Source: an uncultured delta proteobacterium (GTDB lineage Bacteria; Desulfobacterota; Desulfomonilia; Desulfomonilales; Desulfomonilaceae). Taken from it: a stretch of DNA of 64,000 nucleotides. This document shows, one piece after another, positions 1 to 64,000 of this stretch. Position numbers and translations under genes: made by a program. The DNA lies in NCBI GenBank assembly GCA_963789265.1, contig CAWBKB010000004.1:160001-224000 (forward strand), in the 5' to 3' direction. The notes under the pieces were generated by a model. The model saw nothing but the letters and a program-made list of their open reading frames with translations, did no database searches and had not been told where the DNA came from. Every line of letters starts with the position of its first letter. Within the stretch, counting starts at the first letter, position 1.

Positions 1-1
1 T

Positions 2-1135
2 AAATTTGAGGTGCCTGAGATCATCTATGGTCTTGGGGCATTGTGCCAAATAGGTGAGTGCGCCAAACGGCTGGGCGGCGAAAGAGTGATGTTGGTCACC
101 GATCCGGGAATCGTCGAAGCAGGCTGGGTGGATGAGACGATCAAGCATCTTGAACAAGAGGACTTGAAATACGTTCTGTACGATAATGTGGTCACAAATC
201 CTCGAGATTTTCAGGTGGTGGAAGGCGCTCAGGAGTATGTCCAGAAAAAGTGTGACGTGATCGTGGCAGTCGGCGGGGGCAGCCCTATCGACACGGCAAA
301 GGGCATAGCCATCCTAGTGTCAAACCACGGCAGCATTCAAGAATACGAAGGTTGCAATCGGATTGTTCAACCGCTTCCTCCCATGGTCTGTTCACCGACC
401 ACCGCGGGAACAGGTGCCGACGTGACACAATTTGCCATAATTACCGACACGGATCGAAAAATGAAAATGACAATCCTAAGCAGAGCTATCATGCCCGATA
501 TTTCGCTGATAGATCCGCGATTGCTCCAGACCAAGTCTCCGGAACTCATGGCCGCCACAGGTATGGATGCGCTGACTCATGCCCTTGAGGCCTATGTATC
601 CTCGCTGTCATGGTCTATGACCGATCCTCATGCAATTCACGCGGTGGAATTGATTGCCGAACATCTTGTAGCTGCTGTAAAATACAAACGAATCGAAGCG
701 CTCGAAGGAATGTCCATTGCCTGCCTCGAGGCGGGTATAGCATTTTCCAATGCTATCCTGGGCGCGGTGCATGCGTTGGCCCATCCGGTGGGAGGTTTTT
801 ACGATGTACACCACGGCGTTGCAAATGTGGTGCTTCTGCCGGCTGTGGTACCAAAGAACCTCGAATATTCCAATGAAAAGTACGCGTGAGTCGCGGCGGC
901 CATGGGAGCGCAAACCAATGGAATGGCCGTAACCGACGCTGCCATCAGCGTCCTTGAACGCATTGATAAATTGATTGCCGAACTCGAGCTACCTACCAAG
1001 CTTTCTTCGCTTGGCGTGAATCAGGACGACATCCCGCGGATGGCGGCTCTTGCCGAGCAGGACATCTGCATGTTAACCAATCCGTGCTACTACTCGATTG
1101 CGGAAATCGAGGAGCTATACCGGGAAGCCTGGTAA
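2..1135 (+). CDS. Iron-containing alcohol dehydrogenase family protein, ErcA-like; 5'-truncated by the window edge, in-frame TGA at 887-889
   Basis: Frame is open from base 2 (KFEVPEIIYG). Motifs GGGSPIDTAK, PTTAGTG, DALTHALE, GAVHALAH and HHG. ORFs 11..889 and 902..1135 share one frame, split by a single TGA. Confidence 0.85.
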
Positions 1136-1144
1136 GGACGTCAC

Positions 1145-2341
1145 ATGTCAAAAGCAAGTACACCTGCTGACTACGATTTTAAAGGGATCGGTTTTTCGAA
1201 AATAGGGTACTTCAAGGAAGTTCGCTCCAAGATAAGGGAACTTGAAGACCTCAATATAGAACTTGCGCGGCGTCACAACAAGCTCGAAGCAATCATTAAC
1301 GGCATGAGCAGTGGATTGGTAATCTTGGACCGAAACCTGAACATTATCTTTGCAAACAAGGTCCAGGTGTCCATGTTCCCCGGTGTCCCGCTGATCGATC
1401 AGGAGTGCTATAAGGCTCTGTACGGGAAGAAAAAGAGATGCAAGGATTGCCCGGCCCTAAAAACACTGGAAACTCACGAAACTTACAGAGGTGAAATCCT
1501 GATCAAGGAAGGCGGATTTGCAGGTCGGTACTATGAATGGACTACTTCACCCATAAAGAATCCATTCGGTGAGGTATCCGAAATTGTCCTGCTCATGCGT
1601 GACATAACCCGGCGCAAGGAGTACGAATTCAAGCTATTGCAAGCCGACCGCATGGCGGCAGTAGGCTTGCTTGCCGCAGGAATCGCGCACGAGATCAACA
1701 ACCCCTTGACATCCATCGCGGGATTTTCGGAAGGATTGCTTAAGAGGCTCAAGGAATTCAAGGGGCCGGTAGACCGCAAGCAATTGGCGATGTTTAAAGA
1801 GTACCTTGAAATCATTTTTAAAGATGCTTACAGATGCAAAGATATCATCCAAAACCTGCTTGAATACAGCAAAAAGTCGACTGATGATACGGAGATTCTG
1901 GACATTGACCAAATTGTCAGCGACACTGCATCTCTCATTCGGCAACATGCTAAAGACAACAAGATCAGAATAGTTGTCAAGAATAGCTTGGCTACCGGAT
2001 TCAATCGAATCGTCGGGAACGAATCACAGCTCAAACACTTATTTCTGAATCTCTTTAATAATGCTTTTAAAGCTATGGAAGGCGGCGGGCAACTCAGCAC
2101 GCTGGCCAAAAATTCCGGCAATCTCATAGAAATCACCATATCTTACCATGGGCGTGCTGTAGCGCGGGCAAAGGACCGGTCTCAAGATCGTTTGTGTGAA
2201 AACGTAGCCGAGAGGGACGAGCGTATGGACCTCTCGATCTGCTACAGTATCATGCGCCATCATGGCGGCGAATTGAGATTGGAGGACTCGGCTGGAGGAG
2301 CGCGCAAATTCGTTTTGCAATTTCCTTCCATAATGACTTAG
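1145..2341 (+). CDS. PAS-domain sensor histidine kinase with a degenerate ATP-binding domain
   Basis: H-box AHEINNPL and N-box LFNNAFKA are present; the G1/F/G2 boxes are not recognisable. Confidence 0.85.
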   Translation: MSKASTPADYDFKGIGFSKIGYFKEVRSKIRELEDLNIELARRHNKLEAIINGMSSGLVILDRNLNIIFANKVQVSMFPGVPLIDQECYKALYGKKKRCKDCPALKTLETHETYRGEILIKEGGFAGRYYEWTTSPIKNPFGEVSEIVLLMRDITRRKEYEFKLLQADRMAAVGLLAAGIAHEINNPLTSIAGFSEGLLKRLKEFKGPVDRKQLAMFKEYLEIIFKDAYRCKDIIQNLLEYSKKSTDDTEILDIDQIVSDTASLIRQHAKDNKIRIVVKNSLATGFNRIVGNESQLKHLFLNLFNNAFKAMEGGGQLSTLAKNSGNLIEITISYHGRAVARAKDRSQDRLCENVAERDERMDLSICYSIMRHHGGELRLEDSAGGARKFVLQFPSIMT

Positions 2342-2639
2342 AATTAAACATTTGACCGGTAATTTCATCTGAATTCAACTGCCTGCTTGATTTTTTCGGA
2401 GGAGTTGACTAAGCTTGGTTAGTCTGAGTGCCAGTTTGTTCCTTCCCGCATTCTTGAATTGTGATGTAAGGTGGCCCAAAATCGCCTTTTGACTGTCGTC
2501 GCGTTGAAGACTGTCAGGTAGGCAAGACATCAGGTCCCACAACTCGGCGGATGACTACTCCAAGACGACGATGTCATCGGCCTGCATCCACTCCCGCTTC
2601 TCTGGATAGCTCGCTGACCGGGAAAAAGGACTCAGTGAC

Positions 2640-3977
2640 ATGAGTCACGCCAAAATCCTCGCCATTGACGACGAAAAAAATATCAGACACTTGATCAAGA
2701 ACGAGCTCACACTTGAGGGCCTCGATGTCTCTACGGCCAAAAGCGGCGAGGAGGGCCTCAAACTTTTCAAGGATAAGAGCTTTGATGTCGTGCTCCTTGA
2801 CATAAGGCTCCCCAAGATGAATGGCCTCGAAGTGCTGAGGAATCTGAAACAAAAATCTCCCCGCACTGAAGTCATTATGATCACCGGTTACGGAGACATA
2901 CAAACTGCCGTACAATCCATGAAACTGGGCGCCCGAGACTACATCACCAAGCCTTTCAAGTTGAGCGAGCTATTGGCCATGGTTAATGAAATCGTGGCTG
3001 AAAACGGGAGATATAAGGACCTGCGGACGCAGCATCCGGCCAATCCGGCCGATGGTGCGCCCAGCTTTGTCGGATGCCCCAGCGAAGAAATGCAAGAGGT
3101 CTATGACCTGGCCGATAGGGTGGCCGATACGGACGTGACCGTGCTGATCCAGGGCGAGACTGGAGTGGGAAAGGACGTGCTTGCGGTCCGGATCCATCTC
3201 AACAGCAGTAGAAAGGCCAATTCTTTTGTTGTAGTTGATTGCGGATTGCTCACTCAAAATCTGGCCGAGAGTGAACTATACGGGCACACTAAGGGTGCTT
3301 TTTCCGGCGCGTCTGAAACGAAACAGGGCCTGGTGGAAAAAAGCCATGAAGGCACAATATTCTTCGACGAAATCGGAAATATCGAGCTGGACATGCAAAA
3401 GAAATTTCTCCGGTTTCTCGAGACGAAAAAGTTCCGCCGCCTGGGCGAGACCAAGGAAAGGCAGGTTGACAGCCGAATAATCCTGGCGACCAATCTGGAT
3501 CTAAATGATGCGGCACAAAAGGGGATTATGCGGCGAGACTTGTTTTACCGTATGGATGTAATCTGCATTCGGGTACCTCCTCTCAGGAATCGGGCCGAAG
3601 ACATTGCGCCGCTAGCCCGGCATTTCCTTGGACTGAACCGCGGCAAGCAGCAGCCCAGGGAAATTTCTCCCGAAGCCTTGATGGCACTCGCCGAGTACAC
3701 CTGGCCCGGCAATATCAGAGAGTTGAGATCCGTAATTACCAAGGCTACGATATTCTCCAAGTCCGACGTGATTACGCCTGAAGACCTGCCCGCGCACATC
3801 CTGACGGACAAAAAACCTCTGCTATCACCACCCAAGAGTCTGGAAGATCTCGAAAAGGATCACATTGTGAAGGTCCTCGAGGATACGGGCGGTAACCAGA
3901 GCAAAGCCGCGGACATTCTGGGTATCAACCGCAAGACTCTGTACAAGAAGATGCATAAGTACCAACTTTTTGTCTAA
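2640..3977 (+). CDS. NtrC-family sigma54-dependent response regulator (REC-AAA+-Fis HTH)
   Basis: REC (LLDIRLP), Walker A GETGVGKD, ESELYGH, GAFSGA, FFDEIG, WPGNIREL and C-terminal HTH LGINRKTLYKK. Confidence 0.95.
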   Translation: MSHAKILAIDDEKNIRHLIKNELTLEGLDVSTAKSGEEGLKLFKDKSFDVVLLDIRLPKMNGLEVLRNLKQKSPRTEVIMITGYGDIQTAVQSMKLGARDYITKPFKLSELLAMVNEIVAENGRYKDLRTQHPANPADGAPSFVGCPSEEMQEVYDLADRVADTDVTVLIQGETGVGKDVLAVRIHLNSSRKANSFVVVDCGLLTQNLAESELYGHTKGAFSGASETKQGLVEKSHEGTIFFDEIGNIELDMQKKFLRFLETKKFRRLGETKERQVDSRIILATNLDLNDAAQKGIMRRDLFYRMDVICIRVPPLRNRAEDIAPLARHFLGLNRGKQQPREISPEALMALAEYTWPGNIRELRSVITKATIFSKSDVITPEDLPAHILTDKKPLLSPPKSLEDLEKDHIVKVLEDTGGNQSKAADILGINRKTLYKKMHKYQLFV

Positions 3978-4199
3978 TGTACACAAGCCGACCTTCTTGT
4001 GGCCTTATGTCCCTTTAGGCCCCACCACTCATCGACAAGCTTAACTCATCGTTAAATCACCTGGTTATGACTTTGACCCGCTTATGAACTGGGGTGACCT
4101 TGCCGTTTGGATGAATGTAAAGGCACTCCGATGAAGAACCCATTTGGAACCTCCGACTCACTCTAATTCGCATTCAAAAATTGTGAGAAAATCCCTCTA

Positions 4200-4390
4200 A
4201 TACCAGTGCGCTATCAAACAAGTGACAATCCCCGAGAGGATGTGGTGGGGCAGGCATCCTGCCTACCATTCGTCACCCCGGACTTCGATCCGGGGTCCAG
4301 TCTGGATGCCCGCGTACGCGGGCATGACGACTGGCAAGATGCCTGTCCCACTAAAAACACGGTGTCACTTGTTTGCAAGCGAATCAGTAT
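4200..4390. mobile_element. MITE-like element (family A) with internal REP-like palindromes
   Basis: Imperfect TIRs ...CAAACAAGTGACA / TGTCACTTGTTTG...; internal CCCCGGACTTCGATCCGGGG and ATGCCCGCGTACGCGGGCAT. Related copies at ~43867-44147 and ~50461. Confidence 0.65.
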
Positions 4391-4552
4391 AACCCCCCTT
4401 TAGTAAAGGGGGAAGGGGGGATTATGAATGTGATTTGGCATTACTGGCTCGGTTCTTAGCCTCTATGTGACGGTCATCAGTGATGGGGTATTATTGTATC
4501 GGCATTTGCCCCGACGCCTCAAATTCCCACAAATTGGCTAGTATTTCAGTTC

Positions 4553-4568
4553 AGGCATGGACCTTGCA
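4553..4568 (+). promoter_or_regulatory. Sigma54 -24/-12 promoter of the DUF362-mft-lar operon
   Basis: AGGCATGGACCTTGCA: GG(4554-55)-N10-GC(4566-67), downstream of a sigma54 activator gene. Confidence 0.65.
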
Positions 4569-4875
4569 TACCCTCACGCGCGGCCGACCACGAACGGAAA
4601 TTCTCAACCTCGAATAAATCGGCGTGAAAATCAGGGAACTGGTCGAGACAAGGTAGTCGGATGGATTCTTGGCCTGGACCGGCGCTTCCAAATGTGGCTG
4701 GCAGTCCGCGGAATCATAAGGCGAAAGGAGGCTGGTACGAATAGCTCCCGGTCGTAGGAGAAGCTTTGAGGAACAAGAAGCAGTCTCTCGGGCATCGGCT
4801 TGGAGTCGTATTCCGATTCCAAGCAGTTGCTTGCTCGAAACCATTACCCTCACAACCAATTAGAGGAGGAGTATC

Positions 4876-6234
4876 ATGCCGGAAAAGGTCTCTAAGGTCT
4901 GGTACGCTGCTGCCGGTGCCACAAACTGGACTGAGAGTACTATCTGTAAAGCCAAAGACCTGTTCTACATGGCCGGTCTCGATAAATGCATTGCGAAAGA
5001 CGACAGCGTTGCCGTCAAAATCCACTGCGGCGAGTGGAACCGAACCGCTTGTTTGAGGCCGGAGTTCGTGGCCGCCATCGTAGAAGAGGTCAAGGCCTGT
5101 GGCGGAAAACCATTTGTTACTGACACCACTACCCTTACGTATCATCTCTACAACAATCGTTGCACAGGCCAGATGGAGACAGAGGGCGCCAATCGTCACG
5201 GCCTTAACTGGGCGAGCCTCCAGGCTCCATTCATAATTTCGGACGGCTTCTTCGGGGAAGACGATCTGAGGGTAGAGCTTCCTGAAGGGAACATCCTTAA
5301 GGAAACCTACATCGGCCGAGGCATTTATGAAGCTGACGCTTGCATCAATCTGGCTCATGCAAAAGGTCACCCCATAACTGCGTATGGAGGATGCATCAAG
5401 AATTTCGGTATCGGTGCTCAATCCAAGCGCGGCAAGTACCAGACACACCTCGCCTTCTGGGGCGATCCCGAAGACGCGATCGGTTATCCGAAGGTCAACA
5501 AGGAAGGCTGCAGAGGAAAAGAGTGTCCGTATGCAAAAATGTGTGAGGATAGCTGTCCCGAAGAGGCCATCAAGGTCAAACCTGACGGGGTAGAACTCGA
5601 TTATTCCAAGTGCGCTCTTTGTTACTCCTGCCAGGTGACCTGTATGTTCACAGGCATGGAAGGAATTGGCTTCCGGGATGACTATTTCCCGTTGGCGCAG
5701 ATCGCCATGTCCGACGCTGCACTGGGCTGCGTGAAAACATTCAAGCCCGGCAAGATAGGCTACATGGCTTATGCGGTTGATATGTCCCCGGAATGCGACT
5801 GCTTCCCCTGGGCAGGCCTTCCTGTAGCAACAGATGTCGGTGTTTTTGCATCTAACGACCCTGTGGCTATTGACACCGCAATCTGCGACTTACTCGACAA
5901 AGCGCCCATCTACCCGGGCGGCAGATCCGAGGAGCTGGGTTTGAAGCCCGGAGAAGACAAGCTGAAGGCCGTCAACGCCTTTACGCCCAGGATCCAGCTC
6001 AAGGCCGGCGAGAAAATAGGCATGGGGACCATGAATTATGAATTGGTCACCTATGAGCCCGAACTCAATCCGGAAAATATTGCCAAGTGGCAGATCCGAA
6101 AAGTGCCCATGACGGTTAATCCTATGCGTCAAGTCTTCAAGCACCATCACCTTGGCAGAGAATTCCCGTTCGGCCGACACGGCGATGCCAAGACGTGGAT
6201 CGGCAAATGGAAAGGCTTCGATCCCACTGCCTAG
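4876..6234 (+). CDS. DUF362-family protein with an inserted ferredoxin-like Fe-S domain; candidate nickel-pincer enzyme
   Basis: Strong RBS GAGGAGG. Motifs KIHCGE, HAKGH..GGCIKN, CxxxxCxxxxxCxxxCP, CxxCxxCxxxC, PECDC and DPVAID. Confidence 0.85.
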   Translation: MPEKVSKVWYAAAGATNWTESTICKAKDLFYMAGLDKCIAKDDSVAVKIHCGEWNRTACLRPEFVAAIVEEVKACGGKPFVTDTTTLTYHLYNNRCTGQMETEGANRHGLNWASLQAPFIISDGFFGEDDLRVELPEGNILKETYIGRGIYEADACINLAHAKGHPITAYGGCIKNFGIGAQSKRGKYQTHLAFWGDPEDAIGYPKVNKEGCRGKECPYAKMCEDSCPEEAIKVKPDGVELDYSKCALCYSCQVTCMFTGMEGIGFRDDYFPLAQIAMSDAALGCVKTFKPGKIGYMAYAVDMSPECDCFPWAGLPVATDVGVFASNDPVAIDTAICDLLDKAPIYPGGRSEELGLKPGEDKLKAVNAFTPRIQLKAGEKIGMGTMNYELVTYEPELNPENIAKWQIRKVPMTVNPMRQVFKHHHLGREFPFGRHGDAKTWIGKWKGFDPTA

Positions 6235-6264
6235 CACGTCTTGTGAATCAGCATAAGGTTTCGT

Positions 6265-6298
6265 TGGGGCGGGCCTTGGATCATCCGCCCCACATTTT
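6265..6298 (+). terminator. Hairpin (possible leaky intrinsic terminator) after the first DUF362 gene
   Basis: TGGGGCGG(6265-72)/CCGCCCCA(6285-92) followed by CATTTT. Confidence 0.45.
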
Positions 6299-6480
6299 CT
6301 CAAAAGCCGCCCGGAAGCATTCTCTGGAGACTTTCAAAATGCCGGGGGACTGAATCCGGTCGTTATGAATCACTGAGGCAAGTAAGAGCCGCAGGGAGTG
6401 CATTTGCCGTATTGGACAAGCACATTTTCAAGCAAAATCAGAGCCTTTTGGAGAGGCAACAAACCTTAACTAGGGTGACC

Positions 6481-7594
6481 ATGTCCAACGTCTATTGGAT
6501 CAAGGGCCGTTCGGCAGGCATTTATCAGAGCATCATTGCAAAAATGACGGGACTGCTTAGTACCCGAAGAGTTGACCGGGCTGATGGTGCCGGGAGAAAG
6601 CCTTGCCTTAAAGATAAATATGAGTGAACTCGGCTACGCACATTATCTGCCGCCCGTAGTCGTCACCACCCTTTTTGAAAAAGCAAGGGGCTTGGGCGCT
6701 AAACCGGTTGTGACCGACAGTTGTAGTCTGTTTAAAGGTTCCCGCTTCAGCGGTTACGATTGGATAAACAGCGCTCTTACACTTGGCTACAGTACTGGTG
6801 AGACATTTGACAATCAGATGATGCTTGCTGGAGGGTACACGAATGAAGAAGGCAGATTCTACCCCTCCGAAGGCAGGCATCTTGGCGGCGTCGAACTTGG
6901 CAGTCTTCTTACAGACACGGGAAACGTGGTCGTAATTTCCCATGTCACAGCTCATCCGCTCCTGGGACTCAGCGGAGCCGTCTACGACTTTGGTGTAGGC
7001 ATGCTGACGACCTCGGGCAAGCTCAGGGTTCATTCGTGCCTGGAGATAATTTTCGATCAAAGCAAGTGTGACAATTGTGAGGCATGCTTGTCTTTCTGTC
7101 CTACTGGAGCCATATCCAGCGGCTCACCTACCATCGTTTATGACCGCGAGATTTGCAACAACTGCCTTGGATGCTTTCTTGCCTGTCCGAACGGCGCCAT
7201 GAGCATCAAGCCGGAAGGAATTCCTATATTTCAAGAAAGTGTAGTCGAATCCGCTCGCACCGCAATGGACAACCTGCGGGGTGCGGCTTTTTTCATAAAT
7301 TTCCTGAGTTCCGTGACTCCGCAGACGAACGACCATCCTTTCTCCGACATACCGTTCATCCCCGATCTAGGCATACTGGCATCGGAAGATCCGGTAGCCG
7401 TCGATTGGGCAACTTATCAGATGATTACCAGCAGTCCCGGTGTGCCCGGTTCGATAGTCGAACAATTGGGTGTATTGGGCAAAGGTCAGGACAAAATCAA
7501 GGCTATTACAGGAATCGACCCTGAGCATTGGATCGAATACGCGGAACAGATGAAACTCGGGAGCCGGGCTTGTGAGTTCCTATCAAACGCCTGA
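6481..7594 (+). CDS. Second DUF362-family protein with a 2x[4Fe-4S] domain; apparent +1 frameshift near 6563-6565
   Basis: MSNVYWIKG N-terminus from ATG 6481 joins the 6572 ORF if one C is removed. Two CxxCxxCxxxCP motifs; DLGILASEDPVAVD. Confidence 0.75.
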
Positions 7595-7644
7595 GTCGTT
7601 TGGTGAGGGCTCCGATATTTTTCGCTCAAAAGGAGGCGGCATCA

Positions 7645-8544
7645 ATGTCCACCGACCGCAGCATGGCGGAAATGCACAAAATGCACGGACCCATCAATCA
7701 GGCCATGGCCCACGTGAATTATAAGCTGGCCGTGATCAGCGGAAAAGGGGGAGTGGGAAAGACCAGCGTGGTAGTCAACCTCGCTGCCGCCTTAAAGAAA
7801 AAGGACATGGAGGTTGGGATTTTTGATGCGGACGTTCACGGCCCTAGCGTGCCCAAAATGGTGGGTATCAAAACCAAAATGAGGGACCTGCTTCACGGAA
7901 GCCACGGCATCGACCCTGTTTCCACAGATCACGGATTAAAGGTCATGTCCGTAGCGCTCATCTGGCCGACCGATATGACGCCCATTATGTGGCGCGGCCA
8001 GTACAAAGCCCGCGTGCTCAGGCAGTTCCTAAGCTCCATCAAATGGCATGAACTTGATTTCCTGCTCGTGGATCTTCCACCCGGTACGGGTGATGAGCCC
8101 ATCACGATTATGAAATCAATACCAAGTCTGGACGGTCTGATTGTCGTCACCACACCTCAGGAGATCTCCACCATCGTATGTAGCAAGGCCATCAATGCGG
8201 CCAAGGAACTCAACACCCCCATTATCGGCCTCATTGAGAACATGAACTCCTATCGTTGCCCCGGCTGCGGGCGGGAAGAATTCCTCTTCGGGAGAGAAAA
8301 AGGGGAGAAGCTGGCCAATACCTTCAAGATTCCGTTCCTCGGGGGCATACCTCTGGATGGGCAATATTCGGATGCCGCGGACCAAGGGATCCCTATCGTT
8401 TTTAAGCACCCGGATTCTCTAACTTCTCAGGCCATGTTGAAAATTGCAGATGAGATTGTCAGAAGATTGCCTCCCAGGCCAAAAGCGGTTGTAAAAGAGC
8501 ATGCCTGGGAAGAGGGCAGGGAACACAAACGAAAAACTCATTAG
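7645..8544 (+). CDS. Mrp/NBP35 (ApbC) Fe-S cluster carrier ATPase
   Basis: SGKGGVGKT, DADVHGPSVP, DLPPGTGDE and ENM..CPGC; RBS AGGAGG before ATG 7645. Confidence 0.9.
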   Translation: MSTDRSMAEMHKMHGPINQAMAHVNYKLAVISGKGGVGKTSVVVNLAAALKKKDMEVGIFDADVHGPSVPKMVGIKTKMRDLLHGSHGIDPVSTDHGLKVMSVALIWPTDMTPIMWRGQYKARVLRQFLSSIKWHELDFLLVDLPPGTGDEPITIMKSIPSLDGLIVVTTPQEISTIVCSKAINAAKELNTPIIGLIENMNSYRCPGCGREEFLFGREKGEKLANTFKIPFLGGIPLDGQYSDAADQGIPIVFKHPDSLTSQAMLKIADEIVRRLPPRPKAVVKEHAWEEGREHKRKTH

Positions 8545-8649
8545 CAGATCCCACGCGGAATTTTGACAACGCGCACGGCGGGATCCAAATCCATGCGGCG
8601 CCGAAGCGAAATCCGCGATTGAAGATAACAACGCAGGAAGGAGTTTGAG

Positions 8650-9009
8650 ATGGCAGATCAACAAAAAATCGATGTCACCGGGAAAGGTCCCGCCTTCATG
8701 AGAGAAGCCCTGGAGTTGTTCAGACAGATTGACGGACAGTGTGCTGCTTTGTCCCCGGATGCTGCCGTGAAAATCAAGGCAACTCTTTCAACCAAGGCAC
8801 ATGAAATTGAGCCTCTGCTGAGCCGAGCGTACATGAAAACAGTCAAGGCGGGAGAGACTGCTCTTGGCTGTAAGCAACTTGCAACCGACTTGAAATCGTC
8901 CATAGACACCGGTGATGAGGCTAAGGCATTGGAAGCCTTGGATAACCTTGGGACGCAACTCGATGGGCTCGTCCACAAAGTCAAAACTTTTGTGGTGAGA
9001 ATGACGTGA
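8650..9009 (+). CDS. Hypothetical helical protein
   Basis: RBS AAGGAG, ATG start, operonic position. Confidence 0.7.
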   Translation: MADQQKIDVTGKGPAFMREALELFRQIDGQCAALSPDAAVKIKATLSTKAHEIEPLLSRAYMKTVKAGETALGCKQLATDLKSSIDTGDEAKALEALDNLGTQLDGLVHKVKTFVVRMT

Positions 9010-9025
9010 TGTAGGAGGGGTAGTT

Positions 9026-9328
9026 TTGGCGGGAAAGCTGAGCGACGATCTTTTGGCCGTCATGAGGATCATTCAGGATAAGGGCGGCACGCACTGTTCG
9101 GGATCCTGCCATCATCGGAAACCTGGTGAATTCCACTGTCACTTGATCGGGCAGGAACTGAAGATGTCGTCGTCAGGTGTAAAAGATCGAATTCTTGCTC
9201 TGCTTCGGATGGGCCTGCTGAAACGCGAGAGAGTGGGCGGGCAAGAAGCATACCCCACCACGATGTTCACCATTTCGGCAAAGGGGGAAATGGTGCTGAC
9301 TCAGATCAGCGATGGCGACAAGAAATAG
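9026..9328 (+). CDS. Small winged-helix-like protein with a Cys/His-rich insert
   Basis: RBS AGGAGG. HCSGSCHHRKPGEFHCH precedes the HTH-like segment IGQELKMSSSGVKDRILALLRMGLL. Confidence 0.6.
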   Translation: MAGKLSDDLLAVMRIIQDKGGTHCSGSCHHRKPGEFHCHLIGQELKMSSSGVKDRILALLRMGLLKRERVGGQEAYPTTMFTISAKGEMVLTQISDGDKK

Positions 9329-9336
9329 AGGTCCTT

Positions 9337-9654
9337 ATGCCGCACCCAATGCATGAAGCGGTAGTTGACTTGATTCAGAAGGCCGTAGCTCTAATGGATG
9401 GCTTCCTGCGATATCAAACCGATTTGAATGAATATTCGGAGAAACTCAGAGCACTGGACGTGGACACCGTAATGGTCGCGTACGCAAACGATTTCAAGAA
9501 TGACGCCACGCTGGTCTATTACCTGGATGCGCTCATGCTCCTCTCTTCGCTCCAGCATGAGTTGGATTTCCAGGTTGCCGAGTACGGCGCCAACGTAGCG
9601 TTGGAAGACATGCGGAACTTACAAGAGCTGTTGAAGAAATTTCCCGAAAAGTAA
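9337..9654 (+). CDS. Hypothetical acidic helical protein
   Basis: RBS GAGG, ATG start, tightly packed in the operon. Confidence 0.7.
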   Translation: MPHPMHEAVVDLIQKAVALMDGFLRYQTDLNEYSEKLRALDVDTVMVAYANDFKNDATLVYYLDALMLLSSLQHELDFQVAEYGANVALEDMRNLQELLKKFPEK

Positions 9655-9703
9655 CACCGGTCATCACGCGGCTGCACCCGGAGGCGCCGGAAAGGAGAAA
9701 CAG

Positions 9704-10513
9704 ATGAAGCTTGAAGGCAAAGTAGCCGTTGTTACAGGTGGAGCCCGAGGCAACGGCTTCGCCACAGCCAAACTGTTGGCTGAAGAAGGAGCGGATATAG
9801 TAATTGCCGATATCTGTGAGGATATGGCCACGATCCCTTATGCCATGTCCACCCCGGAAACGATGGCTGATGCGGTCGATGGCATAAAGCAATTGGATCG
9901 AAAAGCCGTTGGGATCAAGTGCGACGTGCGGAAATCTTCAGATGTTGAAGCAATGGTCCAACAAACTTTGGACACGTTCGGCAGAATCGACATACTGGTT
10001 AACAACGCCGGCAACTCCTCCATGATGGCGGTCGCGGACATGAGCGAGCAGGAATGGGACGAAGTTCTGGACACTCATCTCAAGGGAACTTTCCTGTGCT
10101 CCAAGTATATTGTCCCCAGGATGATAGAACAGCACAGCGGCAAGATCATCAACATCTCGTCAGTAGGCGGTCACCGTGGATTCGGATTGGGCGCTCACTA
10201 CTGCGCAGCGAAGCATGGGATCATTGGGCTGACGAAGTCGCTGGCTATGGAAGTGGCGGATCACAATATTAACGTAAACGCGGTGTGCCCGGGCACGGTT
10301 TGGACACCGATGATGCAGGGAGTAGCCTCATTTTTCGGCATGGAGGCTGAAGAGGCCAAGGAGCAGTTCCTGGCAGGGCATCTGTTCAAGGACCGCGAGA
10401 TCATGCCCGAAGATATAGGCCGAGCGGTGCTGTGGCTTGCAACCGATGATTCCAAATGCATCACCGGTCAATCCGTGCTCGTGGATGCCGGCTGGACCTG
10501 CCGGGCGCCATAG
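9704..10513 (+). CDS. Mycofactocin-coupled SDR family oxidoreductase
   Basis: TGGARGNG, NNAG and YCAAK. Carries the ADIC..IPYAMSTPET insertion typical of mycofactocin-dependent SDRs; adjacent to mftA. Confidence 0.85.
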   Translation: MKLEGKVAVVTGGARGNGFATAKLLAEEGADIVIADICEDMATIPYAMSTPETMADAVDGIKQLDRKAVGIKCDVRKSSDVEAMVQQTLDTFGRIDILVNNAGNSSMMAVADMSEQEWDEVLDTHLKGTFLCSKYIVPRMIEQHSGKIINISSVGGHRGFGLGAHYCAAKHGIIGLTKSLAMEVADHNINVNAVCPGTVWTPMMQGVASFFGMEAEEAKEQFLAGHLFKDREIMPEDIGRAVLWLATDDSKCITGQSVLVDAGWTCRAP

Positions 10514-10602
10514 CAGATGTTATTGCATTCCTGGCCGGCCTTGGCGCGGTCAGTTGGAGGTCGGGCTAAACTGACGTACAAAAATGAGGAGGCACGGGTC
10601 TT

Positions 10603-10728
10603 ATGGACACAGAAGTCGACAGAGAAGACGTACAGATTAACGATGTAGAATGTCATGAAGGGCCATCCGTTTTGGAAGAAATAACTATCGAAGAGATGGC
10701 TGTGGACGGAATCTGCGGGATTTATTAG
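10603..10728 (+). CDS. mftA: Mycofactocin precursor peptide, variant type (41 aa; not in the ORF track)
   Basis: RBS GAGGAGG. Translates as MDTEVDREDVQINDVECHEGPSVLEEITIEEMAVDGICGIY*, matching the canonical IDGMCGVY C-terminus; directly upstream of mftB-mftC. Confidence 0.93.
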   Translation: MDTEVDREDVQINDVECHEGPSVLEEITIEEMAVDGICGIY

Positions 10729-10793
10729 GTCACGCCCAGGTGTCTGGTTCCTTACTCAAATCGAGCTGGGAACCAGACGGAAGCATACGCACC

Positions 10794-11075
10794 ATGTCTT
10801 CTGATGCAGTCTACCGCTTAGCGGATGGCGTCCAAGTCCGACGAGAGAAATTTGGCCTTTTGTTTTACGACTACCGGGGACCAAGACTATATTTTGTGCC
10901 ATCGGGAGATCTAATGGAAGATCGGTTCTTTGACGGCGAACGGACCGCCCGGGAGTTGGCCGAATCCGTATGTGCAAAACATGATTGGCCGCGACGATTG
11001 ACCGTGGGCCGAGTGAACCGGATCCTCGAATTGCTCAAGATGAAAGGGCTTATCCATGAGCAATCGCTACGTTGA
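10794..11075 (+). CDS. mftB: Mycofactocin biosynthesis chaperone (RRE/PqqD-like)
   Basis: VQVRREKFGLLFYDY..RLYFV resembles MftB; lies between mftA and the radical SAM gene. Confidence 0.85.
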   Translation: MSSDAVYRLADGVQVRREKFGLLFYDYRGPRLYFVPSGDLMEDRFFDGERTARELAESVCAKHDWPRRLTVGRVNRILELLKMKGLIHEQSLR

Positions 11076-12087
11076 TACAGGTCTGTCGGCCCCGGTAAAC
11101 GTAACCTGGGAAGTTACGTATGCCTGCAATTTGTCCTGCGCCCATTGCCTCTCCGATTCAGGGGGACAGAGAAAGGGCGAGCTGACCACAGAGGAATGCC
11201 GCAGGATCATTGACGCCCTGTCGGCGAGCAGGGTTTTTCAGTTAAGTATAGGAGGGGGGGAGCCTTTTGTGCGCGATGACTTTCTCGATCTGATGGATCA
11301 TGCCCATGAAAAAGGCATAGTCACCTGTATCAGCACAAACGGCACCATGATTCATGAGGAGATCGCACGCAGGCTCGATCACAAGCTGGTTTACATTCAG
11401 GTCAGCCTCGAAGGAGCTAAACCAGCGTCCAACGACAGCATTCGAGGCGAGGGGAGTTTTCGCCGTGCCTTACGTGGCTTGGAATGCTTGAAGAATAGAG
11501 ACATAGAAGTCAGCATAAACACTGTCTTGACCAGGGTCAGTTTTCCCGAACTGGATGCCCTTGCTGCTTTGGCCGCTTCTCTCGGAGCCAAATTCCGCGT
11601 CTCGAGATTCCGACCGTCCGGCAGAGGCAAGAAGAGTTGGGCAAACCTGAACGTTTCCAGAAAACAAATGGTCGCTTTTTCCGATTGGTTGAGCGGTCAC
11701 ATGAATGTGTCTACAGGAGATTCCTTCTTTTCCGTAGCTCACGAAGATCGTAGATCTCTTGGTTTGAACATGTGCGGAGCATGCAAGCTGACATGTTGTG
11801 TCTCTCCGCTCGGCCAAGTGTACCCCTGCGCATTTCTCCAGGAAGAGGAATTTCTGGCCGGAAACTTGCCCCGGGATGCCTTTGCACCTATATGGACCGA
11901 CGCCGCGGTCTTTAAATCATTCCGAGAACTTGAAATAAGATCCTGCGAGAGTTGCGATCGATTCGACCTATGTCATGGCGGATGCCCCGCCATCGCTTAT
12001 CATACCCAAAAGAAGCTGGGACTTCCCGACCCGGGATGTCTTGCCAATTGCGTTTCCGTCAAATCGTCAATATCAAGTGTGGCTTAA
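11056..12087 (+). CDS. mftC: Mycofactocin radical SAM/SPASM maturase
   Basis: TWEVTYACNLSCAHCLS, GGGEP, ISTNG and SPASM cysteines LNMCGAC..CC..YPC..CESC..CHGGC. Confidence 0.92.
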   Translation: MSNRYVDTGLSAPVNVTWEVTYACNLSCAHCLSDSGGQRKGELTTEECRRIIDALSASRVFQLSIGGGEPFVRDDFLDLMDHAHEKGIVTCISTNGTMIHEEIARRLDHKLVYIQVSLEGAKPASNDSIRGEGSFRRALRGLECLKNRDIEVSINTVLTRVSFPELDALAALAASLGAKFRVSRFRPSGRGKKSWANLNVSRKQMVAFSDWLSGHMNVSTGDSFFSVAHEDRRSLGLNMCGACKLTCCVSPLGQVYPCAFLQEEEFLAGNLPRDAFAPIWTDAAVFKSFRELEIRSCESCDRFDLCHGGCPAIAYHTQKKLGLPDPGCLANCVSVKSSISSVA

Positions 12088-12088
12088 C

Positions 12089-13582
12089 ATGAATCCGCTC
12101 GCAAAGGCAGGCTTTTGTCTCAGTCCTGAAACCAGCCTGATTTCCGGACACGGTGGCGGAATTGTCTTCAGGCCAGGGCCGCTGAGAGCCCTGAGAGTGA
12201 ATGCGCCTGCCTTTGATTTGTTGCGGAAATGTGGCAACGGCCGATCTGTAGACGACCGGTGTTTGGACAAATCGGTACGGTTGGACTCAATGCTTAGCTT
12301 CTTCGACCGATTGTACCAAGCCGGCCTTTTGGAATGGAAGCCTCCCGAGGAAGGCTTTGAGCCCTCCGTCAGCGTTGTCGTAGCCGTGTACAATCGGGCG
12401 GGCGAAATCGGTTCGTGCATAGAATCGTTGATGAACCTGATTTACCCGCGCTTGAAATATGAAGTCATCGTTGTGGACGATGCTTCCGATGATGACACGA
12501 GTTCCGTGGTGTCGCGGTACGGCGTCAAGCTCATCAGATTGGAGCGAAATCAAGGTCAGTCCGCGGCTCGCAATGTTGGAGTAACCGAAGCCCGAGGAGA
12601 AATAATCGCTTTCATAGATAGCGATTGTATAGCCGAACCTGAATGGCTACGCGAACTAGTGCCATATTTTCAGGATTCGAGGAACGCTCTGGTGGGTGGC
12701 TACGTTGCGCCCTATTACCGAAATTCCGTGCTTGACCGATATGAAGAAGTCAAATCGCCTCTAAACATGGGCAAGGACATGCTTATCGGCACGGGTGAAG
12801 AATCAGACTTCTATGTTCCGACTTGCAACATGCTGGTGCGGAGAGATGTTTTCCTGCGGGTACGCGGATTCAACGAGAGCCTGCGAGTCGGCGAGGACGT
12901 GGATTTTTGCTGGAAACTCAAAGAAAATGGCTGCCGGCTGATTTACGCCCCATACGGAACCGTGAGGCACAAGCACCGAGGTCGGTTCGGTGAGGCCTTC
13001 AAACGCCGTTTCGATTACGGGACCTCGGAACCAGTTCTCTATTCCCGCCACAAAGCCATATTCAAGCTTTATCCGTGGCAACCGGCATGTATGGCCGTTT
13101 TTTTTCTCTGTGGATTGGGATTGCTGTCAGCACAGCCTTTGACTGGTCCAGCGGCAGCGGCTTGCTTCCTTTGGGACGTATTCTGCAAAAGTAGACGCTA
13201 CAGAAAGCGCATTGGAATAGCTGTTAAGTTCGGGGCCGTCCTGAGAGCCAGCGCGGTCCGTCACTTTGACCTTGCGTATCACCTTACCCATCACCTGGTT
13301 CGGTATCATCTGGTCCTGATGGCGCTGATTGCGTTTGTGCTGCCGTCGACCATTCCAGTGGTTGCAGCTATTGTGCTGCTTCCTGTGATTACCGAGTTTG
13401 TCAAGAAGAAACCTTGCCTCACTTTCCCTGTGTTCCTGGCCTTGTTTCTGACAGAGCAGGTCTCATACCAGGCAGGTGTGTTTTGTGGTTGCCTCAGACA
13501 AAAGAGCTTCCGGCCTTACAGACTTGTATTGGCTCGCGGTACCGGACACCGCAGGCTGGCATTCTCCACAAAATTGAATTAG
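12089..13582 (+). CDS. mftF: Mycofactocin glycosyltransferase (GT2 with C-terminal membrane segment)
   Basis: ATG 1 nt after the mftC stop. VVDDAS, AARN, FIDSDC, YVPTCNMLVRR, LRVGEDVDFCW and RRFDYGTSE. Confidence 0.88.
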   Translation: MNPLAKAGFCLSPETSLISGHGGGIVFRPGPLRALRVNAPAFDLLRKCGNGRSVDDRCLDKSVRLDSMLSFFDRLYQAGLLEWKPPEEGFEPSVSVVVAVYNRAGEIGSCIESLMNLIYPRLKYEVIVVDDASDDDTSSVVSRYGVKLIRLERNQGQSAARNVGVTEARGEIIAFIDSDCIAEPEWLRELVPYFQDSRNALVGGYVAPYYRNSVLDRYEEVKSPLNMGKDMLIGTGEESDFYVPTCNMLVRRDVFLRVRGFNESLRVGEDVDFCWKLKENGCRLIYAPYGTVRHKHRGRFGEAFKRRFDYGTSEPVLYSRHKAIFKLYPWQPACMAVFFLCGLGLLSAQPLTGPAAAACFLWDVFCKSRRYRKRIGIAVKFGAVLRASAVRHFDLAYHLTHHLVRYHLVLMALIAFVLPSTIPVVAAIVLLPVITEFVKKKPCLTFPVFLALFLTEQVSYQAGVFCGCLRQKSFRPYRLVLARGTGHRRLAFSTKLN

Positions 13583-13632
13583 CTAGGAAAAGTGAAAAAT
13601 TTGCCCGTGATTTCGAGGTGGCCGTTTTGAGA

Positions 13633-14460
13633 ATGAAACCAAAAGTAATTAGTGAAAAATTTGGCCGTCTTCAGGACATCCTGAAGGGAATGAAAAGCGT
13701 TTTGGTGGGTTTTTCCGGAGGCGTCGATAGCACATTGCTCCTCAAAGCCGCTAAGGGCGTTTTGGGTAACAAAGTCCTGGCTGTTACTGCTCAGTCTCAC
13801 ACTACAGCCGGCCATGAAAAGATCGATGCTGCCAGACTTGCTAAACTGGTGGGCGCGCCGCACTTGGCACTCGAATCCCGCGAGTTCGACCTTCCCGAGT
13901 TTGTTCGAAATTCTCCTGATAGGTGTTATATTTGCAAGAAAAGCCGATTTGGAGACCTCGTCAACCTGGCGAATAAAAAGGGATTGAGATCCGTCATTGA
14001 CGGGGAAAACATGGATGACGATGGAGACTATCGGCCGGGTGCACAGGCCGCCCGGGAATTGGGGGTTCGCAGTCCGCTCCGCGAGTCTGAGTTATCTAAA
14101 GATGAAATTCGTTTTCTTTCAAAGAAGCTGGGTCTTCCGACATGGGATAAACCTTCCTACGCGTGCCTGGCCTCGAGAATTCCTTACGGCACTCCTCTAA
14201 CAGCGGACAGACTCAGGCAGATCGATGCTGCCGAAGAACGCATTCGCGAGCTGATCCCCGGATGCCAGGCAAGGGTGCGACATTATGGGAAAACGGCCCG
14301 CATCGAGGTTGAGCCAAGAGCTTTGTCAAAGCTGATGCACATTGGAGTTCGTAGCCATATACTCAGTTATTTTCACCTGTTAGGGTTTGATTTCGTCACC
14401 CTTGACCTGGAGGGCTACCGCACAGGAAGCTTGAACCGGGAAATTCACAGCGGGAAGTAG
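13633..14460 (+). CDS. larE: ATP-dependent sulfur transferase for nickel-pincer nucleotide (NPN) biosynthesis
   Basis: PP-loop FSGGVDS, RCYICK, DYRPG and PSYACLASRIPYG. Confidence 0.92.
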   Translation: MKPKVISEKFGRLQDILKGMKSVLVGFSGGVDSTLLLKAAKGVLGNKVLAVTAQSHTTAGHEKIDAARLAKLVGAPHLALESREFDLPEFVRNSPDRCYICKKSRFGDLVNLANKKGLRSVIDGENMDDDGDYRPGAQAARELGVRSPLRESELSKDEIRFLSKKLGLPTWDKPSYACLASRIPYGTPLTADRLRQIDAAEERIRELIPGCQARVRHYGKTARIEVEPRALSKLMHIGVRSHILSYFHLLGFDFVTLDLEGYRTGSLNREIHSGK

Positions 14461-14464
14461 AAAG

Positions 14465-15289
14465 ATGGATGGCAAGCATATAAGAAATCTGCTCGAGGCA
14501 GTGCAGAGTGGGAACATGGAAGTCGATTTCGCCATGGAGCGGCTGAGGAAACTACCATTCGACGATTTGGGATACGCAAAGATCGACTACCATCGGTGCG
14601 TTCGACAAGGGGTTCCGGAGGTTATATTCTGCCAGGGAAAGACCATCGAGCAAATTCAAGGCATTGTGAAACAGATTGCCCGACACCACAGCAACATTCT
14701 GGCCTCGAGGGCGAGTCGCGAGGCTTATGAGGCTATTCGGGAGGTCGTTCACGAATGCCGATATCACGAGATGGCCCGAATGGTAGTTGTCAATCCTCGC
14801 GAAATTGAAAAAATTGGCAATATCGCTGTCGTCAGCGCGGGAACATCGGATATGCCTGTGGCCGAAGAGGCCGCAATTACGGCAGAAACGCTGGGGAATA
14901 GTGTAAAACGTATGTACGACGTGGGCGTCGCGGGGATCCACAGAGTGCTGCACTGCTGCGAGGAACTCTTTAAAGCCAATGTTGTAATTGTTGTGGCGGG
15001 CATGGAAGGCGCCCTTGCGAGCGTTGTAGGGGGGCTGGTTTCGAGCCCGGTCATCGGAGTTCCCACCAGCGTGGGTTACGGAGCGAGCTTCGGGGGCATA
15101 GCCGCCCTCCTCAGCATGCTGAATAGCTGTGCTTCCGGCGTGTCTGTGGTAAATATCGACAACGGATTCGGCGCAGGCTACCAGGCCAGTCTTATTAACA
15201 TGAGAGCCGCCAAGAGAAGCGGCAGCGAATCAGTCCACATGCCTGTTCACGAAGAGGACGGATCGTGCCTTACCGAGGTGTGCTGCTGA
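14465..15289 (+). CDS. larB: NaAD carboxylase/hydrolase for NPN biosynthesis
   Basis: GVPEVIFCQGKT, AGTSDMPVAEEA, VAGMEGAL, PTSVGYG, MLNSCASG and NIDNGFGA. Confidence 0.95.
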   Translation: MDGKHIRNLLEAVQSGNMEVDFAMERLRKLPFDDLGYAKIDYHRCVRQGVPEVIFCQGKTIEQIQGIVKQIARHHSNILASRASREAYEAIREVVHECRYHEMARMVVVNPREIEKIGNIAVVSAGTSDMPVAEEAAITAETLGNSVKRMYDVGVAGIHRVLHCCEELFKANVVIVVAGMEGALASVVGGLVSSPVIGVPTSVGYGASFGGIAALLSMLNSCASGVSVVNIDNGFGAGYQASLINMRAAKRSGSESVHMPVHEEDGSCLTEVCC

Positions 15290-15329
15290 CCGGAATTCTC
15301 CTTTCATAATGGCCTAAAAGGAATGGAAC

Positions 15330-16529
15330 ATGAAGATTGCGTACTTTGACTGCTTTGCCGGCGCCAGCGGCGACATGATACTGGGATCTCTCATCGACGC
15401 GGGCCTTAGCCTGGAACAACTCAGGAACGAACTGGCCAAGCTGCATCTCACCCATTATGACCTGGAGACAAAGAAAGTTACCAAGAGGGGGCTGGGCGGA
15501 AGCCAAGTTATCGTCAATATTGACGAAGATCACCATCACCATCAGCATAGACACCTTCATGACATCAAAAAGATCATACAAAACAGTGAATTGAACGAAT
15601 ACATCAAAAGGCGGAGCATCGAAATATTCACCAAATTGGCCGAAGCCGAAGCCAGGGTTCACAGGACCACCGTGGAAGAGATCCACTTTCACGAAGTAGG
15701 TGCCATGGATGCCATCATAGACGTGGTCGGGTCTGTAGCCGGCCTTTCAGCCTTAGGCGTGGAAAAGGTCAGTTGCTCGTCCCTGCATGTGGGAACCGGG
15801 ACGATCGAGTGCGCTCACGGGACTTTGCCTGTTCCAGCGCCGGCCACAGCAGAACTGATCAAAGGCAAACCCGTCTATTCCACCGGCGTAGTGGGAGAAC
15901 TTTTGACTCCCACCGGAGCTGCGATTCTCACTACTCTCGCCTCCGATTTCGGACCAATGCCGCTCATGAACGTGGAAAAGATTGGATATGGGGCGGGCAC
16001 ATCTGATCCGGCTATACCAAATCTCCTTCGCTTGATCGTAGGACAGTCATCTGTGGAAGTGCCGAATTATGACCTGGAGCGTGTGGCAGTAGCTGAAACC
16101 AATATAGACGACATGAACCCGCAGATATATGACTATCTGATGCAGAAGATGCTGGATATGGGGGCTCTTGATGTGTTTCTCGTTCCAATGCACATGAAAA
16201 AGAACCGGCCTGGCACTCTGGTGACGGTTATTTGCCATCCCGAGCGGATAAACGAGTTTGCCGGTTTCTTGATGCGGGAAACTACCACCATAGGGCTCAG
16301 ATGGCGCATTGACAACCGTATCAAAGCTCGAAGATCAATTCGAGAGGTTCAGACAAAGTATGGACCGGTCAAGGTCAAGGTTGCGGAAGTGAGTGGTGGC
16401 ACGCTAAACGCGACTCCGGAATATGAGGACTGTAAGCGTCTTGCACTGGAAAAAGAAATTCCCTTGAAGGAATTGATGGAGCACGCGAGAATGGCCGCGA
16501 CTGAAGCTTTTCTCACCGGTGTGAAATGA
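15330..16529 (+). CDS. larC: Nickel insertase (cyclometallase) for NPN biosynthesis, full-length
   Basis: DCFAGASGDM, His-rich HHHHQHRHLH, HFHEVGAMDAIID, ETNIDDM, MKKNRPG and PEYED. Confidence 0.95.
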   Translation: MKIAYFDCFAGASGDMILGSLIDAGLSLEQLRNELAKLHLTHYDLETKKVTKRGLGGSQVIVNIDEDHHHHQHRHLHDIKKIIQNSELNEYIKRRSIEIFTKLAEAEARVHRTTVEEIHFHEVGAMDAIIDVVGSVAGLSALGVEKVSCSSLHVGTGTIECAHGTLPVPAPATAELIKGKPVYSTGVVGELLTPTGAAILTTLASDFGPMPLMNVEKIGYGAGTSDPAIPNLLRLIVGQSSVEVPNYDLERVAVAETNIDDMNPQIYDYLMQKMLDMGALDVFLVPMHMKKNRPGTLVTVICHPERINEFAGFLMRETTTIGLRWRIDNRIKARRSIREVQTKYGPVKVKVAEVSGGTLNATPEYEDCKRLALEKEIPLKELMEHARMAATEAFLTGVK

Positions 16530-16609
16530 CGAGCGCGCACAAGCGGTATATTGCGGGGTTTGCCCCGCGCAATGTTCCTTCTCTCGACGTTATCTTAGAG
16601 CAGCCGTTG

Positions 16610-16820
16610 AGAAACTGTCTCAAAAACGATGAAGCGGTCGGAATCGTAGCACGAATCCCTCACCCTGTATCCCTGTCCCAGAGGGCGAGGGAAGTGCAAT
16701 ACTGCCCTGGATCTGCTCCCTCTCCCTCTGGGAGAGGGTTGGGGTGAGGGCGACGATTATACGAATGAGACTGAATAGTGGCACGATTCTGGTCATCAAA
16801 ATAATTTTGAGACACTTTCT
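16610..16820. mobile_element. MITE-like element (family B) with internal CCCTCACCC/GGGTGAGGG palindromes
   Basis: TIRs AGAAACTGTCTCAAAA (16610-25) / TTTTGAGACACTTTCT (16805-20), one mismatch. Confidence 0.6.
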
Positions 16821-16883
16821 TGATCCCCGCCCTGCGGTTCGGCGCGCGATCATGGCTCGGAAGTAAGTTGTAGGGTCGCACAC

Positions 16884-18047
16884 ATGTTCAAGGCAGGTAC
16901 AGTAGTATCCAGGGACCCGATTTCTAAATCGGCGGGAGAGCGCCTGGGAGAGGCTCTCCTGGAAAGGCTGGATGGTCACGCTCCTTCCCTTTGCTGGCTG
17001 TTCAGCACCCCGTCCCTAGAATTGAAGGAGATGGTGAGCGGAGTGGTCCATGCCGTGGGCAGCAGCCATCTATTGGGGTGTACGACTGATGCCGAAATAT
17101 CAACCGAAGGCTTGAGCACCGGCTCGGTGGTCCTCTGCGGCGTTGTCACCGATCAAATCCGGTTTCACTTAGCTTTGGCAAAAGGTCTGCGTCAGGACTC
17201 CGGGCGAGCCGGCAAGAGACTTGCCAAACAGTTTCCTTCAACCGTGCAGTACGTGCAAATTTTCTCGGATGGCCTGACAGGAAATGGTTGCGCGCTCTTG
17301 CGAGGTTTGAGTTCCGCCTTGGGACGACATGTTCCCATAGCCGGTGGCACTGCGGGCGACGCCGGAGCGTTTCAGACTACTTCACAGTTTCTCGGGACGA
17401 AGATGTTTTCAGACGCGGTGGTAGCCGTGGGTTTTGAAGGCGATTTTGCAGTTGGAATGGGTGTACGGAGCGGTTGGTCCCCTATCGGGATTGCAAAGAA
17501 AGTCACCAAAGCTTCCGGCAACATTGTTTATGAATTAAACGGACAACCCGCGCTTGAAGTGTACGAGCGTTTCCTGGGAAAGCACGCGGACAAACTGCCC
17601 GCGGTGGGAGTTGAATATCCCCTTGGTCTGGTTCACAAATTGGAAGGCACAACTGAAGAAGAGTACCATATCTTGCGGGCCACTATGGCGGTCAACCGCC
17701 AAGACGGATCCATAGCCTTCGCTGGAGAAATTCCTGAGGGCTCCATGGTGCGCCTTACTTGCGGCGATCATGCTTCCATACTTGAAGCTGCGGAACAGGC
17801 AGCTTCTATGGCGATTAATGAAATGGGAAACCGCACTCCTTTCCTAGCGTTCTTTTATTCGTGCATGGCCCGCAGAATCGTGCTGGGCCGACGCACAGAA
17901 GAAGAAATAGATAGGATTCGTTTGGCGGTTGGAGCGAGATTGCCTATCGTGGGATTTTACACTTATGGAGAATTTTGCCGGGTCGCATGCAACGGGCCTA
18001 ACCTGTTCCACAATGAAACGGCCTCGGTGTCAGTCATCGGATTGTGA
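16884..18047 (+). CDS. FIST (NosP-like) signal transduction protein
   Basis: GCTTDAEI, SDGLTGNG, GGTAGD, GW.PIG, SCMARR, GFYTYGE and HNET. Confidence 0.9.
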   Translation: MFKAGTVVSRDPISKSAGERLGEALLERLDGHAPSLCWLFSTPSLELKEMVSGVVHAVGSSHLLGCTTDAEISTEGLSTGSVVLCGVVTDQIRFHLALAKGLRQDSGRAGKRLAKQFPSTVQYVQIFSDGLTGNGCALLRGLSSALGRHVPIAGGTAGDAGAFQTTSQFLGTKMFSDAVVAVGFEGDFAVGMGVRSGWSPIGIAKKVTKASGNIVYELNGQPALEVYERFLGKHADKLPAVGVEYPLGLVHKLEGTTEEEYHILRATMAVNRQDGSIAFAGEIPEGSMVRLTCGDHASILEAAEQAASMAINEMGNRTPFLAFFYSCMARRIVLGRRTEEEIDRIRLAVGARLPIVGFYTYGEFCRVACNGPNLFHNETASVSVIGL

Positions 18048-18050
18048 ACC

Positions 18051-20069
18051 ATGCACGCGTTCAAGGATCTCAGAGAGCGAATCAACGAACTGGAAGATCT
18101 GCTGGAGACCGCTGATCGAAAGGCGGACATCCTAACTAACCTCTTGAAGGAGGCCAATGCAGAATTCGAGCGCGCTCTGGAATTGGTCACCAGAACCGAG
18201 ACCAATTTTAGAGCGGTTTTTGAAAGCGCTCCGGAGGCAATCTACATAATCGACACGGAAACTTTGGAAATCGTCCACTGCAATCCCTTTATTATAAAGT
18301 GGTTAGGGTACAGCCGAGAAGAACTCCTGTCCATGAAAATGGATGACATAATAGTTGCTGACAATGCGGAGGTACACAATAACATCAGGAAGGCGTTGGA
18401 CAACGAGGTTGTGCATGTCCAGGAACGCAAGTACCGCAAGAAGGACGGAACCGTAGTAGATGCCGAAGTCACCGGCACCCTCGTGGAGTATGAGAGCAAG
18501 AAGTGTCTTGCAATCCTGGTAAGGGATATTGCCGAACGAAAACAGTTGGAAGAACTGTCCAGATACAAAGAACTCTTTGAAAGCGTCAGCGACCCGGTGT
18601 TCATAAACGACTTTCAGGGGCGCTTTCTCGAAGTAAATGAGGGCGCGTGCCAGGTCTTCGGCTATTCCCGAGACCAGCTTTTAAAGATGAGCGTGAAGGA
18701 CCTGACAAAACGGAATCAAATAGAAATCGTATCTGAGAACGGGAAGGTGATACAGAAAGGGTGGGCGGCAAGATTTGAAATGGAGTTGGTCCCACAAAAT
18801 GGGGAACCCATGCCATTTGAATTCCACGCGAGACCTATCACTTACAAGGGAAAACGGGCCACATTGAGCGTGGCTAGAGATCTGAGCCTCAGAAAGAAGC
18901 TGGAAGAAGCTCTGATAAGGACGGAGCGTCTCACAGCGGTTGGTGAAATGGCGAGCGGAATCGCCCACAACTTCAACAATCTTCTCCAAATGGTCATGGG
19001 CGCAGGCCAGGCTGCACTGGTGAAGCTGAACTCGGGCAAGGCGAGCCAGTGCCGAGAAGCAATCACCGCGATCCTGACTTCTTGCGAGCGTGGAGCGGAT
19101 GTCGTCAGAAGAATCAGGGAATTTACAGGTGTTAGGGGCGATGAGTTTGCGCAATCCCGAAACTTCGATCTAGCCGAACTGGTTCGGGAAGCGGTAGAAC
19201 TCACCAAGCCCCTTTGGAAAGATCTCCCTAGATCGCAGAAGTACCAGATAAACCTGATGAATACTAAGAAATCCTATGTGAAAGGAAAGCCTTCCGACAT
19301 ATATGAAGTGCTGGTCAATCTGATCAAAAACGCTGTTGAGGCTATGCCGGAGGGGGGCGTGCTCACCATTGGTACGCACACAGAAAAAGGGAAAGTTCGT
19401 CTCTACGTATCTGATACCGGCCATGGAATTCCCAAGAGCAATCTCCAGCGAATTTTTGAGCCTTTCTTCACCACAAAGGGGCTGAAAAGTAGCGGACTTG
19501 GCCTGTCGTCCAGCTATGGTATCATCAACAAGCATCAAGGAGAAATTCACGTTGAGAGCGCTGTCGGGCAGGGCACAACATTCTCGGTGATTCTTCCCGC
19601 TGCACGAGCTGCCAGGAAGAGAAGAATCGTCAACAAGAAAATAACGGCGGCAGCAGGCCCCAAGCTCAGATTCCTTATAATCGACGATGAGGTCAACATC
19701 TTGAAGGCCATCACCATGTTCTTTGAGGACTCGGAACTTGAAATCGCTACGGCTTCTTCCGGTGAAGAGGGGCTTAGGAAGTTTCAAGAGGAGGGCGCTG
19801 ACGCGATCCTTTGCGATCTCGGCATGGATGGCATGAACGGCTGGGAAGTAGGGGAATCCATAAAAAGCTTTTGCGAATCCAAAGGTATTCCCAAACCGCC
19901 TTTTCTCATCTACACAGGATGGGACACCAAAATCGAATCCAAAGAATTGCAGCAAAAAGGCGTGGATCGCGTCGTGACGAAACCTGTACCCTACGACCAA
20001 CTGCTGCGCATTGTCCGGAAAGAAGTTTCCGTAGGGAAAGAGCGCGCGAAGAAAGCGCTACACAATTGA
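18051..20069 (+). CDS. Hybrid histidine kinase (PAS-PAS-HisKA-HATPase-REC)
   Basis: IAHNFNN, NAVEAM, SDTGHGI, FEPFFTTK, GLGLS and a C-terminal receiver (IIDDE, CDLGM). Confidence 0.93.
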   Translation: MHAFKDLRERINELEDLLETADRKADILTNLLKEANAEFERALELVTRTETNFRAVFESAPEAIYIIDTETLEIVHCNPFIIKWLGYSREELLSMKMDDIIVADNAEVHNNIRKALDNEVVHVQERKYRKKDGTVVDAEVTGTLVEYESKKCLAILVRDIAERKQLEELSRYKELFESVSDPVFINDFQGRFLEVNEGACQVFGYSRDQLLKMSVKDLTKRNQIEIVSENGKVIQKGWAARFEMELVPQNGEPMPFEFHARPITYKGKRATLSVARDLSLRKKLEEALIRTERLTAVGEMASGIAHNFNNLLQMVMGAGQAALVKLNSGKASQCREAITAILTSCERGADVVRRIREFTGVRGDEFAQSRNFDLAELVREAVELTKPLWKDLPRSQKYQINLMNTKKSYVKGKPSDIYEVLVNLIKNAVEAMPEGGVLTIGTHTEKGKVRLYVSDTGHGIPKSNLQRIFEPFFTTKGLKSSGLGLSSSYGIINKHQGEIHVESAVGQGTTFSVILPAARAARKRRIVNKKITAAAGPKLRFLIIDDEVNILKAITMFFEDSELEIATASSGEEGLRKFQEEGADAILCDLGMDGMNGWEVGESIKSFCESKGIPKPPFLIYTGWDTKIESKELQQKGVDRVVTKPVPYDQLLRIVRKEVSVGKERAKKALHN

Positions 20070-20088
20070 ACCGTCAATGTTCCTGGGC

Positions 20089-20400
20089 TCATTTTCCCTT
20101 TTGAGTGATCATCTCCCAGAGCACAACCTCCGCCGGCTGCGCCAGGATTTCGCTTGACCGAGCGAAAAAATCCCTTAGGTAAGGCATGTTGAGGTGCTCG
20201 TCCAGTACCTTCTTGCTGGTCCAGTTCTCGTAAAGCATGAAGGTCCTCTTGTCATCGAGTGATTGGTGCAGGTCATAGTTGATGCAGCCCGGTTCTTTGC
20301 GGGTCGGCCCGACGAGGGCCATCACCGCTTCTCGGACCTGTTGCTCCATACCAGGCTTTGCTTTGATGGTCGCCAGAACGGTTACCGGATTATCAGCCAT
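20089..20400 (-). CDS. ABM-family (putative quinol monooxygenase) protein
   Basis: AKPG..TRKEPGCINYDLH..YENW..H motif. Confidence 0.88.
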   Translation of the reverse strand: MADNPVTVLATIKAKPGMEQQVREAVMALVGPTRKEPGCINYDLHQSLDDKRTFMLYENWTSKKVLDEHLNMPYLRDFFARSSEILAQPAEVVLWEMITQKGK

Positions 20401-20584
20401 TCTCCTCTCCTCCTATTTTCGTCCAGTCATCACATCCACCGTATGGTGGTTTAACCTTTTTGAGTCTCCGGCACAAGCCTTTGGCGGATGAGCTTACCCG
20501 ATAGCTGTTATCTTCACAAACCTCCCTTTTCCCGCCCCAATTCTCGCAAGTCCCACAAACCTGTTTGCTGGTGTCCAGATCCAT
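20393..20584 (-). CDS. Small Cys-containing hypothetical protein
   Basis: CGTCENW..C..C..C; overlaps the downstream gene, operonic. Confidence 0.6.
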   Translation of the reverse strand: MDLDTSKQVCGTCENWGGKREVCEDNSYRVSSSAKGLCRRLKKVKPPYGGCDDWTKIGGEENG

Positions 20585-20596
20585 GTGATAGCACTC

Positions 20597-20758
20597 CTAT
20601 GACGCCTTTTCAAAGAATTCCTTTCCCACTCCGCAGTTGGGACAGAACCACGAATCGGGGAGGTCCTCGAACGCAGTGCCCGGATTGATTCCGCGTTCGG
20701 GATCGCCCACAACGGGATCGTAAATGTGGCCGCACGCGGTGCATTCCCATTTTGCCAC
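20597..20758 (-). CDS. Rubredoxin
   Basis: [32 protein letters not shown] start after RBS AAGGAG. Confidence 0.95.
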
Positions 20759-20797
20759 GACATAATCTCCTTCGATTGCGCGGTACAAGCCGCGAAT

Positions 20798-21481
20798 TTA
20801 CTCCTTCAGCCCCAGGACTCTCAAAAACCGTCCCATGCCTTCCTTTTTCAAAATAACCCCTAGTCTCATATTTCTGGTCGAATGTCTGAGGGATGCGCCG
20901 CGATAGTATTTGAGGATCGCCTCCGTCAAATCCAATACCTGGTCGTCGCTCATATTCCGGGCGATGACTTCACCGAGCATCGGATCTTTGCCGCCTGCGC
21001 CGCCCGCCATTATGATCCATCCCTTCGGAAGCCCGATGAGCCCGATGTCTTTGATCGCCGGCTCCACGCAGGAATTGTAGCACCCCGCAATGCCGATCTT
21101 CACTTTCGCGGTTATTTTCGGGAATGGGTGAAAGCGCTCGATCAGCTTTTGTGCGAACGACACCGTGTCGCGCTGGCCACGCGTGCAGAATGAATTTCCC
21201 GGGCAGACTTTCACGTACTGCTGGCAAAGGGCGGCTCCGACCTGTGGCTTTACGCCCAGAGCATCATAAAGTTTGTCAATGTCCACTTCCTTGACGCCCA
21301 AGAGTGCCAAGCGCTGGGCTCCCGTCAATTTGAGGGTTTTCACTCCGAAGGATTCGCAAGCCTCAACGATTCTTCTCGCGGTGCCCGGATCCATGATCCC
21401 ACCTATAAGCGGAGCCATGATAGCGTAGCTCTGGCAGTCTTTTTGAAGAATTGCGGCTTTGGATAAGATATCGTCAGCCAT
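20798..21481 (-). CDS. Small siroheme/[4Fe-4S] sulfite/nitrite reductase-like protein (paralog 2)
   Basis: AILQKD, KLTGAQR, CPGNSFC, GCYNSC and GGAGG. Confidence 0.85.
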   Translation of the reverse strand: MADDILSKAAILQKDCQSYAIMAPLIGGIMDPGTARRIVEACESFGVKTLKLTGAQRLALLGVKEVDIDKLYDALGVKPQVGAALCQQYVKVCPGNSFCTRGQRDTVSFAQKLIERFHPFPKITAKVKIGIAGCYNSCVEPAIKDIGLIGLPKGWIIMAGGAGGKDPMLGEVIARNMSDDQVLDLTEAILKYYRGASLRHSTRNMRLGVILKKEGMGRFLRVLGLKE

Positions 21482-21496
21482 TCTTGCCTCACAGTG

Positions 21497-22165
21497 CTAG
21501 ATCCGGATAGCTTTCTTGAATTCATCCAGGCCAATTTTGTCTATCACCCTGCCAAGGCGCACTTTATGGGCCCAGGCGCAACCTTCAAAAAAATGTATGA
21601 TTTTGGCCACGCTGGACTCCGCTTCCGCGTCGGTAAGACCCTCAGCGAGGACGTCTCCGAACCTGGGTTTTGCCCCACAGGTCCCCCCTGCGGTGAGAGT
21701 CCACCCCTCAGCCGTCCCCTTCAGGCCGATTTCTTTGACCGAAGGTGCAGCACAGCCATACTCACACCCTGCAACGCCGATCTTGAATTTAGCCGGCATA
21801 GGATAGCCGTGATACAGGCTATCCAATTTCAAACCCATGCCCATAGCATCTTGTTTCCCATGCCTACAGTATGTAGTTCCTGGGCAAAATTTGACCATAC
21901 GCACATAAAGGCCGATAGCGTAGCCGATACTCATCTCGAGGTCATGCCATACCGAGTCCAAATCCTCCTCTTTGAGCCCTATGATGGCGATGCGCTGGCC
22001 TGACGTCAGTTTGAGAGCCGAAGCGCCGTATTTCTCAGCAACCTCCACTATCTTCCTGAACGCGACCACATCCAGAAAGCCTCCGGGAACGTGAGGGGCA
22101 ATGGCATAGGTCTCTCTGTCCTGTTGCAGGATTGCTCCACTTTTCTCCAAAATGTCGGCTTTCAT
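21497..22165 (-). CDS. Small siroheme/[4Fe-4S] sulfite/nitrite reductase-like protein (paralog 1)
   Basis: GAILQQDRETYAIAPH, KLTSGQRI, CPGTTYC and GCEYGC. Confidence 0.88.
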   Translation of the reverse strand: MKADILEKSGAILQQDRETYAIAPHVPGGFLDVVAFRKIVEVAEKYGASALKLTSGQRIAIIGLKEEDLDSVWHDLEMSIGYAIGLYVRMVKFCPGTTYCRHGKQDAMGMGLKLDSLYHGYPMPAKFKIGVAGCEYGCAAPSVKEIGLKGTAEGWTLTAGGTCGAKPRFGDVLAEGLTDAEAESSVAKIIHFFEGCAWAHKVRLGRVIDKIGLDEFKKAIRI

Positions 22166-22205
22166 TCTGCACCTACCACGCACTTGACTACCGGCTGTTC
22201 GGACG

Positions 22206-22481
22206 CTATACCTCTGCGCTGGTGGGATCGATGATCCGTTTCACCTCAGATACACGATTCGCAGGGAATCCCCCCTCTTGAGCGTGCTTTTTAATCAGCT
22301 CCGCATTGGGTGAAATGTACACGCAGTAGATTTTGTCATCGGTGACATAACTTTCTACCCACTGGATCTGAGGCCCCAGTTTTTCCAGGACGTCGCGGGA
22401 TTTTTGCGAAATGGCCTGAATCTGGTCTCCGGAAAGACTTCCGGCACCCGGCAGTTCCCGCTCGATAACATACTTCGGCAT
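22206..22481 (-). CDS. DUF4242-family protein
   Basis: MPKYVIERELPG..QWVESYV..DKIYCVY..HA..GGFPANRVSEV. Confidence 0.8.
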   Translation of the reverse strand: MPKYVIERELPGAGSLSGDQIQAISQKSRDVLEKLGPQIQWVESYVTDDKIYCVYISPNAELIKKHAQEGGFPANRVSEVKRIIDPTSAEV

Positions 22482-22605
22482 AGTCAATACCTCCTGTTTT
22501 TTTTGGATTGTTGCAGTTTCAACCCGCCGCCGACTATCGAACACACTCTCAAGATTTCACATTCCCACGGGATTTTTGAGTCGCCCTCCTGCCTGTCCTG
22601 ACATG

Positions 22606-23094
22606 TCATTCCTCGCCTAGGGCGGTTTTGACCAATTCAGGCAAGCGGTCAGCGTTCTCTATCAGTTTCAGATACGTCTCTTTGGACAATTCTTCGTAGG
22701 TCAACGCACCAGTAGGGCAAACCTTGACGCATGTAGGGTCACCGTCACAAAGGTCGCATTTCAAGACACGCCCGTTGTCCCGGTCAACAAACGTAGCTCC
22801 GAAAGGGCATGCAGATACACAGCTCAAGCAACCGATGCAGCGATAGGGGTCCACGGCCATAGCTCCAGTAGAATAATTGCGATAGGTTGCGCGCTTGGGG
22901 CAAACCATCTCACAGGAGGGTTCCTGACATCTCATGCAATTGATCGGGACAAAAATACCTTCTCGTTCCCATTTCACCACATGTATCCGCCCCTTGGACG
23001 GACACGAGTACCCTTCATGCTTCAGCGAACAATACGCTTCGCAAGTTCTGCATCCCGAGCACTTACGGGCGTCAACAATCAACGTCTTAATCAT
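22606..23094 (-). CDS. Multi-[4Fe-4S] electron-transfer subunit (CooF/DmsB-like)
   Basis: CSGCRTCEAYC, CMRC..PSC..VCP, CIGCLSCVSACP and KCDLC..C..CP. Confidence 0.88.
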   Translation of the reverse strand: MIKTLIVDARKCSGCRTCEAYCSLKHEGYSCPSKGRIHVVKWEREGIFVPINCMRCQEPSCEMVCPKRATYRNYSTGAMAVDPYRCIGCLSCVSACPFGATFVDRDNGRVLKCDLCDGDPTCVKVCPTGALTYEELSKETYLKLIENADRLPELVKTALGEE

Positions 23095-23170
23095 GAGATT
23101 CTTCCTTCGCCGGTTCCGATGGCCACGGTCGCCTGCCATCAAAGTGGATTCGCAATAACCGTCACATATA

Positions 23171-23337
23171 GCGATTCTCAAAAGTAATCACGAAAAGAGA
23201 AAATGGCTTGGTGGCGACGCCCCGCACGGAACGCGGAGTTGCCCGTCATCCCAATAGACAGGCTGGAAGCCTGTCCCACCAATCCGAATTAGATGCCGAG
23301 ACTCATTGCGTATCACGACAATACTTTTGAGAATCGC
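23171..23337. mobile_element. MITE-like element (family C), copy 1
   Basis: Perfect 16-bp TIR GCGATTCTCAAAAGTA / TACTTTTGAGAATCGC; internal GACAGGCTGGAAGCCTGTC; second copy at 53772-53925. Confidence 0.75.
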
Positions 23338-23346
23338 CATACGTCC

Positions 23347-24648
23347 TCAAAACGGCAGCAGCCCCAACTCGATGCGGCTTTTCGCTTCTTCGCGTCCGAG
23401 ATTGCGAACTGAAGCTTCCTCAACCGCTTTCCTTACGATAAAACAGCGCAACGAGTTGTTCTCAGCGGAGCTGTCAAGAATCTCAATGTGAGTTACCATT
23501 GCATTTGGGTCTGTCTCGTAGCGGTGAGCAATAAGCCCCTGTGGAGACTCGAGAGTCGCGTAACCCACGACATCCGATGCTGAAGGCAAGTTGCGAATAG
23601 CCGGTCCGGTGAGTTTCTCATTAGAGCACAGTTCGACCAGCTTCTCGGCCGCCTGAATCGCCTCCACCACCAGTGACCAATAGGCCGCAGCCACACTAAA
23701 ATGAGGAGTCGGGCCAATGGTCTCGGTGAGCAATCGTCTTTCTTCTTCAGCGTGAGGATATTGAAGCTCATTTCCAGTGTTCAACCTCGCGAGAGCGCCG
23801 ACAAAATACAGGCTGTCCGAGCTTTCCGGTTCAGAAGCACTCCAGCCTTTTTCCTTCAGGAACGCGAAAGGTTCGTAGGACCATGTTTCCCGATGGAGTC
23901 CGATTTTCTCGAAAATCTTGTCAGGGATGATCTGATCCACCTCTTTGCCTTCCGGATCTCTTACAATCACTTTTCCGTTGCCCATAGTGATAGAAGGCAT
24001 GGGGTGGAACCGGAATTCCAGGAGATCGTCCATCATTCCGGATCCTCGAAAAATGCTTTCTCGCAAGAGTTTGGCTAGTTGACTCAAAATTAGTACGCAC
24101 TGGTGAGAAATCTCGGAGAGTCGAGGATAGTGAGAGTCCTTCAAGAACCGGCTCACACCGCCCGGCACGGCTGAAAGCGGATGGTCCGCTCGTCCCCCGA
24201 GTATCGCGGCAGCTTCTTGGGCCAAGGCTACGCAACTCATAATTTCATCAAAAAGTTGATACGGAAAGTGCGTGCGGCTTTCCGAAGCATCCCACATGGG
24301 GTAACTCTTGAACGGGTTGACCTCGGATGTAAGGAGGAAATATAGTTTCCGCAGATGATGCCGTATAAATTGCGCCTGCAGAAATGCTTCTCTGATGATT
24401 ACAGCCGGTTCGGGCGGCTCTACGTTGAAAAGCCTGTCCAGGGCCATTGCCGAGACCAAATGATGGGCCGGCGACAGGATGCCGAGGATGCGCGGCAGTT
24501 CTTCCACGGGCCTGCCCGCGGCCATGCCGCATATATCTCTCAGGTTCGTTATCTGAAAGTAAGCCTTTGTGAGTCCGTTCTCATTGACGATCGCCACGCG
24601 AGCGGGCCGCTCCTGCCATCTTAATGGCTCGAGGATAGTCGTCGGCAT
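23347..24648 (-). CDS. MvhA-like [NiFe]-hydrogenase large-subunit homolog lacking the Ni-binding cysteines
   Basis: GRPVEELPRI, VPGG, VGALARLN and ESPQGLIAHRY are retained. RxCGxC reads RILGILS and the C-terminal DPCxxC is absent. Confidence 0.8.
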   Translation of the reverse strand: MPTTILEPLRWQERPARVAIVNENGLTKAYFQITNLRDICGMAAGRPVEELPRILGILSPAHHLVSAMALDRLFNVEPPEPAVIIREAFLQAQFIRHHLRKLYFLLTSEVNPFKSYPMWDASESRTHFPYQLFDEIMSCVALAQEAAAILGGRADHPLSAVPGGVSRFLKDSHYPRLSEISHQCVLILSQLAKLLRESIFRGSGMMDDLLEFRFHPMPSITMGNGKVIVRDPEGKEVDQIIPDKIFEKIGLHRETWSYEPFAFLKEKGWSASEPESSDSLYFVGALARLNTGNELQYPHAEEERRLLTETIGPTPHFSVAAAYWSLVVEAIQAAEKLVELCSNEKLTGPAIRNLPSASDVVGYATLESPQGLIAHRYETDPNAMVTHIEILDSSAENNSLRCFIVRKAVEEASVRNLGREEAKSRIELGLLPF

Positions 24649-24652
24649 TACT

Positions 24653-25624
24653 TCATTCCTCCGTTGGAGCCGGCATCAGGACACACTGCGCGGGTAGGGT
24701 GTATCTATAGAAGGTTCCGGAAAGATCGACGAAATTGCTGGAAAGCTCCTCAATCTCCGCTGCAATCGTAGAGTCGAAAGTGGAGCTAATGGCAGACACC
24801 ATTTTCGCACCTGCATCCAAAACTGCTTCAGCCTTCCCGAAGCATCCTCTGCAGCCCGCACCAATTGCCGTGCACAGCCCTCCACATCCTTCGCGTGTGG
24901 CAAGCCCTTGACATATCAGGCCCTGTTCCAGGAGACATCGACCCGTGTCAGGAGCGATCTGATACGATCTTCTAAATTCGGAAAATTTCTTTTCCTCTTT
25001 CACCCGGGAACAACTCGCACAGACGGCCTTTTCACCGGCAAATGTGGTTCCGAGCGGCGGCATAGTGCCCGATGTAACGCTCAAGCTGATGGATTCAGAC
25101 AACCTTGAGGCGGCATAAGTGATTCGGGCCCCGGATTCTCCCTGGCATACAAGGGATTGCAGCGCGGCCCAGAGAAGGTTTTGAGTGGGCGGACATCCGG
25201 GGACAAAGTAATCTACCGGCACCACAGCGTCTAGACTGGAAACCCTTGATTCAATGCGCGGGAGACCGGGAGCCTCTTGCGTAGTCGCGGGCGGCTCGGA
25301 GGACTGCGGAGGAGCCAAATTGGCCAGACCGGGCAGCCCACCGAATGCGGCACATGATCCACAGGCCACCAGGATTTTCGATTTCTCACGAAGTCTGAGT
25401 AATGCCTCGCGATCTGCTTCAGTTCCGATTGCGCCGGCGAACAGAGCAACGTCCACCATAGGTCCGCTTTTGAGATCTTCCCAACGAGATGCCAGCACAA
25501 ACGGCCAGAACGAGAATTCAGCCCAGCGAGTTAGTGACGTGACCTGATAATGGATGTCCAGTATTGCGTTTTCACAGGCTGAGCAACCGGTCGCGGTGAA
25601 AGCGGCTAATTTCTTCTTAGGCAA
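24653..25624 (-). CDS. mvhG: MvhG-like hydrogenase small subunit
   Basis: CSAC, ACGSCA..GG, PGCPP, CASC, CLLEQG..CQG, CGGLC and CRGCFG; TTG start after AAGGAG. Confidence 0.8.
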   Translation of the reverse strand: MPKKKLAAFTATGCSACENAILDIHYQVTSLTRWAEFSFWPFVLASRWEDLKSGPMVDVALFAGAIGTEADREALLRLREKSKILVACGSCAAFGGLPGLANLAPPQSSEPPATTQEAPGLPRIESRVSSLDAVVPVDYFVPGCPPTQNLLWAALQSLVCQGESGARITYAASRLSESISLSVTSGTMPPLGTTFAGEKAVCASCSRVKEEKKFSEFRRSYQIAPDTGRCLLEQGLICQGLATREGCGGLCTAIGAGCRGCFGKAEAVLDAGAKMVSAISSTFDSTIAAEIEELSSNFVDLSGTFYRYTLPAQCVLMPAPTEE

Positions 25625-26060
25625 TTCGGGCCACTCCTTTCGCCGCTTTTGCCTTTGGGGAAACATACGGGCCTAACGCTCGAACCTCTTCGATCATCTC
25701 ATTGATGAATTTGGCATAGTGAGGCGATTCAGATGCGGCAATCCATTCCAAGCGGAAACGTTTCTCTTCCACTCCCAACTCGGAAAGTAGTTTTTTAAGG
25801 AGAAACGACCGGCGGAGAGCCTTGATATTGCCCGCCAGGTAGTGACAATCGCCGGGATGACATCCGGCGATCAGCACGCCATCGGCTCCCGAAGCGAATG
25901 CTTTGAGCACGTAGTTTGGGTCTACCATTCCCGAGCAGAATACCCGGATAATCCTGAAGTTCGCTTTTTGCACAAAGCGGGCTACACCCGCAGCATCTGC
26001 CGCAACGTACGAGCACCAGTTGCAAAGAAATGCGATAATTTTCGGCTCAAAATCGTTCAT
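25617..26060 (-). CDS. mvhD: MvhD [2Fe-2S] subunit
   Basis: FEPKIIAFLCNWCSY, RVFCSG and GCHPGDCHY. Confidence 0.95.
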   Translation of the reverse strand: MNDFEPKIIAFLCNWCSYVAADAAGVARFVQKANFRIIRVFCSGMVDPNYVLKAFASGADGVLIAGCHPGDCHYLAGNIKALRRSFLLKKLLSELGVEEKRFRLEWIAASESPHYAKFINEMIEEVRALGPYVSPKAKAAKGVARIA

Positions 26061-29000
26061 CCCAAAATCCCCTCAATCTGGGCAAATATCTGTTCGGGGG
26101 TGTAGTGCCTGACCTTGATGGCCGCCATAGGGCAGGCAGCCGCGCACGTCCCACATCCCTGGCATAGCGCATCGTTGATAGAGGCAACCTTCTGCCGTTC
26201 GTCAAATGAAATCGCATTGTATGCGCACAAGCCTGCGCATGTCTTACAGCCTGTACACAGGCGTTCGTCCAGGCGGGCAACGGTGGGATCGATTTCAACC
26301 TGCCCGATGCTGAACAGGGTCAGCGCTTCAGCCGCGGCAGCGCCGCCCTGAGCAACAGACTCGGGGATGTCCTTGGGGCCTTGAGCCCCTCCTGCAAGAA
26401 AGATTCCTGCCAATGAAGTTTGAGCAGGCCCCAGCTTTGGGTGCAATTCCATAAAGAAACCGTACCTGTCAGTGGAGAGGTTCAGTGCTCGAGCCACTGT
26501 CGTATAGTCTCGCTGAGGAGTTAGGCCGGTTGCCAGGACCACAAGATCCGCCTCGATTTCTACCGGGGCACCGGCGAGACTGTCCTCTCCCCGAACCACC
26601 AGGCGGTCGCGTTCTCGAAAAACCCTGGCGACTCTTCCCCGGATATACTGGGCCCGTTCCTCCTCGATCGCACGTCGAAGGAACTCCTCGTATCCTTTGC
26701 CTCCCGCCCGGTTGTCTATGTAGAATACATAGGCCTGCCCTTGAGGATTGTGGTGCTTGAAGATGCTGAGCTGCTTGGCGCTGATCATGCAGCACACCTT
26801 TGAACAGTATTCGTTTCCTTTGGCCCGATCCCGTGAACCTACGCACTGTATGAAGACCACACTGTTGGGAACCTTTCCGTCGCTGGGCCTGAGAATTTTG
26901 CCGCCAGTGGGGCCGGAAGCGTTGCAAAGGCGTTCGAACTGGAGATTTGTGATCACGTCGGGGTATTTGCCGTGGCCGTATTCGGGGTATCGGCCGGCAT
27001 CAAAGACGTCGACGCCGGTTGCCACCATGATGGCCCCCACTTCCAGTTCGCGGATTCGTTCCTTCTCGTTGAGGTTAATGGCTTGGGGTCCACATTTGCG
27101 GACGCATTCACCACACTGGCAGCAAAGACCGCACCAAAGACAACGTTGACCTTCCTGCTTCGCAATTTCCTCAGTGAACCCCAATTCTATCTGGTCAAAC
27201 GAGGTCACACGTGTTTCAGGTGGAAGCATCGGCATTGCATGGCGCCCGATCCGTTTGGCGCGATTTCTCTCAGCCTCGTTGAGTTCCTTGTCCACCGGCC
27301 TTTCTTTGGGCTCCACTTCTCTGAGCCCGCCGAACTCCAAGTAATTGTGAATCGAAATGGCTGCTTGTCGCCCGTGGGCTACCGCTTGAACGAATGTAGC
27401 GGGCCCGAGTGTGCAGTCACCACCTGCAAAGACGCCCGGACGAGTAGTGGCCAGGGTCTCCGGATCGGTGAGGATCCTACCGCCGGGCGCTAACTGGAGG
27501 TCCAGATTGCCTACGGCCTGCCCCTCGGAGGCCTGGCCGATAGCCAAGAAGACAGCATCGCAAGATACCTCGATCATCTCGTTTTCATCAAACTTGGGGC
27601 TAAATACTCCGTTCTCGTCAAATACCGCAGTACAACGCTTGAACTCCACAGCCCGGATCGCGCCGGCTTCGCCCGTGAATCTTTTTGGGCCCCATGAATT
27701 GTGAATGAACAAGCCTTCTTCGTATGCCTCGGAAATTTCTCGTTCCGCAGCGGGCATTTCATCTTTAGCTTCCAGGCATATCAGATCCACGCGCTCTGCA
27801 CCCAGGCGAATCGCTGTCCGGGCCACGTCTATCGCTACGTTACCGCCCCCAATGACGACCACCTGTTTCCCCATGTTGACATTTTCTTTAAAAGCGACCT
27901 TTCGCAGCAGGTCAATGCCGCCCATGATCCCGTCGAGGTCTTCCCCCTCAATGCCCAACCCGCGGCTTACATGCAGGCCGGTAGACAGAAAGACTGCCTG
28001 ATAGCCTTGATCTTCAAGACCCTCAAGCGTGATGTCCCGGCCGAAGGTCATGCCGGTGCGGAATGCAACTCCCATTGCACGGATGTTTTCTAACTCTCCA
28101 TCGATGATGTCGCGGGCCAATCGGTAGTCCGGGATTCCCACAGTCAGCATTCCGCCGAGGACTGAGAGTTTCTCGAAAACCGTGACCTCATAGCCCTCAA
28201 TTGCCAGGTAATAAGACGCGGACAAGCCGGCGGGACCGGAACCCACCACAGCAACCTTTTTTCCGCGAGACTCCTTCATCGGCGGATTTGAGTGTAATCC
28301 GTGCTCGCGTTCGTAATCTCCCAGGAAACGCTTGGTGTAGCAGATTGCCGACGGTGCATCCAATTGCCCTCTCTTGCAAGCGCTTTCGCAAGGACGCACG
28401 CAGATACGGCCGCAAATCGAAGCAAATGGCATGCGTTCCCGAACCAGGGCAAGAGCTTCTGCGAATTTGCCTGCTCCAGTCAGAGTCATGTAACCTTGGA
28501 CGTTCACCCCTGCCGGACAAGCCGCCTGGCATGGGGGCATTCCTTCCCGCATGATGGAAAAAGTGTTGGGTATGGCCTGCGGGAAAGGGCGGCTTATGGG
28601 GTGGCGGGTTGTCATGCCCAGTTCGAATGGGCTGGGTATATCAATCGGGCATGCCTGCTGGCAGTCTCCACAGCCGGTGCATTTGTCGAGTCTTACGTAC
28701 CTAGGTTTCTGCCGGACTCGAACTTTGAAGTTGCCCACAAATCCGCTCAAATCCATGATCTGAGATTTGGTCAAAATCTCAATATTGGGATGTCTCCCAA
28801 CCTCACTGGTCTTGGGAGTCAGGATGCATCCGGAGCAGTCAAGGGTGGGAAAGGTTTTGTCAAACTGGGCCATCTTCCCGCCGATGATTTCTTCTCTTTC
28901 TACAAGGTAAACCTGGTAACCCGCGTTGGCGATCTTCAGAGCGGCGGTAATCCCGGCAATGCCGCCACCAACAATCATGGCTTTGGGATTCACCGACTTT

Positions 29001-29413
29001 TTCGATCCTTTGAGCGGCTCGTGATGAAGAACCCTGGATATTCCGCCTCGAATCAGATCCTTGGCTTTTCTCGTAGCCGCTTCCGGATCGTCTGAAACCC
29101 AGGAGCAATGTTCACGGATGTTGACCATTTCGAAAAGGTACGGATTCATGCCGGCACTGGACACTGCATTGCGAAATGTAGGTTCATGCATTTTCGGTGA
29201 ACACGACGCCTCGACAACACGGTCAAGACCAAGTTCCGCGATGTCGTCCCGGATCAGTTTTTGGCCGGGTTCGGAACACATGTACTTGTAATGCCTGCAA
29301 ACAGCGACCTCTTCTAATTCGGAGCCGATTTCTTCGGCTATCCTTGCGCAATCAACTACTGCGCCTATGTTTATGCCTCAATGACAGATGTAAACGCCGA
29401 CTTTCTTCATCAT
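26057..29413 (-). CDS. hdrA: Selenocysteine-containing HdrA-like protein with an inserted GltD/NfnB-like NAD(P)H module (HdrL-type)
   Basis: MMKKVGVYICH-TGA-GINIG is in frame with the 29281 ORF. HdrA motifs CSPKMHE, IREHCSW, DKTFPTLDC, CVGSR and CSKVCC; insert has CGRIC..PCE, GSGPAG and GGGNVA. Confidence 0.9.
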
Positions 29414-30282
29414 GCAAACCCTTTTTCTTTCAACATAGCCAAAGGATCCACGACATGGCGGTTCAGCCCGAGATCCATCGCAGAGCAGCCAAATGAGAGA
29501 CCTAACAATTGCGTAAAATAGATTATGGGGATTTTGCAATTTGTGCCGTCCCTCGATCCGATTTCTTTTTGGCGCAGATCGAGATTTGCGTGACAGAGCT
29601 GGCATGCAACCACTATGGCATCGGCTCCCCGCCAGAAAGCTTCTCTGATCAAACGACCGCTGAGGTCGACGACTTTCTCCGTTTTGCTAAGAGAGAGGCC
29701 GGCTCCGCAGCATTCAACTTTGAAATCCCAATCGAGCACGTCTGCTCCGGCAGCTTTCAGGATCTCGTCAAGTGAGGTCGGGTTTTCCGGATCGTCGAAG
29801 TTCGTGACACCCGGTGGCTTGACAACATAGCAGCCGTAGTATGGGATAAGGTTCAACCCGTCGAGCGGCTTGATTACCTTGTTGCGAACGGCTTCCAGGC
29901 CCACATGTTGGCTGAGCAAGCCGAGCAGGTTGTAGACAGATAGTTTCGCGTTCAACTTTTTCTCGATAACCTGCTGAACCTTCTCGCTGAGTGCGGGATC
30001 GTTCACAATCTCTTGTTGTGCACTCTTCAAGCGTCTGAAGCAGAAAGGGCATGGAGCAACAACCTCAAATACTCCTTGCTGCTCCATCAAGGCCAAGTTG
30101 TGGGCCGCAAGAGAGGTGGAGAGCAACCGGTTCATTTTCAAAGCCGGAGAAGAACCGCAGCACGTCCATCCGGGCAGTTCTTCAAGTTCAACACCGAGAG
30201 TTCGGCAGACCTGCTTCACTGAGAGATCGTATTGTCTGGCGGTGCCTTCTAGAGAACATCCAGGGTAATAGCCCACCCTCAT
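29410..30282 (-). CDS. hdrB: Heterodisulfide reductase subunit B (CCG domains)
   Basis: YYPGCSL, WTCCG, CPFC, YYGC, CCGAG and CQLCH. Confidence 0.93.
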   Translation of the reverse strand: MRVGYYPGCSLEGTARQYDLSVKQVCRTLGVELEELPGWTCCGSSPALKMNRLLSTSLAAHNLALMEQQGVFEVVAPCPFCFRRLKSAQQEIVNDPALSEKVQQVIEKKLNAKLSVYNLLGLLSQHVGLEAVRNKVIKPLDGLNLIPYYGCYVVKPPGVTNFDDPENPTSLDEILKAAGADVLDWDFKVECCGAGLSLSKTEKVVDLSGRLIREAFWRGADAIVVACQLCHANLDLRQKEIGSRDGTNCKIPIIYFTQLLGLSFGCSAMDLGLNRHVVDPLAMLKEKGFA

Positions 30283-30854
30283 GCCTGTTCCCCTTCCGTT
30301 TCGCGGCGTGCCAGTGAGAAGATTCGAGAGACCTGCGGGCTTTTAGTCCAGCCGGTCAGCATCTCCAACGGCGAGACAGCACCTTTTCGCATCAGGGTTA
30401 TTGCTTTATCCAGATCCTTGAAAGGATTTCCGGTTAGAAGATTGTATGCGGTGACGGTTCGTAACTCCTTCACGCGACCGTATTTCTCCACGGATTTTAG
30501 GAACAACTTCTCAAAGAGGTGGATGTCCGGCTCGGAAGGGGCGACTCCACTCTCTTCGGCCAGTTCGCAGAGTGTAGTGGCGACCCGGTACATGTTGATT
30601 TCAACCGGGCACCGGCTCATACAGGTTCCGCAGCTTACGCAATACCACCAGGTTGGATTGTTCAATGCTTCGTCGCTCATGCCGGACAGAATTTGGGCGA
30701 TGAGCCGCCGAGGGCCGCTCACAGTCTCCGATGCTATGGGACAGCCTCCTGTGCACTTGCCGCACTGGAGGCACTCCAATAGATTTTGTCCGCTCCGTAG
30801 CACTACCCGATCCAGGAATTCCTTCTCCGCGGAGGACCCTGTAAGTCTTAGCAT
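30279..30854 (-). CDS. hdrC: Heterodisulfide reductase subunit C
   Basis: CLQCGKCTGGCP and WYCVSCGTCMSRCP; adjacent to hdrB. Confidence 0.92.
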   Translation of the reverse strand: MLRLTGSSAEKEFLDRVVLRSGQNLLECLQCGKCTGGCPIASETVSGPRRLIAQILSGMSDEALNNPTWWYCVSCGTCMSRCPVEINMYRVATTLCELAEESGVAPSEPDIHLFEKLFLKSVEKYGRVKELRTVTAYNLLTGNPFKDLDKAITLMRKGAVSPLEMLTGWTKSPQVSRIFSLARRETEGEQA

Positions 30855-30866
30855 TACGTTTTCCCT

Positions 30867-31391
30867 CTATAGAGCTCTTGTAACTTTGAGTGCCTCTTTT
30901 TGCCGCTTGTCCTGGACAACTACAGGAGCACCTCCGAACGTCAAGGCTCCTGTCGGGCATTTCAGGGCGCATACTGGCCAAAGCCCCTGATCAATGCGAT
31001 CTTTGCATGCATCGCATTTGGCAATCTTCCCGGTGTCTTGATTCAGCGCAGGGATCCCGTACGGGCAGGCTACTGCGCACGTTTGACATCCTATGCAGAT
31101 TTCCGGATCGGAAAACACGATTCCGTCCTCTCTCTTTTGCATAGCTCCAGTGGGACACGCTGTGACGCACGCCGGGCGGTCGCAGTGGAAACACGCCGTC
31201 GGCAAGAATGACATCCTCAGGCTCTCACCTTGCTCGAATGGGCCAAGTTGCAGCACTTTGACAGTTCGGCAGCAGGCGGGCAGATCATGCTCCAGTTGGC
31301 AGGCCGCCAGACAGCTCTCGCAACCTATGCAAACGGACGCGTCCACCAACAAAAGGTTCTTGGGTTTGTTTTCGGAGTGGATATCGCTCAT
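30867..31391 (-). CDS. DmsB/FdnH-like four-cluster Fe-S subunit
   Basis: CIGCESCLAAC, CFHC..C..CP, CIGCQTCAVACP and KCDAC..C..CP. Confidence 0.9.
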   Translation of the reverse strand: MSDIHSENKPKNLLLVDASVCIGCESCLAACQLEHDLPACCRTVKVLQLGPFEQGESLRMSFLPTACFHCDRPACVTACPTGAMQKREDGIVFSDPEICIGCQTCAVACPYGIPALNQDTGKIAKCDACKDRIDQGLWPVCALKCPTGALTFGGAPVVVQDKRQKEALKVTRAL

Positions 31392-33406
31392 GTAAGCAGC
31401 TCTTTAAGAATGTTGAGAGCCTCTTGGCTCGATTGACCCTTTCTGCGAACGGAAACCTTCTTCTGCTTCGGCCCCTGCTGAAGGTGGACCAGCCAACGAG
31501 GAACCATTCGCGTAAGCCAGGCTCGAGCTCTCACAATGCCGTCGCATCCCTGAACGAATACTTCGTCACCGGTTTGGATGCCCAACGCGTTAGCGGTCTC
31601 TGGATTGATCTGCAATACCCGCGCATCTTTCAATACTCCGCGGCCAGGGCAAAACTCGGCCCTGGAAACAACATCCGGAACCTCCAGGTAAAGGGGATAA
31701 GGCTCTTCCGAACCTCCAGAAAGATGTTCCAATGCAGGTTGCAGTGTGAGCGCGATATTTTTGGTGGGCTCCACGGGTGGCGTGGGAGTCGTCCGGCGCG
31801 ATCGGTTCCGGTCGAAAGGCCAGTAAACGAATTCGCCTTTGTCGGAGGCTTTCCTAAGAATCTCGATTGTGCATCCTTTTGTGGCGGAATTCCGGTCGAG
31901 CAGCCAATCTGAGAAGGCTACAAGGTCAGCACTTCCGTCATCAGACCGCCATGGAAAGCGATCGTCCCACTGGAAGCGCTCGGCAAGCCCTATCCAGAAG
32001 TCGAGACCTGATCTCGTCTCGCGCGGAGGCTCGACAATCTTACGACCCCAACGAATCGCCCCGTCATTTGTGAAGAATAGGCCGTCCCTTTCCGCCCAAG
32101 CTTCCGCGGGAAACACGATATGGGAAAGCTGCTCCGCCCGGTTGGCGATCGGCCCGAAATATGCCGTCAACGAGGTGTCTTCGGTCCGCGCTGTTAAGCG
32201 TCCAAGAAAGTCGTGAAGATAATCGCCGGAACATATTATTGCCCGTGGAGGATCAACTTGGTTGCTTGTCACCTTGGCCAGAAGATCGTCCGCAGAAACG
32301 GAAGAATCAGCCTCCGGATTTTGGTCGGTTGCTTCGGATTCTGGTACCTGCAAATCCGCAGAGGTACTAAGTGGCGGTTGTCCGGCATCGAGCGGATACC
32401 AGCCGCCCCCTTTCTCGCCTGTCCAGCCCATGGCGGCAGACATTGTCGGCCAGATTCCATCACTCGACGAACTGCCGCGAGCTCTGCCGGTTATCAATTG
32501 TACGATCCCCACGTTGGCAAGAAGATAGGCGGTTTCCTTCAGCTCTTTGCAAGACACACCAATCGTGTCGGCTGCGGCTTCCAAAGAAATCCGTTCCAAG
32601 GAATTTCCCAGTGACTCGGCGACGGTGAATTGATTTGAGACGGAATCAGGTGTGCGCAGGTCCTCCTCCAGGATCACTTTCATGAGTCCCACGCCCAGAA
32701 CATTGGCGGTCGCCGGTCTGGTTCTCAACACAATGTCGGCCTTGGACATGGTCTTTGTGAAACGAGTATCTGCGACCACGACTTTCGCGCCTCTTTTTTG
32801 AGCTTCCAGCACCCAGCGGAAAGCTACTGGATGGGTTGAAGCCGGGTCCGCACCTACGATGAAGAGACATCGGCTGTGAATCCAGTCGAAACAAGAACAA
32901 GCCGGAGCATTGAGGAAGTCGGCCGGATACGAACCGTATGAGCGATCAACGGAGCTGAAGACGTAGGGCGTACCCCAGAGAGCTGCAAAACGTTTCGCCG
33001 CTAGGATAAAATCCAAGCCCGCCGCCGGGTCGCACTGGATGAAAAGGCTCGTCGGACCGTATTGATCTCGAATTTTTTTGAGACGATCAGCCAGCAAATC
33101 CAAAGCGCGGTTCCAGGTTTCCAGTTCGTCGAAGTCCTCATTCAGTGAATTCCTGGCTCTAGGCTTTGCGATCCTTTCCGGGCTATACAGATCTCGGACG
33201 AAATTTGTGCCGGCCGCACACAAGGTGCCCACGCTCACAGAGTCCTTCTCATCACCATGGACATCGACGAGTCGGCCTTCACAGACGTAAGCACACAGGC
33301 CGCAGCCCACTGAGCACTCCCTGCATATCGTTGTTACTATGCGATCATGTTCTCTTCGAGTCCCGTTCGATCGTCTGATGGGATGATAATCAAGCATACC
33401 ATTCAT
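31388..33406 (-). CDS. Molybdopterin-oxidoreductase-like large subunit (divergent)
   Basis: N-terminal CRECSVGC..LC, GADPASTHP and C-terminal INPETANALGIQTGDEV; ATG 33406 lies after RBS AAGGAAGG and a sigma54 promoter. Confidence 0.78.
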   Translation of the reverse strand: MNGMLDYHPIRRSNGTRREHDRIVTTICRECSVGCGLCAYVCEGRLVDVHGDEKDSVSVGTLCAAGTNFVRDLYSPERIAKPRARNSLNEDFDELETWNRALDLLADRLKKIRDQYGPTSLFIQCDPAAGLDFILAAKRFAALWGTPYVFSSVDRSYGSYPADFLNAPACSCFDWIHSRCLFIVGADPASTHPVAFRWVLEAQKRGAKVVVADTRFTKTMSKADIVLRTRPATANVLGVGLMKVILEEDLRTPDSVSNQFTVAESLGNSLERISLEAAADTIGVSCKELKETAYLLANVGIVQLITGRARGSSSSDGIWPTMSAAMGWTGEKGGGWYPLDAGQPPLSTSADLQVPESEATDQNPEADSSVSADDLLAKVTSNQVDPPRAIICSGDYLHDFLGRLTARTEDTSLTAYFGPIANRAEQLSHIVFPAEAWAERDGLFFTNDGAIRWGRKIVEPPRETRSGLDFWIGLAERFQWDDRFPWRSDDGSADLVAFSDWLLDRNSATKGCTIEILRKASDKGEFVYWPFDRNRSRRTTPTPPVEPTKNIALTLQPALEHLSGGSEEPYPLYLEVPDVVSRAEFCPGRGVLKDARVLQINPETANALGIQTGDEVFVQGCDGIVRARAWLTRMVPRWLVHLQQGPKQKKVSVRRKGQSSQEALNILKELLT

Positions 33407-33457
33407 GACCTTCCTTAGTTCCGCAGACAACTCTGGACTGGCGCCGTACGGCCAAGA

Positions 33458-33473
33458 AGCAAATACCATGCCA
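33458..33473 (-). promoter_or_regulatory. Sigma54 promoter of the Mo-subunit/hdr/mvh operon
   Basis: Minus strand reads TGGCATGGTATTTGCT (GG-N10-GC), about 52 bp upstream of ATG 33406. Confidence 0.8.
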
Positions 33474-33816
33474 CGGCGCAGATCCCTTCCCATCTCATGA
33501 CGCCATGAGTACCTATTTAGGGCCGATTCGATCTCTATGGGAAACCGCACAGGTTTGGGGGCTAATGCCGCGGGAATCAATACCCCATTCCATTCGGGCC
33601 ATTGTCGATCAATTGCTTGACATAACTAAGTAATCCGGATTTTGGGGTCATGTGGGGCAAAAGAGGTTGTTCCGGTCGCGCGTTCAGGTCGTTTGCCTCC
33701 GGTCGCGGTGGGAAGAACGCAAGAAAAGGGCGCTTACATACAGATAAATATATCATATTATCAGATAATTACGCACTCAGATAATTCTAAGTCAGGTACG
33801 TTTCCAACTGAGACTA

Positions 33817-33833
33817 TTGGTACAAATCGTGCA
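33817..33833 (+). promoter_or_regulatory. Sigma54 promoter for the divergent plus-strand genes
   Basis: TTGGTACAAATCGTGCA (GG-N10-GC), preceded by an AT-rich tract with three CAGATAA repeats (33741-33785). Confidence 0.6.
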
Positions 33834-34201
33834 AGACGTGCAACTGACTAACCTCACGAATCTATGGAACAAGCATGAAAAGTTAGGCGGACAAGGCATC
33901 AACTCCGGAGAGAGGCTCAGCGGGCGTTTCACGGACGCATTGTCGTGCGTAGAAGCCATGTGGCAGAAACTCGCTCCAGAAGATCTAAGCTTTCGTTCGT
34001 CTATTTCATGCTGAAGCCCTTTCTAAGAGGATGCAAGTCCCTGGAGAAGGGGAGGCCCTTTGATCTGGTAGGAAAGGGGGTAGATAAGATTCAGGATCAG
34101 CAATAGAGAGGCAAAGGGTCTGCCAATGAGGCGGCTCCGCTTACTTGGGAGGAAGTAAGGGGACCGGACAACCATCCTCCATATACAAGAAAGGTGTGGA
34201 A

Positions 34202-34732
34202 ATGACACTTGCAGTGCTGATCGCCATTAGCATCATGTGGCTACCGGTCGCGATACTTTTCCTGGGCCAAGGCGAAGCGAAGGGTACCGGCGCAGCCACA
34301 GGTTTTGTTGGGGCCGTGGTAGTTTTGAGCGCCATACTCCAGGCAGCGGTCTTCAAAGATCCGTTCACAGCCGGGCTGCTATTCGTTCATGGGCTGCTTT
34401 ACTGCACAGTAGCTTATGCGTTGCTTGCGGGTCTGGAAGATCTCAGGTCTGTGGGCAACGTTAGTCTGACAGTTGCCATTGTCTCTGCAATTTACATGGT
34501 CATCTTTTTCACGGGAGGGTCGATTGGAGCAGATGGAAAACAGTTGGTCGCTCCGAGCAATTTCTTCGCGATGGCCTGCGCCGGTTACTGTATCCTCACT
34601 CTTGAGGTATGGCTCAACGCGTACGGCAAGTTCCCGGCAAAAGGTCTTGCCTGGTCGCTCATAGTGTGGGCTTTCGTTGGGCTTTGGCTGCCTGCGTTCT
34701 CACTTTTGGCAACGGGGAAGCTTCCTTTCTGA
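34202..34732 (+). CDS. AmiS/UreI-like small-solute membrane channel
   Basis: About six hydrophobic segments; AGLLFVHGLLY, LRSVGNVSL and GLWLPAFSLL resemble AmiS/UreI; RBS AAGGTG. Confidence 0.6.
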   Translation: MTLAVLIAISIMWLPVAILFLGQGEAKGTGAATGFVGAVVVLSAILQAAVFKDPFTAGLLFVHGLLYCTVAYALLAGLEDLRSVGNVSLTVAIVSAIYMVIFFTGGSIGADGKQLVAPSNFFAMACAGYCILTLEVWLNAYGKFPAKGLAWSLIVWAFVGLWLPAFSLLATGKLPF

Positions 34733-34877
34733 GGTCGCGGGAGTTCACTGCTGCTTCGCAGCCGCGCAAGGAGCAGTGATCTCCCCGCCCAGTATAGTGA
34801 AGTCTGGACCGCCGAGAGGTGTGCTCTCGTCTAATGGAGCTTGAAGGCGAGTTTTTCGATTCGGGAGGGGGCGGAAA

Positions 34878-36050
34878 ATGTTCAGGGCAGCTACGGTGGT
34901 TGGCAACGACCGATTTTCAAAAGCTACGGGTCGGCGCCTGGCCGACTCACTCATCAAGGAGTTGGGTCAACGTCCGGATGCTTGCTGGCTCTTTTGTGCG
35001 GCAAGCAACGGTCTTCAGGATCTCGTGGAAGGAGCGTTCGATGCGGCCGGTGCGAAGTACTTCGTTGGATGTACCACTGACGGCGAAATCTCTACAACGG
35101 GGTTTAGCACCGGATCCGCGGTCCTGGCGGGAATCGCAACCGATCAGATTAGTTTTCAGGTTGCGTACACATCCGGCATTAGCCGCGACGGGGAATGGGC
35201 TGGGCGGCAGTTAGCCGAAGCATTGTCCCGTACCTCCCGTCATGTGCAACTGCTGTCGGATGGGCTTACAGGCAACGGGAGCGCCATTGCGCGAGGGATG
35301 ACGACGATCCTTGGGCCCGATGTCCCTATAAGTGGAGGGGCAGCGGGTGACTCAAGGCAGTTCAAGCGAACCTGGCAGTTTATCGGAAACAGGGTGCTTT
35401 CCGATTCGGCCGTAGCCATAGCGATGGACGGCAATTTCCATGTAGGAACCGGGGTAAGAAGTGGTTGGATCCCGGCAGGAATGCCCAGGAAGGTCACCCG
35501 GGCGCGAGGCAACGTGGTCTATGAATTCGATGGTGAGCCGGCCCTAGCGGTTTACCGAATGTATCTCGGTCCATTTGCGGATAAGCTTCCTGCTATAGGG
35601 GTGCAGTTCCCGTTTGGCATCATAGACGAATCTCTCGGCCTGGGCACGGATCCCATTTTACGTGCACCTATGGCGCTTAGCGAACAAGATGGCTCCGTCA
35701 CCTTTGCAGGAGAAGTTCCCGAAGGGGCAACCATGGTTTTGACCACCGGTGGAGTTGGCGAAAGCCTGTTGGAAGCTTCCGCTGAAGCGGCCAGACGAGC
35801 CCTATTCGATCTGGGAGACAGTACGCCGGCCATGATATTTTTTTACTCCTGCATGGCCCGTAAGATCGTGTTAGGACGTCGCACGGGCGAAGAAACGTCG
35901 CGCATTTGCTCGATTATCGGCAAGGGCGTGCCGGTAACCGGCTTCTACACCTATGGGGAGTACTGTCCTTCCCAACGAGGTAGCGGATGCCTGCTTCACA
36001 ATGAGACCGCGACCGTAACAGTGATCGGGTTGCCTCCCAGACGTCTTTGA
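34878..36050 (+). CDS. FIST signal transduction protein (paralog of 16884..18047)
   Basis: GCTTDGEIST, SDGLTGNG, FFYSCMARK, GFYTYGE and HNET. Confidence 0.9.
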   Translation: MFRAATVVGNDRFSKATGRRLADSLIKELGQRPDACWLFCAASNGLQDLVEGAFDAAGAKYFVGCTTDGEISTTGFSTGSAVLAGIATDQISFQVAYTSGISRDGEWAGRQLAEALSRTSRHVQLLSDGLTGNGSAIARGMTTILGPDVPISGGAAGDSRQFKRTWQFIGNRVLSDSAVAIAMDGNFHVGTGVRSGWIPAGMPRKVTRARGNVVYEFDGEPALAVYRMYLGPFADKLPAIGVQFPFGIIDESLGLGTDPILRAPMALSEQDGSVTFAGEVPEGATMVLTTGGVGESLLEASAEAARRALFDLGDSTPAMIFFYSCMARKIVLGRRTGEETSRICSIIGKGVPVTGFYTYGEYCPSQRGSGCLLHNETATVTVIGLPPRRL

Positions 36051-36179
36051 TCCGCTTAAAGTCCGAAGAATCTTGGCGGACTTTGGGTCGGAAGCCTGAA
36101 CCGATGGTTCAGGCGATTGGACCGACAAACCGCGGTACCAGGCAGGCTCTCTTAAAGGGCTTGCCTCCCGTGAGGTGAG

Positions 36180-37445
36180 ATGAAAGCAAAAGAATCCTAC
36201 GCCGGATTCCCTCCACTCTCCGAAGTTGACCACATAGTGGAGGCTTTGGTCCACGATCCGCCCGATCGGCGATGGCGTATAGTGCGGGATTTATTCCGCA
36301 TTGACGACCGGGAGCGAACGCAGGAACTGATTACCAGGCTTCAACCGTACCTTTACCAAGTCGAAGATTTTCGGGTCAAATCACGTATAACCATAGCCTT
36401 GCAAGCGCTGCACCACCCGGGCGACACAGAGGGGTATCGGCTGATCAAGGGAAAGGGAGCTTTCCAAATGTCCGATCTTGAATCTTGCCGGGGCAAGCAA
36501 TCGGGACAGGAAGTCTTGCGGCACAACTTCGCTCCAGTCGTGGATTTTCATATTCATCCCAAAGTGCCGGATCTGAAATTATTTGCCGACCTGAGCCGGG
36601 CCGGGATCGCCTATGCGGTTATTCTCGCGACGGATACCGATCCCTCGGATGTTGACCGACCTGAAATCAGAGATGAGTTGCGAAAGGAATATTCGGGTTG
36701 TGCCCAATCGCATCGCCTGCCGTTCGACAAGGTGCTCGGACAAATAAGAGCAAGCCTCTATTCTCCGACTCATGTCACGAATCAGGACGTTGCAGACTGG
36801 GTAGAAGACTATCCGGACATTCTCTTCGGGTTCGGATCGGTAAACCTGTCGAAGGACAAATCGTACGTGGAGCGAAAACTCGAAGAGATCCAAGAGCTGA
36901 GGCTTCCGGGAATCAAGCTGCTGCCGTTTTCACAGTTCTTCAATCCTGCTGACAGTGAAAACGTTAATTTGCTCTTCGATTATTGCAGGCAGACCGGCTC
37001 CATCGTCCTCTCTCATACCGGCTGCGCCGCGGGACCGTTCGAGATCCTTGAACTGAGCCGGAATGCACATCCGGGAAATTGGGAACCGGTACTGAAAAAG
37101 TATCCGGACGTCCCCCTCGTCCTGGCCCATTGCGGATCGTACAGTAGTTATATTCCCGGAATTTGGCTCTATGAGGCCCTGCAAATGGGGAAGAAGTTCA
37201 GAAACGTTTTCGCAGACATAGCCGCGGTAGAATGGCTACTGGACCGGGAAACGGTCGTCAAAGAAATTCGAAAGACTATCGGATTCGATCGCATTCTTTT
37301 CGGCACGGATTACCCGTTGCCGCTTTCAGCAGGAGTAAGTATGGCCTATTTAGTCAGTGGGATTAAAGCAAATATTCTTCTGACTGAAAAGGAAAAGCGC
37401 AAAGTCCTGGGCGGAAACGCGGCTGAACTACTGGATATAGGATAA
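36180..37445 (+). CDS. Amidohydrolase_2-family metallohydrolase with an N-terminal helical extension
   Basis: DFHIH, GIKL, HTG, LAHCG and ILFGTDYP. Confidence 0.85.
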   Translation: MKAKESYAGFPPLSEVDHIVEALVHDPPDRRWRIVRDLFRIDDRERTQELITRLQPYLYQVEDFRVKSRITIALQALHHPGDTEGYRLIKGKGAFQMSDLESCRGKQSGQEVLRHNFAPVVDFHIHPKVPDLKLFADLSRAGIAYAVILATDTDPSDVDRPEIRDELRKEYSGCAQSHRLPFDKVLGQIRASLYSPTHVTNQDVADWVEDYPDILFGFGSVNLSKDKSYVERKLEEIQELRLPGIKLLPFSQFFNPADSENVNLLFDYCRQTGSIVLSHTGCAAGPFEILELSRNAHPGNWEPVLKKYPDVPLVLAHCGSYSSYIPGIWLYEALQMGKKFRNVFADIAAVEWLLDRETVVKEIRKTIGFDRILFGTDYPLPLSAGVSMAYLVSGIKANILLTEKEKRKVLGGNAAELLDIG

Positions 37446-37487
37446 ACGGCAGAATGTGCCTTCCGGGTCTTTGTGAAAGGCGATTAA

Positions 37488-38325
37488 GTGGAACAAGGGG
37501 ATCTTACTAAGGAAATCACCGCATTAGCGGCGTTGCCGGACCACAGGATTGAGCTGGCTTCCGCAGCCCTCACCATCGCAAGGTCGGAATACCCGGATCT
37601 TGACGCATCGCGGTACGAAGAGCAGTTGAACGACATGGCCGCAACACTGAATCCAAGAATCCGGCAGATACCGACGTCGGAACGCGCACTCGATGAACTT
37701 AATAGCCTCATATTCAAGGAAGTCGGATTCCGCGGGAACCGCGATGATTACTACGATCCCAAAAACAGTTTCCTCAACGAGGTTCTTGACCGGAAACTCG
37801 GCATTCCTATCACTCTTTGCGTTGTTTACATGGAAGTGGGCAGGCGAGTAGGTCTGCCCCTTTACGGAATAGGTTTCCCGGGCCACTTCTTGACGGGTTC
37901 TGGTCACTGAAAAGAGCAGAGTTTTCATCGACCCGTTCAATGACGGGAAAATTCTCAGCGAAAGCGACCTTGTCAGGATGCTTCATGGTGGATTCGGCAG
38001 ATCGTTGCCTTTCAAGCAAAATCTCCTCGATCCGATGTGGCCCAAACAGATCTTGGTTAGGCTTCTGCGCAATTTGAAAGCCATTTATTGGCGCCGATCC
38101 CAATATTTAAGGGCGCTCCAGATGATCCAATGGATCTTAATCTTGAATCCGGATTCTGCCCCGGACCTTAAAGAGAGGGGGCTAATCTCTGAAGCCATAG
38201 GCGATATCCCAGGAGCAATCGAGGATCTTCAAAGATATTTGGAGCTCACCACCGCAGCGGAAGACGAACAGATCGTAAGAGCGACGATCGAGCGGCTGAA
38301 GAAGAGGAAGACTACGATTCATTGA
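37488..38325 (+). CDS. SirB1-like transglutaminase-fold + TPR protein; apparent frameshift near 37895
   Basis: FRGN..DYYDPKNSFLNEVLDRKLGIPITL and GIGFPGHFL, then FIDPF..RLLRNLK..TPR in another frame. Confidence 0.8.
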
Positions 38326-38366
38326 GGACTACCCATAATGGGAATAGACTAATAACGGTGCGAGAA

Positions 38367-38747
38367 ATGGAAAGCGAAGAGCAAGATCTTCAAGAGCTGG
38401 AGAGAGCTAATCCAATTATACAGGTGGCCCTGGAGTTGGGCATCAAAGTCCGAGGCAGCGTGGGAAAGTGCTTCAAAGAGGACAGGCATGCCTCAGACGG
38501 TGTAAAGTCAACTCTCTTTTTCAACCCTGCGCGGAATAGGTTTCAGTGCCGAGACTGCGAGGACGTGGGGGGCACTGTTATAGATTTGGTGTGCCAGTAT
38601 AACGGATGGGAGAGACAAAAGGCCATAGAGTGGTTGCGTCACCGGGTGGAATTTGACCGGTACACAAAGGGTCTCTATCATGGAAAAGGGCGGAAAAAGC
38701 CGTCGGTCGCAAATGCAACGCAAACTGGGAAGGCAGAGGTAAGGTAA
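38367..38747 (+). CDS. Stand-alone CHC2 (primase-type) zinc-finger protein
   Basis: C..H..F.C..C..GG.VIDLV..AIEWL pattern; no TOPRIM domain. Confidence 0.7.
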   Translation: MESEEQDLQELERANPIIQVALELGIKVRGSVGKCFKEDRHASDGVKSTLFFNPARNRFQCRDCEDVGGTVIDLVCQYNGWERQKAIEWLRHRVEFDRYTKGLYHGKGRKKPSVANATQTGKAEVR

Positions 38748-38752
38748 CAGGT

Positions 38753-40562
38753 ATGGGTTCCGAGTGGAATGCAGATGAAGAAAATCAAAGCCTCCCGAAG
38801 AATTCCACTGTCCGAGAGGTTGCTGAAGCAATTGTGAAGGAAGCGGAAGAGCACAGCCCACCTGAAGACACGCAGAGGAAAGACGAAATCGAGAAACGGA
38901 TACGGGAATCGGAGAAGAAACGACTCATGTTGGCCGAGGCGCTTCACTCTTCCAGAATAGAAATTCAGAGGCTTATGCCGGGCCGGGACAGGGACGCTGA
39001 TAGGGCTCTTCCGTTCGGAGTCTTTGTCCAGTACGGTCCGGATCGAGAGACTGTCGTTATAAAATACCACGGTCGGCTTCATGAAACGAAAGTGCTGCCC
39101 CAGGAACCGGGAACGGAAGACGAACCGGCAAAGGGAACTTTCCATGCCATACGACAGATCGGCAAGAAAAGGGATATTCGCCGAAGAGGGTTCAGGAAAG
39201 GGGAGTTGCTCCTACTTAACAATGACCTCCAGGTATTGGAACCGAGAGGATTTGACCTTGTTTGTGGAGGACTTGCTACTGTGCAGCAGATCCTCAGTGA
39301 GGAAAAGTTGCTGGTCAAAACGGTGGGCGATGAGAATCTCGTGGTGACGAGAGCAGCTCCCCTTTCACTCGTCAAAATAGTCATTGGCGACAAAATTGAA
39401 TACGACCACGAGTCTCTCTTCGCGTACGGGCTCCTCCCCAAGAGCGACGTGGATCGTTTGGCTCTGGAGAAGGTTCCTGACATTCACTATTCCGATATCG
39501 GGGGGCTCGAGGAAGCAGTCGAGTTGATTCGAGACGCCATCGAATTGCCGCACCTATACCCGGACTACTTCAAGGAGCATCGACTGGTCCCCCCGAAAGG
39601 GATTCTGCTCTACGGCCCCCCTGGATGCGGGAAAACGCTCCTTGCCAAGGCAGTGGCCAATAGCCTTGCAAAGCGAATTGAAGCGGAGACGGGGGAGCGA
39701 AAGGTAGGCTTCTTTCTCAACGTAAAGGGCCCGGAACTCCTCAATAAGTACGTCGGCGAAACTGAACAGGCTATCCGCGACTTGTTCGCCCGTGCCAGAA
39801 ACCAAGCCAGGCACCGCACTCCTGTAATAATCTTTTTTGATGAGATGGATTCCATGTTTCGGGTGAGAGGGTCCGGGATATCATCGGACATGGAAGCAAC
39901 GATTGTCCCGCAGTTCCTGGCCGAACTCGACGGCCTTGAACCTCTGGAAAACGTCGTAGTTATCGGAGCTACCAATCGAGAGGATCTTATCGACCCTGCC
40001 GTGCTAAGGCCCGGCCGCCTCGATCGCAAGATTCGAATTCCACGCCCAGAACGAGCGGCCGCACTCGAGATCTTTCCCAAGTACCTTGACTCCCGACCTT
40101 CCACTTGACCCTGTGCTCGTCGAACGCTGCGGAGATCCGGGCCGAGCCATAGACTGGCTCATTTCGACGTTGGTCGAGGAGCTGTACGGGATGACGAAGG
40201 AAAACGAACTCCTGGAAATAACTTATGCCGACGGAACTCAAACGATTCTGTATCTCAAGGATTTCGTGAGCGGAGCCATCATTGAACACATTGTCAACCG
40301 GGCAAAGCTGTCCGCGGTAAAAGATCTGGTCAACAGAGGGACAAGAGGTATCACTTTCGATCATCTGCAGACGGCGCTCCGTCGGGAATTCGAAGAAAAT
40401 GAGGATTTGCCCAGCAACACGAATCCAACGGAATGGTACCGGATAATAGGTTCAGGTGGAGACAGAGTAATCAGGATTCGCTCTTTATTCTGCAAGAGAG
40501 TCGCTATTTGCGAAGAACAGAAGCCTGGAGAGTTTTTGGAGGTAACCGACCGCCTCAAATAA
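38753..40562 (+). CDS. arc: Proteasomal AAA ATPase ARC/Mpa; apparent +1 frameshift near 40084
   Basis: YSDIGGL, GPPGCGKT, KGPELLNKYVGETE, FFDEMDS, SGISSD, RPGRLD, then DFVSGA and ENEDLP in the second ORF. Confidence 0.9.
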
Positions 40563-40587
40563 ATGGGCTGAATATATGTGAGGGAGT

Positions 40588-42142
40588 ATGAGCATACCCA
40601 AGGTGGTTGGCATTGAAGAAGAATACGCAATCCACTTGCAAGGAGACCACGGTCTTACACCATTTCAGGCCTCCTGTGCACTCGTAAATTCGTACGCTCG
40701 CAAGGTAGGGCTGCGAGCACCTGGGATTAAACTGCTCTGGGATTACGGTCATGAGACGCCATTCCACGATTTTTCGCGGAGATCTCTTCGGAAAGAGTAC
40801 AGGCCAGGAAATCGTCTCCTCCGCAGAAAATCTTCGTCTTAACGCAGTGTTGCCCAACGGCGCCAGACTGTATACGGACCACGGGCACCCCGAATATTCG
40901 ACACCGGAGTGTCTGAGTGCCAGAAACGCGGTTGCTTGTGACAAAGCGGGGGAGCTGATTTTTCGGGAAGCTCTTGCCGCGGTGAGAGAATTGATGCCCC
41001 GGCTGAAGATCGGGCTGTTCAAGAACAACATCGACTATCAGGGGCACAGCTACGGGTGTCACGAGAACTACCTGATGGATGCGCGGGCACACGAAGAATG
41101 CTTCGTTCGCAGCCCGGAGAAAGCGGTGCGAATCCTGGTACCGTTTCTCGTCACTCGCCAGCTATTTGCGGGAACAGGCCGGGTCGGCTCAGCGAAGCCG
41201 CATGATCCATCGGTTCCGTACCGGATGTCGCAGCGGGCCGACTTTATCGAGACTATCTTCGGTTTGGAGACCATGTACTCGAGGCCCATTATCAACACCC
41301 GGGCAGAGCATCACGTGGATCCGAAACGTTTTCGGCGACTGCACTTGATCCTGGGTGACGCAAACATGAGCGAGTTCGCGGGCTTTCTCAAGATCGGCAG
41401 CACTCAAATAGTGCTACAGATGCTGGAAGACGGTTTCCTGACTGAAGACCTGACGCTCAAGGACCCGGTCAAGGCTATGCGAACGGTGGCGAAATTCGAC
41501 TCCCGGCTCGAACTGGCCGACGGTCGCACTATAAGTCCTCTGGATCTTCAGAGGCTGTTTCTGGCGGCAGCCAAACGGTACCATCGATCCGGGCACGGTT
41601 CTCAGGTACCTGATGCCGATCTGATTTTGCAAGCCTGGGCGTACGCTCTGGATGGATTGGAGAAACTCAGGCTTTCCGAAGACTTTGAGTTTGTGGAGGA
41701 CCCTCTGAACTTGAGCAAGCGTCTGGATTGGGTCATAAAACTGTGGTTGATTCATCGCTACCGAGAGAGCAAAGGGTGCTCGTGGGAAACCCAGGAGCTA
41801 AGTGTATTTGATCTGCAATATCACAACGTTGAACCTGACAGCGGCTTGTTCTGGCATCTTCAGAGTAAGGGCTTGGTTGATAGAATATTGGAGGACGATG
41901 AGATCTCGCGGGCAGTCAGAGAGGCTCCGCCCGACACCAGAGCCTACTTTCGCGGAAAGTGCATAGAAAAGTTCCCGAACGAGATCCACTTTGTTAACTG
42001 GGAAGTCGTGGGCTTCGATCACGGCGAAAGTCATCGCATGATACCGCTTCTCAACCCCCTGAAGGGCACCAGGGACCAATTCCGGGAAGTCTTTGAGATG
42101 TGCACGAATTCCAGGGAATTGGTGAAAATGGTCCAGGCATGA
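40588..42142 (+). CDS. dop: Depupylase/deamidase Dop; apparent +1 frameshift in the T5 run at 40770-40774
   Basis: VGIEEEYAI, WDY..E.P..DFRG, NGARLYTDHGHPEYSTPE, KNNID..GHSYGCHENYL, RPIINTR and GDANMSE. Confidence 0.9.
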
Positions 42143-42174
42143 ATGAGACTGATGGATCTGACTGGAGATAATTC

Positions 42175-42378
42175 ATGAGCGAATCTAGGCAGACACAAAT
42201 CCCTCAGAGGAAAAGAAGTAAGCAAAAGGACTCGACTGAAACAGAGACCTCGCTTCCGTCGATCTCCGGCGGAGAAAAGAAGCAGAAGCTTGAAGAGTTG
42301 GATGAGTTCATGGAAAGCGTGCTCCAAAAGGCAGGTGAAGAGTTCCTGGATGAGTTCAAACAGATTGAAGGGGAGTGA
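42175..42378 (+). CDS. pup: Prokaryotic ubiquitin-like protein (Pup-like), C-terminus -KQIEGE
   Basis: 67 aa between dop and pafA; disordered N-terminus, LDEFMESVL..EEFL..FKQ and a terminal GE. Confidence 0.85.
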   Translation: MSESRQTQIPQRKRSKQKDSTETETSLPSISGGEKKQKLEELDEFMESVLQKAGEEFLDEFKQIEGE

Positions 42379-42381
42379 CAT

Positions 42382-43872
42382 TTGCAAACCCGGGTCTTCG
42401 GCACAGAGTGCGAGTATGCCCTGTTTTGCAGCCCCAGGGATGGGGAATCAAGAATCTATCTGGATGGCGAGCCGCTGCTGGAACATTTGAAAGGACTCAC
42501 ACCTTACCTAGTCGCTTCCTTGAAGGCCACAGGACGACCGTATGCCGGTGAGTTTCTGGGAAATGGAGGCCGGTTTTACATCGATCGCGGGGCGCATCCC
42601 GAGGACGCGACACCGGAATGTGCCAGGGTGAGGGATGTTGTCGCTCATGAAAAAGCGGGTGATCGAATCGTCCAGGAACTGGTCGAATTTGCCGGCTCAC
42701 ACATGGCCGAGGTCGGTAAGCGCGAAAAGATACGAATCTTCAAAAATAATGTGGATTCGTTCGGGAACACTTACGGCACTCACGAGAATTATCTCGTCAC
42801 GCCTCAAGCTATGGAAAACATCAGATTTATGGTTCCATTCCTGGTCAGTCGCCAGATATTTTCGGGTGCGGGCAAAGTGGCAACCGGGGGCACGCAGGGT
42901 CAAAGTTGGTATCAGTTGACTCAAAGGGCAGACTTTATCGACCGGATCTTCAGTGACAGAACGTCGCAGGTCCGCGGCATCATAAATCTTCGCAAACGGG
43001 AGATACCCAAACACGGACAAAACCTGCGGCTTCACCTCCTGGTTGGAGACTCCAACATGTCCGAGGACTCGCTCGGGCTAAGGGTTGGGACGACCGCCCT
43101 TGTACCAAGGCTGCTCGAAGAAGATTCTTTCGAGAATTTCCCGGCACTGGCATCCCCGGTAAAAGCCATGCGGGACATTTCCCAATCTTTTGGTAGCACT
43201 GTGGAACTCGAAAATCGCCGCCACCGATACCATGCTCTGGATATACAAGAAATCTATCTCAACAGAGTCCATAATTTCTTCGAAGATCACGAATCCAATA
43301 ATTGGGAAAAAGAAATCCTCGACCTTTGGAGACGTACGCTGGCAGGTCTGCGAGAAGTAAAAATATCGCACGAGAACTGGAACCTTGAGGATGACCCACA
43401 GGACTTGCACCGCAGAATCGACTGGCTCATCAAACTCTGGCTCATCAACAGGGTGCAGCACCAGAGCGGGCTCGATTGGCAAGATCCTCGACTGAGGCTG
43501 TTGGACGTGACATATCACGACCTCGATCCCCGAGAAGGCCTTTTCCAGAGGTGCCAGGATCTGGACCTGATTGACCGTATGGTAGACGAGCAGGAAATCC
43601 GCAAGGCCCAGACCAAACCACCGCAAGACACCCGGGCTTGGACCAGGGGCACCATTATCCAGCATGCCTGGGGGAGAAACGTCGAGACAATCGTCAAGAA
43701 CTGGGAAGCCGTTCAGATTATCGCAAAACCGCAGGGATGTGAGTCTTCTCACCCTTTCGGCAGACATCGGCGCATGGTCAATCGACTGGAAATAAAACTG
43801 GAAGATCCACTCAGGGCGGAGGACACAGCCGCTCTGGAAAAAGTGATGAAATTCGCTGAAGCTTGGAACTGA
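42382..43872 (+). CDS. pafA: Pup-protein ligase PafA
   Basis: RVFGTECEY, FLGNGGRFYID.GAHPE, KNNVDS.GNTYGTHENYL, RLHLLVGDSNMSE and PPQDTRA. Confidence 0.9.
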   Translation: MQTRVFGTECEYALFCSPRDGESRIYLDGEPLLEHLKGLTPYLVASLKATGRPYAGEFLGNGGRFYIDRGAHPEDATPECARVRDVVAHEKAGDRIVQELVEFAGSHMAEVGKREKIRIFKNNVDSFGNTYGTHENYLVTPQAMENIRFMVPFLVSRQIFSGAGKVATGGTQGQSWYQLTQRADFIDRIFSDRTSQVRGIINLRKREIPKHGQNLRLHLLVGDSNMSEDSLGLRVGTTALVPRLLEEDSFENFPALASPVKAMRDISQSFGSTVELENRRHRYHALDIQEIYLNRVHNFFEDHESNNWEKEILDLWRRTLAGLREVKISHENWNLEDDPQDLHRRIDWLIKLWLINRVQHQSGLDWQDPRLRLLDVTYHDLDPREGLFQRCQDLDLIDRMVDEQEIRKAQTKPPQDTRAWTRGTIIQHAWGRNVETIVKNWEAVQIIAKPQGCESSHPFGRHRRMVNRLEIKLEDPLRAEDTAALEKVMKFAEAWN

Positions 43873-44147
43873 TGCGCAGTCAAATGAGCGACAATCCTGG
43901 ATAAGATACGGTGGGGCAATCCTGCCCACGCGGGACTGCCTGTCCCGCGTTCCGCGGGATCACTCCGGACTTCGATTCGGGGGTAGCGCCGGCGTCCCTG
44001 CCGGCGATTCGCCAACAACCCCGCGTCCCGCGGGGAGGCCGGTCCTACTGGATGCCCGCGTATGCGGGCATGATGAAATGTAGGGGCGGGTTTCAAACCC
44101 GCCCCTACCAGAAACACGGTGTCACTTACTTGAAAGCCAGTCGGTAT
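43867..44147. mobile_element. MITE-like element (family A) with REP-like modules
   Basis: Shares CCGGACTTCGAT.CGGGG, CTGGATGCCCGCGTA.GCGGGCATGA and the AACACGGTGTCACTT end with 4200-4390. Confidence 0.65.
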
Positions 44148-44187
44148 GAGACCCGGAAAGGTGCTTAGAAACGATATGGACCGGGAG

Positions 44188-44876
44188 ATGGAACAAATTC
44201 CAGAGAATGCGACCGGTCGCGATGGAATCCGTCACGTTCTCTTAGTGCAATACGCACTTCACGAGGCAAACCATCATTCAGAGTCTGCCGGCAGTGCGGC
44301 GGATAGTTTCCCCACGGTCCCTAAGGCCCACACTCTTGCCGATATATACAAGTGCTTGCACCAGGGACAATTCGGGGTTGGGCACAGCATCGACGATCCG
44401 GTCAGGTTTGCCGGCAGGCTTGAACTTGAACTCGTCAAAGCCGACCCCGACTCTGCCGACCCGATTCTGGAAACGGTTTCCTCCGTGGCTCAGTTTTTCG
44501 TGTCAACCTGCGGCCGTTTCGACGGGCATTTGCGGGTCGCGACGAATTAGCGTCGCGTCTCTTGGTAGGGCTTTGCCTTAATTCCGCTACAAGGCAGAGG
44601 GGAACGATGAACGATTTCATCGAATCTCTGGAATGGTTTAGGGATTTGAACAACAGCGGAGAGTTGGCGGTTCAAGGCAGATCGTACATGTTCCCGAATG
44701 AGCAGGCAAACCGATTCGTAACCGAAGTGGCGTATTGCATTCATACGTTCGGAAATATACCGGTCTTGAGCCATTCATCGGTCTATAAGAAGCACAATTC
44801 CCCGTCCTACAGGGTGGTGGACCGAGAAGCCTTGGAACATTCGCCTTTGGCTTATCTTCTTAAAAAAATACAATGA
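44188..44876 (+). CDS. Conserved-looking hypothetical protein; apparent frameshift near 44480
   Basis: DIYKCLHQGQFGVGH, then RVNLRPF and HS..Y..SYRVV in the next frame. Confidence 0.5.
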
Positions 44877-47056
44877 GTTGTATACACAAAGACAATACCT
44901 ATTGCTGTGCGGTGCTGCTTCAGCCGCCCCCAGGTGATCTAACCGGCCCGTATCCAGCTTTAGCATATCTGAAATCCTACGCTGCGCTGCATGGGCACAC
45001 AGTGCGGGTTCGGGACCTGGGGATCGAGGCTCTCCACTTTCTTACCCAAAAAGACAAGATTGCCGGCTACCTGGAGCGGGCAGCGTCCATGAGACGGGAA
45101 CTCGAATCCAAGGCCTCTCTGGATTCTGACGAGCTACGCCATTACAGACTGCTGGTTGTGGCTGCATGGATCGCGACCAAGCCGGACATGATCCCCACAG
45201 CTTTGAGATCTTTCAGTGACAGTAGCCAGTTTTACAACTATCGTCATTACAGTAGATCCTGCCACGTTCTCAACGCGTTCTACGGGTTGCTGTCCGCTGT
45301 TCATCATCCCACTGCGGTAACCCCGTCCGAATATCCCACGGCCCAGGCTCTCAATTCCATGAAAAACGTGCTTGCACACCGGCGCACGGATCTTAATCCG
45401 TACATGGAATACTACGAGGAGATTCTGTTTCCTGCACTTGCCGGACAGGCTCCCACAGCGATCGGTCTATCAATGGAATTCGCGGGGCAGTCGGTTCAAG
45501 CGCTGGTTCTTGGTCATCTGCTCAAGGAGCTGTTCCCTGAGATTCATATAACAATGGGAGGGGCTTATTTATCTCAATGGGTGATGTTGATGGGAGAAAG
45601 ACAGCTATCAGAGCTGTTTTCCTGTACCGACTCAGTAATCTGCGGGGAAGGCGAATCTGCCTTTGTGCAACTCTTGGACGGAATTGAAGCAGGCCTTTCG
45701 CCGTCGAGCGTTCCTAACCTGATTTATCGAGACTTACGTACCGGTGAGTTTCATCATCCTGCATCATTGGAATACCCCGATATTAATAGCCTTCCACCTC
45801 CCGACTTCTCAGACCTCGATCTGAAGTCATACCTCATTCCTAAAACGGTGATTCCCTATGCCATCAGTCGGGGATGTTACTGGGGCAAGTGCGTCTTTTG
45901 TCAGAACAGATACGGCGAGAACCGAATGCGCAAATACCAGACGGTGCCCGTGGAGAAGTCCATAGCCGAGATGTCTTACCTCGCCGAGAAATACGGCACC
46001 AACCACTTTAACTTCAGTAATGACGTTTTGGACCCTTCCTATTTGCAACGGCTGAGCGAAGCACTCATTGCGTCGAAGAAAAAGTTCTTGTGGAACACTG
46101 ACTTGCGTGCGGAAAAGGCGTTTTCCAGAGATCTCTGCGGCCGCATGGCCCGTGCAGGTCTGAACAGTGTCGCCATTGGACTCGAAAGCGGGTGCCAAAG
46201 AACCCTGGATGCAATGAACAAAGGCAAAGACGTTCAGACTGTGCGGCAGGTCATGAAAGACCTTTACGACGCTGGAATTGCAACTCAAGCCATGGGATTC
46301 TTTGGCTTTCCAGAGGAGACCGAAGAAGAGGCTGAAAGAACTGTGGCGTTCTTGGAGGACAACGTGGCCGCAATATCCTATTACGTCATCGGCCTGCTCA
46401 TGGTAGTTCCAGGTTCCAGAATGCATGAGGAGCCGCAGAAATACCGTGTATCATCAATTAGTTATGAGGGCAATGAACTGATGGCTCCGCCGCCTGTTTG
46501 GAGGGCGGAAGGAAGGATTCCGGCCGCGGCGGTGAATCGACTTTATCACCGGTTGAGTCATCTCGAAGAGACCTTCGCCATAAATGAATATCCGTACGTG
46601 GGGGCGCTTTCCACGAATCATTCGTTTCTGTACTTCGAGACGGGACCGGATGTGCTCAAAAGGCTAAAGAGGGAAGAAAGCGATCGGCATCTCAAGCTGC
46701 TTCGGATCATGGCAACCAAGGACAAGAGTGAAAGAGGAAAGAAGCTCAAGTCCCTACTGCCGCGATTCGCGCTTCCGTGTCTGATTTATCACACGCACTT
46801 TCTCATAGATCAGATTGAGAACGGCGATAAGACCACCCGCAGTCGTCCGCGCCCCTTCTCTCCCAACGGCTGGGATTATCTTGTGGGTCCGTCGGATATG
46901 GTAATTCCTATTCGAGAGGTTGAGAGGGGGTTTCTGGAGGCTATAGACGGCAAGAAGAATCTGAAATCAGTTTTGGCCAAGTATGAGGATGCTGACGTTG
47001 AGAGGCTTGTTTCGATCTTGTTGGGCCTCGTTTCCCGGGGCCTGATTGTCATTTAG
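44873..47056 (+). CDS. B12-binding-domain radical SAM protein
   Basis: PYPALAYLKS, GGAY, GEGE, SRGCYWGKCVFC, GLESG and FFGFP. Confidence 0.88.
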   Translation: MSCIHKDNTYCCAVLLQPPPGDLTGPYPALAYLKSYAALHGHTVRVRDLGIEALHFLTQKDKIAGYLERAASMRRELESKASLDSDELRHYRLLVVAAWIATKPDMIPTALRSFSDSSQFYNYRHYSRSCHVLNAFYGLLSAVHHPTAVTPSEYPTAQALNSMKNVLAHRRTDLNPYMEYYEEILFPALAGQAPTAIGLSMEFAGQSVQALVLGHLLKELFPEIHITMGGAYLSQWVMLMGERQLSELFSCTDSVICGEGESAFVQLLDGIEAGLSPSSVPNLIYRDLRTGEFHHPASLEYPDINSLPPPDFSDLDLKSYLIPKTVIPYAISRGCYWGKCVFCQNRYGENRMRKYQTVPVEKSIAEMSYLAEKYGTNHFNFSNDVLDPSYLQRLSEALIASKKKFLWNTDLRAEKAFSRDLCGRMARAGLNSVAIGLESGCQRTLDAMNKGKDVQTVRQVMKDLYDAGIATQAMGFFGFPEETEEEAERTVAFLEDNVAAISYYVIGLLMVVPGSRMHEEPQKYRVSSISYEGNELMAPPPVWRAEGRIPAAAVNRLYHRLSHLEETFAINEYPYVGALSTNHSFLYFETGPDVLKRLKREESDRHLKLLRIMATKDKSERGKKLKSLLPRFALPCLIYHTHFLIDQIENGDKTTRSRPRPFSPNGWDYLVGPSDMVIPIREVERGFLEAIDGKKNLKSVLAKYEDADVERLVSILLGLVSRGLIVI

Positions 47057-47140
47057 CTGGATGCTGAAAATTCGGAAATTGGGCCAAGGCTTTCGCCTGA
47101 CTGGGGAGGCTGAGATAGCGCGGCCGCGAAGGAGTCAAAA

Positions 47141-47823
47141 ATGTTGGTAAAAAGATGGATGAGCAAGGACGTGATCTCAATAGATCCCGACGATTCTATG
47201 CAACTGGCAGTTAATCTCATGAAAGAGCACGATATCCGGCTACTTCCTATCATGAAAGACAATAAGCTGGTGGGGGTTCTTAGTGATGGCGACCTGAAAA
47301 AGGCTTCAGTGACAAACGCCGTGGATTTTGACGTGAAGGATCTTTTGTACAGATCTGTACAAAACCAAAATAAGAGATATCATGACGCGGGATCCTTTTA
47401 CCATTCCCATGGACGAGACAGTTGACGAGGCCGCCGCGGTACTCTTGAAGAACAAGATTTCTGGAGCACCGGTGGTCGACCGTAAAGGCACAGTGGTGGG
47501 CGTGATAACTCAGTCTGATATCTTCAGGGTTTTGATTTCCTTGACCGCGATGGGAACCCGCGGGATTCAATTCGCATTCCATGTGAAAGACACACCTGGT
47601 GCGGTCACGAAACTCATTGATATATTCCGCAATTATGGAGGTCGCACCGCAAGCGTTCTCAGCTCGTATGAAAATGCACCTCCGGGTCACCGGAATGTAT
47701 ATATAAGAACTTTCAATTTGGATCGCGGCAAGCTTGCACAAGTGATGCAAGAAACTAAAAGAAAAGGCGACCATGCTCTACATGGTCGATCACCGTGAAA
47801 AAAGGCGGGAAATCTTCGAATAA
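47141..47823 (+). CDS. CBS-pair + ACT (AcuB-like) protein; two apparent frameshifts
   Basis: MLVKRWMSK..IRLLP..GVLSDGDL; MTRDP..ISGAPVVD..GVITQSD; the C-terminus LYMVDHRE..IFE* is in another frame. Confidence 0.75.
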
Positions 47824-47866
47824 ACGGAAGTGGGCAGTGTAACTGCTCAGCAGGCAGTACAGATTA

Positions 47867-48062
47867 ACCGCAGAGCGCGCCGAGAACGCGGAGAATTCTG
47901 TTTTCGCGGCACGTTTATCCGATGGAGCACGGTAAATTCTGGTCTGTGATTATACGGCAGTAAGGGCGACCGGCCGTCGCCCTGGGCGAATACCATTCGC
48001 CCCTACCGGCCCTGGATTGGCGTCCAGGGCCAGAGGGTTGAATTCTCCGCGGTCTCTGCGGT
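47867..48062. repeat. Palindromic REP-like composite
   Basis: Outer inverted repeats ACCGCAGAG..CGCGGAGAATTC / GAATTCTCCGCG..CTCTGCGGT; inner GGGCGACCGGCCGTCGCCC and GGGCGAATACCATTCGCCC. Confidence 0.6.
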
Positions 48063-48093
48063 GAACTATTGCAGGTTTCTCCGAAGCTTGCCC

Positions 48094-48348
48094 CTATGCT
48101 TTCCTGACTTCAATCTCCAAGATTTTGTCCGCGGGGATTATGATGCCTCTTTCTTCAACTACGTCGATGTATGCTCCATCCTGAAGAACCTTTTTCCAGA
48201 TCTGCTCGCCGACCTTTTCAGCAGAGGTTGCGTATTCCTCGGGATGTCCCGCCTTATATAGCCTTACCAATCTCTTATCGTCGTCGGCAATGTTAAAGAT
48301 TTTGGGTGGGTCTTCTCCTAAAACTCTGATCCTTAGCGTCCAGGCCAT
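48094..48348 (-). CDS. Hypothetical protein
   Basis: 84-aa ORF with RBS GAGG and protein-like composition. Confidence 0.65.
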   Translation of the reverse strand: MAWTLRIRVLGEDPPKIFNIADDDKRLVRLYKAGHPEEYATSAEKVGEQIWKKVLQDGAYIDVVEERGIIIPADKILEIEVRKA

Positions 48349-48606
48349 GAACTGAACCTCTCTTTCTTGTACCTATTTTATGCCGGAAGCAACAAAAGGA
48401 TATGACATCGAGTTGTCATACGCCAGACAAGAACTTTAAAAATTTTCTTAAGAAGCTTCTTTTTTACGCGGACCGCGTCACGGCATGGCTCCGCAGAATT
48501 ACTAAACTGTTCACGGCCGGTTCGCTGGCGGTGTTGCCTATTTTTTAATTGGGCTCCCATCCATGAGCTGGAAATGATATGGTAGCGTCCCGGGAGAATT
48601 GTTTCG

Positions 48607-50055
48607 ATGAATAGAGTCTTACTCTTTTTTTCCGCGCTCGCCGGGTTCCTCATACTTTGCCAGTGGTTCGTTTTTGTTTCGGTGAGGAAGCATCTCTTTC
48701 AGCGACACAATGTTATCAGCAGAAAAGTGGCCTATTCAGTTCTTGGATTGTTGGGCCTGACAAACCTTCTCGCCGTGAGATTGGGTTTTGGTGCGCTGTC
48801 TCCGGACACTCCGGCAAGTCTGATAACTGCGATTTCATATTTTAGCTACCTGGGATGGGTCTTGATCCTCTGCTTTTTTTTCCTCGGCTTGGAAGGGGTC
48901 TTTCAGGCGTTGCACTTGAAGGATATCGCTCTTTCGGCCATTAAATCGCGCATGGGCCGCGCAGAAAATCTTAGCGACTGTCAACAAGGCTGTGACGGCC
49001 CCGAGGGCTGCGAGGCGAGTCCGCCCGAGGCTCTATGCGTACAGAAGATGCTTCCAGGATGCAAAGCCGAGCAAGTTTTCTGCAAATCCGCCGGACAATC
49101 TAGGATGGAGGATCAATCACGGTTAGCCCCCTCTTCTTATGGCCTCTCACCCACTCGCCGCGAATTCCTCAGACGGTCCGCTGCGGTAGGGCTGGTCGCG
49201 GCCGGCGGCTATGCAGGTTACGGAATAGCGGGGGCCTACCGGCGGCCGGTAGTTGACGAATTCGATCTGTATTGCCACAAACTTGATGGACTGGCCCGAC
49301 CTCTCACATTCATTCAGGTAACCGATTTTCACTTTGGGATGTTTTTTGATAGTCCCGAACTCGAGCAAGTGGTTAAACTGGTCAATGCCCTGGAGGGAGA
49401 CGCGGTCTTCATAACAGGGGACATATTTCACTCACCGCTGACGCCTGTGGAGCACGCGATACCGATTCTCAAACAATTCAAGGCACGGCGCCTCGGCAAT
49501 TTTGTGGTACTGGGCAACCACGACTTTTACGCCGGGGAGTGGAGATCCGCAAAAAGTATTAGACAAAGCGGTCTTAGCCTGCTTCGAAATGAATGGATCA
49601 CGTTTAAGGAAAGCGGCGCGGAGATCCACCTGGGGGGTATCGACGATCCCAGGGTTAATTGGGTTTGGGGTTCAAGTTTTCCGAATTTCCCGGCCTTCAT
49701 AGCCAAAGCTCCCCGGTCGAAGGGAATGCGCATCGTGCTGTCACACCGGCCCAGCATTCTGCCTTTCGCGGCCGGGGCAGGAATCGATTTTGTGTTGTCC
49801 GGCCACATTCATGGCGGGCAGATGATTTTTCCTTATCCCGGTATCGATCGCGGGGTGAGCATTGCCCGCTTGGCATCCCCCTTCACTCACGGATGGTATC
49901 ATATAGGCGAAAGTAGGATGTATCTGAACCGCGGCATAGGACTCACGTTCGTCCCCTGGAGAATCAATTGTCCGCCGCAAATCGCCGTATTCCATCTTCA
50001 TCCTGACGGCAGTGAGAAGATCGGAGTGCGAAAAAGAGCTTCCAATCATGCTTGA
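48607..50055 (+). CDS. Membrane-anchored metallophosphoesterase (YkuE-like)
   Basis: N-terminal TM helices; TDFH, TGD, LGNHD, LSHRP, SGHIHGGQ and RGIG. Confidence 0.9.
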   Translation: MNRVLLFFSALAGFLILCQWFVFVSVRKHLFQRHNVISRKVAYSVLGLLGLTNLLAVRLGFGALSPDTPASLITAISYFSYLGWVLILCFFFLGLEGVFQALHLKDIALSAIKSRMGRAENLSDCQQGCDGPEGCEASPPEALCVQKMLPGCKAEQVFCKSAGQSRMEDQSRLAPSSYGLSPTRREFLRRSAAVGLVAAGGYAGYGIAGAYRRPVVDEFDLYCHKLDGLARPLTFIQVTDFHFGMFFDSPELEQVVKLVNALEGDAVFITGDIFHSPLTPVEHAIPILKQFKARRLGNFVVLGNHDFYAGEWRSAKSIRQSGLSLLRNEWITFKESGAEIHLGGIDDPRVNWVWGSSFPNFPAFIAKAPRSKGMRIVLSHRPSILPFAAGAGIDFVLSGHIHGGQMIFPYPGIDRGVSIARLASPFTHGWYHIGESRMYLNRGIGLTFVPWRINCPPQIAVFHLHPDGSEKIGVRKRASNHA

Positions 50056-50072
50056 AGAGTTGGATTGTCATC

Positions 50073-50345
50073 ATGAATAACGAAGAAGCGCTCGATCACC
50101 ACAAGAAGCTGGTCGATGCCGGATGGGTCAGGAGATTCACAGCCGAGGAGCCACGTCTTTCCGAGATGGCCGAATTCTACCGGTCCATCGGCTTGGATGT
50201 GCGCGTCGAATCGGGAAGTCCCGATGAAAGCGAGGAATGTCGAAGCTGCTTCGACGTGGAGGGATTCGAGACCCGATACAAGACTATTTATACTAAAGGC
50301 GAGCCCACGTGTGAGCAGGGCGAATCGGAAGATCTTTTCGACTAA
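50073..50345 (+). CDS. Hypothetical protein with CxxC
   Basis: GWVRRF..EPRLSE..YRSIG..CRSC..IYTK. Confidence 0.6.
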   Translation: MNNEEALDHHKKLVDAGWVRRFTAEEPRLSEMAEFYRSIGLDVRVESGSPDESEECRSCFDVEGFETRYKTIYTKGEPTCEQGESEDLFD

Positions 50346-50460
50346 AGCGATTCTCAAATGTGACAGCCGATATGGCGAATAACCTGGTAGCGACGGCCGG
50401 CGCGCGGAACGCTGATCTGCCGGGATCAAAGTAGGGTGGGCATCCTGCCCGCCGACTGAT

Positions 50461-50745
50461 TAATACCGATTCGTTTTCAAGCAAGTGAGACCGTGTGTCT
50501 GGTAGGGGCTGGTTTCAAACCCGCCCCTCCGCGTAATCATGCCCCTCGCGCTGCAACCAATGGCACCGGCCTCTGTGCCCGCAGTTCACGAGTCACCGGC
50601 GGGACGCCGGCGCTACTGCCGGATCGGAAATTCCATAGGCTCTAACTCAACGATTTGCCTCCCTTTATTAAAGAGGGGCACGAGGGATTTTGAGATAACT
50701 AATTGAAAATCCCCCTAAATCCCCCTTTACAAAAGGGGGACGTCG
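50461..50745. repeat. Composite of MITE family A end and REP-like palindromes
   Basis: ATACCGATTCG..CAAGCAAGTGAGACCGTGT (reverse orientation of the family A end), AGGGGC.GGTTTCAAACCCGCCCCT and CCCCCTTTACAAAAGGGGG. Confidence 0.55.
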
Positions 50746-50936
50746 AAGGCCGTAAGTTGTCTTAAGTGCTCAAGACCAAGCAGCCAACTCTATTTTGACG
50801 CTTGGGTGCCACTGATCTGGGCTTTGTCAGATCCGTGCCGGCTTCGGCGAATGTTCCATTGTTTCACCGTGAACCGATATGGACCGACTCCAGGGAGTCG
50901 GCGTGTCGAAATACGTTGAGCAGTTCCGAGCACTAC

Positions 50937-51932
50937 TCACTTGGCCGTGGAAACAAGCTGATTCATGTGATCCCCGTCCCGAATCATCCGGACCTCCTTG
51001 AACCCCGCGTGCTCCAAATCGTCCCTGACCTCTGCGAATGTGTATGCAGTGCCTGCCGTAGTTGCTGCCAACATATTTACCGCGAACATAGCGCCGTCCG
51101 GGGGAGAAATGCGGGTGGAGTTCAGAAAGTAGTCCCTGATGAGTATAGAGCCGCCCGGTGCCAAGGCTTCATGAATTTTAGCGAAAAGCTCCCGATTAAC
51201 ATCTCGGCCGTTGCTGTGAATGATTGCGGACAACAATACGAGGTCATGGCCTTTCGGCAATTCATCGACGGTGTAGTCTCCCGCCACTACCTGAACCCGG
51301 TCAGTGAGACCGTTTTCAGCGATGCGCTTCCGTGCCATCTCCACGACGCCGGGAAGATCGAACACGGTGGCGGTCATGTGCGGAGCTCTCTCCAGAAACG
51401 CCATTGTGTAGGTCCCGGACGCTCCGCCGACGTCCAGCATTCGCGTGAAAGGTTTCAGATCGACTGACGCGGCAATTTCTTTAGCCATCTTTAGACCGAT
51501 GAAGTGCATCGCGCCGATAAAGGCTTTCATGTCTTCGCCGGGTTGAGACAAGATGTCTTTGCGATTCGGATTACTGCCCGTCTTAACGATCTCGGTGAGA
51601 TGTGACCATGTCTCCCACATGGTTCCTCTATGCAGGACCATAGGGAGTATGGAATCCTTCCCACCTTTGACCAATAAGCCCTGAATGGACGGATTCACGC
51701 TGTAGTGACCGTCGGGTGAACGGTTCAAGATTCCCTGGGCTGCCAGGGCATCCATTAATATCGTCAGTCCGCGAAGGCTCCAGCCCTGCTCCCTGCACAG
51801 CTCGCCCGCGGTCCGAGGCCGTTCTTCCAGCTTAGTAAAGAGGTCGAGCTGGGCCGCGGTCAAAAGTATTCTACATTCTTGAAATGAGCTGGTGACTTCG
51901 TGAAGTCTTCGCTCGTTCCACTGATCGGACAT
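50937..51932 (-). CDS. SAM-dependent O-methyltransferase (ASMT/BchU-like, with dimerisation domain)
   Basis: LDVGGASG, VFDLP, AGDY, LSAIIH and LAPGG. Confidence 0.9.
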   Translation of the reverse strand: MSDQWNERRLHEVTSSFQECRILLTAAQLDLFTKLEERPRTAGELCREQGWSLRGLTILMDALAAQGILNRSPDGHYSVNPSIQGLLVKGGKDSILPMVLHRGTMWETWSHLTEIVKTGSNPNRKDILSQPGEDMKAFIGAMHFIGLKMAKEIAASVDLKPFTRMLDVGGASGTYTMAFLERAPHMTATVFDLPGVVEMARKRIAENGLTDRVQVVAGDYTVDELPKGHDLVLLSAIIHSNGRDVNRELFAKIHEALAPGGSILIRDYFLNSTRISPPDGAMFAVNMLAATTAGTAYTFAEVRDDLEHAGFKEVRMIRDGDHMNQLVSTAK

Positions 51933-52311
51933 CTTGATTCACCTCCTGGGGAGAACGAATGTTGAGTATTCGATTTCCTGAATTCGGCCTCTTGTTTCAG
52001 ACAATGTCGTTTGTGCTTGCAATCCTATCCTACGCCGTCACCTCGGACTCAGATCCGGGGTCCAGTCTGTCCAGCGTCGCGCGGGACCGCGTGCGCGATA
52101 ATGGTAGGTTGGAAAACCTGCCCCACGCAAGTCAGGATTCCCGCGTGCGCGAGAATGACCGCAACGGCAGCAGAATGCGCGACCGTATTTGCGCCATAGT
52201 GTAAAAGCCATGCTGCTACCTCGATCTACTATATCGAAGGAAGGCCCACGTTGATAAACGGTAAGTCTGATCTCTCAGCTCCAGACGGAAAAATGCGTAG
52301 GGGGACCATGC

Positions 52312-52339
52312 TTGACAACCACCCTCTTAAGTTTATTCT
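52312..52339 (+). promoter_or_regulatory. Candidate sigma70 promoter
   Basis: TTGACA-N16-TATTCT upstream of ATG 52373. Confidence 0.5.
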
Positions 52340-52372
52340 AAACATTATACGCTCGGTCAAAAGAGGTGCGAG

Positions 52373-52528
52373 ATGAAATGGCTTGTTGGAGGCGTCCTTG
52401 GGGCGTTGGCTGGTTTTGGCGTGTATCTGGTTGGCGTTAACCTTCAGTCCGGCTGAGCCTTGTGGTGCAACCCGGTCCTGGCCGTTATTATCGGAACCTT
52501 GATCGGTACGGCGATCTCCTCCGTGTGA
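52373..52528 (+). CDS. Putative 51-aa two-TM selenoprotein (in-frame TGA at 52454-56; not in the ORF track)
   Basis: RBS GAGGTG. Reads MKWLVGGVLGALAGFGVYLVGVNLQSG-U-ALWCNPVLAVIIGTLIGTAISSV*; the second TM helix lies beyond the TGA. Confidence 0.6.
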
Positions 52529-52573
52529 GGAAGATATCACAAGATGCTTCAGCCTTACCAACTTGAGGGCAAT

Positions 52574-53713
52574 ATGGGAAAGCATCTGGTCTTTGTGGGA
52601 GGGGGCCATGCCCACTTAACGTCCTTGGTCAACATTCAGGACTACATCAATTTGGGGCATAAGGTTTCCCTCATAAGTCCTGTAACACATCATTACTACT
52701 CCGGCATGGGCCCCGGACTCCTCTCAGGAATTTACCGTCCGGAAGAGGTCCGATTTCATATCAAGAAACTTGTCGAAGATCAAGGGGCTGCCTTTGTGAG
52801 AGGTTACGTTGTCCGCGTCGACGCGGATAGACGCTTGCTGATTTTGGACTCGGGCGATGAAATTCCTTACGATGTAGCCTCTTTCAACACGGGAAGCTCA
52901 GTCCCGCTGGATGGAATCAATGATAACCCGAAGAAAGTCTATCCTGTCAAACCTATAGTCAACCTGCTCAAGGCAAGAAAAGTAATACTGGACAAGATCC
53001 GCACGGGTGTACCACGTCTGTTGGTGATCGGCGGAGGCCCCGCTGGTGTCGAACTTTCCGGTAATGTCTGGCGCTTAATCCATGACAACGGAGGCCGAGC
53101 TGAAATATCCCTTGCTTCCGGCGGAAATCTCCTGTCTTCCTTTCCGGAGAGAGTGCGCAACCTGGCCCTTTCCTCTTTAGAGGAACGGCGCATCGAAGTG
53201 GTGGAGGGGGCGCAAATCAGCCGATTTGCAGACGGGGAAGCTGTGCTGGCAGACGGTAGGCGTATCCCTTACGATGTGGCGTTTGCCGCTTTGGGGGTGA
53301 AGCCTTCGGGAATATTCGCGGAATCCGGTCTACCGTCAGGCCATGATGGCGGCCTACTGGTGAATTCACGCCTCCAAAGCGTTGCGTACCCGGAGATCTT
53401 CGGAGGCGGCGACTGTGTTTCTCTCCAGGGATCGACTCTAGATAAGGTCGGCGTCTATGCGGTACGGCAAAACCCGGTGCTTCACCAGAACCTCGTAGCG
53501 ACCCTCTCCGGCAAGCCTTTAGAAACGTTCACGCCTCAGCGATTCTACCTCCTAATTTTCAATCTTGGCGACGGCACGGGTATTTTTGTGAGAAAATCAT
53601 GGGTGTGGAGCGGCAGGCTTGCTTTCCGGTTCAAGGATTACCTGGATCGCTCTTTTATGCGGAAGTTTCAGGTTTCCGGAGAACGGGAGGATCATTCTGA
53701 AGTGTTGGACTGA
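52574..53713 (+). CDS. FAD-dependent pyridine nucleotide-disulfide oxidoreductase (resembles the domain fused N-terminally to SelD)
   Basis: HLVFVGGGHAHL, YYSGMGPG, PVKP, GGGPAGVE, FGGGDC, KVGVYAVRQ and KDYLDRSFM. Confidence 0.8.
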   Translation: MGKHLVFVGGGHAHLTSLVNIQDYINLGHKVSLISPVTHHYYSGMGPGLLSGIYRPEEVRFHIKKLVEDQGAAFVRGYVVRVDADRRLLILDSGDEIPYDVASFNTGSSVPLDGINDNPKKVYPVKPIVNLLKARKVILDKIRTGVPRLLVIGGGPAGVELSGNVWRLIHDNGGRAEISLASGGNLLSSFPERVRNLALSSLEERRIEVVEGAQISRFADGEAVLADGRRIPYDVAFAALGVKPSGIFAESGLPSGHDGGLLVNSRLQSVAYPEIFGGGDCVSLQGSTLDKVGVYAVRQNPVLHQNLVATLSGKPLETFTPQRFYLLIFNLGDGTGIFVRKSWVWSGRLAFRFKDYLDRSFMRKFQVSGEREDHSEVLD

Positions 53714-53771
53714 AGGCGGCGGCCGCATGCGGTCGGTGCACGGGACCTTCCAGTCCAACAAAGGCACTATA

Positions 53772-53925
53772 GCGGTTCTCAAAGGTAATCGCGGAAAAAG
53801 AAGACGGCTTGGTGGCGACGGGCATCTTGCCCGTCATTCCCAATAGACAGGCTGGAAGCCTGTCCCACCAATTCAAATAAGTTGCGACACGCATCGTGTG
53901 TGACGACAATACTTTTGAGAATTAC
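53772..53925. mobile_element. MITE-like element (family C), copy 2
   Basis: Collinear with 23171-23337 (GGCTTGGTGGCGACG, CCCAATAGACAGGCTGGAAGCCTGTCCCACCAAT, ACGACAATACTTTTGAGAAT). Confidence 0.75.
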
Positions 53926-53946
53926 TGTAGACACAGGATCAAGCAA

Positions 53947-55101
53947 ATGGAAAGACCGGTTTATCTCGATTACAACGGCACTACGCCTCATGACCCTGAA
54001 GTCGTAGAAGCGATGAAGCTTTTTTTGGATGAGGAGTTCGGTAACCCGTCCAGTACCCACTGGTACGGTATTGCCCCCAAAAGAGCCATAATTCAAGCGA
54101 GAAGGCAAGTAGCATCGATTTTGAATTGCGATCCCGAAGAAATCATTTTCACGAGCGGCGGAACTGAATCAAATAATAACGCAATACTTGGTATTGCCTT
54201 TGAAAATCGACACAAAGGGAACCATATCATTACCAGTCTGATCGAGCATCCCGCGGTGCTCGAAGTCTGCCGCTTTTTGGAAGAAAGAGGCTTCAGGACA
54301 ACGTACGTGCCGGTCGATGAATTCGGCATGGTAACCGTTTCCGATGTTGAGGAAGCCATCACCCCTCAGACCATTCTGATCACTATAATGCACGCAAACA
54401 ACGAAGTGGGAACCACCCAGCCTGTCGAAGAGATTGCTTCACTCGCTCGGAGCCACGGCATAGTGATGCACACCGATGCAGCCCAATCAATAGGTAAGAT
54501 ACCTACGGACGTGCAAGCGTTGGGAGTCGATCTGCTGTCCGTGGCAGGCCACAAATTGTACGCTCCCAAAGGGATCGGAGCGCTCTACATTCGCCACGGA
54601 ATACGGCTCCAAAAGTTTATGCTGGGAGCGGGCCAGGAGATGGGGAAAAGAGCCGGCACCGAAAATGTGCTCGAAATCGTCGGGCTTGCTAAGGCATGTG
54701 AGATCGCGCTGCGCGATTTAGAAAAGAACACGGACCGTATGAAGCACACCAGAGACATGCTTCACGATAGTCTGAAAGCGAGACTTGAGCATATAAGACT
54801 CAACGGACATCCTGAAAGACGTCTGCCGAATACCCTCAATTTGTCTTTTCTCGGCCTCGAAGCCAACAGAATTTTGGAAGAGATCGGATTGGAAGTAGCA
54901 GCCTCTGCGGGAGCAGCCTGCCATTCAGACCAGGTGCAGATTTCGCATGTGCTCGAAGCAATGAGCGTGCCGATTGACTGGGCCAAGGGGACGCTGCGGT
55001 TCACCACCGGTAGAATGACGACTGAAACAGAGATTGCTCGGGCTGCGAACGTTATTGTCGATGCGGTAACGAGGTTGCGAGAGCACGCTGACGAGCGGTG
55101 A
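53947..55101 (+). CDS. Group I cysteine desulfurase / selenocysteine lyase (NifS/IscS-like)
   Basis: YLDYNGTTP, FGNPSS, SGGTESNN, HTDAAQ, GHKLYAPKG and SAGAACHS. Confidence 0.92.
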   Translation: MERPVYLDYNGTTPHDPEVVEAMKLFLDEEFGNPSSTHWYGIAPKRAIIQARRQVASILNCDPEEIIFTSGGTESNNNAILGIAFENRHKGNHIITSLIEHPAVLEVCRFLEERGFRTTYVPVDEFGMVTVSDVEEAITPQTILITIMHANNEVGTTQPVEEIASLARSHGIVMHTDAAQSIGKIPTDVQALGVDLLSVAGHKLYAPKGIGALYIRHGIRLQKFMLGAGQEMGKRAGTENVLEIVGLAKACEIALRDLEKNTDRMKHTRDMLHDSLKARLEHIRLNGHPERRLPNTLNLSFLGLEANRILEEIGLEVAASAGAACHSDQVQISHVLEAMSVPIDWAKGTLRFTTGRMTTETEIARAANVIVDAVTRLREHADER

Positions 55102-55144
55102 AATTGGCTGCTAGCGATGACACGGCAGCCGTGATTCACCCGGC

Positions 55145-57433
55145 TCACGCGATTCCTTGTTTCGAGTACTTTTCCAAGATGTTAATCATTTGAGGGTACC
55201 TACGCTCGCTAGCTATCGAAAACGGTGTCCTTCCATTCGCATCAGCTACGTCGGTGGATGCTCCCCAAGCAAGCAGCATTTCCACCACGTCCGCTTGGGA
55301 TTTGTCGCATGCCCAGATGAGGGCTGTACTGCCATCATGATCCGCGGCTTCGAGATCCGGTCCGGTAGCAAGGACAAGTTTCACAACCTCGGTCCGGCCA
55401 CTAATGCAGGCCCAGATCAAGGCTGTGCGTCCGCTTTTGTCCTGGGCGTCTATAGCGACGTCGTGGTCCAGCAAGGTTTCCACGATTTCCGGGGTTCCAT
55501 AGAGCGCGGCCCACATAAATACTGTTCTCCCGGCATTGTCGTGAATGTTGACGTTCGCTCCGTGAGTTAGCAGAAGCTTGGCAACCTCCTCGCGATTTCG
55601 ATAACATGCCCACATCAAAGCGGTCCTCCCAGCCTTGTCTTTGGCGTTGAGGTCGACAACAGCCGGCAGCAGATGCTCTACATCTTCCAGACTACCCGCT
55701 ATGCACGCCTCTATGAGCACTTCGGCATCTATTTCGACCTCCCCATTCTCGTCCAACACGATCGAAGAAGTGGAGGCGACCCCGGGTGCGGATTCCTCTA
55801 TATCGGCACTCAAGTTCGCGTCTGCGATCTGCGGCGGAAAATCCACTTTGGCACCCGCATCTGTGAGCAGGCGGACCACATGCCAGTGGCTTTTTGTCGA
55901 CGCCCAGTCCACAGCAGTAAGTCCAGCCGCATCTTTCATCTCAACATCAGCTCCGTGGTCCAGGAGAAATTCCACCACTTCGCTCAGCCCTTTGTAAGAG
56001 GCTCTCATTAAAGCAGTGAGCCCATGCTTGTTTGCAGCGTTAATCTGCGCGCCATGTTCCAGCAGGATTCGCGCAACCTCTGTTTGCCCAACGGAGCAGG
56101 CTTTCATCAGAGCGGTCTTCCCTGCATTGTCCTGCATTTCCACACTGGCGCCGCGTTGCAGCAGGAGTTGCACGATTTCCGCGTGACCTTTGTATGCGGC
56201 CCTCATAAGAGGCGTAAGACCATATTTGTTTCCGGCGTTGACATTTGCTCCTAAGTCCAGTAGCCGCTGCACTGCGTCAATCAGCCCGGAACCCGCAGCA
56301 TCAATCAAATCTTTATTTCCGTATTTGGAGAGTGCTTCCACGAGGAATCCGCGCTCCAGAGTCAGTTCCAGAGTGTCGGTATCACCTCCGTCCGGGGCCT
56401 CCAACATCGCCTCAATAGTCTTTTCGGCTTCCGATGTGATAGCTGCCCCTCTCTCCAAGAGAAGTTCAACCACCTCGCCGTGCGATTCCTGGGAGGCCCA
56501 AACCAGAGCGGTCATGCCGGCCTTGTCTCCAATGTCAAAATCAGCTCCACGGTCCAACAAGAGGTTTACCACTGAGATACGGCCGACCCGAGCACCCCAC
56601 ATGAGGGCGGTGCGTCCTGCTTTGTCCTGGCGATTGATTTCGACACCCGTGTCCAGAAGAGATTTCACAACGGCCAAATGGCCTCTATCCGAGGCCACCA
56701 TGAGAGGGGTCCATCCTGCATTGTCTTCGATGTCGGGATCGGCCCCCTTTTCAAGCAGGAGTTCGACTATTTCAAGAAAGCCTCTGTGAGCCGCTTTCGC
56801 GAGAGCGGTTCTCCCGGCCTTGTCAACTGCATTCACGTCTAGTCTATGCTTGAAAAGCAAGTTCATCATGCCAACATGGCGATCGAACGCCGCCATCATC
56901 AGAGGGCTTCTGCCGGCATCGTCTTTCGCGTTGGGATTCGCCCCTTTGTCCAAAAGTCTCGCGACTATGATTGGGCGGCCGGCTGTCAAGGCAACCATAA
57001 GAGCGGTCTTGCCATCTGAAGTCCGAGCCTCTACGTTGGCACCGGCGTTCAGGAGTATGCCGAACAATTCCAGGTGTCCATAATATACGGCAGCCATCAG
57101 AGGGGTGTACCCTTGATTGTCCTGGCCTTCAAGGTCAGCGCCCAGTCCTAAGAGGACCCGGGCTGCCATTGTTTGGCCTGTAATGCAAGCCGCCATCAAG
57201 GCCGTGCACCCTTTTTCGTCTTTTGCATTCACATTGGGCTTCCGTTCAAGAAGTTCCTTGACTACCCGATAATGACCGCCGTACATGGCCTTCATCAAGG
57301 GTGTAGCGCCGGATACGTCCCGCGAGTCGACGCTCACACCTTTTGCCAAAAGGTGTCGCACTTGATCGGGCTGATTCTTTTGGACAGCCTCAAACAGTGC
57401 TCTGCTTTTGTCTCGTACAAAAAGCATCGCCAT
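55145..57433 (-). CDS. Ankyrin-repeat protein
   Basis: Many tandem G.TALM.A..G..EVV..LL..GA.VN units. Confidence 0.95.
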   Translation of the reverse strand: MAMLFVRDKSRALFEAVQKNQPDQVRHLLAKGVSVDSRDVSGATPLMKAMYGGHYRVVKELLERKPNVNAKDEKGCTALMAACITGQTMAARVLLGLGADLEGQDNQGYTPLMAAVYYGHLELFGILLNAGANVEARTSDGKTALMVALTAGRPIIVARLLDKGANPNAKDDAGRSPLMMAAFDRHVGMMNLLFKHRLDVNAVDKAGRTALAKAAHRGFLEIVELLLEKGADPDIEDNAGWTPLMVASDRGHLAVVKSLLDTGVEINRQDKAGRTALMWGARVGRISVVNLLLDRGADFDIGDKAGMTALVWASQESHGEVVELLLERGAAITSEAEKTIEAMLEAPDGGDTDTLELTLERGFLVEALSKYGNKDLIDAAGSGLIDAVQRLLDLGANVNAGNKYGLTPLMRAAYKGHAEIVQLLLQRGASVEMQDNAGKTALMKACSVGQTEVARILLEHGAQINAANKHGLTALMRASYKGLSEVVEFLLDHGADVEMKDAAGLTAVDWASTKSHWHVVRLLTDAGAKVDFPPQIADANLSADIEESAPGVASTSSIVLDENGEVEIDAEVLIEACIAGSLEDVEHLLPAVVDLNAKDKAGRTALMWACYRNREEVAKLLLTHGANVNIHDNAGRTVFMWAALYGTPEIVETLLDHDVAIDAQDKSGRTALIWACISGRTEVVKLVLATGPDLEAADHDGSTALIWACDKSQADVVEMLLAWGASTDVADANGRTPFSIASERRYPQMINILEKYSKQGIA

Positions 57434-57631
57434 CTCACCGTCCTGTTTCGGGGTATGGAGAAACCGGAAGGAGCAGTTGCGCCAAATGGGACGAACGCAT
57501 TCTTGGTTTTAACCCGGATCCGCGCTTTCAGTCGCCCATCCGGATCTGCCACTTAAACAAAATAAACAATCCGTTTGGAGAAAGGAAGGGCAGAGAAGGA
57601 AACTCCTGTCCTCACTTCTTCGCAGGACTCC

Positions 57632-58378
57632 TTAATCTCGGCTTCTCAATTTAGTGAGCAGCCGCAGCACCTCTATATAGAGCCAAACCAAGGTCACCAT
57701 GAGGCCAAAGGCGGCATACCACTCCATGTACTTCGGCGCCCCGCGTCGGGCTCCGCTGTCAATGAAATCAAAATCGAGAACAAGATTCAGAGCGGCCACG
57801 ACGACCACAAACAGGCTGAATCCTATTCCAAATAACCCGTTGTCATAGATATAGGGCACGTGCAAGCCAAACAGGTTCAAAATGATCGATGCCAGGTACA
57901 CGAGGGCAATCCCGCCGGTGGCAGCGACCACACCAAGTTTGAAATTCTCTGTCGCCTTTATGAGCCCGGATGTATAGGCCATCAATACCACAACGCACGT
58001 CCCGAAAGTGAGACCCACAGCTTGCAGTACTATGCCGGGATACCGAGATTCCGCCAGCGCGGATATACCTCCAATAAAAAGGCCCTCAAGAAGCGCATAT
58101 ATGGGCGACGTAACCGGAGCCCACTGCTGTTTAAATACAGTTACAAGAGCGACGATAAAACCGCCGATAGCTCCTCCTATCATCCACGGAGTCACAGCAG
58201 CAGGATTTGAAGTACTAAAGAAGAGGTGCCAGGTCCACAGAGTGGTCAGCAAGACACAGCCTAAGAGGAGCGCAGCCTTATTCACCGCGCCTTGGGCGGT
58301 CATCGCTTCATCGGTTTGCACATAGCCACCGAATTGAGCAAACGTATTTTCGTTAAGTGCGGGATTACTTGTCCTCAT
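57632..58378 (-). CDS. Bax inhibitor-1/YccA-family membrane protein
   Basis: MRTSNP, YALLEG, LVLDFD..GAPKYMEWY and LVWLYIEVLRLL. Confidence 0.9.
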   Translation of the reverse strand: MRTSNPALNENTFAQFGGYVQTDEAMTAQGAVNKAALLLGCVLLTTLWTWHLFFSTSNPAAVTPWMIGGAIGGFIVALVTVFKQQWAPVTSPIYALLEGLFIGGISALAESRYPGIVLQAVGLTFGTCVVVLMAYTSGLIKATENFKLGVVAATGGIALVYLASIILNLFGLHVPYIYDNGLFGIGFSLFVVVVAALNLVLDFDFIDSGARRGAPKYMEWYAAFGLMVTLVWLYIEVLRLLTKLRSRD

Positions 58379-58731
58379 CTTGTTTTTGCCCCCTTTAATT
58401 TGTTTTCAGTTATAGCACTCCCGCCGATTACGTCAATGATTCCATCCGAGTATTGCTGTCCGTAGACGATTTGGCCTATAAGCATTTCAGCACCTCAGTT
58501 GACCGAGATAACTAAAACTATTAAATCCGTAGTCAAAAAAATAATTCGAGCGATGAAAGAAAGCCGTTGAGAAAATCGCCGGCTTTGTGTAAATGCCATG
58601 AACACAAAAAAGGCCGAGGCTGAGTTGTTCCATCTGGTAACCTGAGCCCAAGTGAGGCTGACAAAGACTTGTTGAAGGGGCACGGAAGCAGCGCGGTGCT
58701 GAAGTATTATAATCCTCGGAGAAACATAGTT

Positions 58732-60696
58732 ATGAATGAACGAAAACCCGTCCGCAAGCTTATTCAGCGCCCCAAAAACGGACAAACAAGAGCCGCGATG
58801 TTGGGGCCTGTATCCAACCTTGAAGAACACGTCAGTCCCGACTGGTGGCGCTCGATCTTTAACGCTCTTTATCTCAAAACGGATGCGGATGTCGTGGCGG
58901 ATGAGAATATCACCAGTGCTGAAGTCGGTTTCTTTGTCGCTGCGGCCGAACTTTCACAAGATGCGAAAATTCTGGATTTGTGCTGCGGACAAGGGCGTCA
59001 TTCGCTGGAATTGGCCCGCAAGGGGTTCAGGAACGTTGAAGGGCTGGACCGGTCCCGATATCTCGTAACCAAGGCGAGGGCTCTCGCGACCAGAGAAGGA
59101 CTCGGTGTCAAATTCAGGGAGGGGGACGCAAGAAAGACGCACTATCCGCCGGACACCTTCGACTGCGTCATGATACTCGGCAACAGTTTCGGTTATTTCG
59201 AGACCGTTAGAGATGACCTTCAGGTGCTTAAAGAGGTGTTCAGAATTTTGAAGCCGAATGGTCGATGCCTGCTCGACGTGACAGACGGCGATTACCTGCG
59301 GGACAGGTTTCAAACCCGGTCCTGGGAATGGATTGACAAAAAGCATTTCGTTTGCCGGGAGCGGTCTCTTTCAGCGGATGGGGAGCGCCTGATTTCGCGG
59401 GAGGTGGTTACAAACAGCAGCAAAGGAGTGATCGCCGACCAATTCTATGCGGAACGACTGTACTCCAAGGAAGGGATTGTCAGTTTACTCAAAGAAGCCG
59501 GTTTCAGAGATTGCACGGTTCATGGCCAAATTTCGCCCAATTCCCTGCGCAACCAGGACCTGGGGATGATGGAGCAGCGCATAATAGTTACAGGTCGAGT
59601 CGAAAAGGCCTTTACGCGGCCCAGGGTGAAACGTGCCCAAGGTGTGAGGAACGTTGTGGTCCTTTTTGGTGATCCGAGCAAGCCCGATCCTCTAAAGCCG
59701 TCAGCGGTCTTTGATGAAGATGATTTCTACACAATCCAGCAAGTAAAGTCCGCGCTCGAAGGCCTGCCGCATTACAGATTCAAATACCTCGATAACCATG
59801 ACACTCTCATACACGACTTAAAGAAAATGAACGGCAAAATTGACCTTGTCATGAATCTGTGCGACGAGGGTTACGGAAACGATCCGCGGCAAGAGCTGCA
59901 CGTTCCCGCGCTGCTGGAACAATTGGATCTGCCCTATACCGGCGCAGGCCCACAGTGCTTGGCTTACTGCTACGACAAATCTCTGGTTCGGGGCATTGCC
60001 AAGGAGATGAAAATCCCCGTGCCACGGGCCTTCTTTGTAAGGCCGGAAGACAGCACCTTCGAGCTGCCTTTCTCTTTTCCAGTCTTGATAAAACCCAACT
60101 TCGGCGATTCGAGCTTCGGCATCACGCAGCGAAGTGTGGCGAGTAGCCTGGAAGAAGCTCTAAATGCCATCTCGGAAATTCGTTGCAAGTTTGGGTACGA
60201 TAAGCCGATACTCGTGGAGGAATTCCTAACGGGTAACGATATCAGCGTGGGCATTATAGGCAATCCGCTGGAGGGATACAGGGTCCTGCCGGTTTCGGAG
60301 GAAGATTATTCCGACCTATCCGAAGATTTGCCACGGATCTGTGGGTATGAAGCAAAGTGGCGGCCAGATTCCCCGTACTGGAAAGTGAAATCAGTTCCTT
60401 CGTTTCTGCCTGAAGACGTTGAAAAATCAGTAGTGGAATGGTGCCTGAGACTGTTCGAGAGGCTGGAATGCAGGGATTATTGCCGCTTCGACTGGAGATT
60501 AGACATAGAGGGCAATCCGAAACTTCTCGAAGTGAACCCGAACCCGGGCTGGTGTTGGGACGGCCACTTGGCGAAAATGGCAGGCTTTGCCGGGATATCT
60601 TACAGAGACATGCTAGGAGCAATTCTGAGTGCTGCAGAAACAAGGCTGGGAATCCAAACCAACGGGCGGCAACTCCGCGGATCGCAGTCCGCTTGA
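58732..60696 (+). CDS. Class I SAM methyltransferase fused to a D-Ala-D-Ala-ligase-like ATP-grasp domain
   Basis: LDLCCGQGRH and GNSFGYF; then PYTG, KPN..SS.GI, VEEFL, RFDWR and LEVNPNPG. Confidence 0.85.
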   Translation: MNERKPVRKLIQRPKNGQTRAAMLGPVSNLEEHVSPDWWRSIFNALYLKTDADVVADENITSAEVGFFVAAAELSQDAKILDLCCGQGRHSLELARKGFRNVEGLDRSRYLVTKARALATREGLGVKFREGDARKTHYPPDTFDCVMILGNSFGYFETVRDDLQVLKEVFRILKPNGRCLLDVTDGDYLRDRFQTRSWEWIDKKHFVCRERSLSADGERLISREVVTNSSKGVIADQFYAERLYSKEGIVSLLKEAGFRDCTVHGQISPNSLRNQDLGMMEQRIIVTGRVEKAFTRPRVKRAQGVRNVVVLFGDPSKPDPLKPSAVFDEDDFYTIQQVKSALEGLPHYRFKYLDNHDTLIHDLKKMNGKIDLVMNLCDEGYGNDPRQELHVPALLEQLDLPYTGAGPQCLAYCYDKSLVRGIAKEMKIPVPRAFFVRPEDSTFELPFSFPVLIKPNFGDSSFGITQRSVASSLEEALNAISEIRCKFGYDKPILVEEFLTGNDISVGIIGNPLEGYRVLPVSEEDYSDLSEDLPRICGYEAKWRPDSPYWKVKSVPSFLPEDVEKSVVEWCLRLFERLECRDYCRFDWRLDIEGNPKLLEVNPNPGWCWDGHLAKMAGFAGISYRDMLGAILSAAETRLGIQTNGRQLRGSQSA

Positions 60697-60723
60697 CGCG
60701 AATTCAGCTTGAAGCCGAGAAAA

Positions 60724-60761
60724 TCAGGTAATGGCAGGCTGTTGAGCCTGCCATTACCTGA
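60724..60761. terminator. Perfect 17-bp hairpin after the methyltransferase/ATP-grasp gene
   Basis: TCAGGTAATGGCAGGCT-GTTG-AGCCTGCCATTACCTGA. Confidence 0.55.
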
Positions 60762-61113
60762 ATAAACGGATTTCTGCACCAAGGACTAATGCTGCTGCTT
60801 TGGCGTAGTCTCATTTCAGGACGCCGTGATACCAACTCCCATAGCTAGAAAGCTACAACGAAACATGAAAACGTCAGTAGGAGCGGCATCTTGCCGGTCG
60901 GTAAAAGGACGTTTTCATAGAAATCCGCATTCAAAGTCCCCCCGTCCTCCCTTTATTAAAGGCGGGGTAGAGGGGATTTCATTTTAACTTTGAACGCGAA
61001 CTGGTATGAGTTGTCCCGCGCCCTCGGATTCTTGAAGATTTCGTCAAAAAAATTTAGCTTACCGTTGCTTTGACGGCGTCTCCAATCCGGTCTCAAATAA
61101 TTACATGCCGGAC

Positions 61114-61305
61114 TTACTTCATCTTGGCAGGTTTCTTACATTCCTTGCAGCTTTTTACCACTTCACCCTTCATTTTATCGCACTTCGCCTGGGTGACTTT
61201 GTGGCATTTGCCCTTGGCGCAGCAGTCGACCTTTTTCGCGGCCATTGCCAATGGAGCAGCCGCCATAAAGGCCATCAGAGTTAACAGCATAAAAAATTTC
61301 TTCAT
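61114..61305 (-). CDS. Small secreted Cys/Lys-rich protein (63 aa)
   Basis: RBS GGAGG; signal peptide MKKFF..AMA; mature part has 6 Cys (CC, C, C, CxxC). Confidence 0.7.
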   Translation of the reverse strand: MKKFFMLLTLMAFMAAAPLAMAAKKVDCCAKGKCHKVTQAKCDKMKGEVVKSCKECKKPAKMK

Positions 61306-61504
61306 CAGACGCCTCCCAAACCTAAGGAGATCTAACCGCCACACCATACAAAGTATGGTCGGTGGGGGAATCACGGCATCCTACTCCGCCGTGTTCTTCC
61401 GTTGCAAGACTTTTCTATCGTGCCGCCGAATTTCTTCCCGGCTAAAAATTGATCTTGATACATCAATCTGAATCCCTCAAGTCGTGGACTGCACCTGACA
61501 CTTG

Positions 61505-62605
61505 TCAGGAGAGAGTCCTGGGGCACAGCTTCTCGATGCGCAAAGTGAGTGGCCAGGGCGGGTCCGCAGGCTGTTCGGCAGACTTCAGCCTGACAACGCC
61601 GTAGCCCTTCTGCCGGTAATTCTCGTCATCGTGCATGACCACGGCCTTAGGAACAAATTTCAATTGATATCCGGCGTCAAACAATCTCTTTGAAAAGGAC
61701 ACATCTTCGCCCTGATAAAACCCCAGATCGTCGTTCCAGGCATGATCTTGGAATATGAAATCCTTGTATATTCCATATCCTCCCGTAACATATTGGCATT
61801 TGTCGAAGGCTTCATGGTAGGCCCTCAGAAAAGTGTAGTTTTCAATGATACTTACCCAATCGCAGTATCGGGAGAGATCCGGGTTCACTATAATTCCCGT
61901 GGCAATGTCAAAGTCCCCATTAATGTCCTCCACAGCTTCAGCCCACTTCGGATGTAGTAAGAAATCGTCATCCAAGCTCACGAATTTGTTGAACGCTGCG
62001 GCTCTTGCGAGAACATTGCGCATGGCGCCCAGCCGTCCCTCGGAAGCGGCTCGGTCCATGGGAAACTTTCTGATCCCGTCGTCCGTCCTGAGCCCGTCCA
62101 CACAACCGGCTATGAGGATTTCGTAACGTTCTTCGGCGAGATTCTGATTTCTTATAGACTCTATTAGATTAGCTAACTTTTCGTTGCGTTTGCCGTTGGT
62201 GATGATCCCGAAGCTGTAGCCATGCGGCTTCGAGGATTTTTTGGTCCTGCCGGGAACGGTTGGCGGCAACGCTTTGCCAAAATCGTTCAACAGCGAGATC
62301 CTCTGGGTTAGAGTAAGAATTTCGAGCCTGTGAATAGCAGCAATATCATCTTGAATTTCATTACGCAGGATGTCGATTTCTTGCTTCAACAAGGCCAAGT
62401 CTTTATCGTCCGCGTAACGCATATCAGTGCGTAAAGTTTCGATCTCGCTTTTCACTGAGTTTATGTCACTAAAACGATCTCTTTGTGCCACCTCACGCAA
62501 TTCCTTGAGTTCTCTCTTCAAGATCTGTATTTGTTCGTTTTCGCATGTTGGAAAAATCCTTCTGAGAATCGCGCCCACTCTGTATCGGAGACGCTGAGCA
62601 ATCAT
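61505..62605 (-). CDS. GT2 glycosyltransferase with an N-terminal coiled coil
   Basis: GIITNG, MRN, SLDDD and GEDV. Confidence 0.75.
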   Translation of the reverse strand: MIAQRLRYRVGAILRRIFPTCENEQIQILKRELKELREVAQRDRFSDINSVKSEIETLRTDMRYADDKDLALLKQEIDILRNEIQDDIAAIHRLEILTLTQRISLLNDFGKALPPTVPGRTKKSSKPHGYSFGIITNGKRNEKLANLIESIRNQNLAEERYEILIAGCVDGLRTDDGIRKFPMDRAASEGRLGAMRNVLARAAAFNKFVSLDDDFLLHPKWAEAVEDINGDFDIATGIIVNPDLSRYCDWVSIIENYTFLRAYHEAFDKCQYVTGGYGIYKDFIFQDHAWNDDLGFYQGEDVSFSKRLFDAGYQLKFVPKAVVMHDDENYRQKGYGVVRLKSAEQPADPPWPLTLRIEKLCPRTLS

Positions 62606-63112
62606 GCTGTTTCCTCCTGAGCTTACAACTTCAACTGGAATTGCAGTAATAACCGGGCAGGCCCAACCTGCTCGGGTTTACCGGTCACGCCGTCTCCCTC
62701 GAGCGCCACTCAGAATATTCATAGTAAGTGAGGTCAGATATGCTTCTCCGGCCCAAGAGCGAGCCCAATACCATAATCAGCCGTTCCAACAGGCCAATTC
62801 TTAAGTTGTGGTCTTATGAGGAGCCCAAATTCGGTTTTGCCCGGCTGCTGTCGCTGCCGGGGGGCTCGGCCCTCTCAAATGTAGAGCTTATCTTAATCCA
62901 TATGATAATAGAGGAGACTCAGCAGGAATTCAATATGTTTTTTCGCTTCGCCGTGCTATCCCCAGTACTCTGAAGCCCAAATTCGGTCACGTATTCCGGT
63001 TTCATTGCCGCCGTTCCCGGTTACGCAAGAATCCATTGCAAGGGCACCTATCGTGGGTGCTCGCGACAGGGCGGACACAATCTCGCGTCGCGCGACGGGA
63101 CTGCACCTACCA

Positions 63113-63610
63113 TCAAGCCTTGGGCGATAATTGCCTCGATTCAACGGTCACGTCTTTTATATCCGTCACCATATCCGCTGCGTCGATAATCAATTGAGGC
63201 GGATCTTCGCCCGTCATGATGACATGCACATCCTCCGGACGCTTCGACAAGAAGTCGACCACCTCGTTTGCTGCGATTGCATCATGAGCAAGGAAGTACA
63301 TGAAGTCGCTCAGGACTACCATCTGGTAGCTTCCGGATCCGATCGTTTCTTTGACGAATTGCCAGGCTTTTTGCGCGGCGTCAGGGTCGGGCCATCCGGA
63401 TTTGCTCCGCGAACCGCTTGCTAATGCGTGCACGGCCAGTAAATCTCCGAACTGTTCAGATGAAAGGGATCGGCTGATCCACCGGTCACTTCCGAACTCG
63501 ATCACGCAGACTCTAAGCCCTTGCCCGAGAGCCCTAAAGACTTGCCCGAAAGCTGAAACACTCTTGTCTTTTGCAGAGCCGGTCAGGATTATAAGCAATC
63601 CCTTCTTCAT
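63113..63610 (-). CDS. CobO/BtuR-like adenosyltransferase homolog (divergent)
   Basis: KGLLIILTG..K..SAFG..RA.GQG, RPEDVHVIMTG and ADMVT. Confidence 0.7.
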   Translation of the reverse strand: MKKGLLIILTGSAKDKSVSAFGQVFRALGQGLRVCVIEFGSDRWISRSLSSEQFGDLLAVHALASGSRSKSGWPDPDAAQKAWQFVKETIGSGSYQMVVLSDFMYFLAHDAIAANEVVDFLSKRPEDVHVIMTGEDPPQLIIDAADMVTDIKDVTVESRQLSPKA

Positions 63611-63898
63611 GAGATTCTCCCCCGGCCCTTCTTCCAACCAATCTCTGGAAGTTTGACCCGTGTCCCTCCTTCCAAGGAGGAAAGGGCAATTCGCGTAGCA
63701 GCCGAATCGGCTTTGACCAAAATTCGTATAAGTTGGCCACAGTGCATACAATTTGCAAAGAAGAGTGTCGTTGGTGGCATGCTTTACCTTAAGTGTGTCA
63801 TGCGCTTGACCGCGAAGACACCGGGAATTAATGTTTAATTATAATTCCGTCTCCGCCGCGGAGAGGAAACAATGTTTCGCGAAATGGAGGAGAACGAA

Positions 63899-64000
63899 AT
63901 GGAAGGGGCACACGAACACGCGCATGAGCATGCACACGAACATGGACATAGTCACACCCACGAACACATGCACGGAAGCGAAACCCACACGCATGAACAT
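63899..64000 (+). CDS. His-rich protein, 3'-truncated by the window edge
   Basis: RBS GGAGGA; MEGAHEHAHEHAHEHGHSHTHEHMHGSETHTHEH... Confidence 0.7.
   Translation, partial: MEGAHEHAHEHAHEHGHSHTHEHMHGSETHTHEH

Follow-up and report, generated by a model that had tools for sequence, protein, structure and literature searches.

Gene content of the operon

The window, the whole 64,000-nt stretch of DNA that was analysed, carries the operon first described at 4553..16529, in which genes for a variant mycofactocin and for the nickel-pincer nucleotide (NPN), both rare cofactors, are joined with those of two LarA-fold Fe-S proteins. Profile searches with Pfam and NCBIfam models found all genes of the first listing on the plus strand, with scores above the curated cut-offs (Table 1). 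These searches confirmed the co-oriented series that had been reported in the earlier note, namely two DUF362 genes, mrp, three small genes, an SDR gene, mftABCF and larEBC.

Table 1. Features of the operon and its flanks in the 64,000-nt window.
Feature	Position	Strand	Evidence and remarks
Fe-dependent alcohol dehydrogenase (Fe-ADH), truncated by window start	11..889	+	PF00465 174 bits, PF25137; upstream neighbour
Histidine kinase	1145..2341	+	HisKA, HATPase_c
Sigma-54-dependent response regulator (NtrC/AtoC type)	2640..3977	+	Response_reg, Sigma54_activat (200 bits), AAA_lid_14, HTH_8
Sigma-54 type -24/-12 promoter element GGCATGGACCTTGCA	4554..4568	+	322 nt 5' of DUF362a start
DUF362a, LarA-fold protein with ferredoxin-like 8-Cys insert	4876..6234	+	PF04015 141 bits, cut-off 24
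DUF362b, second LarA-fold protein, 2[4Fe-4S] ferredoxin insert	6481..7594	+	PF04015 73.6 bits, Fer4
Mrp/ApbC/NUBPL-type P-loop Fe-S cluster carrier, start uncertain	7600..8544	+	PF10609 290 bits
Small conserved protein, 119 aa	8650..9009	+	No Pfam/NCBIfam match; 55 non-identical sequences including the window's
Small conserved protein, 100 aa	9026..9328	+	No family match; 47 sequences; Cys/His-rich motif
Small conserved protein, 105 aa	9337..9654	+	No family match; 53 sequences
Mycofactocin-coupled SDR, subfamily 3 (SDR3)	9704..10513	+	NF040490 522 bits, cut-off 385
Variant MftA precursor peptide, C-terminus ...VDGICGIY	10603..10728	+	NF040489 'variant-type' 55.6 bits, cut-off 30
MftB chaperone	10740..11075	+	TIGR03967 52.2 bits, cut-off 33
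MftC radical SAM/SPASM maturase	11056..12087	+	TIGR03962 367.5 bits, cut-off 265
MftF glycosyltransferase	11975..13582	+	TIGR03965 351.8 bits, cut-off 280
LarE, CxxC...C ([4Fe-4S]) type	13414..14460	+	TIGR00268 304 bits, cut-off 150
LarB	14465..15289	+	NF033503 300 bits, cut-off 175
LarC (LarC1+LarC2 fused)	15330..16529	+	PF01969 502.6 bits
FIST sensor-domain protein	16884..18047	+	FIST, FIST_C; 3' of LarC in most related loci
PAS hybrid histidine kinase	18051..20069	+	PAS, HATPase_c, Response_reg; position after FIST conserved

A variant mycofactocin pathway is encoded, comprising a GIY-type MftA, MftB, MftC, MftF and the mycofactocin-coupled SDR. With the canonical MftA model (TIGR03969) the precursor of the operon reached 20.8 bits, below the cut-off of 25. 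Its tail was at least 95% conserved across 37 sequences, and 64 of the 72 MftA peptides identified in related loci terminate in GIY. The family match of MftF starts at residue 52 and the true start of this gene is probably later than 11975; that of larE probably lies near 13660.

The operon also encodes the complete NPN pathway (LarE, LarB and LarC). LarE contains SGGVDS and CxxC...C, motifs described in PMC9283937. LarC matched both the LarC1 and LarC2 models (227.5 and 152.9 bits; cut-offs 90 and 50) and was the sole LarC match in the whole genome. The 73-aa ORF located 3' of LarC had a counterpart in none of 160 fetched loci. The Mrp protein has a CPGC motif and scored 295 bits with the MrpORP model and 214 bits with the ApbC model, each below its cut-off.

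DUF362b, a DUF362 gene in the first listing, is frameshifted in this assembly near 6545-6575: one frame (that of 6481) encodes its N-terminus and another, from 6572, the remainder. Its orthologues are uninterrupted and 369-374 aa in length.

Promoter and flanking genes

The sigma-54 promoter claimed for the operon fared differently by the two kinds of evidence. The element is a sigma-54 match with two mismatches, and such matches were not enriched in the window (58 observed compared to 61.75 expected). On the other hand, 43 of 49 related loci had a GG-N10-GC element of the same type 144-446 nt 5' of DUF362a, a sigma-54 response regulator precedes the block in most related loci, and rpoN is present in the genome. 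The operon may be under sigma-54 control. The order Fe-ADH, kinase and sigma-54 regulator 5' of the block recurs in locus L063.

DUF362a has a predicted LarA fold and a conserved His/Lys/His triad

An AF2 model of DUF362a (pLDDT 94.7) was compared with the PDB, where the LarA structures (Lar_N, DUF2088) are represented by 5HUQ, 6C1W, 2YJG, 6D6Z, 9EIA and 9Q3J/K. The top 12 entries were all of the LarA family, with Z scores of 14.1-17.8, compared to 5.1 for the next entry; superposition on LarA structures gave an rmsd of 3.0-4.0 A over 213-235 residues. The top 17 Foldseek matches were likewise all of the LarA family. A HMMER search of PDB sequences with DUF362a matched the ferredoxin insert alone. 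DUF362 and DUF2088 (LarA) are both placed in Pfam clan CL0471 (PMC11770544).

Three hhalign runs paired H165, K175 and H191 of DUF362a with the invariant His, Lys and His of LarA, at the same 10- and 16-residue spacing, although the runs that place the triad are statistically weak (probability 4.3%, 16.7% and 9.7%; E 0.0095 to 0.0015). Each of the three residues was at least 95% conserved among 112 DUF362a sequences. The second catalytic His of LarA had no clean equivalent. The insert, which carries eight conserved Cys, spans approximately residues 205-265 and comes just after the last His of the triad.

The DUF362b orthologue of locus L005 was modelled with a pLDDT of 89.6 and matched the LarA family with Z scores of 16.2-17.6, its insert matching ferredoxin with a Z score of approximately 9.4. 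In both LarA-fold proteins the ferredoxin domain is inserted just after the cofactor-binding segment. DUF362b does not have the triad Lys; a Tyr occupies this site in the window, and its orthologues vary there.

Because the model has the LarA fold and the His/Lys/His triad is retained, DUF362a is probably the 'missing LarA' of the operon, a nickel-pincer enzyme connected to Fe-S clusters. Since both DUF362 proteins are LarA-fold and DUF362a has the triad, the statement that larA is absent is true only for the DUF2088 family.

Conservation of the gene block

In an MftC-centred comparison of 80 genome loci, lar genes were present in 49 of the 56 loci that extended 4.5 kb or more downstream, and DUF362a in 44 of the 54 that extended 6.5 kb or more upstream. 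Both flanks were available for 43 loci: 35 had DUF362a, mft and lar genes, three had mft and lar genes only, five had neither, and none had DUF362a without lar. The block is kept in many sulfate-reducer relatives, and its genes, from DUF362a through LarC, keep one invariant order in different families. Lar genes adjoined mftA in all 44 loci with the GIY type compared to one of six with the GVY type. The mft-lar-DUF362 linkage is consequently conserved, as the proposed co-occurrence check had asked. The four examined genomes without a local DUF362a (L041, L045, L063 and L082) all had a DUF362a/b pair elsewhere, in two cases on the same contig at a distance of 21-24 kb.

SDR3 accompanied GIY-type MftA in 56 of 57 loci. 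SDR3, mft and lar genes form the most constant core, which in three loci lacks a local DUF362a, a pattern that would suit an SDR that uses a pincer cofactor instead of NAD (either NPN or NPAD, the form with an adenine dinucleotide), with DUF362a/b serving as electron carriers only. The NPAD work is reportedly that of Desguin (2025, Int J Biol Macromol). NAD(P)-type oxidoreductases that adjoin larBCE can be pincer enzymes, NphT being the shown case; the precedents are an AKR and an NPAD-dependent ornithine cyclodeaminase, the latter as cited in the same source (PMC13524815). However, SDR3 retains every classical dinucleotide-SDR motif (TGGARGNG, Asp35, NNAG, Ser and YxxxK), and no extra conserved His/Lys pair was evident in it. 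Furthermore, LarB normally releases AMP (PMC13524815), and NPAD would therefore require a variant LarB. We consider a pincer-dependent SDR quite unlikely.

A second comparison, of 80 metagenome loci, was centred on DUF362a. DUF362b followed DUF362a in all 45 loci and Mrp followed DUF362b in 43 of these 45. Lar genes were found in 18 of the 23 loci that extended 9 kb or more downstream; the other five DUF362a/b-Mrp loci had no lar gene within 10 kb. Two of the 18 lar-bearing loci, L150 and L188, were without mft genes and SDR3. The order in L150 is kinase, regulator, DUF362a, DUF362b, Mrp, SDR, two small genes, LarB, LarC and LarE; this SDR, between Mrp and LarB, favours a pincer-dependent SDR, and is of the Epimerase family and unrelated to SDR3. 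L188 has the order LarE, DUF362a, DUF362b, Mrp, two small genes and LarC, with no SDR, which argues against that reading.

The three small proteins travel with the DUF362a/b-Mrp module. Relatives in mft-free loci were found for the 119-aa protein in L150 (E 2e-11), for the 100-aa protein in L188 (E 6e-11), and for the 105-aa protein in L150, L188 and L183 (E 6e-19 to 7e-15). The 100-aa protein has the pattern C-x3-C..HHR..HCH conserved in 47 sequences and likely ends in a winged-helix tail; its closest Atlas clusters were small wHTH proteins, a match that serves as a lead only.

Across 151 sampled genomes of the phylum, in which related genomes are not independent, DUF362 and LarC occurred together in 124, DUF362 only in eight, LarC only in seven and neither in 12. 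Five of the eight genomes with DUF362 but no LarC were less than 90% complete. DUF362a orthologues were rare (2/151) and LarC was common (131/151). The joint occurrence favours the redox system proposed below, and the rarity of DUF362a and the eight genomes without LarC count against it.

Genome-wide searches for MftD, MftE, MftG and LarA

In agreement with the earlier note, the MftD, MftE and LarA families were not found among the ORFs of the window. The search was extended to the genome, which is 95.6% complete. The best MftD score was 22 bits compared to a cut-off of 471, and neither MftE nor MftG had a match. The absence of larA held in the genome for a full-length gene but not entirely, since one 183-aa N-terminal LarA piece was present; no LarA piece in the genome carried the triad. 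The closest relative genome, G155, had no LarA match. MftD and MftE were above cut-off in none of five related genomes.

Full-length LarA genes were found elsewhere in four of five other operon-bearing genomes, which counts against the suggestion that DUF362 is the NPN user, a suggestion otherwise favoured by the fold, the triad and the shared Pfam clan. G158 and G160 have no LarC besides that of the operon, and the operon lar genes there must therefore also serve LarA. These observations, the weak triad alignment and the five DUF362a loci without nearby lar genes are consistent with lar genes whose clients are LarA homologues encoded elsewhere or some enzyme that has escaped recognition; both DUF362 proteins would then be non-NPN Fe-S proteins, and the clustering would reflect co-regulation only. 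Such a reading appears rather improbable. It leaves the present genome and G155 without a usable LarA, and it does not fit the conserved triad on a LarA fold, the lack of DUF362a without lar in the 43 two-flank loci, or the position of DUF362a/b-Mrp between LarE and LarC in L188 and directly before the lar genes in L150. In addition, DUF362 was present in 46 of the 51 sampled LarC genomes without a strong LarA match.

A second mft locus, beyond the first listing, was found elsewhere in the genome (G000:C1:2568000-2587999). It is of the GVY type, encodes OYE-type flavoenzymes, an ETF subunit and a membrane CCG/cytochrome protein, and has no lar or DUF362 genes. A Dehalococcoidia mft locus (L080) has OYE, ETF and ETF-QO genes. 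With these loci having modules of their own, an electron-transfer module beside mftABC recurs.

The lack of MftD in this genome and its relatives could also mean that DUF362a, as an NPN/Fe-S enzyme, is biosynthetic and replaces the O2/FMN-dependent MftD, converting the cyclised Ile-Tyr core into the keto-amide by oxidative deamination, with another agent re-oxidising the finished cofactor. The redox-active keto-amide arises at the MftD step (PMC11778925), and the fold, triad and linkage evidence applies equally to this role. Nevertheless, it seems unlikely: GVY-type loci of the same lineages are also without MftD and yet have no lar or DUF362 genes, and the DUF362a/b-Mrp-lar module occurs without any mft gene in L150 and L188 and is therefore not tied to MftA maturation. 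Maturation would also need little enzyme, and two Fe-S proteins with a dedicated carrier would better fit a metabolic electron path.

A proposed two-cofactor redox system

The earlier note proposed that a DUF362 enzyme would either re-oxidise an alpha-hydroxy-lactam or replace MftD without O2. We favour the former, with the latter as the less likely role, and propose that the operon, under sigma-54 control, encodes an anaerobic redox system with two cofactors, in which DUF362a is the NPN enzyme that re-oxidises the variant mycofactocin; we give this account an even chance of being correct. SDR3 would oxidise an alcohol and thereby load mycofactocin. DUF362a would be the NPN client of the operon, with Lys175 tethering NPN, His191 ligating nickel and His165 acting as acid/base in the manner of LarA. 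Its substrate would most likely be the reduced variant mycofactocin, whose alpha-hydroxy-amide resembles a 2-hydroxy acid. Unlike a racemase, DUF362a would keep the hydride from the substrate, and the two electrons would leave singly via its own two Fe-S clusters. We know of no precedent for one-electron chemistry from an NPN hydride adduct. The electrons would pass to the 2[4Fe-4S] paralogue DUF362b and then to ferredoxin or a similar carrier. Mrp may supply Fe-S clusters to DUF362a/b and to LarE, which is of the [4Fe-4S] type.

DUF362a/b would thus be the anaerobic counterpart of MftG, which re-oxidises mycofactocinol in mycobacteria and is missing in 25% of MftC genomes, its substitute there being an open question (PMC11778925). 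A literature search found no connection between mycofactocin and the nickel pincer. If the proposal is true, this is an anaerobic redox system of a kind that joins mycofactocin, nickel-pincer and Fe-S chemistry.

DUF362a/b might instead be an NPN/Fe-S dehydrogenase for a small metabolite, such as a 2-hydroxy acid or the SDR product, with mycofactocin as a parallel carrier in the same regulon. All characterised LarA-fold enzymes work on 2-hydroxy acids (PMC11770544), the module occurs without mft, and Fe-ADH, AOR or ALDH genes lie near several loci. We regard this as quite unlikely, given the near-perfect association of GIY-type MftA with lar and the fixed gene order.

Comparison with known systems

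Both DUF362 proteins share with the LarA superfamily the two-domain fold (Z 14-18) and the Pfam clan (PMC11770544), and DUF362a in addition the His/Lys/His at LarA spacing and the adjoining larB, larC and larE. In contrast to LarA, DUF362a matches PF04015 and not PF09861, has a ferredoxin-like insert of roughly 60 residues and does not clearly keep the second catalytic His, and DUF362b is without the Lys. The LarA enzymes carry out racemisation or epimerisation without a net redox change and contain no Fe-S clusters, unlike what is proposed for DUF362a. NphT and ornithine cyclodeaminase (PMC13524815) were similarly spotted as larB/C/E neighbours without LarA, with a His/Lys motif as the marker. 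They differ in having a TIM-barrel or OCD fold and no Fe-S, and NphT carries out intermolecular hydride transfer. Neither the text of PMC13524815 nor the 12 of its 17 supplementary files that were searched mention DUF362.

The operon resembles the canonical mycobacterial MftA-G system in its MftA, MftB, MftC, MftF and dedicated SDR partner, all above cut-offs, and the same radical-SAM chemistry on the C-terminal dipeptide is expected. It differs in its Ile-Tyr core (canonically Val-Tyr), in the lack of MftD, MftE and MftG in the genome searched, and in its occurrence in strict anaerobes, under putative sigma-54 control, as one block with larEBC and DUF362a/b. The second mft locus and L080 likewise have MftA/B/C/F in an anaerobe without MftD, MftE or MftG and with an adjoining electron-transfer module, but their MftA is of the GVY type, their partners are Fe-ADH/ALDH, and OYE-type flavoenzymes with ETF and a CCG/cytochrome or ETF-QO protein stand in place of lar/DUF362.

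The role suggested for DUF362a/b is that of MftG, a GMC flavoprotein and mycofactocinol dehydrogenase (PMC11778925), with electrons delivered to the electron-transfer chain of the cell. The folds and cofactors are unrelated (FAD compared to the proposed NPN and Fe-S), and the acceptor of DUF362a/b would be ferredoxin-like, whereas that of MftG is the aerobic respiratory chain.

Gene content of the operon

The source genome (6.06 Mb, 9 contigs) is 95.6% complete and 6.1% contaminated. The gene list that an earlier note had read from the DNA, with all of its genes on the plus strand, was borne out by ORF listing and by Pfam and NCBIfam scans. LarB, LarC and LarE, which make the nickel-pincer nucleotide (NPN), were all encoded, each above its cut-off, and the NF040490 match identified the SDR as the dedicated nicotinoprotein partner of a mycofactocin system. 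MftA fell under the cut-off of the canonical model for the Gly-Val-Tyr core (TIGR03969; 20.8 against 25 bits). LarE contained the motifs SGGVDS (SGGxDS) and CxxC...C, and is predicted to be of the catalytic [4Fe-4S] class described for Thermotoga and not of the sacrificial class named by its NCBIfam label.

Features of the window and of the rest of the source genome (G000). Positions without a prefix are window coordinates; paired values are score/cut-off in bits
Feature	Position	Strand	Evidence
Sigma-54 response regulator	2640-3977	+	Pfam/NCBIfam scan
Candidate sigma-54 site	4554-4568		match with two mismatches
Leader, ~310-320 nt	4569-4875
DUF362a	4876-6234	+	PF04015, 141.3/24 (gathering cut-off)
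DUF362b	6481-7594	+	PF04015, 73.6/24 (gathering cut-off)
Mrp/NUBPL-type ATPase	7600-8544	+
Three small ORFs	8650-9654	+	no family matched
Cys/His-rich one of the three small ORFs, 100 aa	9026-9328
SDR, subfamily 3 of NCBI 'mycofactocin-coupled SDR' (SDR3)		+	NF040490, 522/385
MftA, 41 aa, ending GIY		+	NF040489 'variant-type mycofactocin precursor', 55.6/30
MftB		+	52.2/33
MftC		+	367.5/265
MftF		+	351.8/280
LarE	13414-14460	+	304/150
LarB		+	300/175
LarC, fused		+	LarC1 227.5/90; LarC2 152.9/50
FIST protein, then PAS hybrid kinase	downstream of LarC	+
Convergent cluster	20798-33580	-
SCO4226-like 'nickel-responsive' protein	22206-22544
Second FIST protein	34878-36050
AAA ATPase, two Pup-ligase family genes	38753-43872
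Ankyrin-repeat protein, 762 aa	55145-57433	-
RpoN	G000:C5:66609		Sigma54_DBD, 204.9 bits
Second mft locus (L203)	G000:C1:2568000-2587999	-
Extra LarB-like gene, 340-aa ORF	G000:C1:871778-872560 (L204:5764-6786)	-	51% identical
Extra LarE-like gene	G000:C5:120365-121090		37%

The DUF362b gene was interrupted by a frameshift, its first ~26 residues lying in the frame of 6481 and the remainder being read from 6572, with the break by a CCC run at ~6545-6575; orthologues were uninterrupted, at 369-374 aa. The frameshift may be real or may stem from an assembly error. Contigs of three DNA runs, one of which contained 65% of the sampled words of the stretch, gave no indel row at the break, where coverage was not shown. 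A 73-aa ORF at 16526-16747 was rejected as a gene, having no tblastn counterpart in 160 fetched loci, including one (L005) in which the other operon proteins were 84-96% identical.

The small protein at 9026-9328 had, ahead of a likely winged-helix part, a strongly conserved Cys/His-rich motif (C-x3-C..HHR..HCH). It accompanied DUF362a, DUF362b and Mrp even where mft genes were lacking, and could have a role in metal (perhaps nickel) sensing or handling.

Elsewhere in the window, the convergent cluster encoded two small NIR_SIR (sulfite-reductase-like) proteins, ferredoxins, a 433-aa unknown beside an Oxidored_q6 hydrogenase-small-subunit-like gene, MvhD, a 1074-aa HdrA-like protein, HdrB/C-like proteins and a molybdopterin oxidoreductase. 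It also contained the SCO4226-like gene, a type found between MftF and LarE in L063, one of the fetched loci. The Pup-ligase family genes (PafA/Dop-like) are unusual outside Actinobacteria. The second FIST protein was 51% identical to the one after LarC, with a third on contig C5, and the ankyrin repeats ran through nearly all of the 762-aa protein.

Predicted fold of the DUF362 proteins

DUF362 served as the outgroup in a study of the LarA field because DUF362 and DUF2088 have clan CL0471 in common (available part of PMC11770544). Both operon proteins matched PF04015 only, and not Lar_N (PF09861) or the LarA NCBIfam model; by sequence model, DUF362a lies outside the LarA family. When PDB sequences were searched by HMMER with a DUF362a profile, only ferredoxin-type matches and no LarA chains were obtained.

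An AlphaFold2 model of DUF362a was built from a 64-sequence alignment (mean pLDDT 94.7). All 17 Foldseek matches below E 0.001 were LarA-family structures (probability 0.99-1.00). VIA-align likewise placed 12 LarA-family structures at the top of the PDB entries, with Z 14.1-17.8 and an rmsd of 3.0-4.0 A across 213-235 residues; the first entry after that family was at Z 5.1. For DUF362b, the intact L005 orthologue was modelled (pLDDT 89.6) and scored Z 16.2-17.6 against these LarA-family entries; its segment 183-245 resembled 2[4Fe-4S] ferredoxins of clostridia (Z about 9.4; 55 residues at an rmsd of 1.8 A). Both proteins are thus predicted to have the LarA two-domain fold. Prediction of a complex between DUF362a and DUF362b scored 0.11 against a mark of 0.32, without controls, and speaks neither for nor against such a complex.

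A LarA reference alignment was assembled from 26 sequences from genomes of the phylum, which matched 6D6Z, 9EID, 2YJG, 6C1W and 5HUQ. Its invariant residues included His, Lys and His at a spacing of 10 and 16. In the LarA of L. plantarum the corresponding residues are His174 (a nearby catalytic His), Lys184 (tether of NPN) and His200 (Ni ligand), and His108 is the second catalytic His. Three hhalign runs, with whole proteins, with N-domains only and with the insert removed, all paired this triad with H165/K175/H191 of DUF362a at identical spacing. Since hhalign support was low (probability 4.3%, 16.7% and 9.7%; E 0.0095, 0.0015 and 0.0033), the equivalence is based on the combination of fold, spacing and conservation. 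Across 112 non-identical DUF362a sequences the triad was conserved at 95% or more, as were a GIGxQSKRGKY stretch and eight Cys of the insert. DUF362a therefore has a putative Lys tether, Ni-binding His and catalytic His, at an alignment probability of 4-17%; in LarA, the available part of PMC13524815 describes a Lys that tethers the cofactor and a His that binds nickel.

The second catalytic His of LarA fell on a Tyr-His-x-Tyr stretch of DUF362a, without clean pairing by hhalign. Some LarA homologues have only one catalytic His (titles of PDB 9Q3J/9Q3K; available part of PMC12393405). The ferredoxin insert of DUF362a started ~20 residues past the putative nickel ligand. DUF362b kept two His and had Tyr at the Lys position, which varied among orthologues, and so lacked the full triad.

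MftD, MftE, MftG and LarA in the source genome

In the canonical route, as described in the available part of PMC11778925, the C-terminal dipeptide is decarboxylated and cyclised by MftC and the lactam is released by MftE; FMN-dependent MftD turns the lactam into a redox-active keto-amide by deamination, and MftF performs a glycosylation step. MftG re-oxidises reduced mycofactocin and feeds respiration; it is missing from a quarter of MftC genomes, and its replacement is given as an open question in the same part of that source.

As the earlier note had stated, none of the ORFs in the window matched the MftD, MftE or LarA families in Pfam/NCBIfam scans. In the whole-genome check that it had proposed, MftD and MftE were again not found: the best MftD score was 22 bits against a cut-off of 471, and MftE and MftG gave no match in the source genome (95.6% complete). 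LarA was represented only by a piece without the triad region, a 183-aa ORF next to ilvD that spanned positions 2-133 of the 204-position Lar_N model. All 22 tblastn matches obtained with 26 full-length LarA homologues were at this ORF and ended by LarA residue 162, before the His/Lys/His region. Neither MftD nor MftE exceeded its cut-off in any of five related genomes; in two of them, domains resembling MftE scored 169 and 151 bits (cut-off 172), in ~795-aa ORFs away from the mft locus.

LarC was present once in the source genome, inside the operon. Despite this single copy, an extra LarE-like gene was found, as was an extra LarB-like gene adjoining a class-V aminotransferase/cysteine-desulfurase-like gene and a CBS protein. 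Full LarA genes were located elsewhere in four of five other operon-bearing genomes. In two of these four the operon LarC was also the sole LarC, and so in these two genomes the lar genes are not dedicated to DUF362a.

Proposed function of DUF362a and DUF362b

LarA transiently oxidises its 2-hydroxy acid by hydride transfer to NPN (available part of PMC12393405). Because the core of reduced mycofactocin is an alpha-hydroxy-amide, a LarA-fold enzyme would be chemically suited to take its hydride. The insert of DUF362a and the 2[4Fe-4S] of the Lys-less DUF362b might then offer a route for electrons out, instead of return of the hydride. From the LarA fold, the alpha-hydroxy-amide core and the Fe-S inserts, we infer that DUF362a/b act as a mycofactocinol:ferredoxin-type oxidoreductase. 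Mrp would be the Fe-S loader of DUF362a/b, and also of LarE, and the SDR would be the dehydrogenase facing the substrate.

The SDR has to be considered as a rival for the role of pincer user, because NAD-type enzymes beside lar genes can be true pincer users (available part of PMC13524815); it keeps, however, all classical dinucleotide-binding and catalytic motifs.

Conservation of the block

The linkage of mft, lar and DUF362 genes that had been claimed from this one stretch was kept in related genomes. An MftC-anchored set comprised 80 loci, one genome per species, nearly all from sulfate-reducer lineages and two from Dehalococcoidia; content was scored by tblastn with 18 proteins of the window, counting matches with E up to 1e-5 that covered half of the query or more. 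Lar genes lay directly 3' of the mft genes in 49 of the 56 loci whose downstream flank spanned 4.5 kb or more, and the seven without were second mft copies, Dehalococcoidia or the locus L060. DUF362a was found in 44 of the 54 loci whose upstream flank spanned 6.5 kb or more. Where both flanks were available (43 loci), 35 had DUF362a and lar, three had lar only, five had neither and none had DUF362a without lar. In four examined genomes without a local DUF362a, a DUF362a/b pair was present elsewhere, twice 21-24 kb off on the same contig.

The tail of MftA was identified in 72/80 genome loci, as GIY in 64 and GVY in eight. Lar neighbours were found in 44/44 GIY loci and in 1/6 GVY loci for which downstream sequence sufficed.

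A second set was anchored on DUF362a and comprised 80 further metagenome loci, some on the same contigs as the genome set. DUF362b came next in 45/45 and Mrp was present in 43/45. With at least 9 kb downstream (23 loci), 16 had SDR3, mft and lar genes, two had lar without mft or SDR3, and five had no lar genes within 10 kb. The most telling were the two mft-free loci. In one (L150) a kinase and a sigma-54 regulator preceded DUF362a, DUF362b and Mrp, after which came an extended SDR, two small genes, LarB, LarC and LarE; the other (L188) had LarE ahead of DUF362a, DUF362b and Mrp, with two small genes and LarC after them. Profiles of the three small proteins of the window found relatives among the small genes of these loci (E 2e-11 to 6e-19), which places the small proteins in the DUF362/Mrp module and not in mycofactocin synthesis.

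These observations bear on the main alternative, that DUF362a/b take an MftD-like part in maturation of the cofactor, in a genome where MftD was not found. It is weakened because DUF362-lar loci exist without mft genes, and because the GVY loci likewise have no MftD and yet, as a rule, no lar genes. Against the proposed role of DUF362a/b stand the LarA genes elsewhere (4/5 genomes), the DUF362a loci without lar within 10 kb (5/23), the interrupted DUF362b of the window and the layout of the complete genome G025, in which the nearest LarC-type gene was ~10 kb past MftC.

The distribution of the block was sporadic. A DUF362a orthologue was found in 2/151 evenly sampled genomes of the phylum, a set too sparse for a co-occurrence analysis of the DUF362a clade. 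Pelotomaculum thermopropionicum SI, which has a mycofactocin cluster (available part of Haft 2011, PMC3023750), encoded a DUF362a homologue that was 66% identical (BAF60818.1).

Predicted sigma-54 control and transcript ends

A GG-N10-GC element of the sigma-54 type proposed in the earlier note was found 144-446 nt upstream of DUF362a in 43/49 related loci, and three of the six loci without it had no adequate upstream sequence; in the window itself, two-mismatch matches to the consensus were no commoner than in shuffled sequence. With this promoter element, a bacterial enhancer-binding protein and RpoN all present, the operon is predicted from sequence to belong to a sigma-54 regulon. Related loci kept a spacing similar to that of the leader between the element and the DUF362a start. 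An Rfam scan of 3900-20200, leader included, gave nothing credible, and a terminator scan gave fewer sites than shuffles and none between LarC and FIST.

Other mft loci and their possible electron outlets

The second mft locus of the source genome encoded an ALDH, an Fe-ADH, a 46-aa MftA ending GVY, MftB, MftC (332 bits), MftF and a radical SAM/SPASM protein. It also encoded two OYE-type FMN/FAD enzymes, an ETF-alpha-like protein and a membrane protein of 856 aa (cytochrome c7/NarI-like/Fer4/CCG), and it lacked lar and DUF362 genes. A Dehalococcoidia mft locus carried OYE, ETF and ETF-QO. Both loci are in keeping with a separate electron outlet for each anaerobic mft system.

Yet another type of electron module, the third, adjoined the mft genes in L070, the second mft copy of another MAG, where Fe-ADH, MftA (GVY), MftB, MftC and MftF preceded an HdrA-like protein of 1035 aa and an MvhD/ferredoxin fusion.

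DUF362 and LarC across the phylum

The source genome contained 13 DUF362 genes (14 matches), ten of which kept all three triad residues. Among the same 151 sampled genomes, LarC was present in 131 and DUF362 in 132: 124 had both, eight DUF362 only (five of them <90% complete), seven LarC only and 12 neither. The odds ratio was 27, with a Fisher p of 2e-8 that overstates the association because genomes of related organisms do not count as independent samples and some of the double-negatives, several in number, are small genomes belonging to a few families. LarC occurred without a strong LarA match (best E no better than 1e-15) in 51 genomes, 46 of which had DUF362. In 14 control genomes, four of five DUF362 carriers had LarC and only two had LarA.

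It is possible, if on balance doubtful, that DUF362 as a whole is a large hidden nickel-pincer class, whose ferredoxin-insert members use a flavin-like Ni-pincer to take hydride from an alpha-hydroxy or alpha-amino carbonyl and pass single electrons to Fe-S. This broader reading draws support from the triad-keeping paralogues, the tracking of DUF362 with LarC and the coverage of LarC genomes without strong LarA. In this operon, a cofactor derived from a peptide would be recycled by such chemistry and perhaps matured by it as well, and two rare cofactors would form one anaerobic alcohol-to-ferredoxin electron path without O2 or flavin.

Comparison with known systems

No paper on a link between mycofactocin and the nickel-pincer cofactor, or on the function of DUF362, was found in the open-access literature, which included 12 of the 17 supplement files of PMC13524815. 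Which proteins use NPN in the many organisms that make it without LarA is called open in the literature; according to the available part of PMC13524815, an AKR and an ornithine cyclodeaminase were found as pincer users only in 2025-2026. A LarA-fold Fe-S family is a concrete candidate user, and would account for those 46/51 'orphan' LarC genomes of the phylum sample. The operon also touches on how mycofactocin systems work without MftG, and here without MftD and MftE, which the available part of PMC11778925 treats as open. If the nickel-pincer does feed Fe-S, this would be new nickel redox chemistry, a converter of hydride to single electrons, and a widespread domain so far without an assigned function would gain one. 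The operon is a defined set of ~14 genes, suited to expression and testing.

The mycofactocin part of the operon is of the 'variant' type already modelled by NCBI, and differs from the canonical system in being without MftD, MftE and MftG. DUF362a has the predicted fold, the clan and the putative cofactor-holding residues in common with the LarA family, and differs from it in the Fe-S insert.

Follow-up and report, generated by a model that had tools for sequence, protein, structure and literature searches.

A variant-type mycofactocin precursor ending in Ile-Tyr, encoded among LarA-fold iron-sulfur protein and nickel-pincer genes in Desulfobacterota, predicts a 4-ethyl-4-methyl cofactor core

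Among the closest described relatives of the locus reported here is the canonical mycofactocin system (MftA-F, plus MftG, MftR and MftM) of Mycobacterium (Mycolicibacterium) smegmatis. As set out in the studies cited, that system includes a ribosomal precursor ending in ...DGxCGxY, the RRE protein MftB, the radical SAM/SPASM enzyme MftC, the GT2 glycosyltransferase MftF and an SDR client of the nicotinoprotein type (PMC3023750, PMC7491314), and each of these is shared with our locus. In the accounts given of the Val-Tyr pathway, MftB binds MftA, and MftC removes the carboxyl group of the terminal Tyr and closes a ring between this residue and the penultimate Val, yielding a dimethyl-pyrrolidinone. 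MftE then frees AHDP, MftD deaminates this to the keto-amide PMFT, and MftF adds beta-1,4-glucose to the phenol (PMC10288494, PMC11778925, PMC7491314). One of these accounts describes Val-Tyr as 'essential' to catalysis by MftC (PMC10288494). PQQ (PqqA/PqqD/PqqE) is likewise a peptide-derived redox cofactor started by a radical SAM/SPASM enzyme with an RRE partner, and PqqE is found among the matches to MftC with 116 bits. PQQ differs in its Glu-Tyr crosslink, in its tailoring enzymes and in its clients. To our knowledge, the chemistry of mycofactocin has been worked out in aerobic actinobacteria only, and there Val-Tyr is regarded as essential.

Here we describe a mycofactocin-type operon from an uncultured member of the Desulfomonilaceae (Desulfobacterota; assembly GCA_963789265.1). 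It lies in a 64,000-nucleotide stretch of contig CAWBKB010000004.1 (positions 160,001 to 224,000 of the forward strand), referred to below as the window. In contrast to the M. smegmatis system, the precursor ends in Ile-Tyr instead of Val-Tyr, neither MftD nor MftE is found over its family cut-off, and no MftR-type TetR regulator was detected among the flanking genes scanned with NCBIfam and Pfam. The genome is furthermore of an anaerobe type, and the cluster is set amid LarA-fold Fe-S proteins and nickel-pincer genes. No relevant paper on an Ile-Tyr precursor, on the variant-type system, on its occurrence in Desulfobacterota or on any connection of mycofactocin with the nickel-pincer cofactor was found in the literature searched, most subscription journals being outside it.

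The mftA reading frame is a real ORF of 41 codons with an ATG start, and its translation reads MDTEVDREDVQINDVECHEGPSVLEEITIEEMAVDGICGIY*. The peptide ends in ...EEMAVDGICGIY, with the Ile encoded by ATT at 10720-10722. It matches the model NF040489, 'variant-type mycofactocin precursor', with E = 4.5e-15 and 55.6 bits (cut-off 30), residues 19-41 aligning to all profile positions 1-23, and a six-frame search recovered the same site with 55.5 bits. The classic MftA model TIGR03969 gives the GIY peptide 20.8 bits, under its cut-off of 25; the end is Ile-Tyr, not Val-Tyr. When all six frames of the 6.06-Mb genome were searched with NF040489, two matches were obtained (the mftA site and one weaker), and none was obtained in any of 14 control genomes. 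A chance ORF was rejected on the basis of the E-value and of the empty control genomes. The short acidic peptide is encoded directly upstream of mftB and mftC, the MftB start lying 12-66 nt downstream (GTG 10740 or ATG 10794), and an identical MftA sequence is present in a public protein collection. A complex prediction of MftB (alignment A4) with MftA (alignment A5) gave a score of 0.02, against a mark of 0.32, which counts neither way. Taken together, the frame is almost certainly a functional precursor gene. This bears out the preliminary description, which had read it from the DNA as a mycofactocin precursor of 41 residues with a strong ribosome-binding site, missed by the ORF track; indeed, the MftB, MftC and MftF encoded next to it all score over the NCBIfam equivalog cut-offs. 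Its absence from the ORF track is due to its small size only.

That description had also called the precursor unannotated, but its kind is already recognised. NF040489 covers GIY peptides, and these are in fact its best scorers, with up to 57.7 bits. Both the MftA and the neighbouring SDR are full-score members of existing models, NF040489 and NF040490 respectively (55.6 and 522.1 bits). An NCBI record of a homologue is titled 'variant-type mycofactocin precursor [Desulfomonilaceae bacterium]' and JGI lists several homologues under the title 'mycofactocin precursor', so the gene is not of an unknown kind, close homologues having already been named in both collections. NF040489 and NF040490 are, however, annotation models only, and most NF040489 members end in GVY, with GIY accounting for just 16 of the 150 best-scoring clusters.

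We searched for NF040489 matches in the genomes of the same family and class, where 10 of 61 (own genome included) were positive, and in an even sample of the phylum, where 17 of 401 were. GIY ends occur in ten genomes from seven genera and two families: G000 (the genome under study), G001, G009, G014, G035, G025, G030 and G031 in family f1, and G255 and G312 in family f33. The remaining true matches in the genome samples all end in GVY. A match in G384 was left out, as it scores 20 bits, lies inside a 576-aa frame and lacks the motif. Across the ten GIY genomes the Ile codon is ATT in three, ATC in five and ATA in two, and such conservation of the residue under synonymous change indicates that the penultimate Ile is kept by selection. 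When 5.8 billion proteins were searched by word index, 19 homologues came back, every one of which ends in GIY. A profile built from 20 variant peptides (A1) was further searched against 1.84 billion representatives of 50%-identity clusters, yielding 1061 proteins at E <= 0.001. Among the best 150 of these 1061, 132 end in GVY, 16 end in GIY and two run past GVY, probably through a lost stop codon; no residue other than Val or Ile was seen before the Tyr among these best 150. Among aliphatic residues, Val and Ile are the pair whose C-beta is tertiary, and a rule that admits only these two fits chemistry at C-beta. Public Logan contigs over 10300-11300 agree with the assembly: one is identical across the codon, one comes from a relative with ATC, and a third, also from a relative, has a loose end reading ...GGC ATC TAC TAA. 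No GTT at 10720-10722 was found in these contigs, which are of low depth and are not raw reads, and which show that the Ile codon is present, not how frequent it is. The Ile, as read on first inspection of the DNA, is thus upheld.

The operon in which mftA lies is summarised in Table 1. The mftB ORF opens at GTG 10740, and its likely start is the ATG at 10794 (93 aa), judging from orthologue alignments that begin at residues 17-25; the true start of mftF is probably near 12090. The two DUF362 paralogues are about 24% identical to each other. The middle one of the three small ORFs (9026-9328) resembles a small winged-helix protein with a Cys/His patch, and an ESM Atlas search with the first (8650-9009) gave no usable match. 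The SDR gene is the sole copy of subfamily 3 over the cut-off in this genome, and the enzyme is presumed to be the user of the cofactor. Between mftA and mftB is a stem-loop that none of 200 shuffled sequences matches in folding energy; strong hairpins of unrelated sequence occupy the same position in several other GIY loci. The putative sigma-54 site precedes the first gene of the operon by 308 nt, and a gene for a sigma-54 activator (2640-3977) lies on the upstream side of the site. A pattern search allowing at most one mismatch found no sigma-54 site upstream of the operon, with chance-level matches only elsewhere. The operon is preceded by a fragment of an Fe-type alcohol dehydrogenase, a histidine kinase and the sigma-54 activator, and beyond larC lie a FIST/NosP-like sensor and then a hybrid histidine kinase.

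Table 1. Features of the mycofactocin-type operon, with positions in the window.
Feature	Position	Strand	Evidence
Possible sigma-54 promoter AGGCATGGACCTTGCA, GG-N10-GC	4553..4568	+	By eye against consensus, 2 mismatches; weak
DUF362 protein, 452 aa, predicted LarA fold, 2x[4Fe-4S] ferredoxin-like insert (~residues 205-260)	4876..6234	+	PF04015 141 bits
Second DUF362 paralogue, 340 aa, 4Fe-4S dicluster insert	6572..7594	+	PF04015 73.6 bits, Fer4 families
Mrp/ApbC-type Fe-S cluster carrier ATPase	7600..8544	+	PF10609 290 bits; NF041136 294.9 bits, under its cut-off
Three small conserved ORFs	8650-9009, 9026-9328, 9337-9654	+	No Pfam/NCBIfam family; conserved in 10/10 GIY loci
Mycofactocin-coupled SDR, subfamily 3	9704..10513	+	NF040490 522.1 bits (cut-off 385)
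Shine-Dalgarno of mftA, GAGGAGG	10586..10592	+	10 nt before ATG, read from sequence
mftA, variant type, 41 aa	10603..10728	+	ORF, NF040489 match, conservation
mftB, RRE-type chaperone	10740..11075	+	TIGR03967 52.2 bits (cut-off 33), match from residue 22
Stem-loop in mftA-mftB spacer, 12-bp main stem, no T run	10741..10779	+	-25.6 kcal/mol, z = -3.1
mftC, radical SAM/SPASM maturase	11056..12087	+	TIGR03962 367.5 bits (cut-off 265)
mftF, GT2 glycosyltransferase	11975..13582	+	TIGR03965 351.8 bits (cut-off 280), match from residue 52
larE, start uncertain	13414..14460	+	TIGR00268 304.2 bits, match begins at residue 83
larB	14465..15289	+	NF033503 300.1 bits
larC (LarC1 + LarC2 fused)	15330..16529	+	TIGR00299 227.5 bits, NF052512 152.9 bits

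A comparison of the GIY loci reveals that the gene order DUF362-DUF362-Mrp-three small ORFs-SDR3-MftA-B-C-F-(LarE)-LarB-LarC is kept in the nine whose flanks are covered; in the tenth (G030) the upstream half of this order is present before the contig ends. Among the nine loci with a covered downstream flank, larB and larC are present in all nine and larE is adjacent in four. A related order occurs with GVY precursors in other families (L056-L058), where two DUF362 genes, Mrp, one small ORF, SDR3 and MftA-B-C are followed by an insert and then by MftF-LarE-LarB. In L058, the locus of this group that was examined, the insert between mftC and mftF consists of OYE, ETF and FixC-type genes.

The operon thus brings a mycofactocin-type cofactor and its SDR together with nickel-pincer synthesis, an Fe-S carrier and a pair of LarA-fold Fe-S proteins. 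An AF2 model of the 452-aa DUF362 protein reached a pLDDT of 92.9 when built from an alignment of 61 diverse homologues (A3), compared with 33 from 12 close orthologues. Foldseek returned 17 matches to this model at E <= 0.001, and those listed are all lactate and malate racemases or other LarA-like nickel-pincer enzymes, apart from one untitled structural-genomics entry. These same entries make up the top 12 in VIA-align, with Z scores of 14.1-17.7 (17.7 for malate racemase 6d6z and 16.4 for LarA 5huq) and an rmsd of ~3.1 Å over ~220 residues, the next entry scoring 5.2. On the strength of this model we are confident in predicting a LarA fold for the protein. Pfam assigns it to PF04015 (DUF362) only and not to DUF2088 (Lar_N); the sole PF09861 (Lar_N) match in the genome is on another contig, with none in the window. 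Searching PDB sequences with the DUF362 profile retrieved only ferredoxin-like entries, aligned to the insert. The likeness to LarA consists in the predicted fold, in membership of one operon with larE/B/C and in a common Pfam clan. Indeed, DUF362 and DUF2088 (LarA) are placed together in clan CL0471, and DUF362 is described as having served as the outgroup of the LarA superfamily (PMC11770544). In contrast to LarA, the protein belongs to DUF362 rather than DUF2088 and carries a ferredoxin-like insert that LarA does not have, and nickel-pincer binding is here a candidate property only. H161, H165 and H191 are invariant and K184 is found in at least 90% of sequences. A homologue with 66% identity occurs in Pelotomaculum thermopropionicum, which is among the original mycofactocin species. 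The genome contains a second larB elsewhere, so the lar genes need not serve the mft operon alone.

The absence of MftD and MftE was tested in 11 genomes that are 88-100% complete, comprising seven of the ten GIY carriers and four that carry GVY only. These searches included no positive-control genome, but weaker family members were detected, indicating that homologues can be found. For MftE (TIGR03964, cut-off 172), no match was present in the genome under study or in any of five related GIY genomes, and the five further carriers (one GIY, four GVY) gave creatininase-family matches only, of 91-123 bits, located on other contigs or megabases from the mft loci. For MftD (TIGR03966, cut-off 470.85), the best score was 22 bits in the genome under study and 95.9 bits among the ten other carriers. 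With an assembly of 6.06 Mb in nine contigs that is 95.6% complete with 6.1% contamination, a gene missing from this one genome is not proven to be absent. Nonetheless, both families are under cut-off in 11 of 11 genomes, which suggests that release and oxidative deamination are done differently or not at all. In the work reported on M. smegmatis, the amounts of mycofactocins drop in an mftE mutant but most of them are still produced, so the core can also be freed by other peptidases; the mftD mutant yields neither PMFT nor MFT (PMC7491314). Haft (2011) describes MftD and MftE as being in most but not all mycofactocin species (PMC3023750). Given the two mutant phenotypes, the keto-amide-forming step is the point at issue here.

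Hydrogen abstraction by MftC takes place at C-beta, and the C-beta of Ile offers a tertiary C-H, as in Val. In the mechanism we propose, MftB would bind the acidic MftA leader, after which MftC would oxidatively decarboxylate the C-terminal Tyr and join the penultimate C-beta to the Tyr-derived carbon. By analogy with Val, it is plausible that MftC makes a 4-ethyl-4-methyl lactam from Ile, in which case the product end would be a 3-amino-4-ethyl-4-methyl-5-(p-hydroxybenzyl)-2-pyrrolidinone in place of the 4,4-dimethyl compound and would gain a new quaternary stereocentre. The phenol would be glycosylated by MftF. Non-canonical enzymes would have to free the product from the peptide and form the redox-active keto-amide, if any is made; the best candidates for them would be the two LarA-fold DUF362 Fe-S proteins that are always beside the cluster, together with the nickel-pincer cofactor genes. 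The product may act as the private electron carrier of the single adjacent SDR, and would be chemically distinguishable from the Val-Tyr-derived cofactor made from the second locus of the same cell. We assign a probability of roughly 0.6 to this reading, in which a functional variant-type mftA gives an ethyl-methyl lactam made by MftC and finished in a non-canonical way.

Of the ten GIY genomes, seven have Val-Tyr precursors as well, among them the genome under study with its second locus. Located on contig 1 (L019), this locus has a complete MftA(GVY)-MftB-MftC set, its MftA ending in ...EEVAIDGICGVY, and is ordered as aldehyde dehydrogenase, Fe-ADH, MftA, MftB and MftC (332 bits), followed by two OYE genes. 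These two match 'mycofactocin system FadH/OYE oxidoreductase 2' with 858 and 712 bits (cut-off 793); next come an ETF-alpha (related to mft_etfA) and then an HdrD-like protein, and the locus has no MftF. The genome contains exactly two MftC genes, one beside each MftA; elsewhere, some extra GVY precursors are orphans with no adjacent MftB/MftC (L032 in G001, L062 in G255). All seven genomes with at least two variant-type precursor genes have exactly one GIY, and the 17 single-precursor genomes divide into 14 with GVY and three with GIY. No statistics were applied to this co-occurrence, as the carrier genomes are kin and may represent perhaps two to four independent events.

The relationship between the maturases was analysed using a quick maximum-likelihood tree of 26 MftC sequences, rooted at the midpoint, from which rows with HSPs shorter than 300 residues had been left out. 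A single clade (SH-aLRT 99; ~71% identity) contains the nine GIY enzymes together with three of the GVY group 'EELSVDGICGVY' (family f1); within it the f33 GIY pair is the first to branch off, and the GVY group is nested among the GIY enzymes. The tree requires a minimum of two I/V changes. A column private to the GIY enzymes occurs just once in the MftC alignment (Q318), and no convincing determinant of Ile versus Val specificity was seen among the alignment columns. The switching between I and V, together with the near-absence of private columns, suggests that MftC accepts either residue with little adaptation. This pattern in the sequences supports the same MftC reaction taking place on Ile, and a near-neutral change would fit it as well.

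It is indeed possible, if on balance unlikely, that the Ile is neutral for Val: a promiscuous MftC would take either residue, the cofactor would work alike, and the extra methylene would discriminate nothing. The two I/V changes within one MftC clade and the almost complete lack of private MftC residues speak for such neutrality, as does the existence of the SDR3/DUF362/Lar-linked operon with GVY precursors in L056-L058. Against it, Ile is invariant at the orthologous locus in ten genomes of two families, even though a single transition separates it from Val, and it is invariant in 16 separate 50%-identity clusters among the best 150. The presence of exactly one GIY in every multi-precursor genome, set against GVY in 14 of 17 single-precursor genomes, points the same way, although among kin genomes no test is claimed.

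A second alternative is that the pathway is canonical except for the extra CH2, with AHDP, PMFT and glycosylated MFT-n analogues each heavier by 14.016 Da and with generic enzymes replacing MftE and MftD. The equivalog-level matches of MftB, MftC and MftF favour this, and both the surviving output of the mftE mutant (PMC7491314) and the mycofactocin species that Haft reported to do without MftD or MftE (PMC3023750) would allow it. It is harder to reconcile with the loss of PMFT and MFT in the mftD mutant of M. smegmatis (PMC7491314), with an MftD-family score that nowhere in 11 genomes exceeds 95.9 bits against 470.85, and with the absence of even a creatininase-family homologue from the genomes tested in the host's own family. 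We therefore regard end products that are simply PMFT or MFT-n plus CH2 as unlikely. The +14 series of the preliminary description is weakened accordingly, as it assumes the MftE and MftD steps, neither of which has an enzyme over cut-off in the 11 genomes, and AHDP, PMFT and MFT-n products from an Ile-type precursor are doubtful.

Alternatively, the modified end may never become a free keto-amide. It could remain a glycosylated amino-lactam or stay attached to the peptide or a protein, and would then be another kind of cofactor or RiPP, sharing only the MftC step. Neither MftD nor MftE turned up in any carrier tested and the operon includes three conserved small proteins of no family, both of which would suit such a product. 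The adjacent enzyme, however, belongs to a curated 'mycofactocin-coupled' SDR subfamily. Moreover, OYE/ETF/FixC electron-transfer genes lie between mftC and mftF at related GVY loci, and the GVY locus of the same genome has 'mycofactocin system' OYE and ETF genes, which suggests a diffusible or exchangeable redox carrier. An outcome with no keto-amide at all thus appears quite improbable.

We consider it very unlikely that MftC handles Ile in some other manner, such as stopping at decarboxylation or forming the link via another carbon. No Ile substrate of MftC is reported in the literature searched, which leaves room for such a departure, but the position holds only Val or Ile among the best 150 clusters, and the MftCs of the GIY loci score at equivalog level (367.5 bits) and nest with those of the GVY loci. 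Finally, an assembly or sequencing error, or a decaying paralogue, as the source of the Ile codon can be set aside as having almost no chance of being correct, with GIY ends in ten genomes, three synonymous Ile codons, 16 GIY clusters and an identical public contig; sequencing error was rejected on the conservation with three synonymous codons.

Returning to the reading we prefer, an ethyl-methyl lactam with non-canonical finishing, the chemistry of LarA offers a point of contact, being hydride abstraction next to a carboxyl-type carbon. From fold and neighbourhood only, we infer that the DUF362 proteins may act on the alpha-amino or alpha-hydroxy lactam of the cofactor. A broader and decidedly speculative scheme, improbable as a whole, would have two mycofactocin-type cofactors side by side in anaerobic Desulfobacterota, one with a 4-ethyl-4-methyl core from Ile and one with a 4,4-dimethyl core from Val, each made by its own MftB and MftC. 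The extra methylene would separate the two pools and their clients, and the DUF362 enzymes, using the nickel-pincer nucleotide, would mature or recycle the Ile type without MftD, MftE or MftG, taking a hydride from the alpha-amino or alpha-hydroxy lactam and handing the electrons on to Fe-S clusters. If true, two rare cofactors would be functionally coupled, and the LarA fold would have its first redox role outside the racemases.

The naturally fixed Ile-Tyr precursor provides a ready-made test of MftC substrate scope, and the cofactor core that it predicts would be new and contain a quaternary stereocentre. Combined with the missing MftD and MftE, the precursor implies that these anaerobes must finish the cofactor by another route. 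The constant nickel-pincer genes and LarA-fold Fe-S proteins offer concrete candidate enzymes for that route, and the large, function-less DUF362 family would gain its first testable role.

Peptide ends were read for the best 150 of 1061 matches obtained when a profile of the variant-type MftA was searched against protein cluster representatives. Precursors with an Ile-Tyr end (GIY) read VDGICGIY in 15 cases and IDGICGIY in one, whereas those with a Val-Tyr end (GVY) favour IDGICGVY (n = 102) over VDGICGVY (n = 28). Among these matches, the residue seven before the end thus tends to be the opposite member of the V/I pair to the penultimate residue. The GVY group nested within the GIY clade on the MftC tree carries V at both positions. 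The opposite pairing may reflect compensation between the two positions or simply shared ancestry.

The GVY version of the operon that is likewise linked to SDR3, DUF362 and Lar genes (L058:11390-18185 in genome G081; loci L056 and L057) contains an electron-transfer insert between MftC and MftF, in contrast to the GIY operon, which is without this OYE/ETF/FixC-type module. Besides the operon in the window, its own genome (G000) has a second mycofactocin-type locus on contig 1 (L019), with MftF absent from the 1155-13204 region. Additional GVY-type precursor genes were found at L032 (genome G001), L062/L063 (G255 and G312) and L065 (G410). MftB and MftC were not found within roughly 10 kb on each side of these genes, in sequence free of N runs, and the genes are orphan copies.

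Features of the window, the second locus and the GVY operon
Location	Feature	Context	Domain match
Window 11-889	Fe-type alcohol dehydrogenase fragment	Just upstream of GIY operon	
Window 1145-2341	PAS histidine kinase	Just upstream of GIY operon	
Window 2640-3977	Sigma-54 response regulator	Just upstream of GIY operon	
Window 4553-4568	GG-N10-GC element	308 nt 5' of first GIY operon gene	
Window 16884-18047	FIST/NosP-like sensor	Directly 3' of larC, then hybrid histidine kinase	
Within window 20798-30282 (- strand)	Pair of small genes resembling sulfite/nitrite reductases (NIR_SIR type)		
Within window 20798-30282 (- strand)	Hdr/Mvh-like set: NADH-ubiquinone 20-kDa-type subunit, 1073-aa flavin/Fe-S protein, CCG-domain protein		
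Window 34878-36050	Second FIST/NosP-like sensor		
Window 38753-43872	AAA ATPase, then a pair of genes of the Pup-ligase family		PF03136, 438 and 378 bits
Window 55145-57433 (- strand)	761-aa protein, ankyrin repeats over almost entire length		Ank_2, 637 bits
L019:1155-13204 (- strand)	Aldehyde dehydrogenase and Fe-ADH	Ahead of MftA in gene order	
L019	MftA (GVY end), MftB, MftC		
L019	Two 'mycofactocin system FadH/OYE oxidoreductase 2' genes		TIGR03997
L019	ETF-alpha, relative of mft_etfA		
L019	HdrD-like Fe-S protein		
GVY operon	OYE/FadH-type flavoenzyme, ETF alpha, ETF beta, FixC/ETF-QO-like protein	Between MftC and MftF	

Elsewhere in the window, the AAA ATPase and Pup-ligase family genes form a module resembling pupylation systems, here in a genome from outside the actinobacteria. 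An ankyrin-repeat protein of the make-up seen here is unusual in a free-living bacterium.

The upstream response regulator, together with the GG-N10-GC element (read by eye against the consensus), means that the GIY operon of the window may be under sigma-54 control. Five other loci (L020, L024, L026, L052 and L053) likewise have a NosP homologue close to the GIY operon. Directly 3' of mftA, a strong stem-loop occupies positions 10741-10779 (-25.6 kcal/mol, z -3.1), and several other GIY loci (L020, L021, L022, L024 and L026) have a hairpin of unrelated sequence at the equivalent position. This recurrence suggests transcript processing or attenuation, fixing the precursor-to-maturase ratio.
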